From Terriglobia bacterium (lineage in GTDB: Bacteria; Acidobacteriota; Terriglobia; Terriglobales; Acidobacteriaceae), in assembly GCA_963786325.1 (NCBI GenBank), contig CAWAYW010000019.1, forward strand, positions 1,027-65,026: a DNA stretch of 64,000 bases, written 5' to 3'. Under the pieces are notes generated by a model that was given only the letters and a program-made list of their open reading frames with translations, had not been told where the DNA came from and did not search any database. This document shows, piece after piece, positions 1-64,000 of this stretch. The first letter of the stretch is position 1. Each line of letters starts with the position of its first letter. The position numbers and the translations under genes were made by a program.

Positions 1-333
1 GTAACCTCTTCCGAACCGAGTACGAACCATCTTTCCTCCCAGTTCGCTGTCTATACGTGAGATTCAGATCGCTCAAAGAGGTGACAGAGGGACAGAACGT
101 TCATCGTGTCTCGATGTGACTGGAGTTTCAGGCCGAGGACGCTCATAGCTACGTCCACAGTGTGAATTACCACAGCGATCAAGAGCGCCACCAGGCCCAG
201 CGTATTGGTCAGCAGGCCTCTCGATGAGTAATTTGGCTGAGGTACCAAAACAGCGGAGGATACAAGACAAGAGCAGTAATGAGGCCCGGACAATACACAC
301 CCGAGAACGCCGTCGCGCCCACATGGAACAAGC

Positions 334-2376
334 CTAAGCCCGCACTTTATCGCCTGCCCGATTAGCCTCCGGCAACGTCTCCACTTGCATTCGCGACACC
401 GGCCGGATCCCATGGACATCCTCAACGGTAGCGCGCAGCAATTCGGCGACACTCCATGCCTGCGCGATGCAACCGCCTGGTTGGTGAGGCGCATCGCCGC
501 CGCAGACTTCGGAAATATGACCTAGACCCGCATGCGAAAGGTGCTCCTTGAATGCACCCAGCCAAGTTTCCGCCTGTCGCCTCGCTAGCTCGCTGTTTCG
601 GTTCACCTTTATGTAAGCAGTGATGAACGGTCCCATCAGCCATGGCCAGACGGTTCCCTGATGGTAAGCACCATCGCGGCTTACAGGATCGCCTGTGTAG
701 CGGCCACGGTATTGAGGATCATTCGGTGCTAGGCTGCGCAGGCCGTAGGGAGTGAGCAGATACTGTTGCACGGTACGTACTACGAGCCCGGCTTTTTCTG
801 GACTGAGCATAGTATACGGAAGGCTGACAGCGAAGATCTGGTTGGGGCGGATGCTGGTGTCCGGTGGTCCCCCATTCACGACGTCATAGAGATAGTTATC
901 CTTTTCGTTCCACAGCAGGCGATTGAAGCTCCGTTTTGTGAGTGTGGCCATACCGCCATAGCGCTTGCGGGCAGGTTCATCATCGAGGTGCTGTGCGAGA
1001 TCCTCCATAATGCACAGCGCGTTGTACCACAGTGCTTGAATTTCGACAGGCTTGCCACGGCGCGGCGTAACCACCCAGTCGCCCACCTTCGCATCCATCC
1101 AGGTGAGTTGAACCCCGCGCTCCCCTGAACTAAGCAGCCCGCTGGGATCGACCTTGATTCCGAAGCGCGTGCCGCGCACATGCCAGGAAACGATGTCGGT
1201 TAGAACGCTATAAAGGTCATTCCGCACAAAGTCCAAGTCGCCGGTGTAGGCCAGATATGCGCGAACGGCCTCGAAAAACCAGAGGGTCGCATCGACCGTG
1301 TTGTACTCGGGCGTTTCGCCGGCATCGGGGAAGCGATTCGGCAACATTCCTCGATCCACGTGCTGAGCAAAGGTGCGCAGAATGCTGCGAGCAACGTCGT
1401 AGCGGTTGGTCGGTAGAGTGAGGCCGGGTAACGCGATCATGGTGTCGCGGCCCCAGTCGCTGAACCAGTGGTAACCGGCGATGACTGTCTTCTGTCCACC
1501 CCTCTCGACGATGAACTGGTCAGTAGCGGCGGTCAAGGTTTTGACAAATTCGTCCTCCACTGGTGCGCGCATCACATTGGCACGTCGCCGGGAGGTCTCG
1601 GATTGCCGATACTGAGCGGCATTCGCCGCGTTTCGCGGGTTAGTGGAGGCTATGACGGTTGCTTTTCTGCTGGAGCTAAGATCAAAGTGGAGCACAAGGG
1701 GATTAAAGAGGTCTTCCACAAAATCCAGGCCGCGTTCACGCTCGGCGTCGTACCCGAAATTGCGGTACCAGCCGCCTCCCTCCTCGAGTTGCTTGGCGTC
1801 GTGCGCGAGGTAAAGGGTCGGGAGTCCGGCATAGGGAGTGACGCTCGCCACTCCGGCGAGCACTTCGACCTTCGAGTTTAATGATCCGTTCTCGTGGGTC
1901 GTGCTGTGATAATCGCGAAACGCGATGAGGGGTCGGATCTCGAGGGCGATTCTGTCGGGCAGGAAGGTACCACGGTCCTTGATCTCGTATTGAATAACTG
2001 TCGTGCTCTCGCCCTGCACCATGAAGACGGTCTTCTCGATTTCCAGACCCTCCACTTCAAATGTAAAAACTGGGAAGGGGTCAAGGCGAAACTGCTTAAG
2101 GTACCGGAAGCCCTGTGGATGTACGACGCCGGGGTAACAGTTAGCCGAGAGATCGAAGGATCGGTCGCCTACCAACAGAGTCTCTTCAAGCTTCGATAAC
2201 AAAACGAAGCGCCCTACAGGCGGTTTGGTGGCCGCGACCAGTAGACCGTGATAGCGCCGAGTATTGATCCCGTTGATGGTAGAGGAGGCGAAGCCTCCGA
2301 GACCGTTGGTCTCGAGCCACTCGCGACTCAAGGCCGCTTCCAGGTTTCCGCATACGTCCTGACCAAAGCGAATCAT
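334..2376 (-). CDS. Glycogen debranching enzyme family protein (amylo-alpha-1,6-glucosidase; GDE_N + GDE_C)
   Basis: 680-aa ORF. It carries N-terminal LETNGLGGFASSTINGINTRRYHGLL and central GYHWFSDWGRDTMIALPGL, which I recognise as signatures of archaeal-type debranching enzymes. It is the last gene of a tightly packed minus-strand operon. Confidence 0.85.
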   Translation of the reverse strand: MIRFGQDVCGNLEAALSREWLETNGLGGFASSTINGINTRRYHGLLVAATKPPVGRFVLLSKLEETLLVGDRSFDLSANCYPGVVHPQGFRYLKQFRLDPFPVFTFEVEGLEIEKTVFMVQGESTTVIQYEIKDRGTFLPDRIALEIRPLIAFRDYHSTTHENGSLNSKVEVLAGVASVTPYAGLPTLYLAHDAKQLEEGGGWYRNFGYDAERERGLDFVEDLFNPLVLHFDLSSSRKATVIASTNPRNAANAAQYRQSETSRRRANVMRAPVEDEFVKTLTAATDQFIVERGGQKTVIAGYHWFSDWGRDTMIALPGLTLPTNRYDVARSILRTFAQHVDRGMLPNRFPDAGETPEYNTVDATLWFFEAVRAYLAYTGDLDFVRNDLYSVLTDIVSWHVRGTRFGIKVDPSGLLSSGERGVQLTWMDAKVGDWVVTPRRGKPVEIQALWYNALCIMEDLAQHLDDEPARKRYGGMATLTKRSFNRLLWNEKDNYLYDVVNGGPPDTSIRPNQIFAVSLPYTMLSPEKAGLVVRTVQQYLLTPYGLRSLAPNDPQYRGRYTGDPVSRDGAYHQGTVWPWLMGPFITAYIKVNRNSELARRQAETWLGAFKEHLSHAGLGHISEVCGGDAPHQPGGCIAQAWSVAELLRATVEDVHGIRPVSRMQVETLPEANRAGDKVRA

Positions 2377-2388
2377 GGCATGTTCTTC

Positions 2389-3741
2389 CTACGAACCGAT
2401 CTGCGCGACATTTGCTGATACTGCCACGGGCGGTGCTTCGATATCGTCAATTGTGTGCGAAACAGTTGGGGCCCGGAAGGTCTGGAACTGGACGAGATCT
2501 TTCGTAAATAGCAAGTCCAAAGTCCAGTCCAGCGCGACACGAAGCTTCTTCTCGAACCTGGGCAGTTTGCTTAGATAGATCGTTCGCCACAACCACCACG
2601 CAACAAACCCAGAGAAATTGATTCCGAGAATGTTGGCTACACCAGTGCGCCTGCCGATGGCTGCCAATTGGCCAATGGTCGAAAAGGAGAACGGTTTCAT
2701 GACACCGCCGCGCACAGACGCAATCAGGTTCTTCGCGAGCACTTTGCCTTCGCGCAGCGCGTGCTGGGCGGTTGGAGGATGATACTGACCCGTCTTCCCA
2801 TCCGGAACGAGCGCGCAGTCACCCAACGCCCAAACTCCGGGCCGATCCGGTACCCGCAGCATCTCGTCCACCTTCAATCGGCCACGTTCTTTGCCACACG
2901 GAAGACTGTTGAGGGCAGGGTTAGGAGACGTACCGGCTGTCCAGATCAGGGCCTTCGTTTCAATCATCTCGCCTGTGCTGAGCTGGACACCACGATCGGA
3001 AACGGCGGAAACGCTGGTGTTCACTCGGATCTCCACGCCACGTTCGGCGAGTTTCTTCTGCGTATATAGTCCCAATTTCTCGCCCAATTCGGGCAAGATC
3101 ACGCCGCCGGGATGAACCAGAAAAACCTTCAGCATGTTTTCGCGGAGATTGGAGTAGAAGCGGACGGCCTCACGCATGAAGTCGTTGATTCCCGCGATAG
3201 TCTCGACACCGGCAAATCCGCCGCCCGCCACAACGAAAGTAAGCAGCGGACCGCGGACATTGGCGCAACACTCGCTATCGGCTTCTTCCAGGAGAGAGAT
3301 CAGGCGGTTCCGAAGATGGATGGCATCGCCCAGCGATTTCATCGTTAGTGCCCGCTCCTGAAGGCCGGGCAGATTGTAAAAATTCGTGATCGAGCCAAGC
3401 CCGATCACCAGATGGTCATAATTCAGCTCATGGTGATGATGGTCGAAGCCATGCGAGACCTTCACGCGCTTCCGGTCGAGATCGATAGACTCGACTTCTC
3501 CCGCAAAAAAGTTCACCCGCTTGAGAAGTTTGCGGATCGGGTTGACGATGTTCGTCAGATCAAGATCACTGGCTGCGACTTCGTGCAACATGGGGGTGAA
3601 CAAAAAGAAATTGTCGCGGTTCACCAGGGTAATCTCAATATCCGGATCGCGAGCCAGAGTTTGGTCCAAGTGCATGGCTGCGTGTAGACCAGCGAAGCCA
3701 CCGCCGAGAATCACAATACGAATTTTCTTCTGTGCACTCAT
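2389..3741 (-). CDS. Type II NADH dehydrogenase-like FAD/NAD(P) oxidoreductase (NDH-2 family)
   Basis: 450 aa with two dinucleotide-binding motifs (IVILGGGFAGL, FVVAGGGFAGVE) and ALGDCA. There is a hydrophobic C-terminal stretch. The gap to the downstream gene is 12 nt. Confidence 0.85.
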   Translation of the reverse strand: MSAQKKIRIVILGGGFAGLHAAMHLDQTLARDPDIEITLVNRDNFFLFTPMLHEVAASDLDLTNIVNPIRKLLKRVNFFAGEVESIDLDRKRVKVSHGFDHHHHELNYDHLVIGLGSITNFYNLPGLQERALTMKSLGDAIHLRNRLISLLEEADSECCANVRGPLLTFVVAGGGFAGVETIAGINDFMREAVRFYSNLRENMLKVFLVHPGGVILPELGEKLGLYTQKKLAERGVEIRVNTSVSAVSDRGVQLSTGEMIETKALIWTAGTSPNPALNSLPCGKERGRLKVDEMLRVPDRPGVWALGDCALVPDGKTGQYHPPTAQHALREGKVLAKNLIASVRGGVMKPFSFSTIGQLAAIGRRTGVANILGINFSGFVAWWLWRTIYLSKLPRFEKKLRVALDWTLDLLFTKDLVQFQTFRAPTVSHTIDDIEAPPVAVSANVAQIGS

Positions 3742-3780
3742 AACTGCGCTCCAGCGACTGGATACTGACGATCGAGGCGA

Positions 3781-4884
3781 TTAGATGTCCGCGACCTCGC
3801 AGAACACTTTGATCGAACCATTCGAGGTGGTCAGCTTCTTGAAGAGGTCGGTGTAATTCTCGAGGCCGCGCACAGGATCGGTCAGCAACCGGTTCAGCCA
3901 ACTAGGATATTCGGCTTCGGCCTGAGCCATGTCGCGCACGCCCATCTCGAAGTATTCGCGATTGGCGTTCACAGTGCCCACCATCACTTTGTTTCCGAGG
4001 ACAAACTCCAGATTGATTCGGTCAGCCGGAACCTGGATCATGCGATCGCCACCCGTCACGCTGGAAAGTACCAGAACGCCATTCTTGCCAAGGGCTTGCA
4101 TGCTGTCGAAGACGACACCGGAGTTGCCGGTTGCTTCGAAGATCAAATCAAACGGCCCGAATTTCTTCCCGCCTTCCAGAATCGGTAGTTCCTGGGTTAT
4201 GAGATATCGCGCCCCTAGCGCTTCGATCAATTCCGCGTTCAGATTGGGCTTGGGATTACGGGCAAACGTGGTCACATCCAGACCACGCAGACGCAACACC
4301 ATCGTGGCGAGCAAACCAATCGTACCGGCGCCCATGACCGCCGCTTTGCGCGGCCGCCAGACTTTGAGCCGGCGCTGGATCTCGTACGCCTGGTGGATTC
4401 CTTTTTCCACCACAGTAGTGGGTTCCAACAGCACGCCGACATGTTTGAGGCCCTTTGGCACTTTGACAATGAATTCGACGTCATCGACGTAGTGCTCCGT
4501 CAAATATCCGTGGCGCAGGTTGATGCCGCGTTCGTAGTAGGTGTCGTCGGTGGTCATGTCATTCGTGCCGATCAGGTCATAGATACTGTTGCCCGGCCGG
4601 CGCACAGTGGCCACTACGTAGTCGCCGGGTTTCACCTCGGTTACATTCGGCCCAACCCCTTCCACTTGGCCGAAGCCCTCGTGGCCGATGACCAGGAAGT
4701 CATATCCGGGAGGCGCCGCGCCGTACTCGGCGGCGTTGATCTCTTTGTCGGTTCCGTCCACCCCAACCCGTAGAACCTTGACTAGCACGCCACGGCCGTT
4801 TGGGACCTGATCCAGAGAGGGCTTGGGCAAGTCCGCCACGTGGACGCTGTTGGGTTTTCCTGGGAATACACTGATCGCTTTCAT
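3781..4884 (-). CDS. Zinc-dependent glucose 1-dehydrogenase-like medium-chain dehydrogenase
   Basis: 367 aa with the GHEGFGQV zinc-MDR motif and a [10 protein letters not shown] Rossmann motif. The overall layout resembles archaeal-type glucose dehydrogenases. Confidence 0.7.
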
Positions 4885-4906
4885 TTCTATTCCTCCCTAA
4901 CAATTT

Positions 4907-7609
4907 TCAGTCTGCAGCTACCTCGGCAACCGCTGGTTCTGCTTTCTTTCGTCCGCGAGATCGTTCGCGGGACTCTCCGCTCTGTTGCATTAATTTGGTG
5001 ACCACACCCGTCCATCCGGTCTGATGACTGGCGCCTACTCCGGCTCCCGAGTCACCATGGAAATACTCGTGGAAGAGGACTAGGTCACGCCAGTGTGGGT
5101 CGGTCTGAAACTTTTCGAGATTCCCGAAGACCGGTCGGCGACCCTTCCCATCTTGAAGAAATATGTTCGTCATGCGGCGCGACAATTCTCCTGCTACTTC
5201 CCACAGGGTCATCATCCTTCCCGAGCCGGTTGGGAACTCAACTTTGAAGTTGTCGCCCAGGTAGTGATGAAACTTCTGGAGTGACTCGACCAGCAAATAA
5301 TTCACTGGGAACCAGATCGGACCGCGCCAATTGGAATTGCCCCCGAACAGTCTGGTCGAGGATTCGCCCGGCTCATAGTCGACCCGGTGCTCCATGCCTT
5401 GCGCAGTAAGTTTGTATGGATTGTCTCGGTGGAATTGTGACAGGGCACGAATGCCATACGGCGACAGGAACTCGCGTTCGTCCAACATGAACTTTAGAAT
5501 ACTGCGCAACTGGTTCTGGTCCGCGATGGACAGCAATCTGCGTTCGCCCATCCCCTCGGTCCGCATGCAAGCCAAGTTTGCCGTCAGATCGGGACGGTTG
5601 TCGATGAACCATTCCAGACGTTTCTTGAAATCTGGCAGCTTGTTGAGAACATCCGGTTCCAGGGTTTCCACTGCGAACAATGGGATCAATCCCACCATCG
5701 AGCGGATCTTCATGGGGAACTGGTTGCCGTCCGGCAGCTTGAGAACGTCATAAAAGAAGCCATCTTCCTCGTTCCATAACCCCATACTGTCGTGGCCACG
5801 ATGGCTCATAGCGTGGGCGATATAGATGAAGTGCTCCCAGAACTTGCTGGCGACATCCTCGTAGCACGGCTCTTCTGTTGCCAGTTCCAGAGCGATGGCC
5901 AGGAGGTTCAACGTATACATTGCCATCCAACTGGTTCCGTCAGATTGTTCGATATAGCCGCCTGTGGGCAACGGCGCGCTGCGGTCAAAGACGCCGATGT
6001 TGTCCAAGCCGAGAAAACCGCCCTGAAAAATGTTCATGCCGTCGGCATCTTTGCGATTCACCCACCAGGTGAAGTTCAGCATCAGCTTGTGAAAGACACG
6101 CTGCAGAAATGCGCGATCGCCTTTTCCCTTACGCTTCTTGTCGATCTTGTAAACCCGCCACGTCGCCCAGGCATGTACCGGAGGATTGACGTCACCGAAC
6201 GCCCACTCATAGGCGGGAATCTGTCCGTTGGGGTGCATGTACCACTCGCGCAGCATCAGCGTGAGCTGTTCCTTGGCGAAGTCAGAATCCACGAGTGCGA
6301 GCGGAATGCAGTGAAACGCTAGGTCCCAAGCGGCATACCACGGGTATTCCCACTTGTCAGGCATGGAGATAACGTCCGCGTTATACAAGTGGGTCCACTC
6401 GTGATTCCGACCCTTGCGGCGCTCGGCGGGCGGGGGAGGATTGCCCGGATCGCCTTGCAGCCAATCCTTAATTACGTAGTGATAGAACTGCTTGGACCAC
6501 AACATGCCGGCAAAGCCCTGACGCATCACATTCTGCGCATCCGCCGAAAGGTCTTGCGGAATGACATTGGCATAGAACTCATCGGCTTCGTGGCGACGAA
6601 GAGCAAAAGTCTTATCGAAATTGGCAAAGGCGTTCTTGCCTTTGAAGTCTGAATTACAAAGCCGCAAGCGGATGACTTTGCTTTCTCCGGCGGCGACGGT
6701 TAACGGATAGTCCGCTGCCGCTTTAGTGCCGGTGTGCGCCGGGTTCACGGCATCCTTTGTGCCGTGTACGACGTAGTCGTTGATGCCATCCTTAACGTAA
6801 AGCGTCCGATTCTCGACTCCGAAAAGCCGTTTGGCATTGGTCTCGTTCTCGGTGAAGAGCAGTTCCGGAGAGCCTTCGCAATGCAGCCAACGATTGCCGG
6901 GCTGATCGTGATTCAATTCGACGACTGGATTAGGCGCAGGCCTGGCCTCGTGCAACTCCGGCCGCTTTTCACGTCCGCCCCAAGACCATGTGTTGCGAAA
7001 CCATACGGTCGGCAGCAGCCGAAGATTGGCGGCTTCGGGGCCGCGGTTTGCGATTGTGATCTTGATCAGGATGTCTTCGGTGTCGGCTTTTGCATATTCC
7101 ACGAAGACATCGAAGTAACGATTGTCGTTGAACACTCCAGTGTCGAGTAGTTCAAACTCCGCCTGGTTCTTTCCCCGCCGCCGGTTTTCTTCGACCAACT
7201 GACCGTAAGGGAATTCCGCCTGGGGGTACTTGTAGAGGTACTTCATGTACGAGTGCGTAGGTGTCGAGTCGAGGTAGAAGTAGTATTCCTTTACGTCCTC
7301 GCCGTGATTGCCCTCGTTGCCCGTCAAGCCGAAAATCCGTTCCTTCAAGATCGGATCGCGCTCGTTCCACAAAGCCAAGGCAAAACAGATCGTCTGTTTC
7401 CGGTCGCTTATGCCGGCCAATCCGTCTTCATTCCAGCGATATGCGCGTGAACGGGCGTGATCATGAGAGAGGTGCTCCCATGCGTTTCCGTATGGGCTAT
7501 AGTCTTCGCGCACCGTTCCCCAGGCACGTTCACTGAGATAGGGCCCCCAGCGCTTCCAGTGTTTCTGACGCTCTCCAGATTCTGACAGTCGGATCTCTTC
7601 CTGTGTCAT
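4907..7609 (-). CDS. GH63 / MGH1-like glycoside hydrolase (glucosidase or mannosylglycerate-hydrolase type)
   Basis: The ORF track gives 4907-7651. The likely start is Met15 (MTQEEIRL, nt 7609). [18 protein letters not shown] and the (alpha/alpha)6 C-terminal half are typical of the bacterial GH63 family. Confidence 0.8.
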
Positions 7610-7829
7610 GAGAACTCTCCGCTTCCTTCGCGAATCACTTTGAGCAAACAAGCAAACTCATCTGAAAGGTGTAAATCACCGCGCTGGGAGCTGAGCCCAG
7701 TATCGTTCACGGGATCGTCGATGCTTGGATCGGCCACCGACAATCTGGACGGTCCAGCGTACGCGATATCCAAGTGCCGGTCCGTTCTGAACACTGCGCG
7801 TTGGAAGTTGCTTGCACTCACATCTCCTC

Positions 7830-8885
7830 CTACTTCTCCTCAATTTCGATTGCGTGGCCATCGGGATCACGCACTAGAAATGCCTTTTTGAATCCCAGCT
7901 GTCCGGTTTGATTCGCAACCACGCCAGAAGAGACAAAGTTCACCCTGCTGGTGTGCAATTGGCGAGCTGCGCCATCGGCGCTTGGGGCCCATAGAATCGT
8001 CTGCCGGTGAACCACGTCGCTGGCCTGTTCGTCCGATGGGAAAGGCCGTCCGTCCCGAGGAGCCAGATATTCCAGCAATTCAATCCCCGGTCCGTTTGCG
8101 CTACGCAATGCTGTGATCCGGAGATGTGCGCCAAATACGTTGTTCAGGTGTTCCTGCTCGGTCCCGTAGTTCTCGCTCTCACCCGCCACGCGCATTCCCA
8201 GCAGGTCGCGATAGAACTTGACGCTGGCATCGGTGTCCCACACTACGATTGCGGTATGGTCGATACCGAGAAACAGCTTATCCGTTGGACGGTGCCACTT
8301 CTCCAGGCCCTTGTCGGGTGGAAATTGCAACACCTCAACCGGGTGCTCATCTGGATCCTTAAAGTAGAACGCCGAGATGCCCGCCGCGTTCTTGTTCCAG
8401 TCTGGAAGCCGCTGTGGTCCTGACGAAGCATGTTCCACCTTGTTCTGCCGCAGCCGGGCATACGCCTTGTCCATGTCGCTAACAATGATGGCGATGTGCT
8501 GGAACCAGCGATCATTGCTGCGCGAATCCACTGGAATAGGGCGACCCTTGGGCGCGAGATATTCCGTCAGCTCGATGGACTCGTCCCCAAGCCGCATTCT
8601 CACCACGCGCATTCGCAATCCGAACACGCCTTGGAGATGCTCGTAGTTCTCACCAGCAACTTCGGCGTCCGATATCTTCTCGAACGTGAGCACCTTGGAA
8701 TAGAAATCCACCGCTCGGTCCATATCGGAGACCGTGATTCCGATCGCGTCTACACCACCAACCAGAGCTGGGCTCTGTTGGCCCAAGGCCTGTTGCGTGA
8801 ACTGGGGAACAGCCAGTACCAGTGACAGCACCCAGACTAGTGACACACTCTGGCGATGGCGATTTGATCGAAGAAACGGCTTCAT
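7830..8885 (-). CDS. Secreted tandem VOC (glyoxalase/bleomycin-resistance/dioxygenase fold) protein
   Basis: 351 aa with an N-terminal signal peptide (SLVWVLSLVLAVPQFTQQALG). Two internally repeated VOC-like halves are visible (GVDAIGITVSDMDRAVDFY and GIDHTAIVVWDTDASVKFY). Confidence 0.7.
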   Translation of the reverse strand: MKPFLRSNRHRQSVSLVWVLSLVLAVPQFTQQALGQQSPALVGGVDAIGITVSDMDRAVDFYSKVLTFEKISDAEVAGENYEHLQGVFGLRMRVVRMRLGDESIELTEYLAPKGRPIPVDSRSNDRWFQHIAIIVSDMDKAYARLRQNKVEHASSGPQRLPDWNKNAAGISAFYFKDPDEHPVEVLQFPPDKGLEKWHRPTDKLFLGIDHTAIVVWDTDASVKFYRDLLGMRVAGESENYGTEQEHLNNVFGAHLRITALRSANGPGIELLEYLAPRDGRPFPSDEQASDVVHRQTILWAPSADGAARQLHTSRVNFVSSGVVANQTGQLGFKKAFLVRDPDGHAIEIEEK

Positions 8886-8892
8886 ATCTCGA

Positions 8893-10518
8893 CTACCTGC
8901 TCAGCGCAAGTTCGCGGTCTTGCTGCCGATTTTGTTCGCAAGCTATGTCGGACACACCCAGGCGTTTCATCAAATGGTCGCCCACCCGAAGCGCATTGGC
9001 CATGATGGTGAGCGCGGGATTGACAGCTGCGCTCGACGGGAAGAAGCTCCCGTCCACAACGTAGAGGTTATCGACGTCATGGGCTTTACAGTTCACGTCC
9101 AGGGCCGATGTTTTCGGGTCATGTCCAAAGCGAATCGTGCCGTTCTGGTGGGCTACACCAGCGAGCGGAATTCGCTGTCCGACGTACAGATTTCGGCCAA
9201 ACAGCCCTTGATGACAATCATGGCCATGCATCGCGCAGTTCGTCTGCTTCATTGCTTGCTTCAGCTTGCCCTGAAGCCTTTCATGCGCCTCTAGGTTATT
9301 CGGCGTGTATGTGAGAACGATCTTGCCGTCACGGCCGATGGTGACTCGATTGTTCGGATCGGGAAGATCCTCGGAGGTGAGCCAAAAGTCCAACGAGTGC
9401 TTTGCCATCAGCTCCAGACTGAAATTCGGAGCAATCGCCGGTGCGCCAGCCTTCAGCGTAATTGCGTCCAGTTTGCCCACGAACGAGATGTGTCCCATGG
9501 GATACTCGAAGTCTTTCGAGCCGAAGTAAAAGTCGTTGACGCCGAGCGTCTTTTGAAAAATCGTAGGGTTGGGACATTTTGAGATGGCCATCATCACCGA
9601 ATTTGTATGTCCCATGTAATGGCGGCCCACGATGTCGGAGCTGTTGGCCAACCCGCGTGGATGCTTGTCATTGGCGGAATGCAGCAGCAGCGCGGCCGAG
9701 TTGATCGCGCCACAGGAGACAACAACGACATCCGCGGAATATATCTCCACGCTGCCGTTGCGTTCCACAACGACATTTTTCACCTCGCGACCTGTTGAAC
9801 CTGTTTCCAATCGCTTCACCAGCGAGTTCGTTAGCAGGGTGACATTGGGGTGCTTGATCGCCTCATCGATGCACACAACTTGCGCGTCCGACTTTGCGCT
9901 CACCAGACAGGCAAAGCCGTCGCAGGTGTTGCAGCGGATGCAGCGGCTCTTGTGCGGGTTCTTCTCGTCGAGCATCACGCCGACCGGTACGTGGAAGGGC
10001 TTCAGACCTGAACGTGCGAAGTCGTCGGACAGTTGCTGAATACGTGGCTCATGGCTGACCGCGGGCCAGGGATAAGCGGAGTTAGCCGGCGGTTCGGTGG
10101 GATCTTCTCCGCGGTTTCCGTGTACCTGATAGAGATTCTCGGCCTGGGTGTAATACGGCTCCAGATCGTCATAGCTGATCGGCCACGCGGGCGAGATGCC
10201 GCCGTGATGGCGCAGTTCGCCGAAATCGTCTTTGCGCAGGCGGAATAGCGCAGCGCCGTAAAACTTGGTATTGCCTCCGACATAGTAGTTCGTGTGCGGG
10301 TGCAGGTCCTTGCCATCTTTGTCGAGCCAGGACTCTTTCGTGTTGTAGTGCCCGTCCACATTGACAACCTTTGGATCCCAGTTCGCCTTTTCGCGTGGAA
10401 CATAGTCACCGCGCTCGAGAATTAGGATCCGCTTTCCGGACGGCGCGAGATGATAGGCAAGCGTTCCGCCGCCTGCGCCGGTCCCGATGATGATCACGTC
10501 ATAGAGATTGCCCGTCAT
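8893..10518 (-). CDS. GMC family FAD-dependent oxidoreductase
   Basis: The likely start is Met10 of the tracked ORF (MTGNLYDVIIIGTGAGGGTLA, an FAD-binding motif). The C-terminal NLYVVDGSFFPSSAAVNPALTIMANALR is the GMC_oxred_C signature. Its ATG overlaps the upstream stop (ATGA). Confidence 0.85.
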   Translation of the reverse strand: MTGNLYDVIIIGTGAGGGTLAYHLAPSGKRILILERGDYVPREKANWDPKVVNVDGHYNTKESWLDKDGKDLHPHTNYYVGGNTKFYGAALFRLRKDDFGELRHHGGISPAWPISYDDLEPYYTQAENLYQVHGNRGEDPTEPPANSAYPWPAVSHEPRIQQLSDDFARSGLKPFHVPVGVMLDEKNPHKSRCIRCNTCDGFACLVSAKSDAQVVCIDEAIKHPNVTLLTNSLVKRLETGSTGREVKNVVVERNGSVEIYSADVVVVSCGAINSAALLLHSANDKHPRGLANSSDIVGRHYMGHTNSVMMAISKCPNPTIFQKTLGVNDFYFGSKDFEYPMGHISFVGKLDAITLKAGAPAIAPNFSLELMAKHSLDFWLTSEDLPDPNNRVTIGRDGKIVLTYTPNNLEAHERLQGKLKQAMKQTNCAMHGHDCHQGLFGRNLYVGQRIPLAGVAHQNGTIRFGHDPKTSALDVNCKAHDVDNLYVVDGSFFPSSAAVNPALTIMANALRVGDHLMKRLGVSDIACEQNRQQDRELALSR

Positions 10519-11405
10519 GATGCGAATCCTCCATTTGCTCCGCAAAATATGCAGCGCTTGTCATTGTTGTGGTGCAGCTTGCAGCACTTCACAGCCACCC
10601 GCCCTTTACGCCAGAGATAGAGTTCGGCAGCCGCAAGCATTCCGAGAGGCGGAGCGGTGAGATAGATCCATAGGCCGCTCCACACTTCTGCAGAAAAACC
10701 GGACCCGAAAGTCCTCGCCGGATTCATGCTCATTCCGGAAAACGGCGCCTCCAGAGTGATGTACGTTGCGACCAGCAGGCCGGCAAACAATCCCGTGTAG
10801 CGGTCGAGCCGGTGGTGATTTGAAAAATAGAGAACGGCGGACATCAACCCGAACGCAATAGCGAACTCAGCGAGCAGCGCAGCCCATGGTCCATCCGGTC
10901 CCGGCACTGTGACCACGTACCGGACCGACGGATCGGCCAGTTGTTTTCCCAGAAAGAGAGCGACGACCACAACCCCAAGCGCTGCCCCAGTGAATTGCGA
11001 TCCTATATAGAAGATGGCGTCCCAGGATCTAATTTTTCCAAGACGAAAGAACGTGAAGGTCACCGAGGGATTGATGTGCGCTCCCGACTGCTTGCCCCAG
11101 GGTGAATAAATAATGGCGATCGCTGTTAGGCCCATCGACGTGCCCATAAGGAGGCGCCGCAATAAAACGGACGTAATCGCCTGGCGCACAGGCGAGCCAG
11201 GAAACTCGTAGATCGCTCCAAATACGCATGCCGAAACCATGAAAGCACCGAGCAGGCCAGCTTCCATCAGATATTCAGGCCAGTGAACGCGAAGTGATCC
11301 AAATGCGCCCAGTTTGGGCGCTTCGACAGATGCTGCGGCGGACGGGTGGAATTCTTTCACCAGGTTCGGCGTGTCCGCTAACAGGTTTTGCTCGGTGCTC
11401 TTCAT
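10515..11405 (-). CDS. MIP/aquaporin family channel with a Cys/His-rich C-terminal tail
   Basis: Contains the two half-helix motifs HINPSVTF (NPS) and MNPARTF (NPA). The likely start is Met62 (MKSTEQ) of ORF 10515-11588. The tail is KCCKLHHNNDKRCIFCG. Confidence 0.8.
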   Translation of the reverse strand: MKSTEQNLLADTPNLVKEFHPSAAASVEAPKLGAFGSLRVHWPEYLMEAGLLGAFMVSACVFGAIYEFPGSPVRQAITSVLLRRLLMGTSMGLTAIAIIYSPWGKQSGAHINPSVTFTFFRLGKIRSWDAIFYIGSQFTGAALGVVVVALFLGKQLADPSVRYVVTVPGPDGPWAALLAEFAIAFGLMSAVLYFSNHHRLDRYTGLFAGLLVATYITLEAPFSGMSMNPARTFGSGFSAEVWSGLWIYLTAPPLGMLAAAELYLWRKGRVAVKCCKLHHNNDKRCIFCGANGGFAS

Positions 11406-11506
11406 GATCTGGACGTGTGATTCCACTGCTCTGCAGAAGTGACAGGAAAAGAGATCGGCCCCGGTCGCGATTGATCCTATGCCGGTTCGTGCCACGGATT
11501 GATCAA

Positions 11507-12001
11507 CTATCCGATGTACCAACGGGCGTATGTTGCCAATCCGAGCAGGAATGCGAGCCACCAGAGCACGAGGACCCCGCGCATCCATGCCTTGTATTTG
11601 GCCATGCGCATTCTCTGCGGGAGTATTTTCGTGCCCGCCGCGACGAGGATGTACAGGCCACCGATCTCCGCGGCGGTCCCCAGTAGCGCGTGCGCTACGG
11701 CCACTGCGTAAAAGCTCTTCCCAAGTTTCGCGGGTATTTTCGGAGCAACCTGGGCGCGAAACGATGGGGCCATGAATAAAGCGATAAGGACAACGTTCAG
11801 CAGGACAACTAGCGATTGGCAGCGGGCGTGCCAGCGGTATCTCCGCAGTCGCGCAAGTAACGCACCAGCGAGCAAGGCAAATGCCATGCCGGTTTCAAGC
11901 AGCAACAAAAGATCTGCATAGAATGGAGCTGCAGTTCGCAGAAATCCGTGCTTCAGCAGAAAAGAGCTGTGCAGGACGCAGGTGAACTCTGAGCGGGCCA
12001 C
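11507..12001 (-). CDS. Hypothetical integral membrane protein (about 4 TM, DUF420-like)
   Basis: 164-aa ORF with a GTG start and four hydrophobic segments. It lies just upstream of the aquaporin on the same strand. I can show no catalytic motif. Confidence 0.4.
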   Translation of the reverse strand: MARSEFTCVLHSSFLLKHGFLRTAAPFYADLLLLLETGMAFALLAGALLARLRRYRWHARCQSLVVLLNVVLIALFMAPSFRAQVAPKIPAKLGKSFYAVAVAHALLGTAAEIGGLYILVAAGTKILPQRMRMAKYKAWMRGVLVLWWLAFLLGLATYARWYIG

Positions 12002-12028
12002 ATGGGGATAACCAAAAAGCGCGAGTAT

Positions 12029-12298
12029 TTATTCCTTCGCGAATGCAACCGTGAGGCGCTGATGCAATCGCTCGCTGAAACCTTTGGGAAGTTCGATTAC
12101 CCTCTCGTCGCACAGCAACTTCACAACGTTTCGCATCCCGTCGTAGACGGCCGTACAGTGGCTGCAGCTCTGAAGGTGATCTTCAATCTGAAGTCGAAGC
12201 TGAAATGTGAGATCGCCCTCCAGGTAATCAGACAACTCCCTTCGAACTTGATAGCAATCGATTTCTACGACGCTTGGTTTCTGCGACACCAATATCAC
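12029..12298 (-). CDS. Small soluble zf-HC2 (ZAS, HxxxCxxC) anti-sigma-factor-like protein
   Basis: 89 aa with HLQSCSHC, which matches H-x3-C-x2-C. It has no TM segment and is a paralogue of 13299-13568. Confidence 0.6.
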   Translation of the reverse strand: MILVSQKPSVVEIDCYQVRRELSDYLEGDLTFQLRLQIEDHLQSCSHCTAVYDGMRNVVKLLCDERVIELPKGFSERLHQRLTVAFAKE

Positions 12299-12686
12299 CG
12301 ATCAATTGGATGCCATAACACTAAGAAGGTGACGTTCACCCTCGTGTCCGCGTTTCAGATTGAGCTTTGAAACCTTCGTCATACTTCTGAATCTCACGGC
12401 CACGTGAGCAGCTCAGCACGGCACATGAGCCCACATCAAATCGGGTTCGCGAATCGTTATCGATTCATCGCCCAGTGCATGAGCATGCGCACGAATCAAA
12501 CCTTCACCCGGAGGGCAAGCTACTGGGCACAATTGTCGGCCCGGAGCATCCGCATAATTTTGCATGGGGCGACGACGAGACGGCAGGACTCTCTACTTGT
12601 GCGCGAAGACCGGTCTATACCGAATTCGGCTCAATATTCCGGGGATTCGTCCGTAAGATGTTAGTTCAACGAGTTTGAGAACGACT

Positions 12687-13178
12687 ATGGATGATAGCTA
12701 CGCCATTCGACTGGCAAAGACTAAACTACGAGACGCTTATGACAAAGGGAACGTGAGGGGAGTCCTATCCGTTTTTGCGGACAGATATAGTGACATGTCG
12801 GCCGGACTGGCATCCTTCTACGGAACTGAGGGACATGCGGTGCTTAAGCACAGGATGAAAAAGCTTTTCGCCTGCTACCATGCGCAACTGGCAGTCACGA
12901 TCATCTCGATTCAAGTACAAGGGCCGCTGGCGTTCGACTGGGGCTGGCACAAGCTCACACTGAAACCCAAGGAAGGTGGGAAGGCAATTTCAACACGAAC
13001 CCGCTACCTGGAGATTTGGCAGAAAGGTGCCGACGAAAGCTGGAAGATCGCGATCTTCCTCGACAATGTGGACGTTCCGCCGCAGATGCCGCCGAAAGAG
13101 GTCTTGGCGGAACTGGGGAATGGGCGTGCCACGTCCAGTCGTCCTTCCGTGCGCAGCAGAAGGTCTAAACTTGGATAG
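12687..13178 (+). CDS. SnoaL/DUF4440-like (NTF2 fold) protein
   Basis: The tracked ORF starts at TTG 12675; an ATG at 12687 is more likely. The C-terminal pattern RYLEIWQKGADESWKIAIF is typical of DUF4440/SnoaL-like proteins. Confidence 0.5.
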   Translation: MDDSYAIRLAKTKLRDAYDKGNVRGVLSVFADRYSDMSAGLASFYGTEGHAVLKHRMKKLFACYHAQLAVTIISIQVQGPLAFDWGWHKLTLKPKEGGKAISTRTRYLEIWQKGADESWKIAIFLDNVDVPPQMPPKEVLAELGNGRATSSRPSVRSRRSKLG

Positions 13179-13298
13179 GATATTTAGGTTCCGAATTGAA
13201 ATGTCACCTTTCTGAGGTTGGCGAGTCTGAATGGAGAATTGTTTACTCCAGATGGCAGCAGGAAGCATCTGATAGAGGTCTAAACGGGAGCGAGACGC

Positions 13299-13568
13299 TT
13301 GGCGAACAAGCCCATCGAAATCGACTGCGTAGAAGTGTGGCGCCAGATTTCCAATTATCTTGAAGGTGAGGTGGACACTGCGCTCCGCGCCAGCATGGCT
13401 TCGCACTTTAAGGATTGTGCTCATTGCAGCGCCATCTTGAATGGAACGCGCAATGTCATGAAGCTGGTTGGGGACGGAAAAGCCTTTGAGATTCCAGCGA
13501 GCGCGAGTCAGAACTTCTACAGGAAGCTGAATAACCATCTCGCTACCCGCAAGCGCAAGTCGCGTTGA
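13299..13568 (+). CDS. Small soluble zf-HC2 (ZAS) anti-sigma-factor-like protein
   Basis: 89 aa with a TTG start and the HFKDCAHC motif. It aligns along its length with the 12029-12298 product (IDC..V...L..YLEG......). Confidence 0.6.
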   Translation: MANKPIEIDCVEVWRQISNYLEGEVDTALRASMASHFKDCAHCSAILNGTRNVMKLVGDGKAFEIPASASQNFYRKLNNHLATRKRKSR

Positions 13569-13579
13569 CGAAGAATCCA

Positions 13580-14179
13580 CTAACCGACAGCGGGTACCTG
13601 AACGCCCAACTCAACGGCTCGAGCCTTCCCCAATTCCTCTTGGATTCTGCGGTTGTGAAAGTCCGGCACCGTCCCAAGACCGAATGCGACCGTATTTGCG
13701 AACTGAGCAAACCCGACCGTCACAATGGCTTCAAGGATATGCTGCTCGCCGAACCCATAGGTGCGTAGTACTTCGATATCGTCGGCGCCGATCTTTGAAG
13801 GGTGCTTGTTGAATTTGGCACAGAAGTTCAGCAGCGCTTTGTCGGCAACAGCAATCTTTGCGTGAGCGTGGTCAATAGCAATTTGTTCGGGGTCCGGCCC
13901 CTCAAGGCCGAGCATGCGGACGATTTCGCAATGCGCGGTCACACAATACGTGCTGAGATTGGCCGCCGAACATACCAGAAAGATGTACTCTTTTTGCCGA
14001 CGCGCGAGCGCACCCTCCTTGAGCAGGATTGCACCCATCAAGTTAATCTCAGCGTCAACAAAATCGGGTCGCATAGTCTGGGCTGGGAAAAAGTTCGGCA
14101 GAAATCCAAACTGTTCCCGGATAGAAGCAAACGCCGGAAAATCCTTGTCCTCATATGGCTGGTTCCGCAAATACGTCAT
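13580..14179 (-). CDS. Carboxymuconolactone decarboxylase (AhpD-like) family, peroxidase-related protein
   Basis: 199 aa with FREQFGFLPNFF, NLSTYCVTAH and GLGTVPDF, a pattern I recognise from CMD/peroxidase-related (TIGR01926-type) proteins. Confidence 0.8.
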   Translation of the reverse strand: MTYLRNQPYEDKDFPAFASIREQFGFLPNFFPAQTMRPDFVDAEINLMGAILLKEGALARRQKEYIFLVCSAANLSTYCVTAHCEIVRMLGLEGPDPEQIAIDHAHAKIAVADKALLNFCAKFNKHPSKIGADDIEVLRTYGFGEQHILEAIVTVGFAQFANTVAFGLGTVPDFHNRRIQEELGKARAVELGVQVPAVG

Positions 14180-14341
14180 AACTTCACCCCAAGTATTGGC
14201 CCTAGTCTACACTAGGAAATCAATTCTTAATTCCTGACTGCCGTCAATGCAGCGCCGCACTCCACTCTCATCTCGTCGTCAGGAAACGTGACGCGCGTTA
14301 TGCCCCTCAAGTCCCGGGATATACTAGCAGGCCTGTGACTT

Positions 14342-16072
14342 ATGGGCGGAACTCTTGCAACAAGAAATGAGGAGAGTGGTCCCTTTCGTGGGCTCATCGA
14401 AGCCTACGGATTCGTTCCAAATCTGTTTGGTCTGCAGAAAAAATTGCCAAGAGTCATCGAGGCAGAACAACGGCTCATCGATGCCATCGTTGTTCGAGAG
14501 TCCGGGCTCAGCCGAGGGCTGAAGGGTTGCCTTTTGCGGATAGTGGCTAGCGCCCAAGGTAGCGACTACTGCCGGGCGCTCCACGCCCAGACAGAATCTA
14601 ACGACGGCGAGAAGGATGCGGCCCTCCTTGCGTTCGCGAATAAGCTTGCGAGATATGCACCCTGGATTTGCAAGAACGACGTAGGGGCGCTCAGGGCATC
14701 AGGATTTGACGACTCTCTAATCCTGGATGCTGTCCTCACAGTCGCATTGGGTCAATTGCTTTGCACACTGTCGAATGCTCTCCGTCCGAACATGGACCCG
14801 GGAGTTCCCACACCCGCTTCAATAGAGTCCTCAAGACTTGCGGAACCGGTCGAGTGGTTTGACACTGGGGGTCCGTATTTGCAAGCCAGTCCCCAGTCCG
14901 CCTCGAATTTCCAGCCTTATGCCTTTTTCCGAGAGCAGTTCGGATTTGTTCCTAAGCTTTTCCAGGAGCAGATGCTGCGCCCCGATGTAGTAGAGGCTGA
15001 ATGCGAGACCTTGGCGCAAATATTGATGCCGGAGGACCTGCTAAGCCGTGTCGCAAAGGAGCACATCGTTCTGATTATCTCGGCGGCGAACCTGAATACA
15101 TATTTTGTAGCAGTGCACAGCCAGATACTCACCACGTTGGGAGTCGGGCTGGAAGACTCCAACCAGATCGTCGAGGACCACCGCTGCGCGGCGATTTCAC
15201 CCGCAGAAGTGGCTTTGTTGGATGAAGTTCGAAAATTAGCCTGCTGCCCAACTGGATTGCAGGCGGGGTTCGACCCGATACCCTTGCAGGCACACGGATT
15301 CAGCGAACCGCAGATCCTGGAAGCCGTGGCAATGGCAGCAGTGACCAATTTTCTCAACACTTTGCAGGCTGGACTGGGGGCAGTGCCCGATTTTCCGCCC
15401 CGCCGAGTCTTCACTCGAAAAGATTTGTATCCTTCTTCCGCCCCATCCCGTCTGATTTCCGATGCCACTCCTCCAGACGATCCCGATGCTTCAATTGTCG
15501 TCCGAGTTCAAGGGGGAGATACTGACGCATTCGAAGAATTGGTGCGCCGGCACTCGCGGCGAATCTTCGGTACTCTGGCTGGCCTCCTTGGGAACTTGGA
15601 CGATGCCAGGGATGTTACACAGGACGTGTTTTTGAAGGCTTTCGAACATGTCGGCCGTTTCCAGGGACGATCCAAATTCTCGACCTGGCTCACCAGCATC
15701 GCTATCAATACTGGAACCGAGCTGCTCCGGCAACGCAAACCTTCTGAGTCTCTCGATGGAGGCCAAGAGGACGACGAGTTTCGCCCGCGGCAAATTCAGA
15801 GCTGGGCGGATAACCCGGAGCAGGTTTTGGCCGCAACTCAGAGGACTGACCTGGTGAGGGAAGGGGTCCTCCACTTGCCGGAAAAATACCGGGTTGTCGT
15901 GCTCTTGCGTGACATCAACCAGGTTTCGACGGAAGAAGCCGCGGCTGCCTTAGGGCTGAGTATTCCTGCTGTCAAAGCCCGCTTGCTGCGCGGACGATTG
16001 ATGTTGCGGGAGAGTCTTGCACCGTATTTCATTCGCGTGGAAAAGAGGAGCCCCGATGCTCAGCTGCGCTGA
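14342..16072 (+). CDS. Fusion protein: two AhpD/CMD-like domains followed by an ECF (sigma-70 family) sigma factor
   Basis: A single 576-aa ORF. Residues ~12-150 and ~185-352 resemble the neighbouring CMD protein. Residues ~382-576 carry sigma region 2 (DAFEELVRRHSRRIFG...DVTQDVFLKAF) and region 4 (LPEKYRVVVLLRDINQVSTEEAAAALGLSIPAVKARLLRGR). Confidence 0.75.
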   Translation: MGGTLATRNEESGPFRGLIEAYGFVPNLFGLQKKLPRVIEAEQRLIDAIVVRESGLSRGLKGCLLRIVASAQGSDYCRALHAQTESNDGEKDAALLAFANKLARYAPWICKNDVGALRASGFDDSLILDAVLTVALGQLLCTLSNALRPNMDPGVPTPASIESSRLAEPVEWFDTGGPYLQASPQSASNFQPYAFFREQFGFVPKLFQEQMLRPDVVEAECETLAQILMPEDLLSRVAKEHIVLIISAANLNTYFVAVHSQILTTLGVGLEDSNQIVEDHRCAAISPAEVALLDEVRKLACCPTGLQAGFDPIPLQAHGFSEPQILEAVAMAAVTNFLNTLQAGLGAVPDFPPRRVFTRKDLYPSSAPSRLISDATPPDDPDASIVVRVQGGDTDAFEELVRRHSRRIFGTLAGLLGNLDDARDVTQDVFLKAFEHVGRFQGRSKFSTWLTSIAINTGTELLRQRKPSESLDGGQEDDEFRPRQIQSWADNPEQVLAATQRTDLVREGVLHLPEKYRVVVLLRDINQVSTEEAAAALGLSIPAVKARLLRGRLMLRESLAPYFIRVEKRSPDAQLR

Positions 16073-16298
16073 GTTTCTGGCGGAATTCGGGGATTACCTG
16101 GAAGAGGCGGCCAGCCCTGAAGTCCGGGCCCGCCTTGAGGAGCATCTGCACGAATGCAAGACATGCCAGGTCCTCGTCGACAGCACTCGGAAGACCATTC
16201 GATTCGTTACCGACTGTGACTCGTTTACTCTCACGGCCGATCAGGTAGAGCCCTTTGTTAAGGATGTGATGGACCGCATTCGCGAAAGGAAACCGTAA
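16056..16298 (+). CDS. zf-HC2 (ZAS) anti-sigma factor, translationally coupled to the fused sigma factor
   Basis: The tracked ORF starts at 16017. An ATG at 16056 is preceded by AAGAGGAG and overlaps the sigma gene end by 17 nt. It carries the HLHECKTC motif, encodes about 80 aa and has no TM segment. Confidence 0.65.
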   Translation: MLSCAEFLAEFGDYLEEAASPEVRARLEEHLHECKTCQVLVDSTRKTIRFVTDCDSFTLTADQVEPFVKDVMDRIRERKP

Positions 16299-16672
16299 CT
16301 CACGAATACTCTCTCGGGATCTGACCAAGCGTCGTTCAGCTAAGAGCCCCCGACCCAGTTCCGGCAATTCCAAATCCGGGCGGACAAGCTGACCGGCGAC
16401 CGCCAAAAGATTTCTTGTATCTTCTCACCGGGGTCCCCGTCTTATTTGAGAATTTAGCGAAAAATCCTCGCGATAAGAGATGCGCCACATGACAAACCTG
16501 CGAATCGAGGACGAACGTAAGCAGCTTCCTGCCAATCCAGCAGCAATGATGTACGCTTCGAGAGCCCAGCGGGCTACCGCCCACACGGTTTCCGCCGGAA
16601 ATCCGCTCGAAAAGGAGTGAAGCCGAACTCATTGCGAGGGTCAACGGAGGAGATGTTGAGGCGTTCTACGAG

Positions 16673-17227
16673 ATGGTCCGTCCTTATGAGCGCGCTGTTT
16701 TTCTGGCTGCACTCTCACTGGTGAAGAATGACGCCGATGCAGAGGAAGTCGCCCAAGAGGCAATTCTCAAGGCTTTTAAGAATCTCTCCCGCTTCCGCCA
16801 GGAGGCCAAGTTCAGTACGTGGCTGATCCAGATCTCTATCAACGAAGCGAAGATGAAGTTGCGCAAGGATCGGCGCCACCTGTACGAGTCAATGGAGGCG
16901 GGTCAACAAAACGATGAGGGTGATTACATCCCGAAGGATTTCGCAGATTGGCGGGAAATTCCTTCGGAGGCGTTGGAGCAGGAAGAACTTCGTAAGGCGC
17001 TCACAAAAGCACTAGACTCTCTCCCCGAGAAATACCGCACCGTACTGATCTTGCGCGACGTACAGCACCTCAGCATCACCGAAACGGCACAGGTCCTCGG
17101 CCTCTCAGAAGCGAACGTAAAGACCAGACTGTGCCGTGCCCGCCTGCAGATGCGTGACGCGCTGGCGCCCGGCTTCGACGGAGCTTGGAGGCGAGGAAGA
17201 ACGTACGAAAAAGTTCGGCCCTTTTGA
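16673..17227 (+). CDS. ECF RNA polymerase sigma factor
   Basis: 184 aa with region 2 (EEVAQEAILKAFKNLSRFRQEAKFSTWLIQISINE) and region 4 (LPEKYRTVLILRDVQHLSITETAQVLGLSEANVKTRLCRAR). The conserved N-terminus seems to continue upstream of the first canonical start codon (see findings). Confidence 0.8.
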   Translation: MVRPYERAVFLAALSLVKNDADAEEVAQEAILKAFKNLSRFRQEAKFSTWLIQISINEAKMKLRKDRRHLYESMEAGQQNDEGDYIPKDFADWREIPSEALEQEELRKALTKALDSLPEKYRTVLILRDVQHLSITETAQVLGLSEANVKTRLCRARLQMRDALAPGFDGAWRRGRTYEKVRPF

Positions 17228-17499
17228 TGTGATCGGGCCCGAATGCACAATCTCTTCCAGCGGAGGAAAGTCATGCATTCTCAGGCATTCATAGACTACG
17301 CAATCGCACGTCGAGTGGAGCGTCCGTCGAGGATGACGGTGCTCGGCTGTCGACTCTCTGAACAACAAGAGGTCATGACAAGCGTTACCCCGATGAGGTG
17401 AGTCTCATGGCTCCTCGGCAGTCGGAAAATCTGGCCTCAACGGGTGCCGTGGGCGCGGTCTAACATCCGGGGACGTTAAGGGGACAATAAGATCAGTTA

Positions 17500-17966
17500 C
17501 ATCTCGTTGTTGCCCTGTCACCCAGCGGTCGAACAGGTTGTGCGAATCAGCACTGCTTGGGGCTGGCGTTTGCGGACGCGGTGGAATTTCAATGGTGCTG
17601 GCGGCGTCAGGTTGCTGAGTCGGGGAGCGTCAAGCGTCCTTTCGGAAGATTCCGCAACTCTGACTGCGACGGATTGATCGCGCGGTATGTTCGGACCTCC
17701 GGGTGGTTTGCGTAGAACTCGCGGAGAAGTCGCAGGCGCTGGAATCGGGGGGCTCGCAAGGCTCTGGAGTGACCGGAACTGCAGCTGCTGCTGGAAGAGT
17801 TGTTGAAGTCCGGCTGTGCTTGCCGCGAGACGCGGCTGAGTGCACCGACGGGCAGGAAAGCCGCAGTGCAGCGGACGAACCTTGCGATGCTGCCATGCAA
17901 GATTGTTAGAGATTGCTATGCCAGAATCTATTTCCGCTGCATGAGACGATGTCGGCCACCCACGGT
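17500..17966 (-). pseudogene. Possible frameshifted 5' remnant of an IS91-family transposase
   Basis: Directly downstream of the recombinase, pieces resembling an IS91 transposase N-terminus appear in different frames (VADIVSCSGNRFW, then IARFVRCTAAFLPVG). There is no intact ORF. This is a weak call made by eye. Confidence 0.3.
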
Positions 17967-18881
17967 TCATCGCTTCTTCTTCAGCCTGGAACGCTTCACG
18001 CCGTTGGGTCCGGAGACCTCGATGGTTTCCAGCGGACTGGGAACCGCCTGCAAATGGCGTCGGGACAAGTGCAGATAGACGGTTGTGTCAGCCAGCTTGG
18101 CATGTCCGAGTAGGACCTGGATCGTACGCAGATCGGCGCCGGCTTCGAGCATGTGGGTGGCGAAGCTGTGCCTGAGCGTATGGGGAGCGACGTGCTTCGC
18201 GATGCCTGCATGCTTCGCGGCCTTGGCCACGGCAGTCCAGACAATCTTCTCCGTGATGGGTACATCGGCCCGCCAGTTGTTGACCGTGCCGGGGAATAGA
18301 TATGTTTTTGGTTTCATCCAGCGCCAGTACTCGCGCAGGGTCTCCAGCAGCTTCGGGGATAATAGGACATCGCGATCACGGCCGCCCTTGCCCTGACGAA
18401 CATGAATGACCATGCGTTCGCTGTCGATATCGGAGACCTTGAGGTGACACAGTTCGGCTCGGCGCAGACCGGTTGCGTACAGCATCATCAGCATGGTGCG
18501 GTGCATTAGGTTTTGAGCGGAATCAATGAGCCGCGCCACCTCTTCCTGACTCAGTACTGTGGGCATCCGCCTCTGGCGCTTCGGAAACGGAATGTGATCG
18601 GGAAGATACGGTCGCCTGAGCGTCTTGACGAAGAGAAAACGCAGAGCGGCGGTGCGACCTTCGATGGTGCCCGCCGAGAGTCTGCAATCACGAAACAGAT
18701 GAACCTGGTATTCGCGGATGTGGTTTGGACCGAGGCGGTCCGGCGAACGGCGGAAGTACTTCGCAAAATCCTCCACCGCATGGATGTAGGAACGAACCGT
18801 GTTCTGAGCGTAGTTGCGACGCTGCAGTTCATCCAGCATCAGCTTCCTGAGACGGGTCACAGTAACCTCCTTGTGACCCAA
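17967..18881 (-). CDS. Tyrosine site-specific recombinase (XerC/D-like, the type usually paired with IS91-family elements)
   Basis: 304 aa. The catalytic signature is present: ATGLRRAEL (R), HTLRHSFATH (HxxR) and LLGHAKLADTTVYLH (H...Y). Confidence 0.85.
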   Translation of the reverse strand: MGHKEVTVTRLRKLMLDELQRRNYAQNTVRSYIHAVEDFAKYFRRSPDRLGPNHIREYQVHLFRDCRLSAGTIEGRTAALRFLFVKTLRRPYLPDHIPFPKRQRRMPTVLSQEEVARLIDSAQNLMHRTMLMMLYATGLRRAELCHLKVSDIDSERMVIHVRQGKGGRDRDVLLSPKLLETLREYWRWMKPKTYLFPGTVNNWRADVPITEKIVWTAVAKAAKHAGIAKHVAPHTLRHSFATHMLEAGADLRTIQVLLGHAKLADTTVYLHLSRRHLQAVPSPLETIEVSGPNGVKRSRLKKKR

Positions 18882-19059
18882 ACCTTACACGGGCAACAAT
18901 GCTTGGGCCGACCACGCGGCAGCGTCCGCCGCGCCAGCGGCTTAGTCAAACGCCCTTGTGTTCACAAAAACGGGATCGTTCTCAAGCGGTCGGCGATCTG
19001 GAGCTTAGATCAGCTCCCCAAACGAAATGACACCCTGGCTAGGGTTGCCATTGGAGGGT

Positions 19060-19917
19060 TTACATTACACCCAAACTGACGTGATCGAGCAAGACTGAGA
19101 CGGTTGAAGCACCACTCAAATGATTGAACGCGCCCCCAAGTTCGGGACCAGGGGGTCGGAGGTTCAAATCCTGTCTCCCCGACCAATCTTTCCCGTAACT
19201 TACCTCGCGGTCGTTTTCCTTCGAAGGCTGCGTTGTGTCGTAGTTTGTGTCGTAACCGGTTGGTTTGCCCAAATTGCCCCTGCGAGTCGCAAGCCCGTCC
19301 AATGCCTTCCGCTTGAGGTCAAGACGAACATGGGAGTAGTGCTCTAGCATCTGGCGTGAGACGTGCCCAGCGATAGCCATGATGGTCGCGTCACTGGCCT
19401 GATACTCGGCCAACTCGGTAATTGCATGATGCCGGAGATCGTGGAACCGCAATGCGGCGATCCCTGCGGCCTTCCGCAAACTCCTCCATGCCGAACGCCA
19501 ACTCTTCTGAGGAGTCGTAGGATCAAAGCGCTCATTCTCACACGCGGGGAAGACGTAGTGATCCGGGTGCGTGCCACCTATCGCCGAAGCCCGACTGTAT
19601 AGCTCCCGCATCGAGCTTAAGGCGTCTTCATTGAGCGGAATCACGCGCTGCCCTGCCTCAGTCTTGCTCCTCCGGATCGTGACAGTTCCAGCCAGGAAAT
19701 CCACGTCGTACCACCTGAGCCCCTTAATCTCACATGCGCGCATGGTGGTGTTGAGGGCAAGCACCATCGCCAAGCGGGCATTCTGCCACTCCGGCTTCAT
19801 CGGGGCAGTTTTGGCGAGTCGGAGCTTTTCATCCAGTGTCATGGCACCGCCAATCTGCGTGTGAACTGGCAGGGGAATCTCATCCGCGAAGAGATGCCAT
19901 AGCTTTGCGCGTTTCAT
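19060..19917 (-). pseudogene. N-terminally truncated tyrosine integrase (catalytic domain only) reading into a tRNA-like fragment
   Basis: The catalytic domain is present (NTTMRACEI, FHDLRHHAITE, IAGHVSRQMLEHYSH), but only about 35 aa precede it. The ORF's last ~45 codons are antisense to a tRNA-like T-arm/acceptor sequence. Confidence 0.65.
19145..19185 (+). other. tRNA 3'-end-like fragment (T-loop GGTTCAAATCC + acceptor strand + CCA); a putative att remnant
   Basis: The sequence is ...GGGGGTCGGAGGTTCAAATCCTGTCTCCCCGACCA. No matching 5' acceptor strand or anticodon arm lies upstream, so this is not a complete tRNA. Confidence 0.45.
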
Positions 19918-19954
19918 GACGCCCCGCAGAACTCCGAGCTCCAGGTTGATCGTC

Positions 19955-20260
19955 TTATTCAGTTGTCGACGTTTGACCCAAACCCGTGAACCAGTGCCAA
20001 GCCAAGTGCATGCGCAGTTCCTCTACCAGCTTGCGCTCGCTGGTAATGCCATAGAGATAACCGATCAACAGGATGCGCAGCAGCAGCTCGGGATCAATCG
20101 AGGGACGGCCCGTATCGCTGTAATTCGCCTTCAGCTTCTCTCGCACAAAAGCAAAGCTGATATGTTTTTCAATGAGCCGCAGCAGATGCGTCTCTGGAAC
20201 CTGATCTTCCAGGCGGAAGTAGTAGAACAGCGCTTCGGAGCGGTCGTGTTGCCCCATCAT
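19955..20260 (-). pseudogene. IS5/IS1182-family transposase, N-terminal (DUF772) fragment only
   Basis: LFYYFRLEDQVPETHLLRLIEKHISF...GRPSIDPELLLRILLIGYLYGITSERKLVEELRMHLAWHWFTGLG is the conserved N-terminal domain. The ORF stops after ~100 aa and the DDE part is absent. Confidence 0.65.
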
Positions 20261-20615
20261 GATCAGCAGGCCTCCGACGATGAGAATTAAACAGAGCATG
20301 GGCAGAATCACTTCCTTCTAACATGCTTCTGTTAAATCTCATCCTGCTAATCGACGTGACTTTTTCAACATCTCTAACGACGTCGGTGTCGTCAAGTGTT
20401 TTTTTGATTCTTTCGAAGACACTCCTGTGTGATCGCAGAGTAGGGTCTCCCACCGATGTCCTCAGTTTCGATAATTTTCTCCATACCCAACCAAACGGCT
20501 CGGCCTTATTTCGTCACGTCGGTGGAGTTGGCCCACCAGACATCTCTCCGATCACCCTGGACCATGATGACTTATTCGAACTCCCCCCCTTCGGGGAGGC
20601 AGGCGGCCTATTCAC

Positions 20616-21698
20616 TCACCCGGTCACTGCGCTGGCAGGACCACTGTTGAAATCAGGCATACCTGCATGGGCTTCCCCGCTCTGCCGCAGCTTTCCGCGG
20701 CGACAGAACTCTTCATAATCAATCTGGTCGCGCATCATGATCCACAGCCGGATACCCAGTTTGCGTGCCGCCGCGATCCTGGCCTTGCCCATGCCTTTCT
20801 GGATGAGCTTGCGCCGATAGAAGCGTTTCAGCTCGGGATCTTTCGCGGCCGCATGCATCACTGCTTCGGTCCACAGGTAGCGCAGCAGCGCGTTGCCTTG
20901 CTTGCTCAGTTTTCCTAGCCGCTGCCGCTTTCCACTGCTGTGCTCGCACGGGATCATCCCGATGTAGCTCGCGACCTGGTTGCCAGTGGCAAACCGGTGC
21001 GCGTCTCCCAGGAACACGTCGGTGGCCAAGGCCGTGATCGGTCCCACTCCTGGATGGGTGAGCAGCCGCAACGCCTGGGGTCGCCGCTTGGCTTCTTCTT
21101 CCACCTGCCGATCTAGCTCCTTGATCCGCTTCTGCAACTGCACGTACAGCTGCAGAAGTTCGTCCCGCCTTTGACGGGTGTAGCGAGACAGAGCCAAGGC
21201 CTGGAGTGCTTTTTGCCCAGCTGGACTCCACAGAGCATGCCCATGGCGCAATGCGTGATTGAGTGCGATCGCCTGCAGCGTGTTCTGCACTCGCGTTCGC
21301 ACCTTCACCCACTGATGCCGGTCCCGCAGCAACGTTCGTAGGTCCCGCTGCTCGCTCGAGGGCATCCAGATGGTCGGGAAGCGATCTTCCATGAGCAGCT
21401 CTAACTCCAGCCGCGCATCCCGCCGATCGTGTTTCTGCTTCCGTGTTTCTTTGGCCCGAATCTTCGCTGGATGTCCCACCTGGCACTCGATCCCCAGTTC
21501 TTCCAGCAATTGCAAAAACCACTGCATGGCTCCGGTGGCTTCGATACCCACCACCACCGGACCTTCTAAGGCAGCGTAAAACTCGCGCACCTTGTTCCCT
21601 TCGTGGGCTAGGGTCTTCTCGGTGAACTCGCCGGTCTCGGTGTCCACCATGGCAATCGTCTGTTGCTTCGCGTGTAGATCACAGCCTACAATTTTCAT
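20616..21698 (-). CDS. IS110-family transposase/recombinase (copy 1)
   Basis: 360 aa. The N-terminal DEDD domain (MKIVGCDLHAKQQ...VGIEATGAMQW) and the C-terminal Transposase_20-like part (LLTHPGVGPITALATDVFLGDAHRF...CEHSSGKRQRLGKLSKQGNALLR) are both present. Confidence 0.9.
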   Translation of the reverse strand: MKIVGCDLHAKQQTIAMVDTETGEFTEKTLAHEGNKVREFYAALEGPVVVGIEATGAMQWFLQLLEELGIECQVGHPAKIRAKETRKQKHDRRDARLELELLMEDRFPTIWMPSSEQRDLRTLLRDRHQWVKVRTRVQNTLQAIALNHALRHGHALWSPAGQKALQALALSRYTRQRRDELLQLYVQLQKRIKELDRQVEEEAKRRPQALRLLTHPGVGPITALATDVFLGDAHRFATGNQVASYIGMIPCEHSSGKRQRLGKLSKQGNALLRYLWTEAVMHAAAKDPELKRFYRRKLIQKGMGKARIAAARKLGIRLWIMMRDQIDYEEFCRRGKLRQSGEAHAGMPDFNSGPASAVTG

Positions 21699-21856
21699 CT
21701 CGGCCTCCTTCGTCCCGAGCTTTTTGGTTGGTTACCGCAAAGTCTACTCGGGTCGTCGCGGGGCCGACGTCGTTATGTCATCACCCACGCCTGTTAGCGT
21801 CAGTTGACATTAACTACCGAGTAGCCAGGCGGCCTTGCGGCCGCCCGGCCCTCTCA

Positions 21857-21890
21857 GAACTGGGCGTGAAGGTTTCCCTTCACCCAGCTC
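21857..21890 (-). ncRNA. Group II intron domain V
   Basis: The minus strand reads GAGCTGGGTGAAGG-GAAA-CCTTCACGCCCAGTTC. This is a 34-nt hairpin with a GAAA tetraloop and the AGC catalytic triad, 20 nt after the RT stop codon. Confidence 0.8.
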
Positions 21891-21909
21891 AAGCCCTTCG
21901 AACGCCTCT

Positions 21910-23613
21910 TTATAGGAGACGCGGTTTCGAAACGGAAAGACGTTGACGATGAACCCGGTCATGGCACTCGGGATGAAGTAGAACGCGGTTGGTAGCACCT
22001 GCCGAACCACCCATCACACGGGAGACGCAGTAATGGAGCCGCCAGCCTGTGATCCGGGTGATTTTTGTATGGCACAGCGTGCAGAGACCATGTTGTTCAT
22101 ACCAGAGATAGCGAAGAGTGCGGGTACCCCGAAACGTTTCCAGCATGTGAGCCCCTTCCCGTTCTTCGAAGTAGGTTTCATAGGTTGGATCGTACGGGTT
22201 AGCTTCGCCTTTGACCTTGACGTGCCGTTTGATGGGAGTGCTCTTGGCGTAGTACAGCCAGACTTTATTTGTCTGTCCTTCGTCATCGCAGGTTTCACCG
22301 AAGAAGGACCAGCCCCGATTCCCGCGCTGGGCAAAGTATTTCGGTTTGAACCAGCGCGGGCTTTTGTTTGGGTGCCTTCGTCGTGCCCATTTCCACAGAC
22401 TTGAGAAGATGGAGTGATCAACGCATCCGAACGTGCGTTTGCTCACCACGTGCCGATGATAGTTGGCCCAACCGCGAATCTTTGGGTTGAGTTGATCGAT
22501 CAAGTCGGCGGCAGACACGCCCTGTGCAGCTCTGATGGTTCGTCGGATGCCATCCAGGAAGGTTTTAATATTCTTCTTGGAAGGCTTGATGAGCAGTTTC
22601 CCGTTAGGATATCTGCGCACGTTTTGTCCGAGGAAATCAAAGCCGTGCTCCACGTGCGTAATGACGGTCTTCGTCGGAGAGAGTTCAAGACCTCGTTCTT
22701 GCAAAAAATGCTCGACCAGGGGCTTAATTTCTCCTTCCAGTAATTCTTTCGATTTACTGGTGATGACGAAGTCATCCGCGTATCGGACGAGATTGACACA
22801 CGGTTTTTCACCTCCGAGGGACTTGAGACGTTTTCCTGCTGGATATTTTTCCCGCAAGAGTCGTTCAAGTCCGTCCAGCGCACAGTTAGCGAGCGCAGGA
22901 GAGATAATTCCACCTTGTGGAGTCCCGTTCGTCGTATCGTGAAGGACGTGTTTTTCCATGTACCCAGATTTCAGCCACTTTTGGAGAATGACTCGGTCCA
23001 TCAGGACGTGAGCCAAAAGCCAATCGTGTGAAATTTTGTCGAAACAGGACTTGATGTCGCCCTCCAGAATCCACTGCGTGTTTGCGCTTCTCAGTGCTTT
23101 GAAACACTGTTCCATCGCATCGGCGCAGGACCGCTGCTGACGAAACCCATAGGAGTTTTTATCAGCAGTGGTTTCCACAACGGGCGCGAGTGCGAGCAGA
23201 TACAGTGCTTGCTGCGCTCGATCCTTCATCGTGGGAATTCCGAGCGGGCGCATCATTTTGCCGTCCGACTTTGGGATGTAAACACGTCGCAGGGGCTGAG
23301 ACTGATAACCCCTACGCTTTAGTGCATGTACTGCCTGTGTTTTCTTCTCTGGTGTGTCCCAAATTTCTTGGTCCACCCCGGGGGTTTTCTTGCCATTGTT
23401 TTCCGTCACTCGTCGAACGGCGAGAACTTTGCCGCTATACGAGTGGGTCAGCAAACGTTGCAGGGCTCGCACCCTGCCCCATCTGCTTTCCTTCGTTGCC
23501 TGCACGATACGCACTTGGAGTCGGCGAACGTTGCGGTTGGTGGCCCGCCAATCGATGGCGTACCATTCCGCCGCTTCGCGTGAGACCGCACCAACAGCTT
23601 GCGCTGTCGTCAT
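21910..23613 (-). CDS. Group II intron reverse transcriptase/maturase with a C-terminal HNH endonuclease domain
   Basis: 567 aa with RT motifs (RPLGIPTMKDRAQQ, TPQGGIISPALAN, VRYADDFVI), a maturase X region (RGWANYHRHV) and Cys/His HNH-like motifs (CTLCH...HPECH). Confidence 0.9.
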   Translation of the reverse strand: MTTAQAVGAVSREAAEWYAIDWRATNRNVRRLQVRIVQATKESRWGRVRALQRLLTHSYSGKVLAVRRVTENNGKKTPGVDQEIWDTPEKKTQAVHALKRRGYQSQPLRRVYIPKSDGKMMRPLGIPTMKDRAQQALYLLALAPVVETTADKNSYGFRQQRSCADAMEQCFKALRSANTQWILEGDIKSCFDKISHDWLLAHVLMDRVILQKWLKSGYMEKHVLHDTTNGTPQGGIISPALANCALDGLERLLREKYPAGKRLKSLGGEKPCVNLVRYADDFVITSKSKELLEGEIKPLVEHFLQERGLELSPTKTVITHVEHGFDFLGQNVRRYPNGKLLIKPSKKNIKTFLDGIRRTIRAAQGVSAADLIDQLNPKIRGWANYHRHVVSKRTFGCVDHSIFSSLWKWARRRHPNKSPRWFKPKYFAQRGNRGWSFFGETCDDEGQTNKVWLYYAKSTPIKRHVKVKGEANPYDPTYETYFEEREGAHMLETFRGTRTLRYLWYEQHGLCTLCHTKITRITGWRLHYCVSRVMGGSAGATNRVLLHPECHDRVHRQRLSVSKPRLL

Positions 23614-24333
23614 CTGCTTTGCCTAATGAGCCGATTAGTCAAGTTCTCTCGTGTGAAGCACCATAAAGGGAAGTCTGCCCGCTTTCGCGTCCGGTGATGT
23701 TGTCAGTGTGACTAACGCAACCGATATCCGCTCCATTACAGAGTGGCATTCGCTTTCTCCCTCATCTGTTATCCCCACCGCCATCGGTCCATCTTGCGAT
23801 GCACTTTCCCCTTGGGGGGAGCGATGTGGATTTACCCTGTTCCGTGGGAATGACACGATAGGTTAGGTCTGTTCTATACGCCGGCAGTGTTGTTTACCCA
23901 TGACCGAGAACCCGGAAGCCTCGGTACTCACTGCAAGAAGAGCCGCGCAGCATTTTAGGCTCTTTCGGGCTAACGACGCTTACGAACATTTGTGTATTCT
24001 GACCCTGCTACCAAGCCTAGCCCCTCTCCACCTTATGCTGGCAGATACACCGTGGCCTCACGGTTTCGGTGCCACTCTTACGAATGTGGGTCCATTGTCC
24101 GAGGGCTTCGAACGGTCTGTTGCCTCGCCGCTCCAACCTCGTAGGCTATGTGCGATGGGACGCACGGTCTGATCGATTTCCTCCTTGTCAGACAATCATT
24201 CCAACAGCTTTCAGGTCGCAATCCGGTTATGCCCGTTAACCGGGCACAATGGCAGATATGACAGGGCCAGGCCAAATCTACGGTCAGCCACTAAGGTGAT
24301 GCCGAAAAGCAGTGATTTCCGCGTGGGTGAGGG

Positions 24334-26751
24334 CTATGTTGGAAGGCCGATGCGGCGCACCAGATCCTGGAAGCGCGGATCACTCCTCAGAGGATCGAGC
24401 CGCGGCTCCCACTTGCTGTACACGAGCCAGGTGGAGCGTTCAGTCACCGCCTTTGCCATCCACGCGAAGGCTGTGTCTTTCTCTCCCAGTGCAGCGTAGA
24501 TGAGTGCGATGTCAAAAGGCGAAACATAGGACTGCCTGGCTCGCTCCAGAAGGCCTTGCAAGACCTGCTCCGCCTCGCTCCGCCTGCCAGCCAGCGCATA
24601 AGCATGCGCGAGTCCCGCAAGATAGAAGGGGCTGAACAGGGGGCTGTCTTTGTTAGTTAACTCAACTGCTTTCTTAAATTCCGCAATTGCTTGCTCATGC
24701 ATGCCTTTTTGTTCGTAGTCCCAACCAAGGATGGCCATTTCCCAGGTATCGTCGGGCACCCTTTCTAGGAGGTTGCGCGCCATTTGGATGGAGTTGTCGT
24801 ATTGCCGGGCGGCGAAACTATGCCAGCAAAGGCAGTCGGTGAGACCGTCATTGACAGGGTCCAGGTCGAGTGCAAGCTTGCTTTCGGCGGCGGATTCAGC
24901 CATGCGGCCCATCGCCATAAGATAGTGAGCATACCCGTGGCGGATGTCGGCGCCGCTGGGATTCAACTCCAGAGCCCGTTTGAATTCGCGCTCTGCTCCA
25001 GGAAAGTCCCAATCGTAATGCAATTTCGCCGATGCCAGGGCCGCGTGACCTTCTGGCAGTTGATCATCTTTCTCGATCGCTAGCATCGCTAGTTCCTTTA
25101 CTTTTCCCCAGGCCTGACTTGGCGGAATTGCACTAAAAAAGCCGAGAAAGAAGTAAGCGTCGGCCATGTGGGCATAGGCCGGCGCATAGTTCGGGTCGAG
25201 TTTAATGGCCTGGTTGTAATAATCAATGCTCTTCTGCAATTCGAACTGATCCAGATAGTAGTTCGCCTTCAAATAAGTTTCATAAGCTTCGGGGCTTATC
25301 GTTTGTGCCGTGGGAAGCGGGTGCGGCTGCGGACCACCCAGCTTGCTCTGAATCTGTTTAGCGATTGCAGAGGCGACGTCATCCTCCAGGGCGAGAATGT
25401 CACGAAAATCCCGTTCGTAGGTTTCGGCCCAAAGATGTTTGTCCGTCGCTGCACGGATCAGTTGTGCGGTAACTCGCACACGATTGCCGGAGCGCTGCAC
25501 CGAACCTTCAACAATTGCGTCCGCGTGCAGTTCGCGAGCGATGTCCGGCAACGTTTTTTTCGCGTCTTTGTACTGCATCGTCGAACTACGCGAGATCACT
25601 TGCACACTTTGCATTCGCGCCAAATCAGTGGTCAGCGCCTCAGTCATGCCGTCGGCAAAGTAATCCTGTCCGGCGTCACCGGAAATATTCACCAAGGGCA
25701 GCACAGCCAGCGACTCAATATGGCCGATACCAGCTATGCGCTGAAGCAGGTGATCTCGCAACCCGCCCAAGTTAAACCCGGCGAGCACTGCGAAGAGCAC
25801 CGCGGTCCCGATTCCCATAAGTGGCCAGAGCTGAGGCAGTGCCCTCTGGCGAGAGACCGCCCGCCCGGAGGTTCTGTCCCGCTTGAGCCGCTCCAGATCG
25901 GCGCGGAAATCCTCCGCATTCTGGTAGCGCACCTTACGGTCCTTCTCCAGCGCCTTGCTGATGATCCGCTCGACTTCGGCTGGCAGGGAGGGATTCATGC
26001 GCACAGGCGATGTTGGCGTGCCATGGAGGATCGCGTCTGTGACAACGCCCGATGTCGCACCAGAGAACGCCTGAATGCCGGTCGCCATCTCGTACAGAAC
26101 GGCGCCGAGAGAGAAAATATCCGTACGTACGTCCAGCTCTTCGCCCCGTACTTGTTCCGGCGACATGTACATCAGGGTGCCAAACACCGCGCCCGGTGAG
26201 CTCACCGAATCTTCAACGCTGGCTGTTGGGGCTGAAGAACCGGCCACACTGGCAGGCCGCTGGTGCATCAGCTTCGCCAGTCCGAAATCCAGAACCTTGG
26301 CCTGTTCCCGTTGGGTAACGAAAATGTTAGCCGACTTGATGTCGCGGTGGATGATCCCCTGTTTGTGCGCTGCGTCTAGCGCGTCAGAAACCTGGATCCC
26401 CAAATCCAGAACGCTTTCGATCCCCAGCGGCTTGCCGTTGATGAAATGCCGGAGCGTCTGTCCCTCCAGAAGCTCCATCGCTATGAAGCCGCGTCCATCC
26501 GCCTCATCGATTTCGTAGATCGTACAAATGTTTGTGTGGTTCAGGGCAGACGCAGCGCGGGCCTCTCGCCGAAATCTAGCCAGCGCCTGCGCGTCGTTGG
26601 CGACTTCTTCCGGTAGAAACTTCAGGGCAACGTGGCGACCTAATTTGAGGTCTTCCGCCTCGTAGACAACACCCATGCCTCCGCCACCGATCTTGCGGAC
26701 TATGCGGTAATGGGAAACTGTCCGCCCCACGAGTTGGGAGGGCGTGGCCAC
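24334..26751 (-). CDS. Ser/Thr protein kinase with TM segment, TolB-like periplasmic domain and TPR repeats
   Basis: 805 aa with [25 protein letters not shown] and [13 protein letters not shown] segment follows, then [30 protein letters not shown] and a TPR-rich C-terminus. Confidence 0.85.
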
Positions 26752-27233
26752 TGTCGCAAATGGTAGGCGTGCTCTGGAGTCGGGTCAATGGCTAAGTAGC
26801 CCACCTTGGCTAGGAGCTTTGCGCCATGGCCATATACCGGTCCGGCATGGGACGGGTTCCGGACGTATTGTCGGCAGATGTGGTGTTCACCCGGCTCGAT
26901 TGGCACGAAGAAATACCTTCCACCGTCGACAGCACCCTCCCACGTTTCGTCAAATCCGAAAACGCTGGTGAGGTGGCCGTCCGCGACAAAATAGATTAGC
27001 GCATTGCCATCTTCCGGCGTGGGTGCCGGATGTTGCGATTCGTCGGTCTTCACTTCATATTTCTCGTTCTGCGGTCCACAGCCTACTTCCGCTCGGGATA
27101 TCGCCCTCTTTATCTTGGGCAAGCACACAGCAACAACCCTGGTCATTAGCTTGTTCCAAAGCGGGGGAGGGAGCATTTTGCCGTCGCCGTACACTACCCC
27201 CCTCTCGTTTGACGGGAAGAGAGAAAGAAGCAT
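26700..27233 (-). CDS. Hypothetical DUF2846-like protein
   Basis: LIYFVADGH...[18 protein letters not shown] resembles the DUF2846 pattern. The start codon is uncertain, and the ORF overlaps the kinase start by about 50 nt. Confidence 0.4.
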
Positions 27234-27259
27234 GCTCAGAGCGCTTGACGAACTAGTAA

Positions 27260-27640
27260 ATAGAAAAGAAGAAGAAGAAGAGAGACGTTGAAGTTGCTGT
27301 TGCTGTTGGGCTGGCCTTTGACGCGCGCGCGCTCGCTTCGCTCGCGCTTTGGAGTTGTGCTGAGTTGGTCAAAAAACAAAAAAAAACAAGATGCTGGAGT
27401 GGATCTGCAAAGTAACGCGACGCGCTGGTTTGGAGTGGAGTAGAGTTGGAGCTGACGTTGAGTTGAGTTGAGCTGAGCCTGACCTTCAGGTCAGAGCGCC
27501 CGCCTGCATTCAAAAGGAAGGGGTCTCAGAGCGACGCACGTGAAAGTGAAGGTGAACGTGTAAGTGAGTGCGCTAAAATTTGTCGGGCGCAGGGCGCGGG
27601 GGCGCGGAGTGGGAGGTGGGGCGTTGTGCCGATATCGCAC
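27260..27640. repeat. Strand-asymmetric low-complexity intergenic tract (microsatellites, A-tract, palindrome, G-runs)
   Basis: (GAA)n lies at ~27266-27284, GTTGCT x2 at ~27294, a CG/CT-rich run at 27320-27347 and A6CA9C at 27371-27388. GAGTTG repeats lie at 27459-27476, the palindrome CTGACCT-TC-AGGTCAG at 27479-27494, GTGAA-type repeats at 27540-27570 and G-runs at 27585-27621. Confidence 0.7.
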
Positions 27641-27689
27641 ACGATTGCAATCCAGAATGAACGCAACCAACGAAGAGAATTCTATCCAT

Positions 27690-30600
27690 TTAGAATGTGT
27701 ACTTCAGTGCTAGCTGTCCCACCCGAGGGTTCACGGACGTGCTACTAATCACGCCGAAAGTAGAAGAGCTGAAATTCGTATCGGGGTTCGCGAACTGTGG
27801 GTGATTCAGCGCGTTGAAAAACTCGGCGCGAAACTGGATGCTGCTGCTTTCGTGAACAACAATGCTTTTCGAGAATGCGATATCGATGTTTGCTTGTCCC
27901 GGCCCATCTACGATTCCCGTGCTGCTGTTCCCAAATGCGGTTCCGATACCATCCGCGCCAATGATGGGTGGACTGATAAAACAGGGCGCGTTGAAATAAC
28001 TATTCAATTTTGACTGGATCGATCCTCCTCTTACCAACTGGCTGTTCGAGCACGCACCGCTCAATTGTGCGCGGTCTTGACTGATTCCGAAGACATTCGT
28101 GGCATTTGTGTCGGCGATGGTAAGGGCAGTGCCAGACTGTATGGTCATGATTGCAGCTCCAGTCCAGTTGCCCAGTAACGCTCGGGCGAGGCCGTGATTT
28201 GGGCTTGGTACTGTCCACGTCGCGCTGAAAACAAAGCGATGCGCTCGGTCGAAGCTTGCTCTTCCCCAACGTTGCCGGGAAGAATTCTGATCTCCCAATG
28301 TCAGCGAGTTTCCCGTTGATATTGCATTCACGTCTGCACCATCAGAATCGAGGATCTTGGAGAAGGTATACGCGGCCAGAAGTTGCAGGCCGTGGCCCAG
28401 GCGCTTTGTGAGACTGGTTTCGAGCCCGTTATACCAGGAGTTGCCCTCCGATTCCTGTTCACGAAGAGAATCCGGAAGTATTCCAGGAATGGGTACTCGC
28501 GATCGAATATTCGCAAGCGTATTCGACGTCATTCCATTGATCGGATTGTCGGCAGATGCGGATAGCGCCTGGTTTAGCGAACGCACGCGTTGCAGGTGGG
28601 TGGCCCGCGTGCCGACGTATCCGGTCTCCAACAACCAACCCTTATGCAATTCTGACTGGAGATTTAACGAAAACTGCTGAGCGATTGCCGGCCGAAAGTT
28701 GGGCGCTATAACGCTGACTCCTACCGCCGAAGTCGGGGAATACGGTACGAACAAAGGGAAAGAAGCGGGAGTGGGAAAGGGCTGGGCGAACGGCGCTTGA
28801 AATGTTGCAGCCGCGTTCGAAACGCCAGAGGTACGTCGAGGCGATGCAAACGGCGCTCCGACTACCGATTGACTGGCCGTCTGGCCAGTCGGGCGCGAAT
28901 AATAGATGCCGTAGCCTCCCCTTACGACCAGCCGACTTGTGCCTGGCGATATCTGCAAGGCAAAACCGATTCGAGGTGCGATAGCATTTTGCCCTTCTCC
29001 ATAAGTCCCAAATGTGTTGTTGACCCGCGTGACTCCCGGAGGTACAGTGCCCGGAAAATTAGAAGGAACGATGTAGCCATCGAGAGTTCCGCCGGGTGGT
29101 GGATTTCGATTGGCCTTGCTGACATCGAAGCTCGAATTACGACCCAGCTCGTCACCGAACTGCCCGATCCGGTCAAAGCGCAGTCCGGCATTCACAGTGA
29201 AGGTCCGGCTGGCGCGAAAATCATCCTGCACGAAACCCGAGCCTTCCCAAACTCGGAATTCGCGATCAAATAAACCGAAATTATCTGAAGAACTAAAGAC
29301 ACTGCTGAAAGTTCCCGTGCCGTTCGCGCTTGCATTCAGACCGAGTAAGAAATCCGGCCAACTAAGAAACTGCAGAAATGATCCAAAGCCTGCGAAGCCG
29401 AGATTGTCCTGCAATCGGGTGAGCGATCCTCCGAATTTCACGGAATGCGCTCCCTTGAAAAAGCTAAAAGTGTCGCCGAGCACAAAGCTGTTCTGTGTAT
29501 CAGTTCGAGGAATCACGCTCCCCATGGCTACCGAACCGAGAATACCCAAGCTCGGCAGTTCGTTATTTCGATTCATTTCGCTCTCCAACACTCCGACATC
29601 CGACCATTTGAAAGGAGCGTCGGCGCCCATTTTGGTTTTTGTGCGAACGAAACCGATTCGGGCTTCGTTCAATAAGAAGTTGCTCAGGACGTAGGTGTGA
29701 GCCAGCGAGAAAACGACAAAATCGGAATTGCCTGGGCTGGTGAATCCTCGAATGTTTCCTGATGGATTGAATAAGGCAGGAAAAGTGACTGACTGATTGT
29801 TTTTTGCAATAAAGAATCGTCCTGCGAGTCGACTCTTCTGGGAAATGTTCGAGTCGAGACTCGCTGAGCCCTGGTGTTCCGCATAATCACACGGTTGGGT
29901 AAAGGTTGAAAACCCGCGGCTGGCAAACGGCTTTGTGGAATCCAGTGTTTGTGGCGTGGGAATCAAAAAACTTCCATCCGGCAGTTTAAACTTCAAGAGC
30001 GACAGTGCCACCGGATTGATATTGGAACCGTCCGGCAGAACAGCAACACCTCCCTGCGCACCCTTCATACCACCGAAAAGCCTCCCGAGAGCGGCAGGGG
30101 ATCGGTCATCAGTGATAGGCGGTTCGCTTAAGCTCGCGTTGCAAGCTATCCTCGTCTGCCCTGCAGCAAGGCCGTTAATCTGCCGTGTCTCCTGGTACGA
30201 GGTGTAGAAAAACACCTTGTTCTTTTTTAATGGTCCGCCGATGGAGGCTCCAAATTGGTTCTGCTTGAGCTCCGGACGCGGCCGGCTGGTCCGGTTCAAA
30301 AAGAAATCGTTGGCATTCAGGAAATCGTTACGCAGGAATTCGAAAACCGTGCCGTGGAAATTGTTGCTGCCCGTCTTGGTAATCACGCTGACATTGGCAC
30401 CTACCCCACGACCAAATGCTGCGTCGTAGAGACCGGTTTGAACCTTGAACTCTTCCAGGCTGTCGGGGTTCGGAATTGGGATTCCCCCGCTTATTGCGCC
30501 CGAGCCTTGAACATCGCTGACACTAATGCCATCGAGTTGCCAATTGTTGTCATAAGAGCGGGCTCCGTGGACGTAAATCCCGTCCGTTGACTTTCCCAAT

Positions 30601-31184
30601 TGGGAAAGTACTGTTCCTCCATTCCCCAACTCGCCGGCGTTGTAAACGCTGACACTCACTCCGGGGGAGAGCCCAGTGACCTGAGTGAAGTTTCGCGTCA
30701 CGAGGGGCAAATCGTTCACCATCAGTTTGTTAAGGGTTCTCCCCAGTGCCGAGCTGTCGAGTTGAACCATGAAGGGGGCCGAAGAAACATCTGTCTGCTC
30801 TACACGCGTTGCGAGCTCAAGGCGAAGCTCCACCCTTGATGTCTCAGTTACATACACTTGGACGTTAGGGAGAACCAGAGGTTTAAAATCGGGCTTGTCC
30901 GCCTGCAACTCGTACTTGCCTGAGCGTAGCAATACGAAACCAAATCGCCCCTCCTGGTCGGAGATAATGGATTGTTCGGAACCATACTGATTGGTTAGGT
31001 GAACAATCACGTCCCCGAGAACCGCGCCCGATGGGTCCAGCGTCACTCCTACCAGTGCCCCAGTGGATGCCGTCTGTCCACAGGCCAAGCCTACAAGCCC
31101 AAAGTTGAAGATACACGCTACGAGTAGGTGTTGACGGCGAGGAACGAGGAAATCGAAACACGCCTGAACGTAAGCGGAAATCAA
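27690..31184 (-). CDS. TonB-dependent receptor with N-terminal carboxypeptidase-regulatory-like domain
   Basis: 1164 aa with a signal peptide. It has a CarboxypepD_reg-like beta-sandwich (DPSGAVLGDVIVHLTN...GKYELQADKPDFK), plug and barrel, and the terminal ...LALKYTF. Confidence 0.85.
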   Translation of the reverse strand: MISAYVQACFDFLVPRRQHLLVACIFNFGLVGLACGQTASTGALVGVTLDPSGAVLGDVIVHLTNQYGSEQSIISDQEGRFGFVLLRSGKYELQADKPDFKPLVLPNVQVYVTETSRVELRLELATRVEQTDVSSAPFMVQLDSSALGRTLNKLMVNDLPLVTRNFTQVTGLSPGVSVSVYNAGELGNGGTVLSQLGKSTDGIYVHGARSYDNNWQLDGISVSDVQGSGAISGGIPIPNPDSLEEFKVQTGLYDAAFGRGVGANVSVITKTGSNNFHGTVFEFLRNDFLNANDFFLNRTSRPRPELKQNQFGASIGGPLKKNKVFFYTSYQETRQINGLAAGQTRIACNASLSEPPITDDRSPAALGRLFGGMKGAQGGVAVLPDGSNINPVALSLLKFKLPDGSFLIPTPQTLDSTKPFASRGFSTFTQPCDYAEHQGSASLDSNISQKSRLAGRFFIAKNNQSVTFPALFNPSGNIRGFTSPGNSDFVVFSLAHTYVLSNFLLNEARIGFVRTKTKMGADAPFKWSDVGVLESEMNRNNELPSLGILGSVAMGSVIPRTDTQNSFVLGDTFSFFKGAHSVKFGGSLTRLQDNLGFAGFGSFLQFLSWPDFLLGLNASANGTGTFSSVFSSSDNFGLFDREFRVWEGSGFVQDDFRASRTFTVNAGLRFDRIGQFGDELGRNSSFDVSKANRNPPPGGTLDGYIVPSNFPGTVPPGVTRVNNTFGTYGEGQNAIAPRIGFALQISPGTSRLVVRGGYGIYYSRPTGQTASQSVVGAPFASPRRTSGVSNAAATFQAPFAQPFPTPASFPLFVPYSPTSAVGVSVIAPNFRPAIAQQFSLNLQSELHKGWLLETGYVGTRATHLQRVRSLNQALSASADNPINGMTSNTLANIRSRVPIPGILPDSLREQESEGNSWYNGLETSLTKRLGHGLQLLAAYTFSKILDSDGADVNAISTGNSLTLGDQNSSRQRWGRASFDRAHRFVFSATWTVPSPNHGLARALLGNWTGAAIMTIQSGTALTIADTNATNVFGISQDRAQLSGACSNSQLVRGGSIQSKLNSYFNAPCFISPPIIGADGIGTAFGNSSTGIVDGPGQANIDIAFSKSIVVHESSSIQFRAEFFNALNHPQFANPDTNFSSSTFGVISSTSVNPRVGQLALKYTF

Positions 31185-31413
31185 GATTCACCCTTTCTCT
31201 TGCAACGAATGATTCAAGTTCCCGGAATCACCGCTTGTTTGCTTGAATCAGGTGCTTCGAATAAAATCGCCGTTGACCGTAAAGCACTGTTTAATTTTTT
31301 GACAACTGTCAGTTCTGACAGGGGCAGGGCAAAGCTGTCCGAGGTAGCCTTTTTGAATAAAATTTGTCAGGAAATTCAAAAGCAAGCCCCGAGGTCTGCC
31401 AATAAATCCGAAG

Positions 31414-33606
31414 ATGCCAAGGGCGAACCCACATTTCGTCATTGTTTCGGTTTTGTTCTGTTTCTTGCCTTGTAGCGCTGGGGAAGCGCCGTCCAAGCCC
31501 GTTCGTCGTGTCCTCATCTTTAATGAGGTGGGCACTGCTTACCCTGGTATCAATCTGATGGATCAGGGAATCCGGTCTGCGCTCCGCACTTCATCCTACA
31601 AGCTTGAGGTATATCGCGAGTACATGGATACGCTACTCTTCCCCGATCCGGCCGACCAGCAGCGATTCCGCGATTTCTACATCCGTAAATATCAAAATCG
31701 TAAACCGGACCTAATCATCACCGTGGGGCCGTCACCACTCAAGTTTATGCTGGAGACGCACCACAGCGCTTTTCCGGGCGTTCCGATCGCTTTTTGTTTG
31801 CCGACCTGGGGACCGGGTACCCCCGTGCTGGATTCAGATTTTACCGGGGTTGAAAATGCCTTCGCACCATTTGAGACAATCGAGGCGGCGTTGCGCCTGC
31901 AGCCCTCCACAAAGCACATCGTTGTAGTTGGGGGCGCCGGGGCACACGACAAACTTTTAGAGGAGCGAGTCAGAGACGAGCTGAAGCCTTATGAACGCAA
32001 CTTTGATCTTTCTTACCTGACTAATCTGACCATGCCTGATCTGGTCGAGACACTAAAGCGCCTGCCGAATCACACGATCGTCCTCTTTACAGGTATGGGT
32101 CAGGATGCGGCGGGCACAAAGTTCATTTCCGGGGAGGAAGCCGTCGAAAAAGTTGTTGCCGCCGCGAATGCCCCAGTGTTTGGCTTGAATGACATAAACC
32201 TGGGTCATGGAGAGGTGGGAGGAAAAGTCTCTTACATTCGCGAACAAGGCAGGATTGCTGGAGACATAGCCCTCCGGATGCTTAAAGGGGAAAGACCTCA
32301 AGATATCCCCAGGGTAAGAGATATAACAGCTTACATGTTCGATTCTCGTGCGCTGAAACGCTGGGGCTTCAAGGAGAGTGATCTTCCTCCTGGCAGCATC
32401 CTCCTCTACCGACAGGCCACCGTCTGGGAATCTTACAAGCAGTACATCATTGGCGGGATTGCTCTGATCTTGGCCGAAACGCTGCTCATTTTTGCTTTAG
32501 TCTGGCAGCGGGCTCGGGCAATAAAAGCCGAAACAGAGCGGCGTCGGGCCGAGGAAGCGATTCGCGAGAGCGAGGAGCGTTTCCGGCTGGTTGCGAACAC
32601 CGCACCTGTAATGATCTGGATGTCCCGGACGGACCGAAAATGCAGCTACGTCAACAAGACCTGGTTGGACTTCACAGGCCGCCCACTTGAAGCGGAGCTT
32701 GACGACGATTGGGCCGGAGGCCTTCATCCGGACGATTCGAGCCGCAGTTTGCAAACCTACACCGAAGCATTCGACCGAAGAGAGTCGTTTGAAATGCAGT
32801 ACCGGCTTCGGCGACACGATGGGGAGTATCGCTGGGTTCTGGACAAAGGTGTACCGAGATTTAACCCGGATGGTACTTTCGCTGGCTACATCGGCACTTG
32901 CATAGACATCACGGAACGAATGATCGCAGAGGAGAGTCTCGTCACCATTGGGCGGAGGCTGATTGAGGCCCACGAGGAGGAGCGTACCTGGATCGCGAGA
33001 GAGCTACACGACGACGTCAATCAACGCATGGCACTGTTGGCAATCGAGCTGGATCGATGGAACAAACAACTTCCGCCCTCGGCGGTTGAATTTCACGATC
33101 ACATCCATCACGCCAGCCAGCACCTTTCGGACATCGCCGCGGACATTCAGGCCCTGTCGCACCGCCTTCATTCTTCAAAACTCGAATATCTGGGTCTTGT
33201 GGCAGCAGCTAAGAGCTTCTGCAAAGAGTTGTCCGAGCAACAGAAGGTAGAGATTGACTTCAGCCATGCGGACATACCGCGCGGTGTCCCCAAGGAAATC
33301 TCGCTTTGTCTGTTCCGAGTTTTACAGGAAACTCTGCAGAATGGGGTGAAACACAGTGGCGTGCGGCACTTCAAAGTGGAACTGTGCGGTACAGAGGGAG
33401 AAATTCAACTGACCGTGAGCGACCTGGGAGTTGGCTTTGATCCGCAAGACGCCATCCACCGTCGCGGCCTCGGGCTCATCAGCATGCGAGAGCGACTGCA
33501 ATTGGTGAGCGGTGAGATTTCGATCAATTCACACCCCGGTTCTGGTACCACGGTCCACGCTCGTGTGCCTTTCAGAGGAACTGACTCACTCCTGGCTGTG
33601 GGGTAA
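31414..33606 (+). CDS. Sensor histidine kinase (periplasmic ABC-substrate-binding-like domain, TM, PAS, HisKA_3, HATPase_c)
   Basis: 730 aa with PAS (FRLVANTAPVMIWMS...), HisKA_3 (ELHDDVNQRMALL) and HATPase (LQNGVKHSG...DLGVGFD...GLGLISMRERL). Confidence 0.85.
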   Translation: MPRANPHFVIVSVLFCFLPCSAGEAPSKPVRRVLIFNEVGTAYPGINLMDQGIRSALRTSSYKLEVYREYMDTLLFPDPADQQRFRDFYIRKYQNRKPDLIITVGPSPLKFMLETHHSAFPGVPIAFCLPTWGPGTPVLDSDFTGVENAFAPFETIEAALRLQPSTKHIVVVGGAGAHDKLLEERVRDELKPYERNFDLSYLTNLTMPDLVETLKRLPNHTIVLFTGMGQDAAGTKFISGEEAVEKVVAAANAPVFGLNDINLGHGEVGGKVSYIREQGRIAGDIALRMLKGERPQDIPRVRDITAYMFDSRALKRWGFKESDLPPGSILLYRQATVWESYKQYIIGGIALILAETLLIFALVWQRARAIKAETERRRAEEAIRESEERFRLVANTAPVMIWMSRTDRKCSYVNKTWLDFTGRPLEAELDDDWAGGLHPDDSSRSLQTYTEAFDRRESFEMQYRLRRHDGEYRWVLDKGVPRFNPDGTFAGYIGTCIDITERMIAEESLVTIGRRLIEAHEEERTWIARELHDDVNQRMALLAIELDRWNKQLPPSAVEFHDHIHHASQHLSDIAADIQALSHRLHSSKLEYLGLVAAAKSFCKELSEQQKVEIDFSHADIPRGVPKEISLCLFRVLQETLQNGVKHSGVRHFKVELCGTEGEIQLTVSDLGVGFDPQDAIHRRGLGLISMRERLQLVSGEISINSHPGSGTTVHARVPFRGTDSLLAVG

Positions 33607-33766
33607 AGAACGTCCAATTCGGTGTTCTAAGCTCGCCCAATAGTCTGTTTCACTGGGAATGAACCGCTGAGTGCTCTGCACAGATTCGCTGGAAGATGAG
33701 GCTGTCTGGCTCGGCTTGACGGGTGCGGACGGCTACGGGCTGCCCGAATGAGGGTAGCATCATTTT

Positions 33767-34024
33767 TCAATTTCTTAGGCGCTTGTTTTGCAGATCATGG
33801 ATAGCCATTGTGAGCTTTCGGAGAGTACGCGGCTTAATGGTATTTTTTCCGTTCTTGAAACTTCTGATGGCGCATTCGGCAACTCTGGATTTGCGAGAGA
33901 GAAGCTTCGTGGAAAATTGTTTTGCCTCTCCCCGGATTTCTTCCAGATATTTCGCGTCGACTACTCTTTCGTACTCGCGGAATGTTTCATGGGTCGGGTC
34001 CAGGGCCCCCGCTTCGGCCATCAT
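33767..34024 (-). CDS. Small XRE-like helix-turn-helix protein
   Basis: The likely start is Met29 of tracked ORF 33767-34108 (MMAEAG). Its ATG overlaps the PolB-like stop (ATGA). The C-terminal SRVAECAIRSFKNGKNTIKPRTLRKLTMAI fits an XRE-type HTH. Confidence 0.5.
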   Translation of the reverse strand: MMAEAGALDPTHETFREYERVVDAKYLEEIRGEAKQFSTKLLSRKSRVAECAIRSFKNGKNTIKPRTLRKLTMAIHDLQNKRLRN

Positions 34025-36498
34025 GGATAGATCGGGCCCGCTCGCCCAGCGCGTTGATGCTTCCTTACCGATGAAGTGAAACTCCCCAGCAATGATGTGC
34101 CTGCGCACAAGCAGGCCGATTGTCTTGCTCGTGCATGTGCTGCCGTTGGGAGTGCAAAACTTGGCCTCGGCTCTGGACAGAAGGTGACTGATTTCGTCTT
34201 CATCGTTTTGAGAGAAAACCAGCCCAAAGGCTTGGGTAAGGTGGATGAATTCTTGTCGTGAATGTAGAAGGTTCCACCACTGACAACATTGACCATCGGA
34301 CGCCCGTGTAAATCATCGAGTTTTTCCGCATAAGGCATGATGAAGTATCCCTTCCAGAGCTGATTTACCTCCTTCTTGGGGAATGGAACGGTTACGACAG
34401 TAAAGGGACGGAGATCCTCCTTGAAACAGCCCAGCCGTTCCATGACCTGAGGTGTTGAAATTGGTATGGCCATAACTGCTGGTTGCTTCAACCAGCGTGG
34501 CGACTGATGTGGAAGGCCCAGCTCTCGCGAAAGGATGAAATGCCACGCCTCAAATATCCAAGGTGGCAAGTCTCGTTTCCATTTCCGTCCTGCCCTTCGC
34601 TGCCAGTCTGCAACACTGTAGGGTGCCTTTAAGAATCCCAATCCGTGGCCAGAGGGTTTGCGAACCAGCAATTGGTTACCTTCCAGGTTGTACTGACAAT
34701 ACAATTTCGCTGAAATACAGTACGCGTAGAGTTGCCGACGCTCGCCGTCTAAAGCGAAGTTCTCTTTTTCCAACTTGAGGAAGGGAACCTTGAGGTTATT
34801 GCGCCATGGGTTTATGGCTTCAAAACGATCCCGTATCTGATCCACGGCAGCATAGGACAGCGCTTTGACGGCAGCGTGCCCGCTCGGCATTTGAAACTTT
34901 TCTACCCTGTGTGGGCCGCCCGCGCATGGAACCAAACCGCCGTCTTTGGTTGAGACGATCATTGCGCTGTCTGTGTCCATCGCTGCGATCTGGCCTCCCA
35001 TGTCTCGCACTGCGCGCTCCAACACGGCGCAGAGCAAATGCGACCCGCCCGTTACGAGTGCAGCGATCACGGGACAATAGAACTCCGCCGGCTGCTCCCA
35101 AACCTTGGCAGTTGGAGTGTGATAGTCCGCTTGCCCGGAAAAAACATGCAAGGGAGAAGGAGAATCTAAGTCCTTGACATTCAGCTGGCAAAGGATGCCG
35201 AACGCGGCGCTATTGGCTGCTACCTTCAATCCGGTCGCCAATTCTGGGTCTTTAGCTTTCATCGCACTGCGCAATTCAATCAACTTAACGGCGAGGTCGT
35301 CACGAAGAGGATCTACTTCAAGTTGACCGTAGAGTTTTATGGGCATCAGTCCGGGTTGCACCCCGTGCGGAATAACCTGAATGGCTTTTAAGATCTTGAG
35401 CTGCTTGCCCGTGGTCACTTTCGCAGCTATTGCGTCCAGGCCCGTGACCCACATAGGCTGCTTTGAAAGGACAAAATTCCACCCCAATGTGGGATCGGAA
35501 TCGTCACGCGCCCCAAACTTCGCGCGGATAGGGATAACGTCTTCGCAGGGTTCGACGAGCGCGAACCAGCGAAGCTGCTTCCAGACTTCCGGGCGGAAAC
35601 AATCGTCCAGAGTTAGACGTTCCGTCATGTCAATCGCACCGTTTGTGAAATCGGCGAACTCCAGACTCTGAGCGCATAGTATTTCCCGGCAGTCGAGCAG
35701 ACTGCGTATCGCCGGGAACTGGGAAAAGAAATCGACGTACGTGATAGGTACTGGGGTTCGTCGGACGGTGCACTCTGAACGCCCTGCGGCAAACGACTGC
35801 GCGCCTATGCCATTGATCTTGTCCGGAATGTTGAATTTTCGCTGCGGCGGTCTTATGCCCATTGCTGAAAAGAAACTATTAGACAGGGTGGCTGGGGAGT
35901 AGCAGCGTTCCGGTTCCGGTGTTATCTTACGCGGGTGGCGGCGCAATTCCTCCCTCAGTCGATTCAGCAATTCCAATTCGCCGACAACAACCCTCAGAAC
36001 ACTGTCAATCGCTCGTTTCGTTACGCGTGGGCGAAGTTTTCGTGCACTACTGCCAGGAGCCCCAAAAATCTCGCGAGCGGACGAGAACGTGTGCGCTTCT
36101 CCGGTAAGAACGGCGGTCAGTGTCTTCAGATCGAGGATATGGACTTTTGATTGTTGCTCTTCTTCGCGTTCATCCTGTTCGTGAAACTTGTACTTGATCG
36201 GGCGGTAGATGGCCTTTGACGCATCCAGACTTTGAATCGAAAGCCCAGGATCGAACGGACTGGGGCGCACCTTGCCGGTTTGCTTGTCCTTGAACATGCG
36301 GAAGTAGAACGAGAACGCGCGCCGGTTTTTCAGCGATTTGTTCCACTTAATTGCAATCCGGCTGATTTGAAATGGTGCATCGTAGGCAACGATGAGCCCT
36401 CCGGACTTCAAATATTTCAGGAAAACCTTGCGACGAAACTCTTCTAGACTTCCGAGTTCATAAGCACTGTTCTTCACGAACCGCTTGAACACCCGCAA
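34021..36498 (-). CDS. Highly divergent family-B DNA polymerase-like protein (protein-primed / primer-independent PolB-like)
   Basis: 825 aa. The motifs occur in the canonical order: YVDFFSQFP (motif A, D256), KVAANSAAFG (motif B, K425), AMDTDS (motif C, D508/D510) and AKLY (KxY, K598). The start is TTG or GTG. Confidence 0.7.
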   Translation of the reverse strand: MRVFKRFVKNSAYELGSLEEFRRKVFLKYLKSGGLIVAYDAPFQISRIAIKWNKSLKNRRAFSFYFRMFKDKQTGKVRPSPFDPGLSIQSLDASKAIYRPIKYKFHEQDEREEEQQSKVHILDLKTLTAVLTGEAHTFSSAREIFGAPGSSARKLRPRVTKRAIDSVLRVVVGELELLNRLREELRRHPRKITPEPERCYSPATLSNSFFSAMGIRPPQRKFNIPDKINGIGAQSFAAGRSECTVRRTPVPITYVDFFSQFPAIRSLLDCREILCAQSLEFADFTNGAIDMTERLTLDDCFRPEVWKQLRWFALVEPCEDVIPIRAKFGARDDSDPTLGWNFVLSKQPMWVTGLDAIAAKVTTGKQLKILKAIQVIPHGVQPGLMPIKLYGQLEVDPLRDDLAVKLIELRSAMKAKDPELATGLKVAANSAAFGILCQLNVKDLDSPSPLHVFSGQADYHTPTAKVWEQPAEFYCPVIAALVTGGSHLLCAVLERAVRDMGGQIAAMDTDSAMIVSTKDGGLVPCAGGPHRVEKFQMPSGHAAVKALSYAAVDQIRDRFEAINPWRNNLKVPFLKLEKENFALDGERRQLYAYCISAKLYCQYNLEGNQLLVRKPSGHGLGFLKAPYSVADWQRRAGRKWKRDLPPWIFEAWHFILSRELGLPHQSPRWLKQPAVMAIPISTPQVMERLGCFKEDLRPFTVVTVPFPKKEVNQLWKGYFIMPYAEKLDDLHGRPMVNVVSGGTFYIHDKNSSTLPKPLGWFSLKTMKTKSVTFCPEPRPSFALPTAAHARARQSACLCAGTSLLGSFTSSVRKHQRAGRAGPIYP

Positions 36499-36561
36499 TT
36501 CTACCGAGTTGGAGTTGTGGATCTTACGATGATAAACAGTTGAAAAAGGCAGGAGATCGGC

Positions 36562-37539
36562 TTACGAATGTACCTTTTTCGGCGTACTGTGTGAACGCAT
36601 TCGCTTGTTTTTGTCGGCGCGCACTTTGTTCGCCAGACGTGGCGACACGTTATGTCTTCGTGCCACGACTGTCAGGACTACTTGATACGTAGGCACCCCA
36701 CCCAGGGGATAAGATGATTCGAGGCCCTTGTAGGCAGTGCAAATTTCCTTGAGATCGCTATTACTCAATACAGTTTTGGGCCGTTCGCGAAGAAATCCCC
36801 CAGCAGCCGCGTCAAGGAGGGGCTCACCCTGTTTCTTTGCTGCCAGTTTGTCCCACTTCTTATTCAACCACCTGACGAAAGCAGCATAGTCACTAAATCC
36901 GGGGCGCATCCATGGTTTTGGATCGTCAGCGAGTTGCAACATTTCAAGCTCAAAGACCGCTGCTGAGGCTGCCATTCTCGTGGGGCTGAGATAAGTGTCT
37001 GTCTCTCGTGCAATTTTCTGCTTGCGGTTCCAGTATCCCTTCCACCAACGCTCTGCGGCCGCTCTTCGGCTCTTTACTGAGTCAGGAGAACTCGCAAGTC
37101 TCCCTAGCATCAGTTCCGCGATGGCGAATGTTTTCCATCCGCAGTACTCCCACTCTAACGGATGCGCCTGCTGGAAAGAGGTAAGCAGCGCAGCTATGTT
37201 ATTGGCCGCGTCTCTCTGGAAACGCATACGCTGATATTTGCGATAGTACTCACGGTTAGTGATGTTGATATCTAACTGGAACTTGGCGAAACGTGCTCGA
37301 GCCTCGTCGTCTGGCTGTCGCACGCGCCCGAATCTGGTGCCGGCAATTCTTTCGCCCAAGCTAAGCCTCGGGCTGGGACTCTCAGGCAAGTTATTCACGG
37401 GCGCCGTTGAGCGCTCGCCGTGAATGTACTGGCGGATTAGCCCGGGCAAGTCTTCGGGGCGGATTGCAATTTCTGACTGAAGCTGTGCGCCACGGGCCCG
37501 GACTTCGGCTGTTACAACGTCCCCAGTTCCATTGCGCAT
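36562..37539 (-). CDS. Hypothetical protein (325 aa), first gene of the PolB module
   Basis: Long ORF with an ATG start. I recognise no domain. The C-terminus is basic (KVRADKNKRMRSHSTPKK). It is in the same reading frame as the PolB-like ORF. Confidence 0.5.
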   Translation of the reverse strand: MRNGTGDVVTAEVRARGAQLQSEIAIRPEDLPGLIRQYIHGERSTAPVNNLPESPSPRLSLGERIAGTRFGRVRQPDDEARARFAKFQLDINITNREYYRKYQRMRFQRDAANNIAALLTSFQQAHPLEWEYCGWKTFAIAELMLGRLASSPDSVKSRRAAAERWWKGYWNRKQKIARETDTYLSPTRMAASAAVFELEMLQLADDPKPWMRPGFSDYAAFVRWLNKKWDKLAAKKQGEPLLDAAAGGFLRERPKTVLSNSDLKEICTAYKGLESSYPLGGVPTYQVVLTVVARRHNVSPRLANKVRADKNKRMRSHSTPKKVHS

Positions 37540-37571
37540 TGGTGTGCCAGATGCGAGTATGATACCTCTTG

Positions 37572-37594
37572 TAATACTTGCCTTGCAAGTATTA
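37572..37594. promoter_or_regulatory. Perfect 10-bp inverted repeat (TAATACTTGC-CTT-GCAAGTATTA) in the divergent control region
   Basis: Read directly from the sequence. It lies between the minus-strand start at 37539 and the plus-strand start at 37605, which is operator-like placement. Confidence 0.5.
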
Positions 37595-37604
37595 TCATTC
37601 CAAT

Positions 37605-37784
37605 ATGGGGCTCGAGTTCACGCCAGAAGTTCGGGCGTTCTACAAGCAACTAGCCAGTTTGGGAGGCAAGGCTCGGGCTAAGAAATATGACCATGCCACT
37701 CTGAGCGAATGGGCCAAGCGTGGCGGGCGCCCGAAGAAAAGCGCACAGAGGAAGAAGCTGAATAAGCGCACGTCGCCCGGGTAA
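37605..37784 (+). CDS. Small basic protein (59 aa) upstream of the integrase; possible excisionase or regulator
   Basis: The tracked ORF 37578-37784 starts at a TTG inside the palindrome, so the ATG at 37605 is more plausible. It is Lys/Arg-rich (GGKARAKKY...RGGRPKKSAQRKK). The function is a guess from position only. Confidence 0.4.
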   Translation: MGLEFTPEVRAFYKQLASLGGKARAKKYDHATLSEWAKRGGRPKKSAQRKKLNKRTSPG

Positions 37785-37798
37785 AGGAGCGGATAGAA

Positions 37799-38923
37799 AT
37801 GAACAGCAAGGTGAAGAAGATTCGGGGGATATTCGAGAAGGTGCCTGGGTCCGGCGTGTGGTGGATTCAGTACTTTGACGCTCAGGGGAGGCGCCGGCGC
37901 GAGAAAGCTGGGCTGAGGAGCTCGGCAATCAGCCTCTATCGTAAGCGCAAGACCGAGGCGCTCGAAGGAAAGAAGTTGCCAGAAAAGTTGCGCACAAGAG
38001 TTGTCAAATTCTCCGAGTTGGCGGACGACGCGCTGGAATACTGCAAGGCAAATAATCTCGGCCACCAATTTGACCGTTACCGTATCGGGCGTCTAATGGA
38101 CGAGTTCGGATCACACTCGGCTGATCTTCCTATCGAGGACCTTCGGCGCTGGTTCACGGAGCAGCAATGGAAGCCGGCGACCTTTAACCGCTACAAGTCA
38201 ATGCTTTCGCTCATTTACCGCCTAGGCGTCGAGCATGGAAAGGTCACGTCGAACCCAGCTAAGCTGTTGAAGCGTAAACGGGAGGATAACGGGCGTGTGC
38301 GGTTCCTAAATCAGTATTCGCCAGAAGAAGAGTCCCGGTTACGAGCCGCGATCGAAGCAGGCGCGGCCGGTCATACGGCTGAGTTTGAGATCGCGCTGCA
38401 CACGGGTATGAGGCCAAGCGAACAGTATGGGCTCACTTGGGATCGCGTTGATCTGATCCGTCGATTTGTGACCATACCTAAGAGCAAAAACGGCAAGATG
38501 CGACACATTCCGCTAAACTCCACCGCGCTGGCTGCCTTCCAGGGGCTCTTTTCGCGGTCGCGTGCCGAGGGTCCAGTATTTGTCAATACTCACGGGAAGA
38601 CTTTGAAGGGTTATAAGCATTGGTTTGAGCCTGCGGTACGGAACGCCAAGACTAAAGATTTCACTTGGTATTGTCTCCGGCACACCTTTGCCAGCAGACT
38701 GGTGATGGGGGCAGTCGATCTGCGCACAGTGGCTGAGTTGATGGGCCACAAAACTATTCAAATGACCATGAGGTATGCGCACCTAGCTCCGGCGCACAAC
38801 CTAGCGGCAGTCGAAAGGCTTAGCCCGCAGCCTGCGGTCGTCGTTCAAAAGGGCTCAAGTGCCACCACAAGTGCCACCGCCCAATTAGAGTCCGTTCTTT
38901 CCGTAGCCAGCGCCATGCAGTAA
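37799..38923 (+). CDS. int: Tyrosine integrase (phage-integrase family), intact
   Basis: 374 aa with HTGMRPSEQ (R), CLRHTFAS (HxxR) and LMGHKTIQMTMRYAHL (H...Y). It stops 32 nt before tRNA-Lys. Confidence 0.9.
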   Translation: MNSKVKKIRGIFEKVPGSGVWWIQYFDAQGRRRREKAGLRSSAISLYRKRKTEALEGKKLPEKLRTRVVKFSELADDALEYCKANNLGHQFDRYRIGRLMDEFGSHSADLPIEDLRRWFTEQQWKPATFNRYKSMLSLIYRLGVEHGKVTSNPAKLLKRKREDNGRVRFLNQYSPEEESRLRAAIEAGAAGHTAEFEIALHTGMRPSEQYGLTWDRVDLIRRFVTIPKSKNGKMRHIPLNSTALAAFQGLFSRSRAEGPVFVNTHGKTLKGYKHWFEPAVRNAKTKDFTWYCLRHTFASRLVMGAVDLRTVAELMGHKTIQMTMRYAHLAPAHNLAAVERLSPQPAVVVQKGSSATTSATAQLESVLSVASAMQ

Positions 38924-38955
38924 GTGTCTAGGAATGTGTTAGATTAAATAAAAGT

Positions 38956-39031
38956 GGGCGCGTAGCTCAGTTGGCAGAGCAATGCCCTTTTAAGGCATGG
39001 GTCGATGGTTCGAGTCCATCCGCGCTCACCA
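38956..39031 (+). tRNA. tRNA-Lys (anticodon TTT)
   Basis: GGGCGCG-TA-GCTC-AGTTGGCA-GAGC-A-ATGCC-CTTTTAA-GGCAT-GGGTC-GATGG-TTCGAGT-CCATC-CGCGCTC-A-CCA. All four stems pair (one G-U), and CCA is encoded. Confidence 0.9.
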
Positions 39032-39098
39032 TATAACCGTTTGACTCCATGGAGTTTCCTCCCTGAGTTGTCTTGGATTCCAAGTTTGCCCAAAGCTG

Positions 39099-39120
39099 AT
39101 TGTGCCCAGAATTGTGCCCA
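39099..39120 (+). repeat. Tandem decamers ATTGTGCCCA-GA-ATTGTGCCCA (12-bp period)
   Basis: Read directly from the sequence, ~105 nt 3' of the tRNA-Lys anticodon loop. It is analogous to the repeat at 41029-41050. Confidence 0.6.
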
Positions 39121-39913
39121 CCCAGCCGATGACAGGCGCACCTCAATAAAAATGGCCCAACCCGGGTTAAAGTTGGGCCTTGCAGGATGTGCTTGGAGGT
39201 TACTGATGCGATAGTGAGGTGTGCCCCCGAGATTGGATACTGGCAACAGTGACAGACCAAGTTGGGGGGCGGCACGCCTCTTCCGTGGGGCAACGCAGGT
39301 TTCGGTCCTAATAGTGCGTTGGCGCAAAATAACTAGTTAACGATAAGGGGACGTGCGGGAAGCAGCGCAGCATATTCCACGACTCTTTCTCCCTTATCGC
39401 TTGGGGAGACATCGAACGTGCAGTTTACGAACTGGACATTGGAAAGCTTGAGGTCACCGCCTTCATAACGTATATGAGTTCCGATAAAGGTCGCGCCCTG
39501 CCACTCAAAGCCATCTAGTAACTGAGATCCACCTTGATGGTTATGCCGTTCGCCAAGGATGGTCTAAGCGGAGGACCTAGGACAAATGCTTCGCTGGACT
39601 GACCGCGGAGGTCGACGGCAAACCCGTCTATGACAAGGAAAGGGGCCGTGATCCCAAATGCCGCCTTACTGGGGTTCGGCGGCAACCGATAAGATGTTGT
39701 CTGTAGCGCCGAACGGTACTCAGCTAGGGTCGTCTTCGCAGCGAACACGGAGCCACCTCCCGCGTAGCATCCCGGATGATTGGCAGAGAGTCGGCAGGCG
39801 GGCCGGGATGCGCCCGCCCTTTCGGGAGCTACCCTAGCCGATTCGCAGAGAAGTTTACTCTTGGCCGCTACGAAAACGTTCTCTCGCGACCAGGAATGGC
39901 GCGTCAGGAGGTT

Positions 39914-40180
39914 TTACTGCAACTTGGCGTACTCTGCCTTGGCTTCCTTCAGGATGGGAATGTCGGGATCGGCGTCTTTCCAGAGGGTGAGGAAGTCTTT
40001 GTAGGCGGCAAGCGCCCGGACGCGGGCAGCATCGGCATCCGCTCCCTGCGAGGTTCTCGACTGTAAGGCGTTGGCACGAGCTACTCCCAGATGCGCCAAC
40101 GCTCCCGTCCAGCAGTTCCAGACGATGCCGCCGTGGTCGAGAATCTTCTGGAACTCGGCGGCAGCTTCAGGCTTTCCCCG
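39914..40180 (-). pseudogene. C-terminal remnant of a TPR / Ser-Thr-kinase-type gene
   Basis: The frame reads ...AAAEFQKILDHGGIVWNCWTGALAHLGVARANALQ...AAYKDFLTLWKDADPDIPILKEAKAEYAKLQ*. I recognise this as the conserved C-terminus of many acidobacterial TPR proteins. No start codon and no upstream domains are present. Confidence 0.5.
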
Positions 40181-40514
40181 GCGCTGTGGCGCGCTTGGGC
40201 TTTCTGGTTCCGCTTGCCTACGCGGTTTACAATGATTCTCGTAACCCCTTCGCGTTGGGGTAGGGGTTGCTGCGCATTCCTCGCGCAGTTCCCTGCCTGA
40301 ATTACGTGTTTCCGGTCAAATCTCCAGGTGCGTCTAATTGATCGGTTCGGGCTGCTGTTTGCGCTGGAGCAAAGACCGTCATCCCCATCTTGGCTAAGAT
40401 TTTCTGTGTTCCTGACTGAGCGGATGTTGGCACCCCGTAGAGGGGCGTCGGCCGCGATCTAACCACGGTCAGGAACAACCCTCCCCTCGTCCTTTTCCCT
40501 GGTCGGCTTAGTCA

Positions 40515-40736
40515 CTAGGCTGCGTCGGCAGCCGTTTCGTGGAGTTTGCTTAATCGCTTCCGAATTGCAACGGGAAGGCTTAAGAGGTAGTCGGCGGCCA
40601 CACTTTCCAGGTAGTCCCGGTGCTCTTGCAAGGCAGATTGAAGTTCACCAAGTGCGCGCTCCAACTCGGGACCATCTGGCGCAAGCACTGCGTTATGGCT
40701 TAGCTCATCGATGAGATCTTCTGGGGTCATGGTCAT
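40515..40736 (-). CDS. Hypothetical small acidic helical protein (73 aa)
   Basis: ATG-initiated ORF in an otherwise ORF-poor stretch. There is no recognisable domain. Confidence 0.3.
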   Translation of the reverse strand: MTMTPEDLIDELSHNAVLAPDGPELERALGELQSALQEHRDYLESVAADYLLSLPVAIRKRLSKLHETAADAA

Positions 40737-40905
40737 GGGGGAACCCCTGATTGGAATGGTTGAACTGCCTGACAGTATATAAGGGGACCTGTCAACTTTG
40801 CCAGTATCTAATCCGTCGTCTTTGTGCTTGAGCTACGTGGTTCGGGCTCATAGTTTGCTTTTCAGGCAATCAATTGAGCACGACACTTGGGCTCTTGGGC
40901 TTGAC

Positions 40906-41152
40906 TTCGCTTAATTCGCTTAATTCGCATTCGCTAGAGACAGAAAAGTGCTTCCCCAGCCCTAGGAGAGAGACTCTTTAGTTAACTATAGTTAATATAA
41001 GTTTATATCTATAGGGAAGAAGCGAATTCGGTTGCACATACGGTTGCACAGAACTTCCCAACTGCTAGCCTTCCCTTCCGAATGGCAGGGTATCTGTCCG
41101 AATGGAAGGTACTGATTCCTATAGGTGGGGTTCTGTTCCGAAGGTGGAAGGC
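40906..41152. repeat. Cluster of short direct repeats flanking an AT-rich palindrome (iteron-like or arm-site-like)
   Basis: GCTTAATTC x2 lies at 40906-40934 and the palindrome TTAACTATAGTTAA at 40982-40995, inside an AT-rich ~40 bp. CGGTTGCACA-TA-CGGTTGCACA lies at 41029-41050, TCCGAATGG(C/A)AGG x2 at 41077-41111, and a degenerate third copy at 41137-41152. Confidence 0.65.
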
Positions 41153-41156
41153 GCTA

Positions 41157-41194
41157 TTAAAAGGGCATTGCTCTGCCAACTGAGCTACGCGCCC
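41157..41194 (-). pseudogene. Partial tRNA-Lys: 38-nt copy of the 5' half, ending in the anticodon loop
   Basis: The reverse complement is GGGCGCGTAGCTCAGTTGGCAGAGCAATGCCCTTTTAA. It is identical to 38956-38993, and identity stops right after the anticodon loop. Confidence 0.85.
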
Positions 41195-41229
41195 ATCTTA
41201 TTGATTACACTGACGTCGCCTTGATTTCA

Positions 41230-41720
41230 GCAACTCGCACAAAACGCTTGGTGCTAGTTTTGGTGTCAGTTCCGTTCCCGGCATGGCTGACCAACTCTGA
41301 ACAGCGGCAAGGTCGTGCGCGGGAGCTAAATGTGGTTAACGCATTGTCATCTGGATTGTCTGATGTCCCATGAGTTCGGCCACAGCGCGAATGTCAACTC
41401 CAGCCGTCACCAACCGACGCAAAACTATGTCGTAAAGAATAACACGTCAAGTCATCTATTTTGGCGTTGGCCATAGCTTTATCAAACCAGTGCTGTAGCC
41501 GTTGAACGGGAAGACCTGCGAACCGTTCGACGCCAGTTTCTTCAACGCAGCGAGTCGACAGTGTTCTAACAATCAAGTAAGGCAATATCTCTCCCTTCAA
41601 AGTCACGTGTAAAGGAACACTTCTCAATGGGACTGTGACGGCTAACTAAATACGCCTCATTTTTCGTCGTGGGCACCCTGGGTGTTGTCAGTTGGGCAAA
41701 AGTAGTCGCTCTGGTGATTC
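41230..41720 (-). pseudogene. Decayed paralogue of the 37799-38923 integrase
   Basis: WFDKAMANAKIDDLTCYSLRHSFAS is followed by a frameshift, then GVDIRAVAELMGHQTIQMTMR*PHLAPAHDLAAV. The intact copy reads MTMRYAHLAPAHNLAAV, so a TAA replaces the catalytic Tyr codon. Further stops lie upstream. Confidence 0.7.
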
Positions 41721-42352
41721 AGGAGCCTGTTTTCAAAGGGGAAATAGCGCGCTGAGGCTCCCGATGTCCCGAGCCGTCAAACGTGGGATCTCAAATTTAG
41801 TTGCCAGGTTTCTGCCGTTCCAACCACGACGCAGCATCCGTCCGCAAAATCCTAAGATCTTTCGTGGCATCCCCGAGAGCTTCTCTTTCTTGCTGAATCC
41901 CGTCGGTGGTCTTGCGAAAGCACCAGCCGTCTTTCATGAATCTCAGATTCGGCAGCATCAAGTCATTCCGCCATCTTCGTCCAATCGGTTTCGAGCAGTG
42001 CCCATTGTATATGTCGGGCCAGCTATAGTTGGACACAGAGTCGCCTCAGCCAGCCGATTGAAATCCGTTTTGCTCGGTGGTCCTGCGCAAACTATCTAAT
42101 GCGAACAAGGCGTCCCGCGGTGCGGCTTGATCCTTCGATTTCGAGTCTTCGACGCGAACAGCAATCACACCACGCGCATCAGCGATCTGTGGCAGAAGTT
42201 TTGCGGGTCTGTTTCCAATAAAGCGATTTGCCGGAGTTGCCGCCAACGATGAGACCCCGCGTCAAACATGCTTCACTTATGGTCTGAAGAGTGTTAATTT
42301 TCGGCACGCTGGCGTACTGACCACAGCAGTGACTGGTTGTGATTGGAGCCAC

Positions 42353-42730
42353 TTAAGCTGCCGATCTACTAATCAGCGCTTCGGCCTGAGGCAGCAAGTC
42401 AGTGGTCACGTTGCTCTTGTGAACCACGGCATGAATTCCAGCATCACGAGATAGTCGCTCTACCTCGGGACCATTGTGGTTGGAAAACAGAATGATGTAG
42501 ACACGGGGCAGGATCTTTATCAACAACGGGGCCGCCTCCAGACCGTTCATCACAGGCATCGCTAGGTCCAAGACGATCAAGTCGGGGCGGAGTGTTGGAG
42601 CTTTCTCAACAGCCTCTCGACCGTGTTCTGCCTCGCCGCACACTTCAAACTTCGGATGGACAGTAAACAGCCGTCGAACAGCGAGTCTCACGACAGCGTT
42701 ATCGTCCACGAGTAGCACCCTATTCTTCAT
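42353..42730 (-). CDS. Single-domain response regulator (CheY-like receiver)
   Basis: 125 aa with LLVDDN, the phospho-acceptor context LIVLDLAMPVMNG and a conserved Lys region (HAVVHKS). There is no output domain. Confidence 0.85.
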   Translation of the reverse strand: MKNRVLLVDDNAVVRLAVRRLFTVHPKFEVCGEAEHGREAVEKAPTLRPDLIVLDLAMPVMNGLEAAPLLIKILPRVYIILFSNHNGPEVERLSRDAGIHAVVHKSNVTTDLLPQAEALISRSAA

Positions 42731-44259
42731 TACAGCAACTCGTTAGCTTTGAGCGGCTAGGATGCGTGGGCTGTAATTAGGTTGTCTTTTGTATTTCATT
42801 GAGGTCGGCAGGAGTTACTCGCTGCCAACGTCAAAACGGTCGGGTCCCGACGAGGTCTTGCGCGTTCTCCAATCGGGATAATTGGTTTTTCCACTTAGAT
42901 CGAGCGCAGCACCTGCATAGCGTCGGCCATCGCTTGTCGCTCGAGCTCTTCTTTGGGCGCGTCTACAATCGCTTGTTGTCGTAGAAAAATTGAGGACACG
43001 TTGCTGCAGCTGTTGCGGGTCGGTTTTCGACCAGTGCGGCAATAAAATTGGGTTTGCCAGTCGAGAAATATCAGGTCTTGGTCAGGGGGGAAGTTTTGCT
43101 CACGCATGGGGAGCCTCCCACGTAAAACGCTGTTACGCCAGTGAATACCTGCTCGTAAAACATTGACCCGTACGGTGCCGTACCGACAACCGAGCTATTA
43201 AAACGCAATTTCAATGATGTTTCCATGCCAATCAAACGCAATCTTAGGGTTGCAAAATGGCTAGGCAAAATCCCCGCAGTCGGAGTCTGTACCCTGTGTG
43301 ATCGATTGTTTGCGGTTCCGATGACTGCGTTGAAGAGGGTTGCCGACGCGCAAGAAAGTTTGCGCCTCCAATTCACAGAACATAAATGTAAGACAGGCAG
43401 CTAGACTTTTTTGCGACCAGACTTTGCATTCGTAGTGCGCTTCGCCGTTTTACGAGCACGCTGTTTGGCCAGCACTCGCTCAGCCGCGCGGCTTTCCTTT
43501 TCGTAGAGGGATTCGCCTGGACTTTCAAAGGCGATGCTATCGTTCGGTATCCTACCTCGTCTTGTCGGCATCCACGAAATCTAGCAAGAAACCAGGATCT
43601 AGGTCGGTACGTTGAGCGTAGGGCTACTCATGCAGAGCCAATGTTGATTGCGGCCCTACGCTGGCGTCAACCCCATCGGGATTTTCAATTTTAAGCACAT
43701 CTTCCATTGACACTGGTAAGCCGCAACTTCTGGGGCGCATTGTGTGCCCGCACTTGTCGCAGATGTACCTTGCCATCCATATGTGCGATCCTCGGGCGGA
43801 ACTCAAACTCTAGAACCCAAAAAGGGCATCGAACAATGTCGCTCATTTGGACTCCAGGGTAGGTAGGTCAACCAATTAGGCAACGCTCAGTAGCAGGCCG
43901 AACTCAGTGACGCCGAGACGGACTTCAATTTCAAGAATACGATGCTTGACGTATCCGTTCTCGCTCATGTGGGCTGTGGCTGTGTCTTGCTTGCCACAGA
44001 CTAATTTGTCCATCGGATTGCGTTTCTCGAAGTCGGGATCGGACTGTCGGCAGAATTTGCAATCTCGTCTTGTAAGAGTGGCTGTTAGAGGTCTCAGGTG
44101 AAGGCGTTCCATGAGGGCTCCTTAGGCTGGCTATCGGCATACCGTACAGGTAAGGACTGCACTCTGGCAAGACACAAAAATCCACAGCTTGTTTAGCGAC
44201 CACATAGCGAAAGATGGCAGACTTCGTCAAGGGACGAATCCCGTGATCGCACGCAGACT

Positions 44260-46875
44260 TTATCGCACCTTGCTACTAAAACGGATGGTAATTCTCTCAC
44301 GAACGTAGGGGTCAGAACCGGCTGGCATGCTGACTTTGATCTTTGCGTTCTCCGCGTCGATCTTCACCAGCTCTGCGCCCTCCACGGACTCGACCTGAGC
44401 GGGATTCCATAGTCCAATCTCATACTGCTTTGCGGCAGCGCCGGCAACGTCCAGCATTAGATTCTCGCGGCCGGAAGACCAGGTTTCGGACATTACTCGC
44501 AGACCCACGCTGGGACTTCCAAGCGTCGGCAAAGCGGGAGACAGGCTGAGACCAAAATCGTTTTTCAAGCGGATACGTAGGGTGTTGGTCTCGCCCAAAA
44601 CCGGGAATTGCACGGTAACGTGCTGGTCAACGCCGCTTTCGCGGACCTGAAAAGGCAGGCGATGTCCATTCAGCTCTGCGCCCAACACTTGGGCTCGAAG
44701 ACTGATGGCGGGAGAGAACTCGAAATTGCAATCGCCCTGACCCAACCGTCCGACTTCCAACGTAATCTCGTTCGCCGCCTTGCGATAAGCGATGCGCAAG
44801 GAAGTCGTTCCCACGTGTAGATTGTCGAGCTTGAACTGCTCCCAATTGGCGGGTAGGTGGGGAGAAAGTGTCAGGCGTTTCGCCCCCGCATCGGTTGCAA
44901 GACCAAAGAGACCTTTCAACACCGGGCTGATGATCATGGCCGCGGACCACACCTGATGCGGAGAGCTGGTAGAAAGCGGCTGGTAATAGTCGCCGGAGAG
45001 CACCTCGGTGACGTGACCCAAAGAGCCATCGAGGGCCAGTTGGGCATTCGCCATCAGATTCGAATAGGCCGGCAGAGCGCGGTGGTATCGGTATTCGCTA
45101 ACCGAGGCCCAGCCGGTGAAGAGCGGCCAGACCGAGCCAAAGTGGTATCCACCTGCGCTGTATTTGGCGGCCTGGGAAGAGATAATTCTCATTCCCCAAT
45201 CAGCTTCGTTCTCAGGTTCCGCCAACTGCGTGATCGTAGCATTGGCCTTTTCTTCGTCCAGAAGTCCAAACCACATGGGGACGGTGGCCAGCACGCTCAA
45301 TTCATCGACTTGCCGATTCTGCTGATCCAGGGCAAAAGCGAAGCGGTTCTTATCAGTGAGCCAGAAATTTTTATTCACCAACGGTTGCTGGCGGGCGAAA
45401 TCGTCCGCAAGTTTTTTACTGAGGTCTTCCCTGCCCGTCAAGTTGGCTAGATTGGAAAGCGCTCGCAAAGCTTCCGCCCCCAAGCCACTCTGGTAAAGTT
45501 CGGTTTTTACGGGAAGCAACGGTCCGCCTTCGACCCATCCATGGCCGATTCCGAAATTCTGCGGCAGTCCTTGCGAATCGTAAGTGGAAAGCAAAAAGCG
45601 ATAGGCCCTCCACAGGTTGTCCCATTTCTGCTGGGCGAACGCCAAGTCGCCACCGGCGACTACATAGTCATTCACCGCGATAATGTAGAGGGGCGTCGCA
45701 TCCGCAGAGGCGAATGGATAAGGATAGTCGGTGAACCACGGCACGAAATTGGCACCCTGGGAAATTTCGTGAGGAACCTTGCCATCGGCGCGCTGATACT
45801 GACTCAAGAATTCGAGCGCGGTGCGCGTGCTGGCGAAATCGCCCTCGGCATTGAGCGCCAGAGACGTCCAAAGTGAGTCGCGGCCGAAAAACCACGCGAA
45901 GCCGGGACGCTGGCTCCCGCCCGAGGTACGGTATCCGGCGATCAATCCAGTACCCAAATAGGGATTTGTCACCATCCCTTGAAGCACACTGATGCGCGAC
46001 CAGTCGTAGGCTTGCTGTAACCGGCCATCGGGGATTTCGACTTTGACCGTATGGTCGAGGTAAGCACGGTAGTAGTCGACCGACTCTTTCTCCAAGGCGG
46101 CGTAATTATTGATGAGGTAATGGTAGGTGGCTTCCGCCTGTGCCATTCCATTTGTAGAAGCTGCCAATGCAATGATCTTCGTTGACTTCCCTTTTGCGGT
46201 TACTCCGAGATGGAAAGAGTTTTCCTTTGAACTGGAATAGTTCGTGTCATATTCCTCGCGTACTTCCCCAGCGGTAGGAGAGCCAACAAAGGCAGAGAAT
46301 TTTTTCTGCTCTTCGCCAAAGTAAAAAGCATTCAGCTTGGCATCCCAGTATCCGTAGGTGCCACCCAATCCGGCGGGCCATTCCAGCTGAAAATCGCGCT
46401 CAAACACCGCTTCAACATCCAAAGGCCGGGCGGTTTCGATCTCGATGATGATTACCGCTCCCGCTTCATGCACGGGAACAAACAGCGTTTCCCGAACGGC
46501 AAAAGTGTCGCTCGTATATAGGATCGTGCTCGACTCCGGGCGCACGGTGGTTGTTCGCGCAAGCGTTTCCGCAGAGATAACCCGGCCATCGTGGTAAAAG
46601 CGGAGATGGAAGTCGCGCAGAATCTTCAGCGGGTATACCCAGGCTTCAAACTGACCCGATTCATTTCCGAATAACCCCGCCTTCGTACCGGTGATTGGAA
46701 GGAACTCCCAGGGACGGTCAGTCCTGGAAAGCTCCATCGCGGACGGTGATAGAACCTGGTTGGACGCAGCCACGTCGGCTGCCCGCGAGGATGTTAGAAG
46801 AGAGAGTAGTACGGCAACGAATAGGATCACGCGAGATGCAGCCACGGAAGGCGAAGGGAAAGATTTGATCTTCAT
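44260..46875 (-). CDS. Secreted six-hairpin glycosidase-like protein (GDE_C / amylo-alpha-1,6-glucosidase-related)
   Basis: The likely start is Met14 (MKIKSF..., signal peptide). FAWFFGRDSLWTSLAL and HGWVEGG are typical of the GDE_C-type (alpha/alpha)6 fold. There is a C-terminal beta-rich extension. Confidence 0.65.
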   Translation of the reverse strand: MKIKSFPSPSVAASRVILFVAVLLSLLTSSRAADVAASNQVLSPSAMELSRTDRPWEFLPITGTKAGLFGNESGQFEAWVYPLKILRDFHLRFYHDGRVISAETLARTTTVRPESSTILYTSDTFAVRETLFVPVHEAGAVIIIEIETARPLDVEAVFERDFQLEWPAGLGGTYGYWDAKLNAFYFGEEQKKFSAFVGSPTAGEVREEYDTNYSSSKENSFHLGVTAKGKSTKIIALAASTNGMAQAEATYHYLINNYAALEKESVDYYRAYLDHTVKVEIPDGRLQQAYDWSRISVLQGMVTNPYLGTGLIAGYRTSGGSQRPGFAWFFGRDSLWTSLALNAEGDFASTRTALEFLSQYQRADGKVPHEISQGANFVPWFTDYPYPFASADATPLYIIAVNDYVVAGGDLAFAQQKWDNLWRAYRFLLSTYDSQGLPQNFGIGHGWVEGGPLLPVKTELYQSGLGAEALRALSNLANLTGREDLSKKLADDFARQQPLVNKNFWLTDKNRFAFALDQQNRQVDELSVLATVPMWFGLLDEEKANATITQLAEPENEADWGMRIISSQAAKYSAGGYHFGSVWPLFTGWASVSEYRYHRALPAYSNLMANAQLALDGSLGHVTEVLSGDYYQPLSTSSPHQVWSAAMIISPVLKGLFGLATDAGAKRLTLSPHLPANWEQFKLDNLHVGTTSLRIAYRKAANEITLEVGRLGQGDCNFEFSPAISLRAQVLGAELNGHRLPFQVRESGVDQHVTVQFPVLGETNTLRIRLKNDFGLSLSPALPTLGSPSVGLRVMSETWSSGRENLMLDVAGAAAKQYEIGLWNPAQVESVEGAELVKIDAENAKIKVSMPAGSDPYVRERITIRFSSKVR

Positions 46876-46983
46876 GCAGGAGAACCCATACAGGATACGC
46901 GCCCGAACTTGCAAAGTCGCGATGCCCTTAATAAAGTAGGGACGAATTCCAGCGCGAGCCCGCTTTGGGAAGGTACCACCCTT

Positions 46984-48777
46984 TTGTCCTCGTCACGCCG
47001 TACGTTTCTTCAGTTAGTGGGCAAGTCCGCAGCCGGGTTATCTCTGCAGAGCATTCTCGCACTGGCCCAGCCGCCTCATGCCTTTCCAGCAACCGGCGAC
47101 ACGGCCGCCCCCAGCGGCAATCTAGGGGTAAGTTTCGCCAACATTGCGCTCGCGTCTGGCCTTAACGTAAAAACTATCTACGGCGGCGAACATAAGAACA
47201 AGTATTTGCTGGAGACGACCGGCTGTGGCGTGGCTTTTTACGACTACGACAACGATGGCTGGCTGGACATTTTCCTGGTGAACGGGTCGCGTCTCGAAGG
47301 CTTCGCTGCCGGTCAGGAGCCAACCTCTCACCTGTTTAAGAATAACCGCGACGGCAGTTTTACGGATGTCACCGCGAAAGCGGGCTTGATTCATTCGGGT
47401 TGGGGGCAAGGCGTCTGCATCGGCGACTATGACAACGACGGGTTCGAAGATCTGTTCGTTACCTACTTCGGCAAGAATGTTCTCTATCATAACAATGGCG
47501 ACGGCACCTTCACTGATGTCAGCGAGAAAGCGGGTGTCAGCGGAAGTGGCAAGCGTTGGAATACCGGCTGCGCATTCGTGGACTACGATCGCGATGGAAA
47601 GCTCGACTTGTTCGTGGCGAACTATATTGATCTGGATTTGGCGACAGCTCCGGTACCGGAATCAGGCCCATGCCTTTACAAGAGTGTGATGGTGGCCTGC
47701 GGGCCACCGGGGCTTAAGGGTGGAAAGAACATTCTTTATCACAATAACGGCGATGGGACATTCACCGATGTTTCCGAGGCGTCAGGAATTTTGCAGGCCA
47801 ATGGAACGTTCGGTCTTGGAGTGCTCACCGCGGATTTCGACAACGATGGCTGGCCCGATATCTACGTTGCGAACGACTCCACCGCCAGCGCGCTTTATCA
47901 GAACAAGAAGAACGGAAAGTTTGTGGACATCGCACTGGAAGCCGGATGCGCGCTTAGTCCCGATGGCAAACCGCAAGCCGGAATGGGTGTCTCCGCCGCC
48001 GACTACGATATGGATGGCTATCTTGATATCGTAAAGACCAATTTTGCCGGGGACACGCCTTCGCTTTACCACAATCTGGGCGACGGAGGTTTTGAAGACA
48101 CAACTTTCACCGCCGGCCTTGGCGCGCACACCCAATATCTGGGATGGGGTTGCGGCTTTTTCGACATGGATAATGATGGCTGGCCGGACATTCTCATCTG
48201 CAATGGCCACGTCTATCCGGAGGTCGAACAGCTCAAGACCGAAGCTGGCTATCCACAACGGAAGTTGCTCTACCGGAATCTTCGCAACGGCCGATTCGAG
48301 GACGTTTCCATGCAAGCGGGGTCGGGTATCTCAACGCCGGTTGCGTCGCGAGGATGTGCATTCGGCGACTTTGATAATGATGGCGATATCGACATGGTCG
48401 TGAATACCGTCAATGACTTTCCTCAGCTTCTGCGTTGCGATCAGGTGGCGGGCAACAATTGGATTAAACTCAGGACCATCGGCACGAAATCGAATCGCAG
48501 CGGTATTGGGGCGCGTCTGCGCTGCGTGACACAAGTTGCGGGAGAAACCAAACCTCACCAACAGATCGACGAGGTGCGCAGTGGAGGCAGCTATTTCTCG
48601 CAAAATGATCTGAGAATTCATTTTGGTCTAGGGAAAGCGGAGAAAGTGCAATTGCTGGAAATTCGCTGGCCGAGCGGGCAGGTGGACACGTTAAAAGATG
48701 TCAAACCCAATCAATTGATTTTCGTTAAGGAAGGCGAAGGAATCGTCCGAACCATCCAATTCACGGATAGACGTTAG
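46984..48777 (+). CDS. CRTAC1/ASPIC-UnbV family protein with FG-GAP/VCBS repeats and a Tat signal
   Basis: The tracked ORF starts at TTG 46909. An internal TTG at 46984 would give MSSSRRTFLQLVG, a twin-arginine signal. FDYDNDGWLDIF-type motifs recur, and the C-terminus is NRSGIGARL...VRSGGSYFSQNDLRIHFGLG. Confidence 0.8.
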   Translation: MSSSRRTFLQLVGKSAAGLSLQSILALAQPPHAFPATGDTAAPSGNLGVSFANIALASGLNVKTIYGGEHKNKYLLETTGCGVAFYDYDNDGWLDIFLVNGSRLEGFAAGQEPTSHLFKNNRDGSFTDVTAKAGLIHSGWGQGVCIGDYDNDGFEDLFVTYFGKNVLYHNNGDGTFTDVSEKAGVSGSGKRWNTGCAFVDYDRDGKLDLFVANYIDLDLATAPVPESGPCLYKSVMVACGPPGLKGGKNILYHNNGDGTFTDVSEASGILQANGTFGLGVLTADFDNDGWPDIYVANDSTASALYQNKKNGKFVDIALEAGCALSPDGKPQAGMGVSAADYDMDGYLDIVKTNFAGDTPSLYHNLGDGGFEDTTFTAGLGAHTQYLGWGCGFFDMDNDGWPDILICNGHVYPEVEQLKTEAGYPQRKLLYRNLRNGRFEDVSMQAGSGISTPVASRGCAFGDFDNDGDIDMVVNTVNDFPQLLRCDQVAGNNWIKLRTIGTKSNRSGIGARLRCVTQVAGETKPHQQIDEVRSGGSYFSQNDLRIHFGLGKAEKVQLLEIRWPSGQVDTLKDVKPNQLIFVKEGEGIVRTIQFTDRR

Positions 48778-48858
48778 TCGATGTGATATGTAGAGTGCTC
48801 CGAATTCAAGCGGACCACGGCGAACCAACGATTTAAGACCAGGACCAACGCCGGCTTC

Positions 48859-51087
48859 TCAAAAATTCTCGATCATCCAGACGTTGGAGTTGCCGCTCGC
48901 CTGCCACAAAGCGAGATAACGCCCGTCCGGAGAAGGAATAGCCCAGCCCACGACCATCTTGGTCTGTTCCCAGAGCGGACGCGCTCTCCCGGTTAGGTCA
49001 ACGCTTAACAACGCATTCGTACCGGTGCTCGTCGCAGTGCTCACCAGAAGGCTCTTGCCATCAGCTGCCCAGTCAACCGAGGAAACCGTGGGCCATTCTT
49101 TCAAGCTGATAGTCCGGTCTGTGTGGCCGGCCAGCGACAGCAGACGAATATCCGGTTTTGCTAACAGGTCCATCTTCTGCGACTTGGCAACCGCCAGTGT
49201 TAAACCGTCGGGGGAAAGACTCCAGTTGTATGCGTACGGAATGTCATCATCCACGTGCGCCACTTCCTGCCCCTCGCCTCGCATGGGATCGAAGCTGAAA
49301 AATATCAGCCGCTTTTCGACGACCTGGCTGTACAAACAGAGTGTCGAAGGCAGGCGTGCACATTGCAGATTGGTGAAACCTCGCCCTTCGAGAACAAGTG
49401 CAGGAGGACCCCCGGAGAGCGAAAGACGGAACAGGCGCACCACCTGCGCCTGCTCGAATCCAGGCCAATATTGCAGATACACAATATCTTTTCCATCCGG
49501 TGTCAGTCGCGGCAACATCGACTGTTCTTTGCCGCCAACCAGTAGCTCCGGGGTAATTTGATCAGGGGCCTGTTTAAAGATGTGGAACGAACCGTCGCGG
49601 TCAGACCCAAAGAGCACCTGCTTGCTGTCAGGTGTCCAAGCCCATGGAAGATCCTGTCTTTCGTCCAGAGTCATAAGCCGCGGCGTTTGCAGTTTGGTGC
49701 CATTCGCATCAAACCGGGCAACATACACGTCCTGTTGCAAACTCTGTTTCACGTAGGCCAGCCGTTTGCCGTCGGCCGCGCCACTTAAAGATTGGACTTG
49801 CCCGGGGCCCGAGGTCAGTCGCGTACCCGCACCGAAGGGCTTTCGTGTCCGTGGATCAATTTTGACGGCCCAAACATTGGAATCGTCCTGACTCGGCGGA
49901 GGTTCGTCCAATACGTAGATAATCTGGCCGTTGGCCCATGCCATGGCGCCTCCTAAGCGCGCATGGGACAAGACCACCGTGCGTTCGTTCGTCCTGAGGT
50001 CCAGAATCTCGATCTGCGGTACCACGCCATACTCTCCCGGGTGGTACACGCCTCGCAAAAACCCGATTTCTTTCCCGTCTGCCGACCATACGGGGGATCG
50101 GAAAAGATCACCTATTTCGCCCGCGATTTTTCGCGATTGTTGTCCATCCGCGCTCATCAGCCAGACTTCCTGACTATTGATACCGCCCTTCAGAAAGGCG
50201 ATCTGGGAGCCATCGGGCGAAACTGCCGCCTCTCGCCCTTCCTCGCTGAGTTTGCGCGGATTTCCGCCAATGGTGGAGAGTCTCCACAGGGCAGGGCGGT
50301 TGGACGCCCCTGCAACTGAGGTCGCTACAACGTGCGTTCCGTCCGGAAACCAACATACAGGCTTCGCTTTGAATCCCGCTGGCAAGACAAACGCGTGCGT
50401 CTCACCGGTATCGACTTGGCGCACGTAGGTACCGGTGTCATCGGAAAATGCCAGGTATTTCCCATCCAGTGACAAAGCAGCACTGCTGACTGGGTCCTCG
50501 CTGGGGTTTGCGGTCAAACGGCGCTCGGCGAGCGGTGGCGACGTAATCGTTGGAACGAACGCGCGGCGACCCAGGAACACTCCCACACCTAAGCCGAACA
50601 GCACTAATACGGCAGCGGCAGAAGCAAGCCATCCTTTACGCGTGTGATCGCTTAACCCAGTTGCAACCCCAGGAAGGACAGCAGGTGCCGTCCAGTTCAC
50701 CGGAGCCAGGAACCGGTATCCCCGGCGGGCGACCGTCTCTACGAAACGCGGATTCTCTGCCGAATCTCCCAACGCGTCTCGGAGCCGGCGGACAGCAGCG
50801 TTCAAGCTGTGGTCGAAGTCCACGAATGTATCAGCCGGCCATAAACGAGTTCGCAGTTCTTCGCGAGTTATAACTTTACCCGGCCGATCGAGCAACATGG
50901 CGAGGATTTGAAAGGGCTGATCCTGGAGCCTGACCTTTGCCCCGCTGCGGCGCAGTTCCCCAGTCCGCAGATCGGCCTCGAAGATGCCGAACTGGATCAC
51001 CTGCGTCCCGTTACCGCTCACAACCACCGTATTCGCCTCATCGAACCCGTGAAGTTTAGCAGAACTAGCGTTTTTCAGGCTCGTCAC
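48859..51087 (-). CDS. CadC/OmpR-like winged-helix transcriptional regulator fused to TM segment and PD40/WD40-like beta-propeller
   Basis: 742 aa with a Trans_reg_C signature (ITREELRTRLWPADTFVDFDHSLNAAVRRLRDAL...RGYRF). One TM segment follows, then repeated PDG/SPDG propeller motifs. Confidence 0.8.
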   Translation of the reverse strand: MTSLKNASSAKLHGFDEANTVVVSGNGTQVIQFGIFEADLRTGELRRSGAKVRLQDQPFQILAMLLDRPGKVITREELRTRLWPADTFVDFDHSLNAAVRRLRDALGDSAENPRFVETVARRGYRFLAPVNWTAPAVLPGVATGLSDHTRKGWLASAAAVLVLFGLGVGVFLGRRAFVPTITSPPLAERRLTANPSEDPVSSAALSLDGKYLAFSDDTGTYVRQVDTGETHAFVLPAGFKAKPVCWFPDGTHVVATSVAGASNRPALWRLSTIGGNPRKLSEEGREAAVSPDGSQIAFLKGGINSQEVWLMSADGQQSRKIAGEIGDLFRSPVWSADGKEIGFLRGVYHPGEYGVVPQIEILDLRTNERTVVLSHARLGGAMAWANGQIIYVLDEPPPSQDDSNVWAVKIDPRTRKPFGAGTRLTSGPGQVQSLSGAADGKRLAYVKQSLQQDVYVARFDANGTKLQTPRLMTLDERQDLPWAWTPDSKQVLFGSDRDGSFHIFKQAPDQITPELLVGGKEQSMLPRLTPDGKDIVYLQYWPGFEQAQVVRLFRLSLSGGPPALVLEGRGFTNLQCARLPSTLCLYSQVVEKRLIFFSFDPMRGEGQEVAHVDDDIPYAYNWSLSPDGLTLAVAKSQKMDLLAKPDIRLLSLAGHTDRTISLKEWPTVSSVDWAADGKSLLVSTATSTGTNALLSVDLTGRARPLWEQTKMVVGWAIPSPDGRYLALWQASGNSNVWMIENF

Positions 51088-51214
51088 CTCGACTCCTAAA
51101 CATTTGACGTAAAAGCGCTTAACCCGTTACCGAGAGATGTTTTGTGGGTTACCGGCAAAGCCTTGAGGCACCCATCGCGCAAACCGAATATCAGCGCGAT
51201 GGAGGTCTCGTCCC

Positions 51215-51874
51215 GTGCCTCAACTTTCAAAAACATGGTTGCTATTAAGTACGTTCCTGACGACCCTGGTGTTCCCAACGTGGGCGCGAACCAATCATCG
51301 TGAATATTCACAGCTTGTTGTCTCTGTTTACGACAGCGTGGATATCCCGAGGCCGTCTCTGGATCAAGCCGAACACGAAGCGGCAAGGATATTCAAGCCT
51401 GCGGGAGTGAAGGTTTTATGGATAAACTGTCCGACCTCTGCAACCAATGACCCACCTGTCATGACGCCACCGGACTGCGGTCTGGTGGATTGGCCCAACC
51501 ACCTTTCCTTACGTGTCGTGCCCCGTTCCCAGCGGTTTCCGAATGAAGTCTTTGGTGTGGCCTTCTTGTCCGACGAGGGCGTGGGATGCTACAGCGACGT
51601 CTTTTACGATCTTGCCACCGGTCTCCATGCTGAATCGAACGTGGGGGTGGCCAACATCTTGGGAAACGTGATGGCTCACGAACTCGGACACCTTCTTCTG
51701 GGCTCAAACTCGCATGCATTGTCGGGGATTATGAAAGCACGGTGGGAAAATGAAGAATTGGAACGCATAGCAAAAGGGGGCTTGTTTTTCACGCTCGAAC
51801 AGGCGGAACTCATTCGCGAGAGACTTGTTGCGTCGGAACCGCCAATGGCTGTTAGCGCGCTGGCAAGCTATTGA
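51215..51874 (+). CDS. Putative secreted zinc metalloprotease-like protein (HEXXH)
   Basis: 219 aa with a signal peptide and VMAHELGHLLLGSNSH. No further family assignment is possible by eye. Confidence 0.5.
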   Translation: MPQLSKTWLLLSTFLTTLVFPTWARTNHREYSQLVVSVYDSVDIPRPSLDQAEHEAARIFKPAGVKVLWINCPTSATNDPPVMTPPDCGLVDWPNHLSLRVVPRSQRFPNEVFGVAFLSDEGVGCYSDVFYDLATGLHAESNVGVANILGNVMAHELGHLLLGSNSHALSGIMKARWENEELERIAKGGLFFTLEQAELIRERLVASEPPMAVSALASY

Positions 51875-51890
51875 AGTTCAATGAGGTAAA

Positions 51891-53642
51891 TCAAGAGGCT
51901 GGAGCTTTCATCGCGATTCCGGATCCCTCCCTGAGCGTTTTGATCGCATCGACCGGAACGTTCGGGAACTGCTCGCTAAGACCGCTGGGCCAGCGAATTT
52001 GCACCCATTCGACTTTACTGACAGCTCCTAGCCCGAAATGGACACGCATGTCGTTATTCGAATCGTAACTGGAACCACTCCGCACTTCGTCCACCAGAAC
52101 CCGGGTACCCGCTTTCACCCAGATCCGGGCTCCGATACCATCGCGGTTGGATTTCGTTCCTAACGTTTTCAGCCCCAACCAGTGATTCGTCGACCGCACC
52201 TGATTCACCAGCAGACTGGGATTCGCATTCATATTCGTGATCACGGCCGAAGTGCGGCCATCGTTCCAAAGATCACCGATAGCGAGGCCCCGACCAGCGT
52301 GAACCGCCGTGATGCCTGAGCCGGCTTGCGCGGAAATATCGCTGAAAGTCTTGTTGCCGTTATTGTGATAAAGAATCCGGGGCTCTTCGTAGCTGCTGCC
52401 GAGATTCTGTTTATCGACCTCGGGATATACGTGGCCGTTTACGAGCAACAAATCGGGCCAACCGTCATTGTCAAAGTCGAGAAACATCGTCCCCCAGCCG
52501 AGATAGCGGGTGTAGAGGCCGAGGCCAGCCGCATACGTCACATCGTCGAAAGTGCCGTTGCCGTTATTGCGATATAGGGTTGAGGTGTCGTCGGAGAAAT
52601 TCGTTTTGAAAATGTCCAGCCTGCCGTCACCGTCGAAATCGCCAATGGTCGATCCCATCCCGGCTTGCTCCCGTCCATCTTCGTTGAAAGCCGCGCCGGC
52701 GATCACCGCGCGGTCGGTGAAGGTTCCGTCGCGATTGTTGTGATAAAGGATGCTCGGCGTGCTGTCACACGCGACATAAATATCAGGCCACCCATCGTCG
52801 TCGTAATCCAGCGTGGAAACGCTGAAGGCATACTGACCGCTGGTCTGATCGATTTTTGCCTTGGCCGTGACGTCCTCGAACTTGCCGTTTCCTAAATTGT
52901 GATAAAGGATGTTCTTGGCACCTGGCAAACCGCGCGGTCCGCACATCACCGGCACGCCCTTCCAGACACACGAGGCCCGCTCTCCCGGTGCGGGGGCGGT
53001 AGAGACATCGAAGTCGACGTAGTTGGCAACCATCAGATCCAGAAGACCGTCACGGTCGTAGTCCACGAAAGCACAGCCTGTTCCCCATGCCTTACCGGTA
53101 CCGGCAACTCCCGCGTCTTCTGTTACTTCGGTAAACACGCCTCCCTGGTTGTGATAGAGACGGTTCTTGCCGTAATAGGTGACGTAAAGATCTTCCCATC
53201 CATCGTTGTCGTAGTCGCCTACGCAGACGCCCTGACCCCAACCAGTGGCGGTCAATCCGGCTTTCGCGGTGACATCGGAAAATGTTCCATCATGATTATT
53301 GCGATACAGATGATTGGTGGGAGCCTTGCCCTTGGGAAATCCGTCCAGGGTCGTTCCATTGACCAGGAAGATGTCGGGCCAACCGTCGTTATCGTAATCA
53401 AAAATGGCGACTCCGGTGCCAGTCGTCTCAATGATGTATTTCTTGCTGTCCTTGCCGCCGAAGACTGTGGCCATCGTGAGGCCGGATTTTTCGGCAACAT
53501 CGACAAAATTGGCGACCGGCGGATTTTTGGCGGTCTGCTGATCTTGAGCTACAGCAAATACGCTTGGGAGAACGAGAAGAAATGTTACGAGGGTCAATTG
53601 ACCGGCATGCCCGCGAGACAGCGGCGAAAAAGCTTGATTCAT
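51891..53642 (-). CDS. CRTAC1/ASPIC-UnbV family protein (paralogue of 46984-48777)
   Basis: 583 aa with a signal peptide. It shares the FG-GAP/VCBS repeat pattern (IFDYDNDGWPDIFLVNG) and the UnbV_ASPIC C-terminus (NRDGIGARIWV...VRSGSSYDSNNDMRVHFGLG). Confidence 0.8.
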   Translation of the reverse strand: MNQAFSPLSRGHAGQLTLVTFLLVLPSVFAVAQDQQTAKNPPVANFVDVAEKSGLTMATVFGGKDSKKYIIETTGTGVAIFDYDNDGWPDIFLVNGTTLDGFPKGKAPTNHLYRNNHDGTFSDVTAKAGLTATGWGQGVCVGDYDNDGWEDLYVTYYGKNRLYHNQGGVFTEVTEDAGVAGTGKAWGTGCAFVDYDRDGLLDLMVANYVDFDVSTAPAPGERASCVWKGVPVMCGPRGLPGAKNILYHNLGNGKFEDVTAKAKIDQTSGQYAFSVSTLDYDDDGWPDIYVACDSTPSILYHNNRDGTFTDRAVIAGAAFNEDGREQAGMGSTIGDFDGDGRLDIFKTNFSDDTSTLYRNNGNGTFDDVTYAAGLGLYTRYLGWGTMFLDFDNDGWPDLLLVNGHVYPEVDKQNLGSSYEEPRILYHNNGNKTFSDISAQAGSGITAVHAGRGLAIGDLWNDGRTSAVITNMNANPSLLVNQVRSTNHWLGLKTLGTKSNRDGIGARIWVKAGTRVLVDEVRSGSSYDSNNDMRVHFGLGAVSKVEWVQIRWPSGLSEQFPNVPVDAIKTLREGSGIAMKAPAS

Positions 53643-54039
53643 GACCCAGCCTGAATCTTAGGGTGCCTGCACCGGAGGGTCAAGAGGTTGTCCTGCTGGA
53701 GTGGTGCCCAAGGTCGTTTCCCTTAGCATAGTAAGATTTCGGTAGCCTAAGACTGATCGGTGAGCTCAGTGACTTCCCTAACTAGCCGGGCGAGTTCCAG
53801 AGGAAGTCATTGCAGGCAAGGAACGGGTAGAAGTACGATGCGGCTGTCGTTGACGACGGCAGCTGAGACCGACCGAGCCAATGGAGCTTCCGAGCCCGGT
53901 AACTAGCCTGGTTCCAAGTCTCGTGCTCAATACAGTGGTGACGTTGGGGACTGGCAGTGTCAGTCAGCAGCGATCCCGATTAAGAGAGTACCCGGTTGCG
54001 CGACTTGGGCCGTCGTCCTCGACTAGGAGGAGGAGATCG

Positions 54040-55407
54040 ATGGCAAGAAAGCACAAGAAAGAGAGCCAGGGCAAGCAAGCGGTTTTGCCGGTGATGCGAG
54101 CGGATGCGGCCGGGATCGATATCGGAGCGACGGAGATCTTCGTGGCCGTTCCTGCGGATCGAGCCCCAGAGAATGTGCGCTCATTTCCGACCTTCACGCA
54201 GGATTTGTACGCCCTGGCGGAATGGTTGAAGCAGTGTGGAGTGAAGACAGTGGCGATGGAGTCAACGGGGGTTTACTGGATTCCTCTATTCCAGATCTTG
54301 GAGGAGCGTAGTTTTGAGGTATATCTGGTGAATGCTCGGCATGTGAAGAATGTGCCCGGGCGGCGGACTGACGTATCGGACTGCCCGTGGCTGCAGTTTT
54401 TGCATTCGGTAGGATTGTTGCGAGCTTCCTATCGACCCGAGCAAGAAGTTTGCGCGGTACGTTCTCTGCTGCGGCATCGGGAAAGCTTGGTGCCGATGGC
54501 GGCTACGCACATAAACCATATGCAAAAGGCGCTGGACCAGATGAACCTGCAACTGCATCACGTCATTAGTGACATCACCGGTCAGACCGGGCTGGCCATC
54601 GTGGATGCCATTCTGGGCGGAGAGCGGAATCCCCAAGTTTTGGCTAAACTGCGGCACGAGCGCATCCAGGCCAGCGAAGAGGTCATCGCCAAGTCGCTGG
54701 TCGGAGACTACCGACCCGAGCACTTATTCACCTTGCGACAGTCGCTCATTGCTTATCGCAGCTATCAGCATCTGATCGAAGATTGTGAGCGTGAGATTCG
54801 CCGTGCCTTAGAACAGTTCCAACCCCCCAGCTCACCTCCGGCGTCGAGCAGCGACCTGGGCGGCGCGGCACCGCCGACCAAGACACGCCCCAGCGACAGC
54901 ATCTTGCGTGCGGAATTGCAGCGCGCCTTTGGTGTCGATCTTACCCAGATCCCGGGAATCCGCACTGGCATCGCACAAACCCTTTTCGGAGAGATCGGCC
55001 CGGATTTCAGCAAGTTCCGCAGTGCTTCCGCGTTTGCGTCCTGGATGGGCCTATGCCCAGACAACGAGATCAGCGGAGGCAGGGTTTTGTGGGTGGGGAC
55101 ACGCAAGGTAAACTGCCGCGCCGCTACCGCCTTGCGCATGGCGGCACAGTCTCTACACCACAGCAAATCCGCGCTCGGCGACTTCTACCGCCGCATGCGA
55201 GCGAAGCTGGGTGCGCCGAAAGCCATCACTGCGGTTGCCCACAAACTGGCCCGCATCATTTTCCACTTGCTGACTACTCACCAAGAATTCGACAACAGTC
55301 ACTTTGCCGCTGATCAACTCCGTTTTCACAAACACCAGGAAGCCAAGCTCCGTGCCAAAGCCCGAGCTCTCGGATTCCAACTTACTCCCTTGGAACGGGC
55401 GGCATGA
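54040..55407 (+). CDS. IS110-family transposase/recombinase (copy 2; unrelated in sequence to copy 1)
   Basis: The tracked ORF starts at 53881. An ATG at 54040 is preceded by AGGAGGAGGAG. It carries AAGIDIGATEIFVAV...VAMESTGVYWIPL (DEDD domain), IPGIRTGIAQTLFGEIG and a C-terminal ...LRAKARALGFQLTPLE. Confidence 0.85.
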   Translation: MARKHKKESQGKQAVLPVMRADAAGIDIGATEIFVAVPADRAPENVRSFPTFTQDLYALAEWLKQCGVKTVAMESTGVYWIPLFQILEERSFEVYLVNARHVKNVPGRRTDVSDCPWLQFLHSVGLLRASYRPEQEVCAVRSLLRHRESLVPMAATHINHMQKALDQMNLQLHHVISDITGQTGLAIVDAILGGERNPQVLAKLRHERIQASEEVIAKSLVGDYRPEHLFTLRQSLIAYRSYQHLIEDCEREIRRALEQFQPPSSPPASSSDLGGAAPPTKTRPSDSILRAELQRAFGVDLTQIPGIRTGIAQTLFGEIGPDFSKFRSASAFASWMGLCPDNEISGGRVLWVGTRKVNCRAATALRMAAQSLHHSKSALGDFYRRMRAKLGAPKAITAVAHKLARIIFHLLTTHQEFDNSHFAADQLRFHKHQEAKLRAKARALGFQLTPLERAA

Positions 55408-57179
55408 AATGGTTCCTTAAGAGTGCCCGGTTGCGCCAGCTCGTCCCCCTGCTCGTTTGTGTGTTGTCGTTTGGCTTTTCGTTGCTGGGCCAGGAGAAAA
55501 AAATTGGGTCGCAGATCGAAACCGTCACTCGACAGGGCGTGGAGGCTGTAAAACGCGGCGACCTCGATCGTGCCCGCACGGCATTTGAACAGCTGGTAAA
55601 GCTCGTTCCCACAAATGCCGAAGGACACAATTTGTTGGGATGGGTATTGTTCTCCCAGGGGCACATGCCCGAGGCCATCTCCCAGCTTCGCTTGGCGCTC
55701 CGCCTGAAACCCAACTTTCCCGCAGCGCATATCAATCTCGCCAACGCATTGGCTCACAACCGGGATTTGCCAAAAGCGGAGTCCGAGGCGCGCGAGGCTA
55801 TCCGCTTGACACCGCGTGATGCGGAGGCGCACCGAACCTTGGGACGCGTAGCCAGCTTTGAAGGCAATCTGACACTGGCCAGCGACGAATTAAAAAAAGC
55901 AGTCGAGTTGGATCCGACGCGCCCCGAGTTGCACGACGAGCTAGGTGCGGTTCTCGCACAGGCCTCTCATCTGGATGAAGCCGCAGCGCAATTTACCGAA
56001 GCGCTGCGCCTGCAGCCCGATTATCCGCAAGCTGCTTTGCACCTCGGTGTCGTCCACTGGCGACAGAAAAGGATGGATCTAGCTCTGAGTTTGCTGCAAA
56101 AGACCGTTCAACTTTCTCCGCAAAGCCCTCAGGCTCATTACTATTTGGGACGTGTACTTGAAGACACCGGCCAGCGGCCTCGCGCCGTCGAGGAGTTGCA
56201 AACGGCAGTGAAGTTGGAACCGAGTCTAGCCGAGGCTCAAACCCAGCTTGGCCTCCTCCTGCAGCGGGCGGGCGATCCGCAGGCTGCGGTCGATGTATTT
56301 CGAGCAGTGGTGGAACTCCAGCCCACCGATCCTGACGCGCAAAATAATCTTGGACTGGCGCTGATCCAGGTGGGCGATGCCACCGGCGCCGTTTCAGCCT
56401 TCGAGTCGGCATTGCGTTTGCGACCCGATGATGCCGGCTACCGCACTAATCTGGGCACGGCATACTTGCAGACGAGCGATTTCGACAACGCGACCACCCA
56501 GTTTGAAGCCGCTCTCAAGACTGCGCCCGACGATGCGACGTTGCATTATGACCTGGGTTTGGCGTTAAAGTTAAAAGATCGGCTGCCCGATGCCATTGCG
56601 GAATTCAAAAAGGCTGCGACGCTCGATCCCAATCAGGCTGACATCCAATACACACTAGGGGTGACGTACTGGCAACAGGGCGATTTCGACAACGCGACCC
56701 AGGCTCTCCGAGCGGCGATTCAAGCCAAACCCGACTATGCTGAGGCTCACTACACTCTGGGTACGGTGTTAAAGCAACAAGGCGAGTTGAAGGAAGCGGC
56801 AGATTCCCTTCGCGAGGCGATTCGACTGCAGCCCGACTTTGCGGGAGCACATACCACCCTGGCAACCATCTTACGTCAACAAGGCGATACCGAAGGAGCG
56901 GTGCGCGAGAACCGTCTGGGCGTACAGATCAGCAAAGACAAGAACAGCCTGCAGGCGGCAACCTTTGATACCAACTCCGGACTAAGATTATTAAAGGTAG
57001 GAGATCTGGAGGGAGCGATTTCCCAGTTCCGAGCCGCCATCGCCGTTACACCTAATTATGCTCCCGCTCATTTTCACCTCGCAGAAGCGTTACAACGGAA
57101 AGGCGAGAAGACGGAAGCGGGACAAGAATTTCAACGCGCGACGGAACTCGATCCCCAAATGAAGTCGCGAATACCCTGA
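55404..57179 (+). CDS. TPR repeat protein with signal peptide
   Basis: 591 aa with ~14 consecutive 34-residue TPR units (e.g. AEAHYTLGTVLKQQGELKEAADSLREAIRLQPDF). Its ATG overlaps the IS110 stop (ATGA). Confidence 0.8.
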   Translation: MKWFLKSARLRQLVPLLVCVLSFGFSLLGQEKKIGSQIETVTRQGVEAVKRGDLDRARTAFEQLVKLVPTNAEGHNLLGWVLFSQGHMPEAISQLRLALRLKPNFPAAHINLANALAHNRDLPKAESEAREAIRLTPRDAEAHRTLGRVASFEGNLTLASDELKKAVELDPTRPELHDELGAVLAQASHLDEAAAQFTEALRLQPDYPQAALHLGVVHWRQKRMDLALSLLQKTVQLSPQSPQAHYYLGRVLEDTGQRPRAVEELQTAVKLEPSLAEAQTQLGLLLQRAGDPQAAVDVFRAVVELQPTDPDAQNNLGLALIQVGDATGAVSAFESALRLRPDDAGYRTNLGTAYLQTSDFDNATTQFEAALKTAPDDATLHYDLGLALKLKDRLPDAIAEFKKAATLDPNQADIQYTLGVTYWQQGDFDNATQALRAAIQAKPDYAEAHYTLGTVLKQQGELKEAADSLREAIRLQPDFAGAHTTLATILRQQGDTEGAVRENRLGVQISKDKNSLQAATFDTNSGLRLLKVGDLEGAISQFRAAIAVTPNYAPAHFHLAEALQRKGEKTEAGQEFQRATELDPQMKSRIP

Positions 57180-57238
57180 GGCGGCAGAGGGAGGCAAAAT
57201 GTCGCTCTTTCGGGATTCCGCACCAGACTGACCGGGCT

Positions 57239-58522
57239 CTAGGGCTTCTCATTGCGTATCGCAACGATGTCCGATTCCACCGGAACTCCGCGCGTAACTT
57301 TGACTCGTATCACCGCTTCGAATGGCTCCAATTCACCATTACCTGAAACCGACAACCGAGACAACAATAGTTCGAGTGAGTTCTGCTGACAAACAAACTC
57401 AACCGCAGCCTGCGTACCAATAGTAGTCGTTCCAGCAAGAATCAGTACTGACTTGGCGGGGTTCAGTCCACGCACCAAAGCGACCACCGAATAATCTTCG
57501 ACGAGGTCGGCCTGGAAAGGACTGCCGACCCAGAATGCAGCCTCGTCCGACTGGGGATGAACATTGACGATCGCCAGATCGCCCTTGCGTGGGCCCGAGT
57601 CCAATCGGCGAAAGACGAAATTCTGAGTGTTGGGAATCTCCCGGAGCGTCAGGTTCTCGGCCGGGGAGCCCACGAAGATCATATCGTTGTTTTTTACGTC
57701 ATCAAGCGAAAGCAAGCTTCCTCGCTTGACCCGAATTTGCCGTCCGAGGGTGCCGAAAGTGTGATCCAGTGCGTGGATGGCTAGAACCTCGCCAACGCCG
57801 GTGTAATGTTCGAGGATGTGGTCGCGTGAATCGCGCGCAGAGTCGAAATATCGCATTCCGGTTTCCGGCCGGCCCACAAATGCCCCATTACTGAAAATCA
57901 CCCAGGGCTCTTCGGGGCCGATGACAAAACCTTTCCAAAAAGTACTAAACGCTGCCGGAATGGGGTCGGAGGTTCGCTCCGCCGCTCGCGGGCTGCGAAG
58001 AAGAAGAAAGGCAACCATGGCGCTTCCGGCGATCAGGCCAACTAGAAGGAAAAGAAAAGCAGCCTTCCAGTTCTTCTGAGAGTTCGCTCCGACGGAAATC
58101 GCTTCGGCGGGCCGAACTGTAGGAGACGCGCTCTGGACTTTCGCCGCGGACGGTTCACGGCGGTGAAATGAGATTACGTACGTGCCTTTCGGCATCTCCA
58201 CCTGAATCGGATCATCAACTCCCTCCGAACCGTAGTACTCCGCTAACTTCAGCCGCAAACGTCCGGCTTGAACCCGAATGGTGGAATCCGACTGAGGATC
58301 AAAATTTGCTGGACGGCCGAAAACCTCAGTCGCGATTTGGTATTCCTTCAGCGACGAGCCGGGATGATCGAGGGCATGTTCTGCCAGATAGCGTAGCAAT
58401 TTGCACAATGATTCCGAGCCGTGTAAGACGTGACTGTTCACTAGCCGGTCGATCTCGGCGACATATTGCTCCCGTTCAGGCACTTGGGTTCGTGTAACAG
58501 TCATTGTCACGTAGGGTAACAA
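57239..58522 (-). CDS. Hypothetical membrane-anchored protein with N-terminal winged-helix-like domain (putative regulator)
   Basis: 427 aa. SLCKLLRYLAEHAL...LKEYQIATEVFGRPANFDPQSDSTIRVQAGRLRLKLAEYY...MPKGTYVISF is a pattern I have seen at the N-terminus of uncharacterised regulators. One TM segment follows. It is divergent from the TonB-dependent receptor gene. Confidence 0.45.
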   Translation of the reverse strand: MLPYVTMTVTRTQVPEREQYVAEIDRLVNSHVLHGSESLCKLLRYLAEHALDHPGSSLKEYQIATEVFGRPANFDPQSDSTIRVQAGRLRLKLAEYYGSEGVDDPIQVEMPKGTYVISFHRREPSAAKVQSASPTVRPAEAISVGANSQKNWKAAFLFLLVGLIAGSAMVAFLLLRSPRAAERTSDPIPAAFSTFWKGFVIGPEEPWVIFSNGAFVGRPETGMRYFDSARDSRDHILEHYTGVGEVLAIHALDHTFGTLGRQIRVKRGSLLSLDDVKNNDMIFVGSPAENLTLREIPNTQNFVFRRLDSGPRKGDLAIVNVHPQSDEAAFWVGSPFQADLVEDYSVVALVRGLNPAKSVLILAGTTTIGTQAAVEFVCQQNSLELLLSRLSVSGNGELEPFEAVIRVKVTRGVPVESDIVAIRNEKP

Positions 58523-59060
58523 GATCGGCTATCAAGCTGCAATCCAGCAACTTAGATGTTGTAACGGTATCAAACGTCATGAAACCTGCCACAAACGCCT
58601 TTGGAGCGGCAGGTTTTGGTCCGTAAAATCGTTGTGGATTTCCTGGACCGATGGCTTGCAAAATCAGTAAATGGCTTGACACGATATTTGTAACTAATTG
58701 TAAATCAGTAGCTTAGAAAGATTTCGATTGGTTATCACCCACAAAAAAGCGATTTGGGAAATTCTAATTTTTCATATCGCCGAAACCAGGACTTCCAAAT
58801 GTCATAGTGTTTCCTGCGATAAGAATTTCTCCTTTACCAACAAACTCAATAGCCTACAGAGAATTTGAAGTTAGGTGCATTACCTGCACTTCCCCGGGCA
58901 AAGGTAGTGCTTTTGTACTAACTGATGAATTTTCTGGCGGGCGGGAGAATTCTGGTTGAGAAATTCATACGGCTTCACTTGCGAGATTGCCAACCCCACA
59001 GCGTGCGTCTCTTTTTCAAAAGCAATATCCACAAGATCTAAAGAGGGTCGGGAGGCTGTA

Positions 59061-62000
59061 ATGAAGACGAAAGTTTTCCTGTTGATGTTAACTCTGGCCG
59101 CGCTCGTAGTTCTGAGCACGATTGCGGTTCCTCATGCGTTCGCCCAGGCCGTGTACGGCAGCATTTTTGGAACTATCACTGATCCTTCGGGTGCCGCGGT
59201 TGCCGGTGCAAAGGTCATCGTCACATCGGCCACGAAGGGCACGACGTACGAAACTACGACCAACAGCGACGGCAACTACAGTGTGACCCACTTGATTCCC
59301 GATTCTTACAACATCCGGGCAGAAGGCAGCGGATTCAAAGCGTTTGAGAACAAGAATATTGTTGTCTCTGCCGACGCCGGCGCGCGCGTGGATGGACAAT
59401 TTCAGGTCGGAGGATCGACAGAGACAGTCGAAGTTACGGGTGAAGCTCCAGAGTTGAAGACTGATCGCGCGGATGTCGCGACTACGTTCAACGACAAGTA
59501 TGTGCAGGATGTTCCCATCCTTAACCGCAACTTCACGACATTACAATTGATGGCGCCTGGCTCGCAGAAAATGGTGGGATGGAGCCACGCGGCGACGGAA
59601 AATCCTCAAGGTAGCCAGCAGATCTTTACTCAAGGCCAGCACTTCAGTGGCACCGCTTTCGAGTTGGATGGAACTGATAACCAGGACCCGATCCTTGGAA
59701 TTATCGTCGTCAACCCGAACCTTGATGCTGTCACTGAAGCGAAGGTTTCGTTGCAGAATTACGACGCAGAGTTCGGCAAGGCGGTATCCAGCGTCGTGAC
59801 CGCCCAGACCAAATCCGGCTCCAATCAGTTGCATGGCAGTGGATTTCTCTTCCGGCGTTCTGACGCACAGCAAGCTCGCGATCCATTCACGCAGTTCGCT
59901 CCTAATCCCGTCAGCGGAAGGTTCATTCCTCCCTCCCGCTGGGCCCAGTTCGGCGGTACGATCGGTGGAGCCATCATCAAAGACAAGTTGTTTTTCTTTG
60001 GCGACTACCAAGGCACGCGCCAGACCAACGGCGTCAGCGGCACATTCACAGTTCCGACCAACACTGTTCTCCAGAGCTGCAATCCAGCAACCAACGCGGC
60101 GAGTTCAACTCCCGGTTTCTGCAACTTGAGCGAGTATCTTACTGCAGGAGTCGCTGGCGGCGGTCAGGTTTACGATCCAACCTCGGGCAACCTAAACACC
60201 GGCGCGGGCCGAACTCCATTTGCCGGCAATCTCATTCCGATCGCGAATATCTCTCCAGCCGCGGGTGCGATCCTCGGCGCATTCCCTGCCCCCCAGAGCG
60301 GCGCCGTTCTTAACAACTTAATTGGCTCGGGCTCAGGCCCGTTCAGCCAGAACGGCTTCGATACCCGAATCGACTATTCCGCGAGCCAAACGTTGACCAT
60401 CTTCGGCCGCTTCAGTCTCGACTACTTCAGCTTGTCTGGTAAGGGATTGCTGGGCGCCGTAGGCGGTCCTGGCAACGGCTTGCTCGGTCTAGCCGGCAGT
60501 TCAATTACTCACAACTACAGTCTTGCCAGCGGATTCACCAAGACGATCAGCACCTCGCTGCTGACTGACTTCCGCTTCGGCTACTTCAAATACAATCCGC
60601 AAACCCAGAAGCCGGACAGTGGAACTCCGATGACGGGCTTCGGAATTCCGAATGCGAACACCAGCGATCCCAAGACAGCCGGTTTGGGAGCATTCCTCCT
60701 CGGTTCTGACCCGATCAGCGGCCAGGGGTGCACCACCAACAACGGCAGCCAGGGTTGCGTCATTTCAAGCTTTGGAGATGGTCTGGGCGTGGCCCGTTGC
60801 AACTGTCCACTCACGGAAAGCGAACAACAGTTCCAGTTCGTCAACAACTGGACCAAACTCCGGGGCAACCACCAGATCAAGTTTGGTGGCGACATCCGTT
60901 ATGCCATGAATCTTCGAATTCCGAGTGACAACAATCGCACGGGAGAATACAACTTCAGCCCAGAAGCAACGTCGAATGGCGGAACGGGCGGGTTAGATTT
61001 GGGGTCATTCCTGTTGGGCCAGGTCACCTCGTTTGCGCGTTACGTAAACAACCCTGACATCGCCTCCGCGAACAGTGCAGCCGAACGACAGAAGCGGTGG
61101 TTCTTTTATGGCCAGGACACATGGCGCGCAACTTCCAAACTGACTATCAACTATGGCTTGCGCTGGGAGATTTACTTCCCCGAAACAGTTAATGCGAAAG
61201 GAAACGGCGGATTTGCCAACATCAAGGATCTTAATGGAACTGGCGCGATTCGCGTTGCTGGATTCGGCAATATCGGCCTGAACGGGAACGTCGACAATAC
61301 ATTCACTGCATTCGCTCCCCGCTTGGGAATCGCGTACCAACTAACTCCCAAGACCGTAATACGCATGGGCTACGGACGTAGCTATGACATCGGCGTCTTC
61401 GGCTCGAACTTTGGACACACTGTCACTCAGAACCTGCCAGTGTTGTTGAAACAGAACGTGGATGCCACCGCTTTCAATCCCGCGGCGTCGGGAAGCAAAG
61501 TTCCGGTATTCCTTCTGGACAGTGGACCAGTCGCAGCGGCCTTCCCAGCGGTGCCTAGCGACGGTGTGATCCCGTTTGCCAGCCTTGGTGGTCAAGTTTC
61601 CGGCGTTCACATCCGTCCCACGAAACAGGTCCTACCGTTAGTGGATTCGTGGAATGCCACTGTGCAGCACCAAGTTACCAACAGCATCACCGTAGAAGCC
61701 GCGTTCGTGGGCAGCAAAGGAACGCACGGCTTCGCAGGCGACGGGCCGAACTACAATGTGAATCCCGTTTCCATGAACCTATTCGGCGTGATCGACCCTC
61801 TCACCGGACAGAAATATGCTCAGAACTTGCGGCGTCCGCTCTGCCATCCGGTCCTGGCAACTGACACTTGCACCGGAATCCCGTTCAGCTTGGACAACTT
61901 CTACGGCAACGACGCTTCGAGTTCGTATAAGGCGTTCGAAGCGAAAGTAGAGAAGCGTTTCACCAACGGGCTGCAATTCATCACTCACTACACCTACGCT

Positions 62001-62681
62001 CACGCTGACGGCTACGACAGCAATTACTATGCGGTCAGCCATCCCATCGCCTATGGACCGGTGGATTTCAATCGCAACCACGTATTCGTGTTCAACACGG
62101 TTTATGAATTGCCATTCGGAAAAGGCAAGAAGTACATGGGCAACTCAGGCCGCGCGATGGACTACCTAGTCGGCGGATGGCAAGTGGCCAATACTACGAA
62201 TTGGAGCAGCGGCTTGCCCTGGACTCCCAGCTTTGCGGAATGCGGAACTGAGGAGGATGTCAACGTCTGCCGTCCCAACAAAGGGTCTGGCACGCTTCAT
62301 ACGGGAGCGGGTAAGCTTGACCCGATTACCCACACCATTACTTACTTCACCCCAGTTGCTAACATCGTTACGAACCCCGGAATCTTCTCCGATCCGGGCG
62401 TCGGCAACCTCGGCAATCTTGGCCGCAACACCTATCATGGCCCAGCGGGCTTCTACTCCGATCTGTCAGCGGTCAAGAAGTTCCGGGTTACGGAAAGGTT
62501 GAGCGCACAGTTCCGCGTGGATGCTTTCAACATTTTCAATCACCCGGTTTATGCCTTCAGCCAGAACAATGGGGCTAACGGCTGTATCGATTGCCAGGGC
62601 GGCAACAATGGCAAGATCACAGCTCTTGAAAACGGCACCACCATGCGGGAATTACAGTTTGCCGTCCGTTTCGACTTCTAA
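59061..62681 (+). CDS. TonB-dependent receptor with N-terminal carboxypeptidase-regulatory-like domain
   Basis: The likely start is Met36 of the tracked ORF (GGGAGG SD, MKTKVFLLMLTLAALVV signal). It has a CarboxypepD_reg domain (GAKVIVTSATKGTTYETTTNSDGNYSV), plug and barrel, and the terminal ...FAVRFDF. Confidence 0.85.
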   Translation: MKTKVFLLMLTLAALVVLSTIAVPHAFAQAVYGSIFGTITDPSGAAVAGAKVIVTSATKGTTYETTTNSDGNYSVTHLIPDSYNIRAEGSGFKAFENKNIVVSADAGARVDGQFQVGGSTETVEVTGEAPELKTDRADVATTFNDKYVQDVPILNRNFTTLQLMAPGSQKMVGWSHAATENPQGSQQIFTQGQHFSGTAFELDGTDNQDPILGIIVVNPNLDAVTEAKVSLQNYDAEFGKAVSSVVTAQTKSGSNQLHGSGFLFRRSDAQQARDPFTQFAPNPVSGRFIPPSRWAQFGGTIGGAIIKDKLFFFGDYQGTRQTNGVSGTFTVPTNTVLQSCNPATNAASSTPGFCNLSEYLTAGVAGGGQVYDPTSGNLNTGAGRTPFAGNLIPIANISPAAGAILGAFPAPQSGAVLNNLIGSGSGPFSQNGFDTRIDYSASQTLTIFGRFSLDYFSLSGKGLLGAVGGPGNGLLGLAGSSITHNYSLASGFTKTISTSLLTDFRFGYFKYNPQTQKPDSGTPMTGFGIPNANTSDPKTAGLGAFLLGSDPISGQGCTTNNGSQGCVISSFGDGLGVARCNCPLTESEQQFQFVNNWTKLRGNHQIKFGGDIRYAMNLRIPSDNNRTGEYNFSPEATSNGGTGGLDLGSFLLGQVTSFARYVNNPDIASANSAAERQKRWFFYGQDTWRATSKLTINYGLRWEIYFPETVNAKGNGGFANIKDLNGTGAIRVAGFGNIGLNGNVDNTFTAFAPRLGIAYQLTPKTVIRMGYGRSYDIGVFGSNFGHTVTQNLPVLLKQNVDATAFNPAASGSKVPVFLLDSGPVAAAFPAVPSDGVIPFASLGGQVSGVHIRPTKQVLPLVDSWNATVQHQVTNSITVEAAFVGSKGTHGFAGDGPNYNVNPVSMNLFGVIDPLTGQKYAQNLRRPLCHPVLATDTCTGIPFSLDNFYGNDASSSYKAFEAKVEKRFTNGLQFITHYTYAHADGYDSNYYAVSHPIAYGPVDFNRNHVFVFNTVYELPFGKGKKYMGNSGRAMDYLVGGWQVANTTNWSSGLPWTPSFAECGTEEDVNVCRPNKGSGTLHTGAGKLDPITHTITYFTPVANIVTNPGIFSDPGVGNLGNLGRNTYHGPAGFYSDLSAVKKFRVTERLSAQFRVDAFNIFNHPVYAFSQNNGANGCIDCQGGNNGKITALENGTTMRELQFAVRFDF

Positions 62682-62709
62682 AAACTAGGAGCCATGCGGC
62701 GTTTTTTGC

Positions 62710-62737
62710 GGAGGGAGTCTCAGACTCCCTCCTTTTT
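62710..62737 (+). terminator. Rho-independent terminator
   Basis: GGAGGGAGTC-TCA-GACTCCCTCC followed by TTTTT, 29 nt after the receptor stop codon. Confidence 0.75.
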
Positions 62738-62841
62738 ATTACTTATGCTTTGCACGATGACAGCGTGTGATCGTCAAAATGCCCCTCCGGTTTGAAATTG
62801 TGTGATCTAATTTCGGGGCAGTGTTCTTGAGGATCGCTTCA

Positions 62842-64000
62842 ATGAATTGGCTCGGCCGGGTTTTGCTTCTTGCATGGCTCGGCTGTTTGTCCGCATGGAC
62901 CCAATCCCCTCCAAGGGTCAGCCTCCAGCCTGACGGCGGTCTCGGGCAGTCGCAATCGAAACAAGCCATGCAGCCGAGGACTTTGCCGCCGGCGGCGAAC
63001 GAACGCGTTTACGTGGGCAACGAAGCTTGTGCCAAATGTCACGCGGAGATATCCCGGTCCTACGTTCTTACTCCGATGGCCCGCGCCAGTGGTCCGGCCA
63101 TTCAAAACCTGATTCCGGCAGACTTTGTCCATTCGAACTCCGGCGTCCATTATTGGATTGATTCCGACGCTGGACGCGTCTGGCTGCACTTCGAACGTCC
63201 CCGGGATCCCGCTGTTCGCGGTAAGCGCGAATTGCTCTATTACATTGGCTCTGGACGCCGCGGCTTGAGCTATCTGTTCGCAGAGGACGGCTTTCTCTTT
63301 GAATCGCCCATCAATTGGTATACACATGAGCGCCGCTGGGACATGGCGCCGGCGTATCAGGATGCGCATGAAATGCCGCTCAACCTGCCAGCGTTCACTA
63401 GTTGCTTGCGCTGCCATGTCAGCGGCATGCAGCCTCCGGTGAAAGGAACGGAAAATCGTTATCCAACCCCTCCTTTCCTTCATAACGGCGTTACCTGTGA
63501 GCGTTGCCATGGTCCAGGGCGGGCGCATGTTGATCGTCCAGCATCCGGCGCCATCGTGAATCCCGCGAAGCTCACGCCGGAGCTTCGGGACGCCGTGTGC
63601 ATGCAGTGCCATCTCGAGGGCAAAGTTGCCATCGAGCGGCCGGGACGTCATACCTACGAATTTCGGCCGGGCGAGTCTCTTACCGAATACGTACGATATT
63701 ACGTCCCGGCAGGCGACCAGGGGGCTGGCCTGGGAGGAGTAAGCCAGGTCGAAGCGATGGCGCAGAGCGTCTGTAAACAAAAATCCGGCGATCATATGTC
63801 ATGTACTAGCTGCCATGATCCGCACTATGAACCAACGTCCGAAGAGCGTGACGCTTACTTCCGTAAAAAGTGCCTCGCCTGTCATGGGGCTGACTTTGGT
63901 GCTAAGCATCATGCCGCGCAGCTCGACTGCACTTCGTGCCACATGCCAGCTGCGGCGAGCACAGATGTTGCGCATACCCAGGTGACTGATCATCGCATTC
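62842..64000 (+). CDS. Multihaem c-type cytochrome (5' part; runs off the window)
   Basis: This ORF is not in the track because no stop is reached. My translation from ATG 62842 gives a signal peptide and seven CXXCH motifs (CAKCH, CLRCH, CERCH, CMQCH, CTSCH, CLACH, CTSCH). Confidence 0.8.
   Translation, partial: MNWLGRVLLLAWLGCLSAWTQSPPRVSLQPDGGLGQSQSKQAMQPRTLPPAANERVYVGNEACAKCHAEISRSYVLTPMARASGPAIQNLIPADFVHSNSGVHYWIDSDAGRVWLHFERPRDPAVRGKRELLYYIGSGRRGLSYLFAEDGFLFESPINWYTHERRWDMAPAYQDAHEMPLNLPAFTSCLRCHVSGMQPPVKGTENRYPTPPFLHNGVTCERCHGPGRAHVDRPASGAIVNPAKLTPELRDAVCMQCHLEGKVAIERPGRHTYEFRPGESLTEYVRYYVPAGDQGAGLGGVSQVEAMAQSVCKQKSGDHMSCTSCHDPHYEPTSEERDAYFRKKCLACHGADFGAKHHAAQLDCTSCHMPAAASTDVAHTQVTDHRI

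Follow-up and report, generated by a model that had tools for sequence, protein, structure and literature searches.

A decayed DNA polymerase gene in an acidobacterial genome, very probably derived from a family 3 casposon

Introduction

What kind of gene keeps all the motifs of a family B DNA polymerase (PolB), has a degenerate exonuclease domain and starts without an ATG? This question is raised by an open reading frame (ORF) of 825 amino acids with a TTG start, located on the minus strand at positions 34021-36498 of the window, the 64,000-nucleotide stretch of DNA from a Terriglobia bacterium that was analysed here. In the initial annotation the ORF was taken for an intact gene. The analysis described below indicates that it is very probably what remains, after decay, of the polymerase gene from a bacterial casposon of family 3. 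Casposons are self-replicating transposons that carry a Cas1 integrase. The homology of the polymerase and one repeat point to this assignment of the window copy. Its placement in family 3 is suggested by the Cas1 proteins of its relatives, its PolB being likened to the reference casposon PolBs by description.

Polymerase Motifs, Fold and Family Placement

The four polymerase motifs proposed from the sequence are present in order and where they were first read, and they are near-invariant in the 120 closest homologues. Motif A (YVDFFSQFP, residues 254-262) is encoded at 35713-35739 of the minus strand, and its catalytic Asp is found in 119 of these homologues as well as in all 141 covering representatives of the family. 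Motif B (KVAANSAAFG, residues 425-434; 35197-35226, minus strand) keeps its K and G in every one of the 120 and its N in 119. Both catalytic Asp residues of motif C (AMDTDS, residues 506-511; 34966-34983, minus strand) and the K and Y of the KxY motif (AKLY, residues 597-600; 34699-34710, minus strand) are conserved in 120/120. The check by homologue alignment, suggested at the outset, thus found the catalytic residues of the motifs in 119-120 of 120 sequences. They are also present in essentially all covering representatives among the 149 listed representatives of clusters at 50% identity. In a profile of the family, the motif B segment aligns to motif B of the Pol alpha and Tgo PolB structures, and the motif C segment to the DTDS of Pol alpha. 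The wider family has the motif C consensus F-C-D-T-D-S, and the subclade of the window copy has A-M-D-T-D-S.

The fold was assessed on the full-length homologue P0007, following a second suggested check. An AF2 model built from a diverse alignment of 75 sequences reached a pLDDT of 90.3 and a pTM of 0.91 (24 close homologues gave a pLDDT of 40.7). It has the right-hand fold of a PolB, with a DEDD-type exonuclease domain at the N-terminus. When searched with Foldseek against the PDB and BFVD, its top matches were all PolBs (E 1e-13 to 1e-10, probability 1.00), and the best viral structural neighbours were the polymerases of tectiviruses, His1, phi29-like viruses and adenovirus. Profile searches with the window ORF and its close homologues gave no match in Pfam, NCBIfam, PHROG or PADLOC. 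Neither the window ORF nor a profile made from close homologues only matched PDB sequences. Distant family members do match Pfam PF03175 (DNA_pol_B_2), as in P0231 (6.9e-9; 35.5 bits against a cut-off of 25.8).

ExoI is found about 37 residues into the full-length homologues, which means that no separate domain precedes the exonuclease. The order of domains is an exonuclease at the extreme N-terminus, then palm, fingers and thumb, and then a C-terminal region of about 310 amino acids. These data support a family B polymerase whose architecture is that of the phi29-like, protein-primed enzymes and not that of cellular replicative ones.

The Window ORF Is a Damaged Gene Copy

More than 100 close homologues are about 990 amino acids long, compared with 825 for the window ORF, and the view of the ORF as an intact gene had to be abandoned since the window copy has both a 5′ truncation and a frameshift. 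In a tblastn comparison of P0007 with the window, residues 70-885 matched 36537-34078 (frame -2) and residues 802-988 matched 34285-33770 (frame -1). By BLASTP, identity to P0007 is 76% in the first piece and 73% in the second (P0007 residues 876-988). The remnant of the PolB-HTH gene of the putative casposon therefore extends over 33767-36540 (minus strand) and corresponds to residues 70-988, approximately, of the homologues. Its 5′ breakpoint, where tblastn homology to full-length polymerases ends, is near 36540 (36537-36545, minus strand). The first ~69 codons, including ExoI, are absent. The lack of an ATG and of a Shine-Dalgarno sequence had been pointed out at the start. The TTG start is real, but these absences are due to the 5′ truncation rather than to an unusual start.

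The frameshift was located by DNA alignment to four homologous loci (L001, L003, L006 and L007). At 34200-34201 (minus strand) these have GATGGAAGAC where the window has GAT-GAAGAC, a deletion of one base (G). Because of this deletion the last 59 residues of the ORF (34021-34199) are out of frame, and BLASTP found nothing corresponding to them in the homologues. The genuine C-terminus is read from 33767-34199 in another frame. A programmed frameshift was considered and ruled out, as the homologues are all contiguous. The deleted base sits in a GG dinucleotide, and an assembly error could account for the lesion.

These results also clarify the long extension of about 225 residues that had been noted after KxY. 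A long extension is real, and it ends in a helix-turn-helix (HTH), but only 166 of these residues are genuine and the true length is about 310 amino acids. The HTH domain is encoded in the shifted frame at 33767-33960 (minus strand), as judged from homology to P0007 876-988 and from the family profile, which matches LacI/Xre-type HTH structures at its C-terminus. The P0007 model has helices at 927-987.

Only 3 of the 198 positions that are invariant in the subclade differ in the window copy. This equals the median of the other members, and the decay is therefore considered recent, since the window copy departs from these residues no more than intact members do. The window copy is dead. It has lost ~69 codons, the HNH, HTH and Cas1 genes and one terminal inverted repeat (TIR), and it carries the one-base deletion.

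Loss of the Exonuclease Site Across a Subclade

The initial annotation had reported missing exonuclease residues and had offered two readings, loss of proofreading or a domain too divergent to read. The residues are indeed missing; the second reading is rejected because the loss is lineage-wide. In the 120 closest homologues the ExoI Asp is replaced by R or H, the ExoI Glu by A or V, and the ExoII Asp by E or Q. The wider family has D-E-D-Y-D in 106 of 117 representatives. The window copy has lost ExoI by deletion, and its ExoII and ExoIII are D...Q and S...V, respectively. The tripeptide AYE14 had been taken for a possible remnant of ExoI. This was incorrect, because the true ExoI segment (family positions 37-39) was in the deleted N-terminus. 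The segment AYDAPF at 36370-36387 (minus strand), which is followed by Q, was correctly recognised as the ExoII site. However, relative to the family consensus N-x-P-F-D, its D40 aligns with the Asn and the position of the catalytic Asp is Q44.

Exonuclease degeneracy is thus, as read from aligned sequences, a trait of an acidobacterial subclade and not decay of the window copy. The exonuclease domain is retained in this subclade as a folded, conserved module, with a pairwise identity of 70% compared with 74% for the polymerase core. With the catalytic carboxylates replaced and the polymerase residues invariant, elements of the subclade most likely replicate with a non-proofreading polymerase. 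Pol alpha, Pol zeta and archaeal PolB2 are exonuclease-inactive family B polymerases. They resemble the subclade in combining a retained exonuclease fold, whose catalytic carboxylates have been replaced, with an intact polymerase site. They differ in belonging to unrelated lineages, whereas here the loss is inside a transposon replicase. An exonuclease-inactive variant of a casposon polymerase is undescribed in the literature that could be searched.

[quoted passage not shown]

Evidence on what the gene belonged to comes from related loci. A Cas1 of one subfamily (~510 aa) adjoins the polymerase in 78 of 88. This Cas1 matches PF01867 (2.4e-29) and has a zinc ribbon. Two conserved ORFs immediately precede PolB, one of ~178 aa in 82 loci and one of ~111 aa in 74, and the consensus of the shorter one, C..CG..E..H.GGRNH..PLC...H, is HNH-like. 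Intact relatives consist of a divergent pair of units, Cas1 on one side and HTH, HNH and PolB-HTH on the other, between TIRs. Variable cargo of 2.4-7 kb, including RHS toxins and kinases, is found between a TIR and the polymerase gene.

The TIRs begin with GGGG(T/A) or GGGA. They were revealed by a search over the whole locus; a search over short distances found little. A TIR pair with a perfect target-site duplication (TSD) was present in 37 of 81 tested loci. As called by script, the TSD is 14 bp in 27 of the 37, 12 bp in 8, and 15 bp and 16 bp in one each, with TTGAC or GTCAA in 23. Inspection of L001 by eye, with reassignment of a palindromic C/G where the TIR ends, changed a 12-bp call to 14 bp. 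The longest perfect TIRs reach 1.5 kb. Several genomes hold multiple copies, and some insertions are tandem. In 17 of the 37 complete elements, a second type of TIR abuts the 14-bp site from outside. Within the subclade of the window copy, the TIRs of L003, L006 and L007 measure 54-251 nt (L006, 92%; the other two, perfect), and the TSDs of all three loci are perfect. With such long TIRs and perfect TSDs, these elements still look mobile.

In a best-hit test, which is not a tree, all 69 Cas1 proteins matched family 3 reference casposases best. The median score against family 3 was 216 bits, compared with 111 against family 2, 67 against family 1 and 60 against CRISPR Cas1. The polymerase family comprises 3698 clusters at 50% identity. 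At least 558 loci were found in species-representative genomes, mostly of soil Acidobacteriota. A cultured strain, Tunturiibacter gelidiferens X5P2, has at least one member of the family, at locus L014, and this polymerase is a relative in which the exonuclease residues are intact. The hosts are mostly Acidobacteriota but also include Gemmatimonadota, Chloroflexota, Actinomycetota and Dormibacterota. A tblastn search of plasmid and phage collections with a family member found nothing.

What Is Left of the Probable Element in the Window

One TIR, GGGAAGAGAGAAAGAAGCATGCTCAGAGCGC, survives at what would be the polymerase-distal end (27214-27244, plus strand). It is unique in the window, where it has no partner, and it resembles the TIRs of L001, L003, L006 and L007. 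It is abutted by a 14-bp copy of the target site, ccctctcgtttgac (27200-27213, plus strand), which carries TTGAC as do most duplications of the family. A solo end of the second casposon TIR type, beginning with GGGTAGTGTACGGCGACGGCAAAATGCTCCCTCCCC (27162-27199, minus strand), abuts this site from outside. Judging from distance and subclade type, the repeat at 27214 would belong with the polymerase gene 6.5 kb away. The interval between them (27245-33766) is probable cargo, its membership of the element being suggested by its position, which is that of the cargo in complete relatives. Pfam recognises two proteins in it, both probable cargo: an outer-membrane beta-barrel protein, encoded on the minus strand at 27690-31184, and a PAS histidine kinase, encoded on the plus strand at 31414-33606.

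No Cas1 was found in the window by tblastn with the Cas1 proteins of L001 and L003 or by a Cas1 HMM over the window ORFs. The small ORFs of L001 and L003 likewise gave no tblastn match in the window, which has no HNH or HTH gene. The window copy is regarded as a remnant and not as a complete casposon because Cas1 is absent. A tyrosine integrase gene (37799-38923) lies upstream of the polymerase remnant, outside the region of homology. Together with a tRNA-Lys gene, it is found 1.3-2.5 kb from the remnant.

Comparison With Known Systems

The described family 3 casposons come from Proteobacteria, Actinobacteria and Acetothermia and include NitAL212-C1, AceAut-C1, StrAlb-C1 and HenMar-C1 (Krupovic et al., 2014, PMC4046053; Krupovic et al., 2016, PMC4779613). 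The relatives studied here share with them the order Cas1, HTH, HNH, PolB, the zinc ribbon of Cas1, bacterial hosts and variable cargo, and their Cas1 is 39-47% identical to the AceAut-C1 casposase. NitAL212-C1 of Nitrosomonas sp. AL212 has the order Zf-Cas1, HTH, HTH, HNH, PolB-HTH, the TIR GGGGTA...TACAC and a 14-bp TSD (PMC4046053; PMC4779613). It resembles the relatives in its PolB with a C-terminal HTH, its similar TIR starting GGGGTA and its 14-bp TSD. In contrast to the described elements, the relatives are mostly from Acidobacteriota and far more numerous, the window subclade is without exonuclease catalytic residues, and the window copy is a fragment.

Among PolB groups, PolB_CDTDS includes the polymerase of the Aciduliprofundum boonei casposon and is related to both the main PolB and the protein-primed groups (Kazlauskas et al., 2020, PMC7544198). 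The F-C-D-T-D-S consensus of the family resembles this group by description, and the weak matches to PF00136-type structures and to PF03175 fit its relation to both PolB groups. The window subclade differs in having A-M-D-T-D-S rather than C-D-T-D-S. Similarity to the protein-primed PolBs (phi29, PRD1 and tectiviruses, His1, adenovirus) is seen in the lack of a domain ahead of the exonuclease, in motif spacings, in the best viral structural neighbours and in the matches of distant members to PF03175. The P0007 model also predicts a beta-rich insertion after the motif B helix, as in these enzymes. However, no terminal-protein gene was identified, and the polymerase, whose C-terminal region of ~310 aa ends in an HTH, is almost twice as large as that of phi29. 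In published work on casposons, the polymerases of families 2 and 3 are classed as RNA-primed.

Alternative Explanations

An intact but highly divergent PolB gene with a TTG or GTG start and a degenerate exonuclease domain would be in keeping with the open 825-aa ORF, its intact polymerase motifs and an identical 823-aa protein deposited from the source assembly. This is very unlikely given that the homologues extend ~70 aa further at the N-terminus, that their C-terminus continues in the other frame of the window, that the last 59 ORF residues are without a counterpart and that the window copy, set against the model, lacks the N-terminal beta-strands of the exonuclease fold. A milder version, in which 5′ truncation is the only true lesion and the frameshift at 34200/34201 arose in sequencing or assembly, has a real though minor chance of being correct. 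Only one G of a GG dinucleotide is involved, the frameshift aside there is no excess of substitutions at conserved positions, and related genomes are often metagenome assemblies. Even so, the start, the ExoI region and the partner genes would still be absent.

Two further readings concern the element rather than the gene. The initial annotation had noted a resemblance to phi29-type and to primer-independent PolBs, and the integrase and tRNA-Lys near the polymerase, which is related to the pPolB/piPolB assemblage, could suggest the piPolB of a pipolin mobilised by that integrase at tRNA-Lys. The phi29-type resemblance has held up. The primer-independent one has not, as both Asp residues of motif C are invariant here and piPolBs are without the first (PMC7544198). 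Homology to the polymerase family also stops before a 325-aa ORF and the integrase, and the relatives go with Cas1 and TIRs and TSDs, without a conserved integrase. On the motif C test and gene context the pipolin reading was rejected, and it is the least probable of all. It is hardly more credible that the Cas1/HNH/PolB module has been domesticated by its hosts, perhaps as a defence system, and that the window has a decayed gene of such a system. Nucleotide homology between loci does stop at the ends of the Cas1 and PolB genes, with variable flanks, and RHS toxins and kinases are among the cargo. This reading was nonetheless rejected because the module and its cargo are bounded by TIRs (perfect ones up to 1.5 kb) and perfect TSDs in 37 loci; multiple copies in several genomes and tandem insertions also argue against it. 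A decayed casposon polymerase gene is thus the preferred explanation.

Proposed Mechanism and Significance

By analogy with other casposons, the Cas1 casposase of an intact element would join the ends of the element to target DNA cut in a staggered manner, and the element's own family B polymerase would copy the element. The C-terminal HTH of the polymerase may bring the enzyme to the element ends. In intact relatives, 14 bp of target are duplicated on insertion, usually with TTGAC among them. The window copy appears to have arisen from such an element through the losses listed above. More tentatively, and with considerable doubt, the relatives may form a large, still-mobile family 3 lineage of soil bacteria without proofreading that prefers a 14-bp TTGAC site abutting an existing casposon end and so builds TIR/14-bp/TIR junctions.

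The window copy itself is a dead fragment of little importance. The family to which it points is of wider interest. To our knowledge, published casposon surveys hold only some tens of elements, few of them bacterial. The polymerase family described here has thousands of clusters at 50% identity, with clean TIRs and TSDs. The elements are annotated as hypothetical proteins because Pfam and NCBIfam models miss the polymerase of the window and its close homologues, which leaves a gap in annotation. The subclade that has kept the polymerase site without the exonuclease carboxylates, present in mobile-looking elements, provides a case in which replication of a transposon without proofreading can be put to the test. 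Recognition of a repeat-adjacent target by Cas1 is regarded as the step from which CRISPR arrays arose. If insertion next to existing repeats is true, these elements would provide a natural model for such recognition by a Cas1 integrase. If the elements are still mobile without proofreading, they would also be a natural model for the error-prone self-replication of a transposon.

A family B polymerase outside the curated libraries

The reverse-strand ORF at 34021-36498, read in the initial annotation as a family B DNA polymerase (PolB), starts at a TTG and stays open for 825 codons. The predicted protein matched nothing in Pfam, NCBIfam, PHROGs, PADLOC or the PDB sequences. At least 271 homologues were present in a database of predicted proteins. 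The best 120 of these, leaving aside an identical deposited copy, share 65-85% identity with it; nearly all are ~990 aa long, all lack a name, and their source is Acidobacteria/Terriglobales metagenomes. When 1.84 billion cluster representatives were searched by profile, 3698 relatives passed E <= 1e-3 and 1144 passed E <= 1e-30.

All four polymerase motifs first proposed were found on the reverse strand where they had been placed: motif A (YVDFFSQFP, 35713-35739), motif B (KVAANSAAFG, 35197-35226), motif C (AMDTDS, 34966-34983) and KxY (AKLY, 34699-34710). In alignment A2, composed of 75 diverse family members, the corresponding motifs are Y-x-D-F-x-S-M-Y-P (A), K-V-x-A-N-S-x-S-Y-G (B), F-C-D-T-D-S (C) and KxY, and the exonuclease motifs are canonical (ExoI D-T-E-T, ExoII N-x-P-F-D, ExoIII Y-x3-D). 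Distant members match Pfam DNA_pol_B_2 (6.9e-9 and 35.5 bits for the homologue P0231; cut-off 25.8), and motifs B and C of the family profile align with the same motifs in structures of Pol alpha and archaeal PolBs. An AlphaFold2 model of the 988-aa full-length reference P0007 reached pLDDT 90.3 and pTM 0.91 on A2; close homologues alone gave no usable model. Its best PDB neighbours were Pol alpha, phi29, archaeal PolBs and E. coli Pol II (E 1e-13 to 1e-10), and its best viral neighbours were protein-primed polymerases from tectiviruses, His1, phi29-like phages and adenovirus. Only ~37 residues precede ExoI and a separate N-terminal domain is absent, an arrangement shared with protein-primed and primer-independent PolBs. 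The motif residues are conserved and the predicted fold is that of PolB, which places the ORF product in family B.

Loss of proofreading residues across the lineage

In the wider family, the exonuclease residues D-E-D-Y-D are kept in 106 of the 117 representatives covering all sites. Among the 120 homologues closest to the window protein, the ExoI Asp is replaced by Arg or His in 106, the ExoI Glu by Ala or Val in 103 and the ExoII Asp by Glu or Gln in 118; the ExoIII Tyr is variable. The polymerase site is retained in the same proteins (motif A Asp, 119/120; motif B Lys, Asn and Gly, 120, 119 and 120; both motif C Asp residues and KxY, 120/120). The exonuclease is also degenerate in the nearest sister clusters (P0121-P0124). 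Decay of the window copy was considered as the cause and is ruled out by the same loss across its closest homologues. The domain itself has a mean pairwise identity of 70%, against 74% for the polymerase core, and is folded with confidence in the P0007 model. Replacement throughout the lineage, in a domain conserved in sequence and folded in the model, marks the missing residues as a lineage trait.

It had been proposed that proofreading was lost or the domain too divergent to read; the residues are indeed lost, and the difficulty was not one of alignment. AYD40APF is the true ExoII site, with D40 at the family's Asn position and Q44 at that of the catalytic Asp. AYE14, proposed as a possible ExoI remnant, is not ExoI by the A2 motifs and the closest-homologue survey.

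Damage to the window copy

Residues 70-885 of P0007 correspond to 36537-34078 in one frame, and residues 802-988 to 34285-33770 in a different frame. A DNA alignment with four homologous genes showed that a single G is absent at 34200/34201 (GATGGAAGAC to GAT-GAAGAC). As a result, the ORF ends in 59 residues of frame-shifted sequence, and the true polymerase C-terminus lies at 33767-34199 (reverse strand) in the shifted frame. Full-length polymerases extend ~310 residues beyond KxY and end in a helix-turn-helix (HTH), which matches LacI/Xre-type HTH structures by profile, forms helices 927-987 of the P0007 model and is encoded in the window in the shifted frame. The long C-terminal extension of the initial annotation is thus real in full-length proteins, but its last 59 residues in the ORF are not polymerase sequence.

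At the 5' end, similarity to homologues stops at ~36540 and the first ~69 codons are missing, which accounts for the lack of an ATG and a ribosome-binding site. A 325-aa ORF (36562-37539, reverse strand), unrelated to the polymerase and recognised by no Pfam, NCBIfam, PHROGs or PADLOC entry, has its stop codon ~20 nt from the start of polymerase homology. It may be part of an integrase element that would have replaced the left half of the casposon. The window copy is a dead remnant. It departs from residues invariant in its acidobacterial subclade at 3 of 198 positions, the median of intact members, so that either the damage is recent or the frameshift is an assembly error.

Casposon context in relatives

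On five contigs with close homologues, two small ORFs precede the polymerase gene and a ~510-aa Cas1 lies nearby. Across 88 loci from several phyla, this Cas1 is present at 78, usually divergent and 2-4 kb upstream, and it combines a zinc ribbon with a C-terminal HTH. The polymerase gene is immediately preceded by a ~178-aa ORF (82/88), whose product looks like an HTH protein, and a ~111-aa ORF (74/88) with the HNH-like consensus C..CG..E..H.GGRNH..PLC...H. An inverted-repeat search of whole loci revealed perfect or near-perfect terminal inverted repeats (TIRs) starting GGGG(T/A) or GGGA, flanked at 37 of 81 loci by perfect direct repeats. The script scored these target-site duplications (TSDs) as 14 bp (n=27), 12 bp (n=8), 15 bp (n=1) and 16 bp (n=1); the 12-bp call at locus L001 becomes 14 bp once a palindromic C/G at the TIR boundary is reassigned, and the remaining 12-bp cases have the same C+GGG start. 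TTGAC/GTCAA occurs in 23 TSDs by script count, at one end in most duplications. Complete elements span 7.6-20 kb with variable cargo.

Scored against the reference Cas1 alignment of Krupovic et al. (2014), all 69 Cas1 proteins matched family 3 casposases best (AceAut-C1, 65; Saccharopolyspora, 4), with median scores of 216 bits (family 3), 111 (family 2), 67 (family 1) and 60 (CRISPR Cas1). The family 3 casposon NitAL212-C1 encodes Zf-Cas1, HTH, HTH, HNH and PolB-HTH and has a TIR of GGGGTATGTTAAC...GTACACTT and a 14-bp TSD; in StrAlb-C1 and HenMar-C1 an HNH gene lies directly upstream of PolB (Krupovic et al., 2014, supplement, PMC4046053). Neighbourhood, element ends, published organization and the Cas1 comparison together identify the polymerase as the probable replicase of family 3 casposons. 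The family's C-D-T-D-S motif C also fits the name of the 'PolB_CDTDS' cluster, which includes the A. boonei casposon polymerase (Kazlauskas et al., 2020, PMC7544198), and suggests a possible link.

In some genomes, two or three Cas1 genes of the casposon family sit within 20 kb, as at loci L003 (22106-22973) and L038 (1029-2765, 6408-6767, 20212-21753), pointing to multiple copies or tandem elements per genome.

The element remnant in the window

No Cas1, HNH or HTH gene was found in the window. One copy of a subclade-type TIR is present at 27214-27244 (GGGAAGAGAGAAAGAAGCATGCTCAGAGCGC; L001, GGGAAGAGAGAACTGACATAGCTTAGAGCGCC), preceded by the 14-mer ccctctcgtttgac (27200-27213); no partner was found in the window. 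Between the polymerase stop codon and this TIR are 6.5 kb, an interval in which complete relatives carry 2.4-7 kb of cargo. An outer-membrane barrel gene (27690-31184) and a PAS histidine kinase gene (31414-33606) are thus probably casposon cargo. For the kinase, weak support comes from a stretch downstream of the polymerase at locus L064 (14001-14613) that is 69% identical to the kinase gene. The sub-terminal region inside the TIR (27245-27690) has no ORF and consists of low-complexity runs, namely GAAGAAGAAGAAGAAGAG, A-rich sequence and units of GAGTTGAG/GAGCTGAG that recur.

Many other mobile elements surround the remnant (18-44 kb). A cluster of mobile or accessory genes (17967-26751) comprises two adjacent tyrosine recombinases (17967-18881, 19060-19917), an IS110-family transposase (20616-21698), a group II intron reverse transcriptase/maturase carrying HNH (21910-23613) and a TPR-repeat Ser/Thr kinase (24334-26751). 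After a forward-strand tyrosine integrase (37799-38923) comes tRNA-Lys(TTT) (38956-39031). The 5' half of this tRNA recurs as a perfect inverted copy of 39 nt (41157-41195), next to a fragment of another tyrosine recombinase on the reverse strand (41394-41627, ...SLRHSFA...). This layout suggests either an inversion or a pair of opposed integrative elements.

Possible preference for insertion next to existing casposon ends

A second type of casposon TIR end (27162-27199; reverse complement GGGTAGTGTACGGCGACGGCAAAATGCTCCCTCCCC) lies immediately outside the 14-mer, so that exactly 14 bp separate it from the polymerase-bearing element's TIR. Neither Cas1 nor PolB is present on that side, and this end resembles a solo TIR or part of a resident element that has decayed and had its target site used again. 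A junction of the same kind occurs at L064 (3283-3380; 84% identity over 100 nt). TIR-like sequence abuts the outside of one TSD copy in 17 of 37 complete elements, counted against a 99.9th-percentile random control (L003, L012, L018, L019, L028, L031, L034, L038, L041, L044, L046, L048, L053, L056, L063, L070 and L075). Together with TTGAC/GTCAA at TSD ends, these junctions suggest a preference for sites next to an existing casposon end. They call to mind the casposons of Methanosarcina, for which tandem insertions and solo TIRs have been reported.

Mechanism and outlook

By analogy with other casposons, Cas1 would join the element ends to a staggered target cut 14 bp apart, and the polymerase would replicate the element. 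Recruitment of the polymerase to the TIRs by its C-terminal HTH is speculative, as are the consequences of proofreading loss. The priming mode is equally speculative: the casposon literature assigns RNA priming to the PolBs of families 2 and 3, whereas the present polymerase has a protein-primed type of architecture.

This kind of element is already known, and one group has mentioned an unpublished survey. Within an incomplete coverage of the literature, no paper on Acidobacteria casposons was found beyond chance co-occurrence of words, and no description of an exonuclease-inactive casposon polymerase. Locus L014 belongs to a cultured acidobacterial strain, Tunturiibacter gelidiferens X5P2 (NZ_JACHEB010000004.1), with an intact exonuclease motif and a Cas1 split over two ORFs (6549-7496 and 7486-8127); this strain may offer an experimental entry point to the casposon family. 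The lineage behind the window copy is large, apparently mobile and unannotated.
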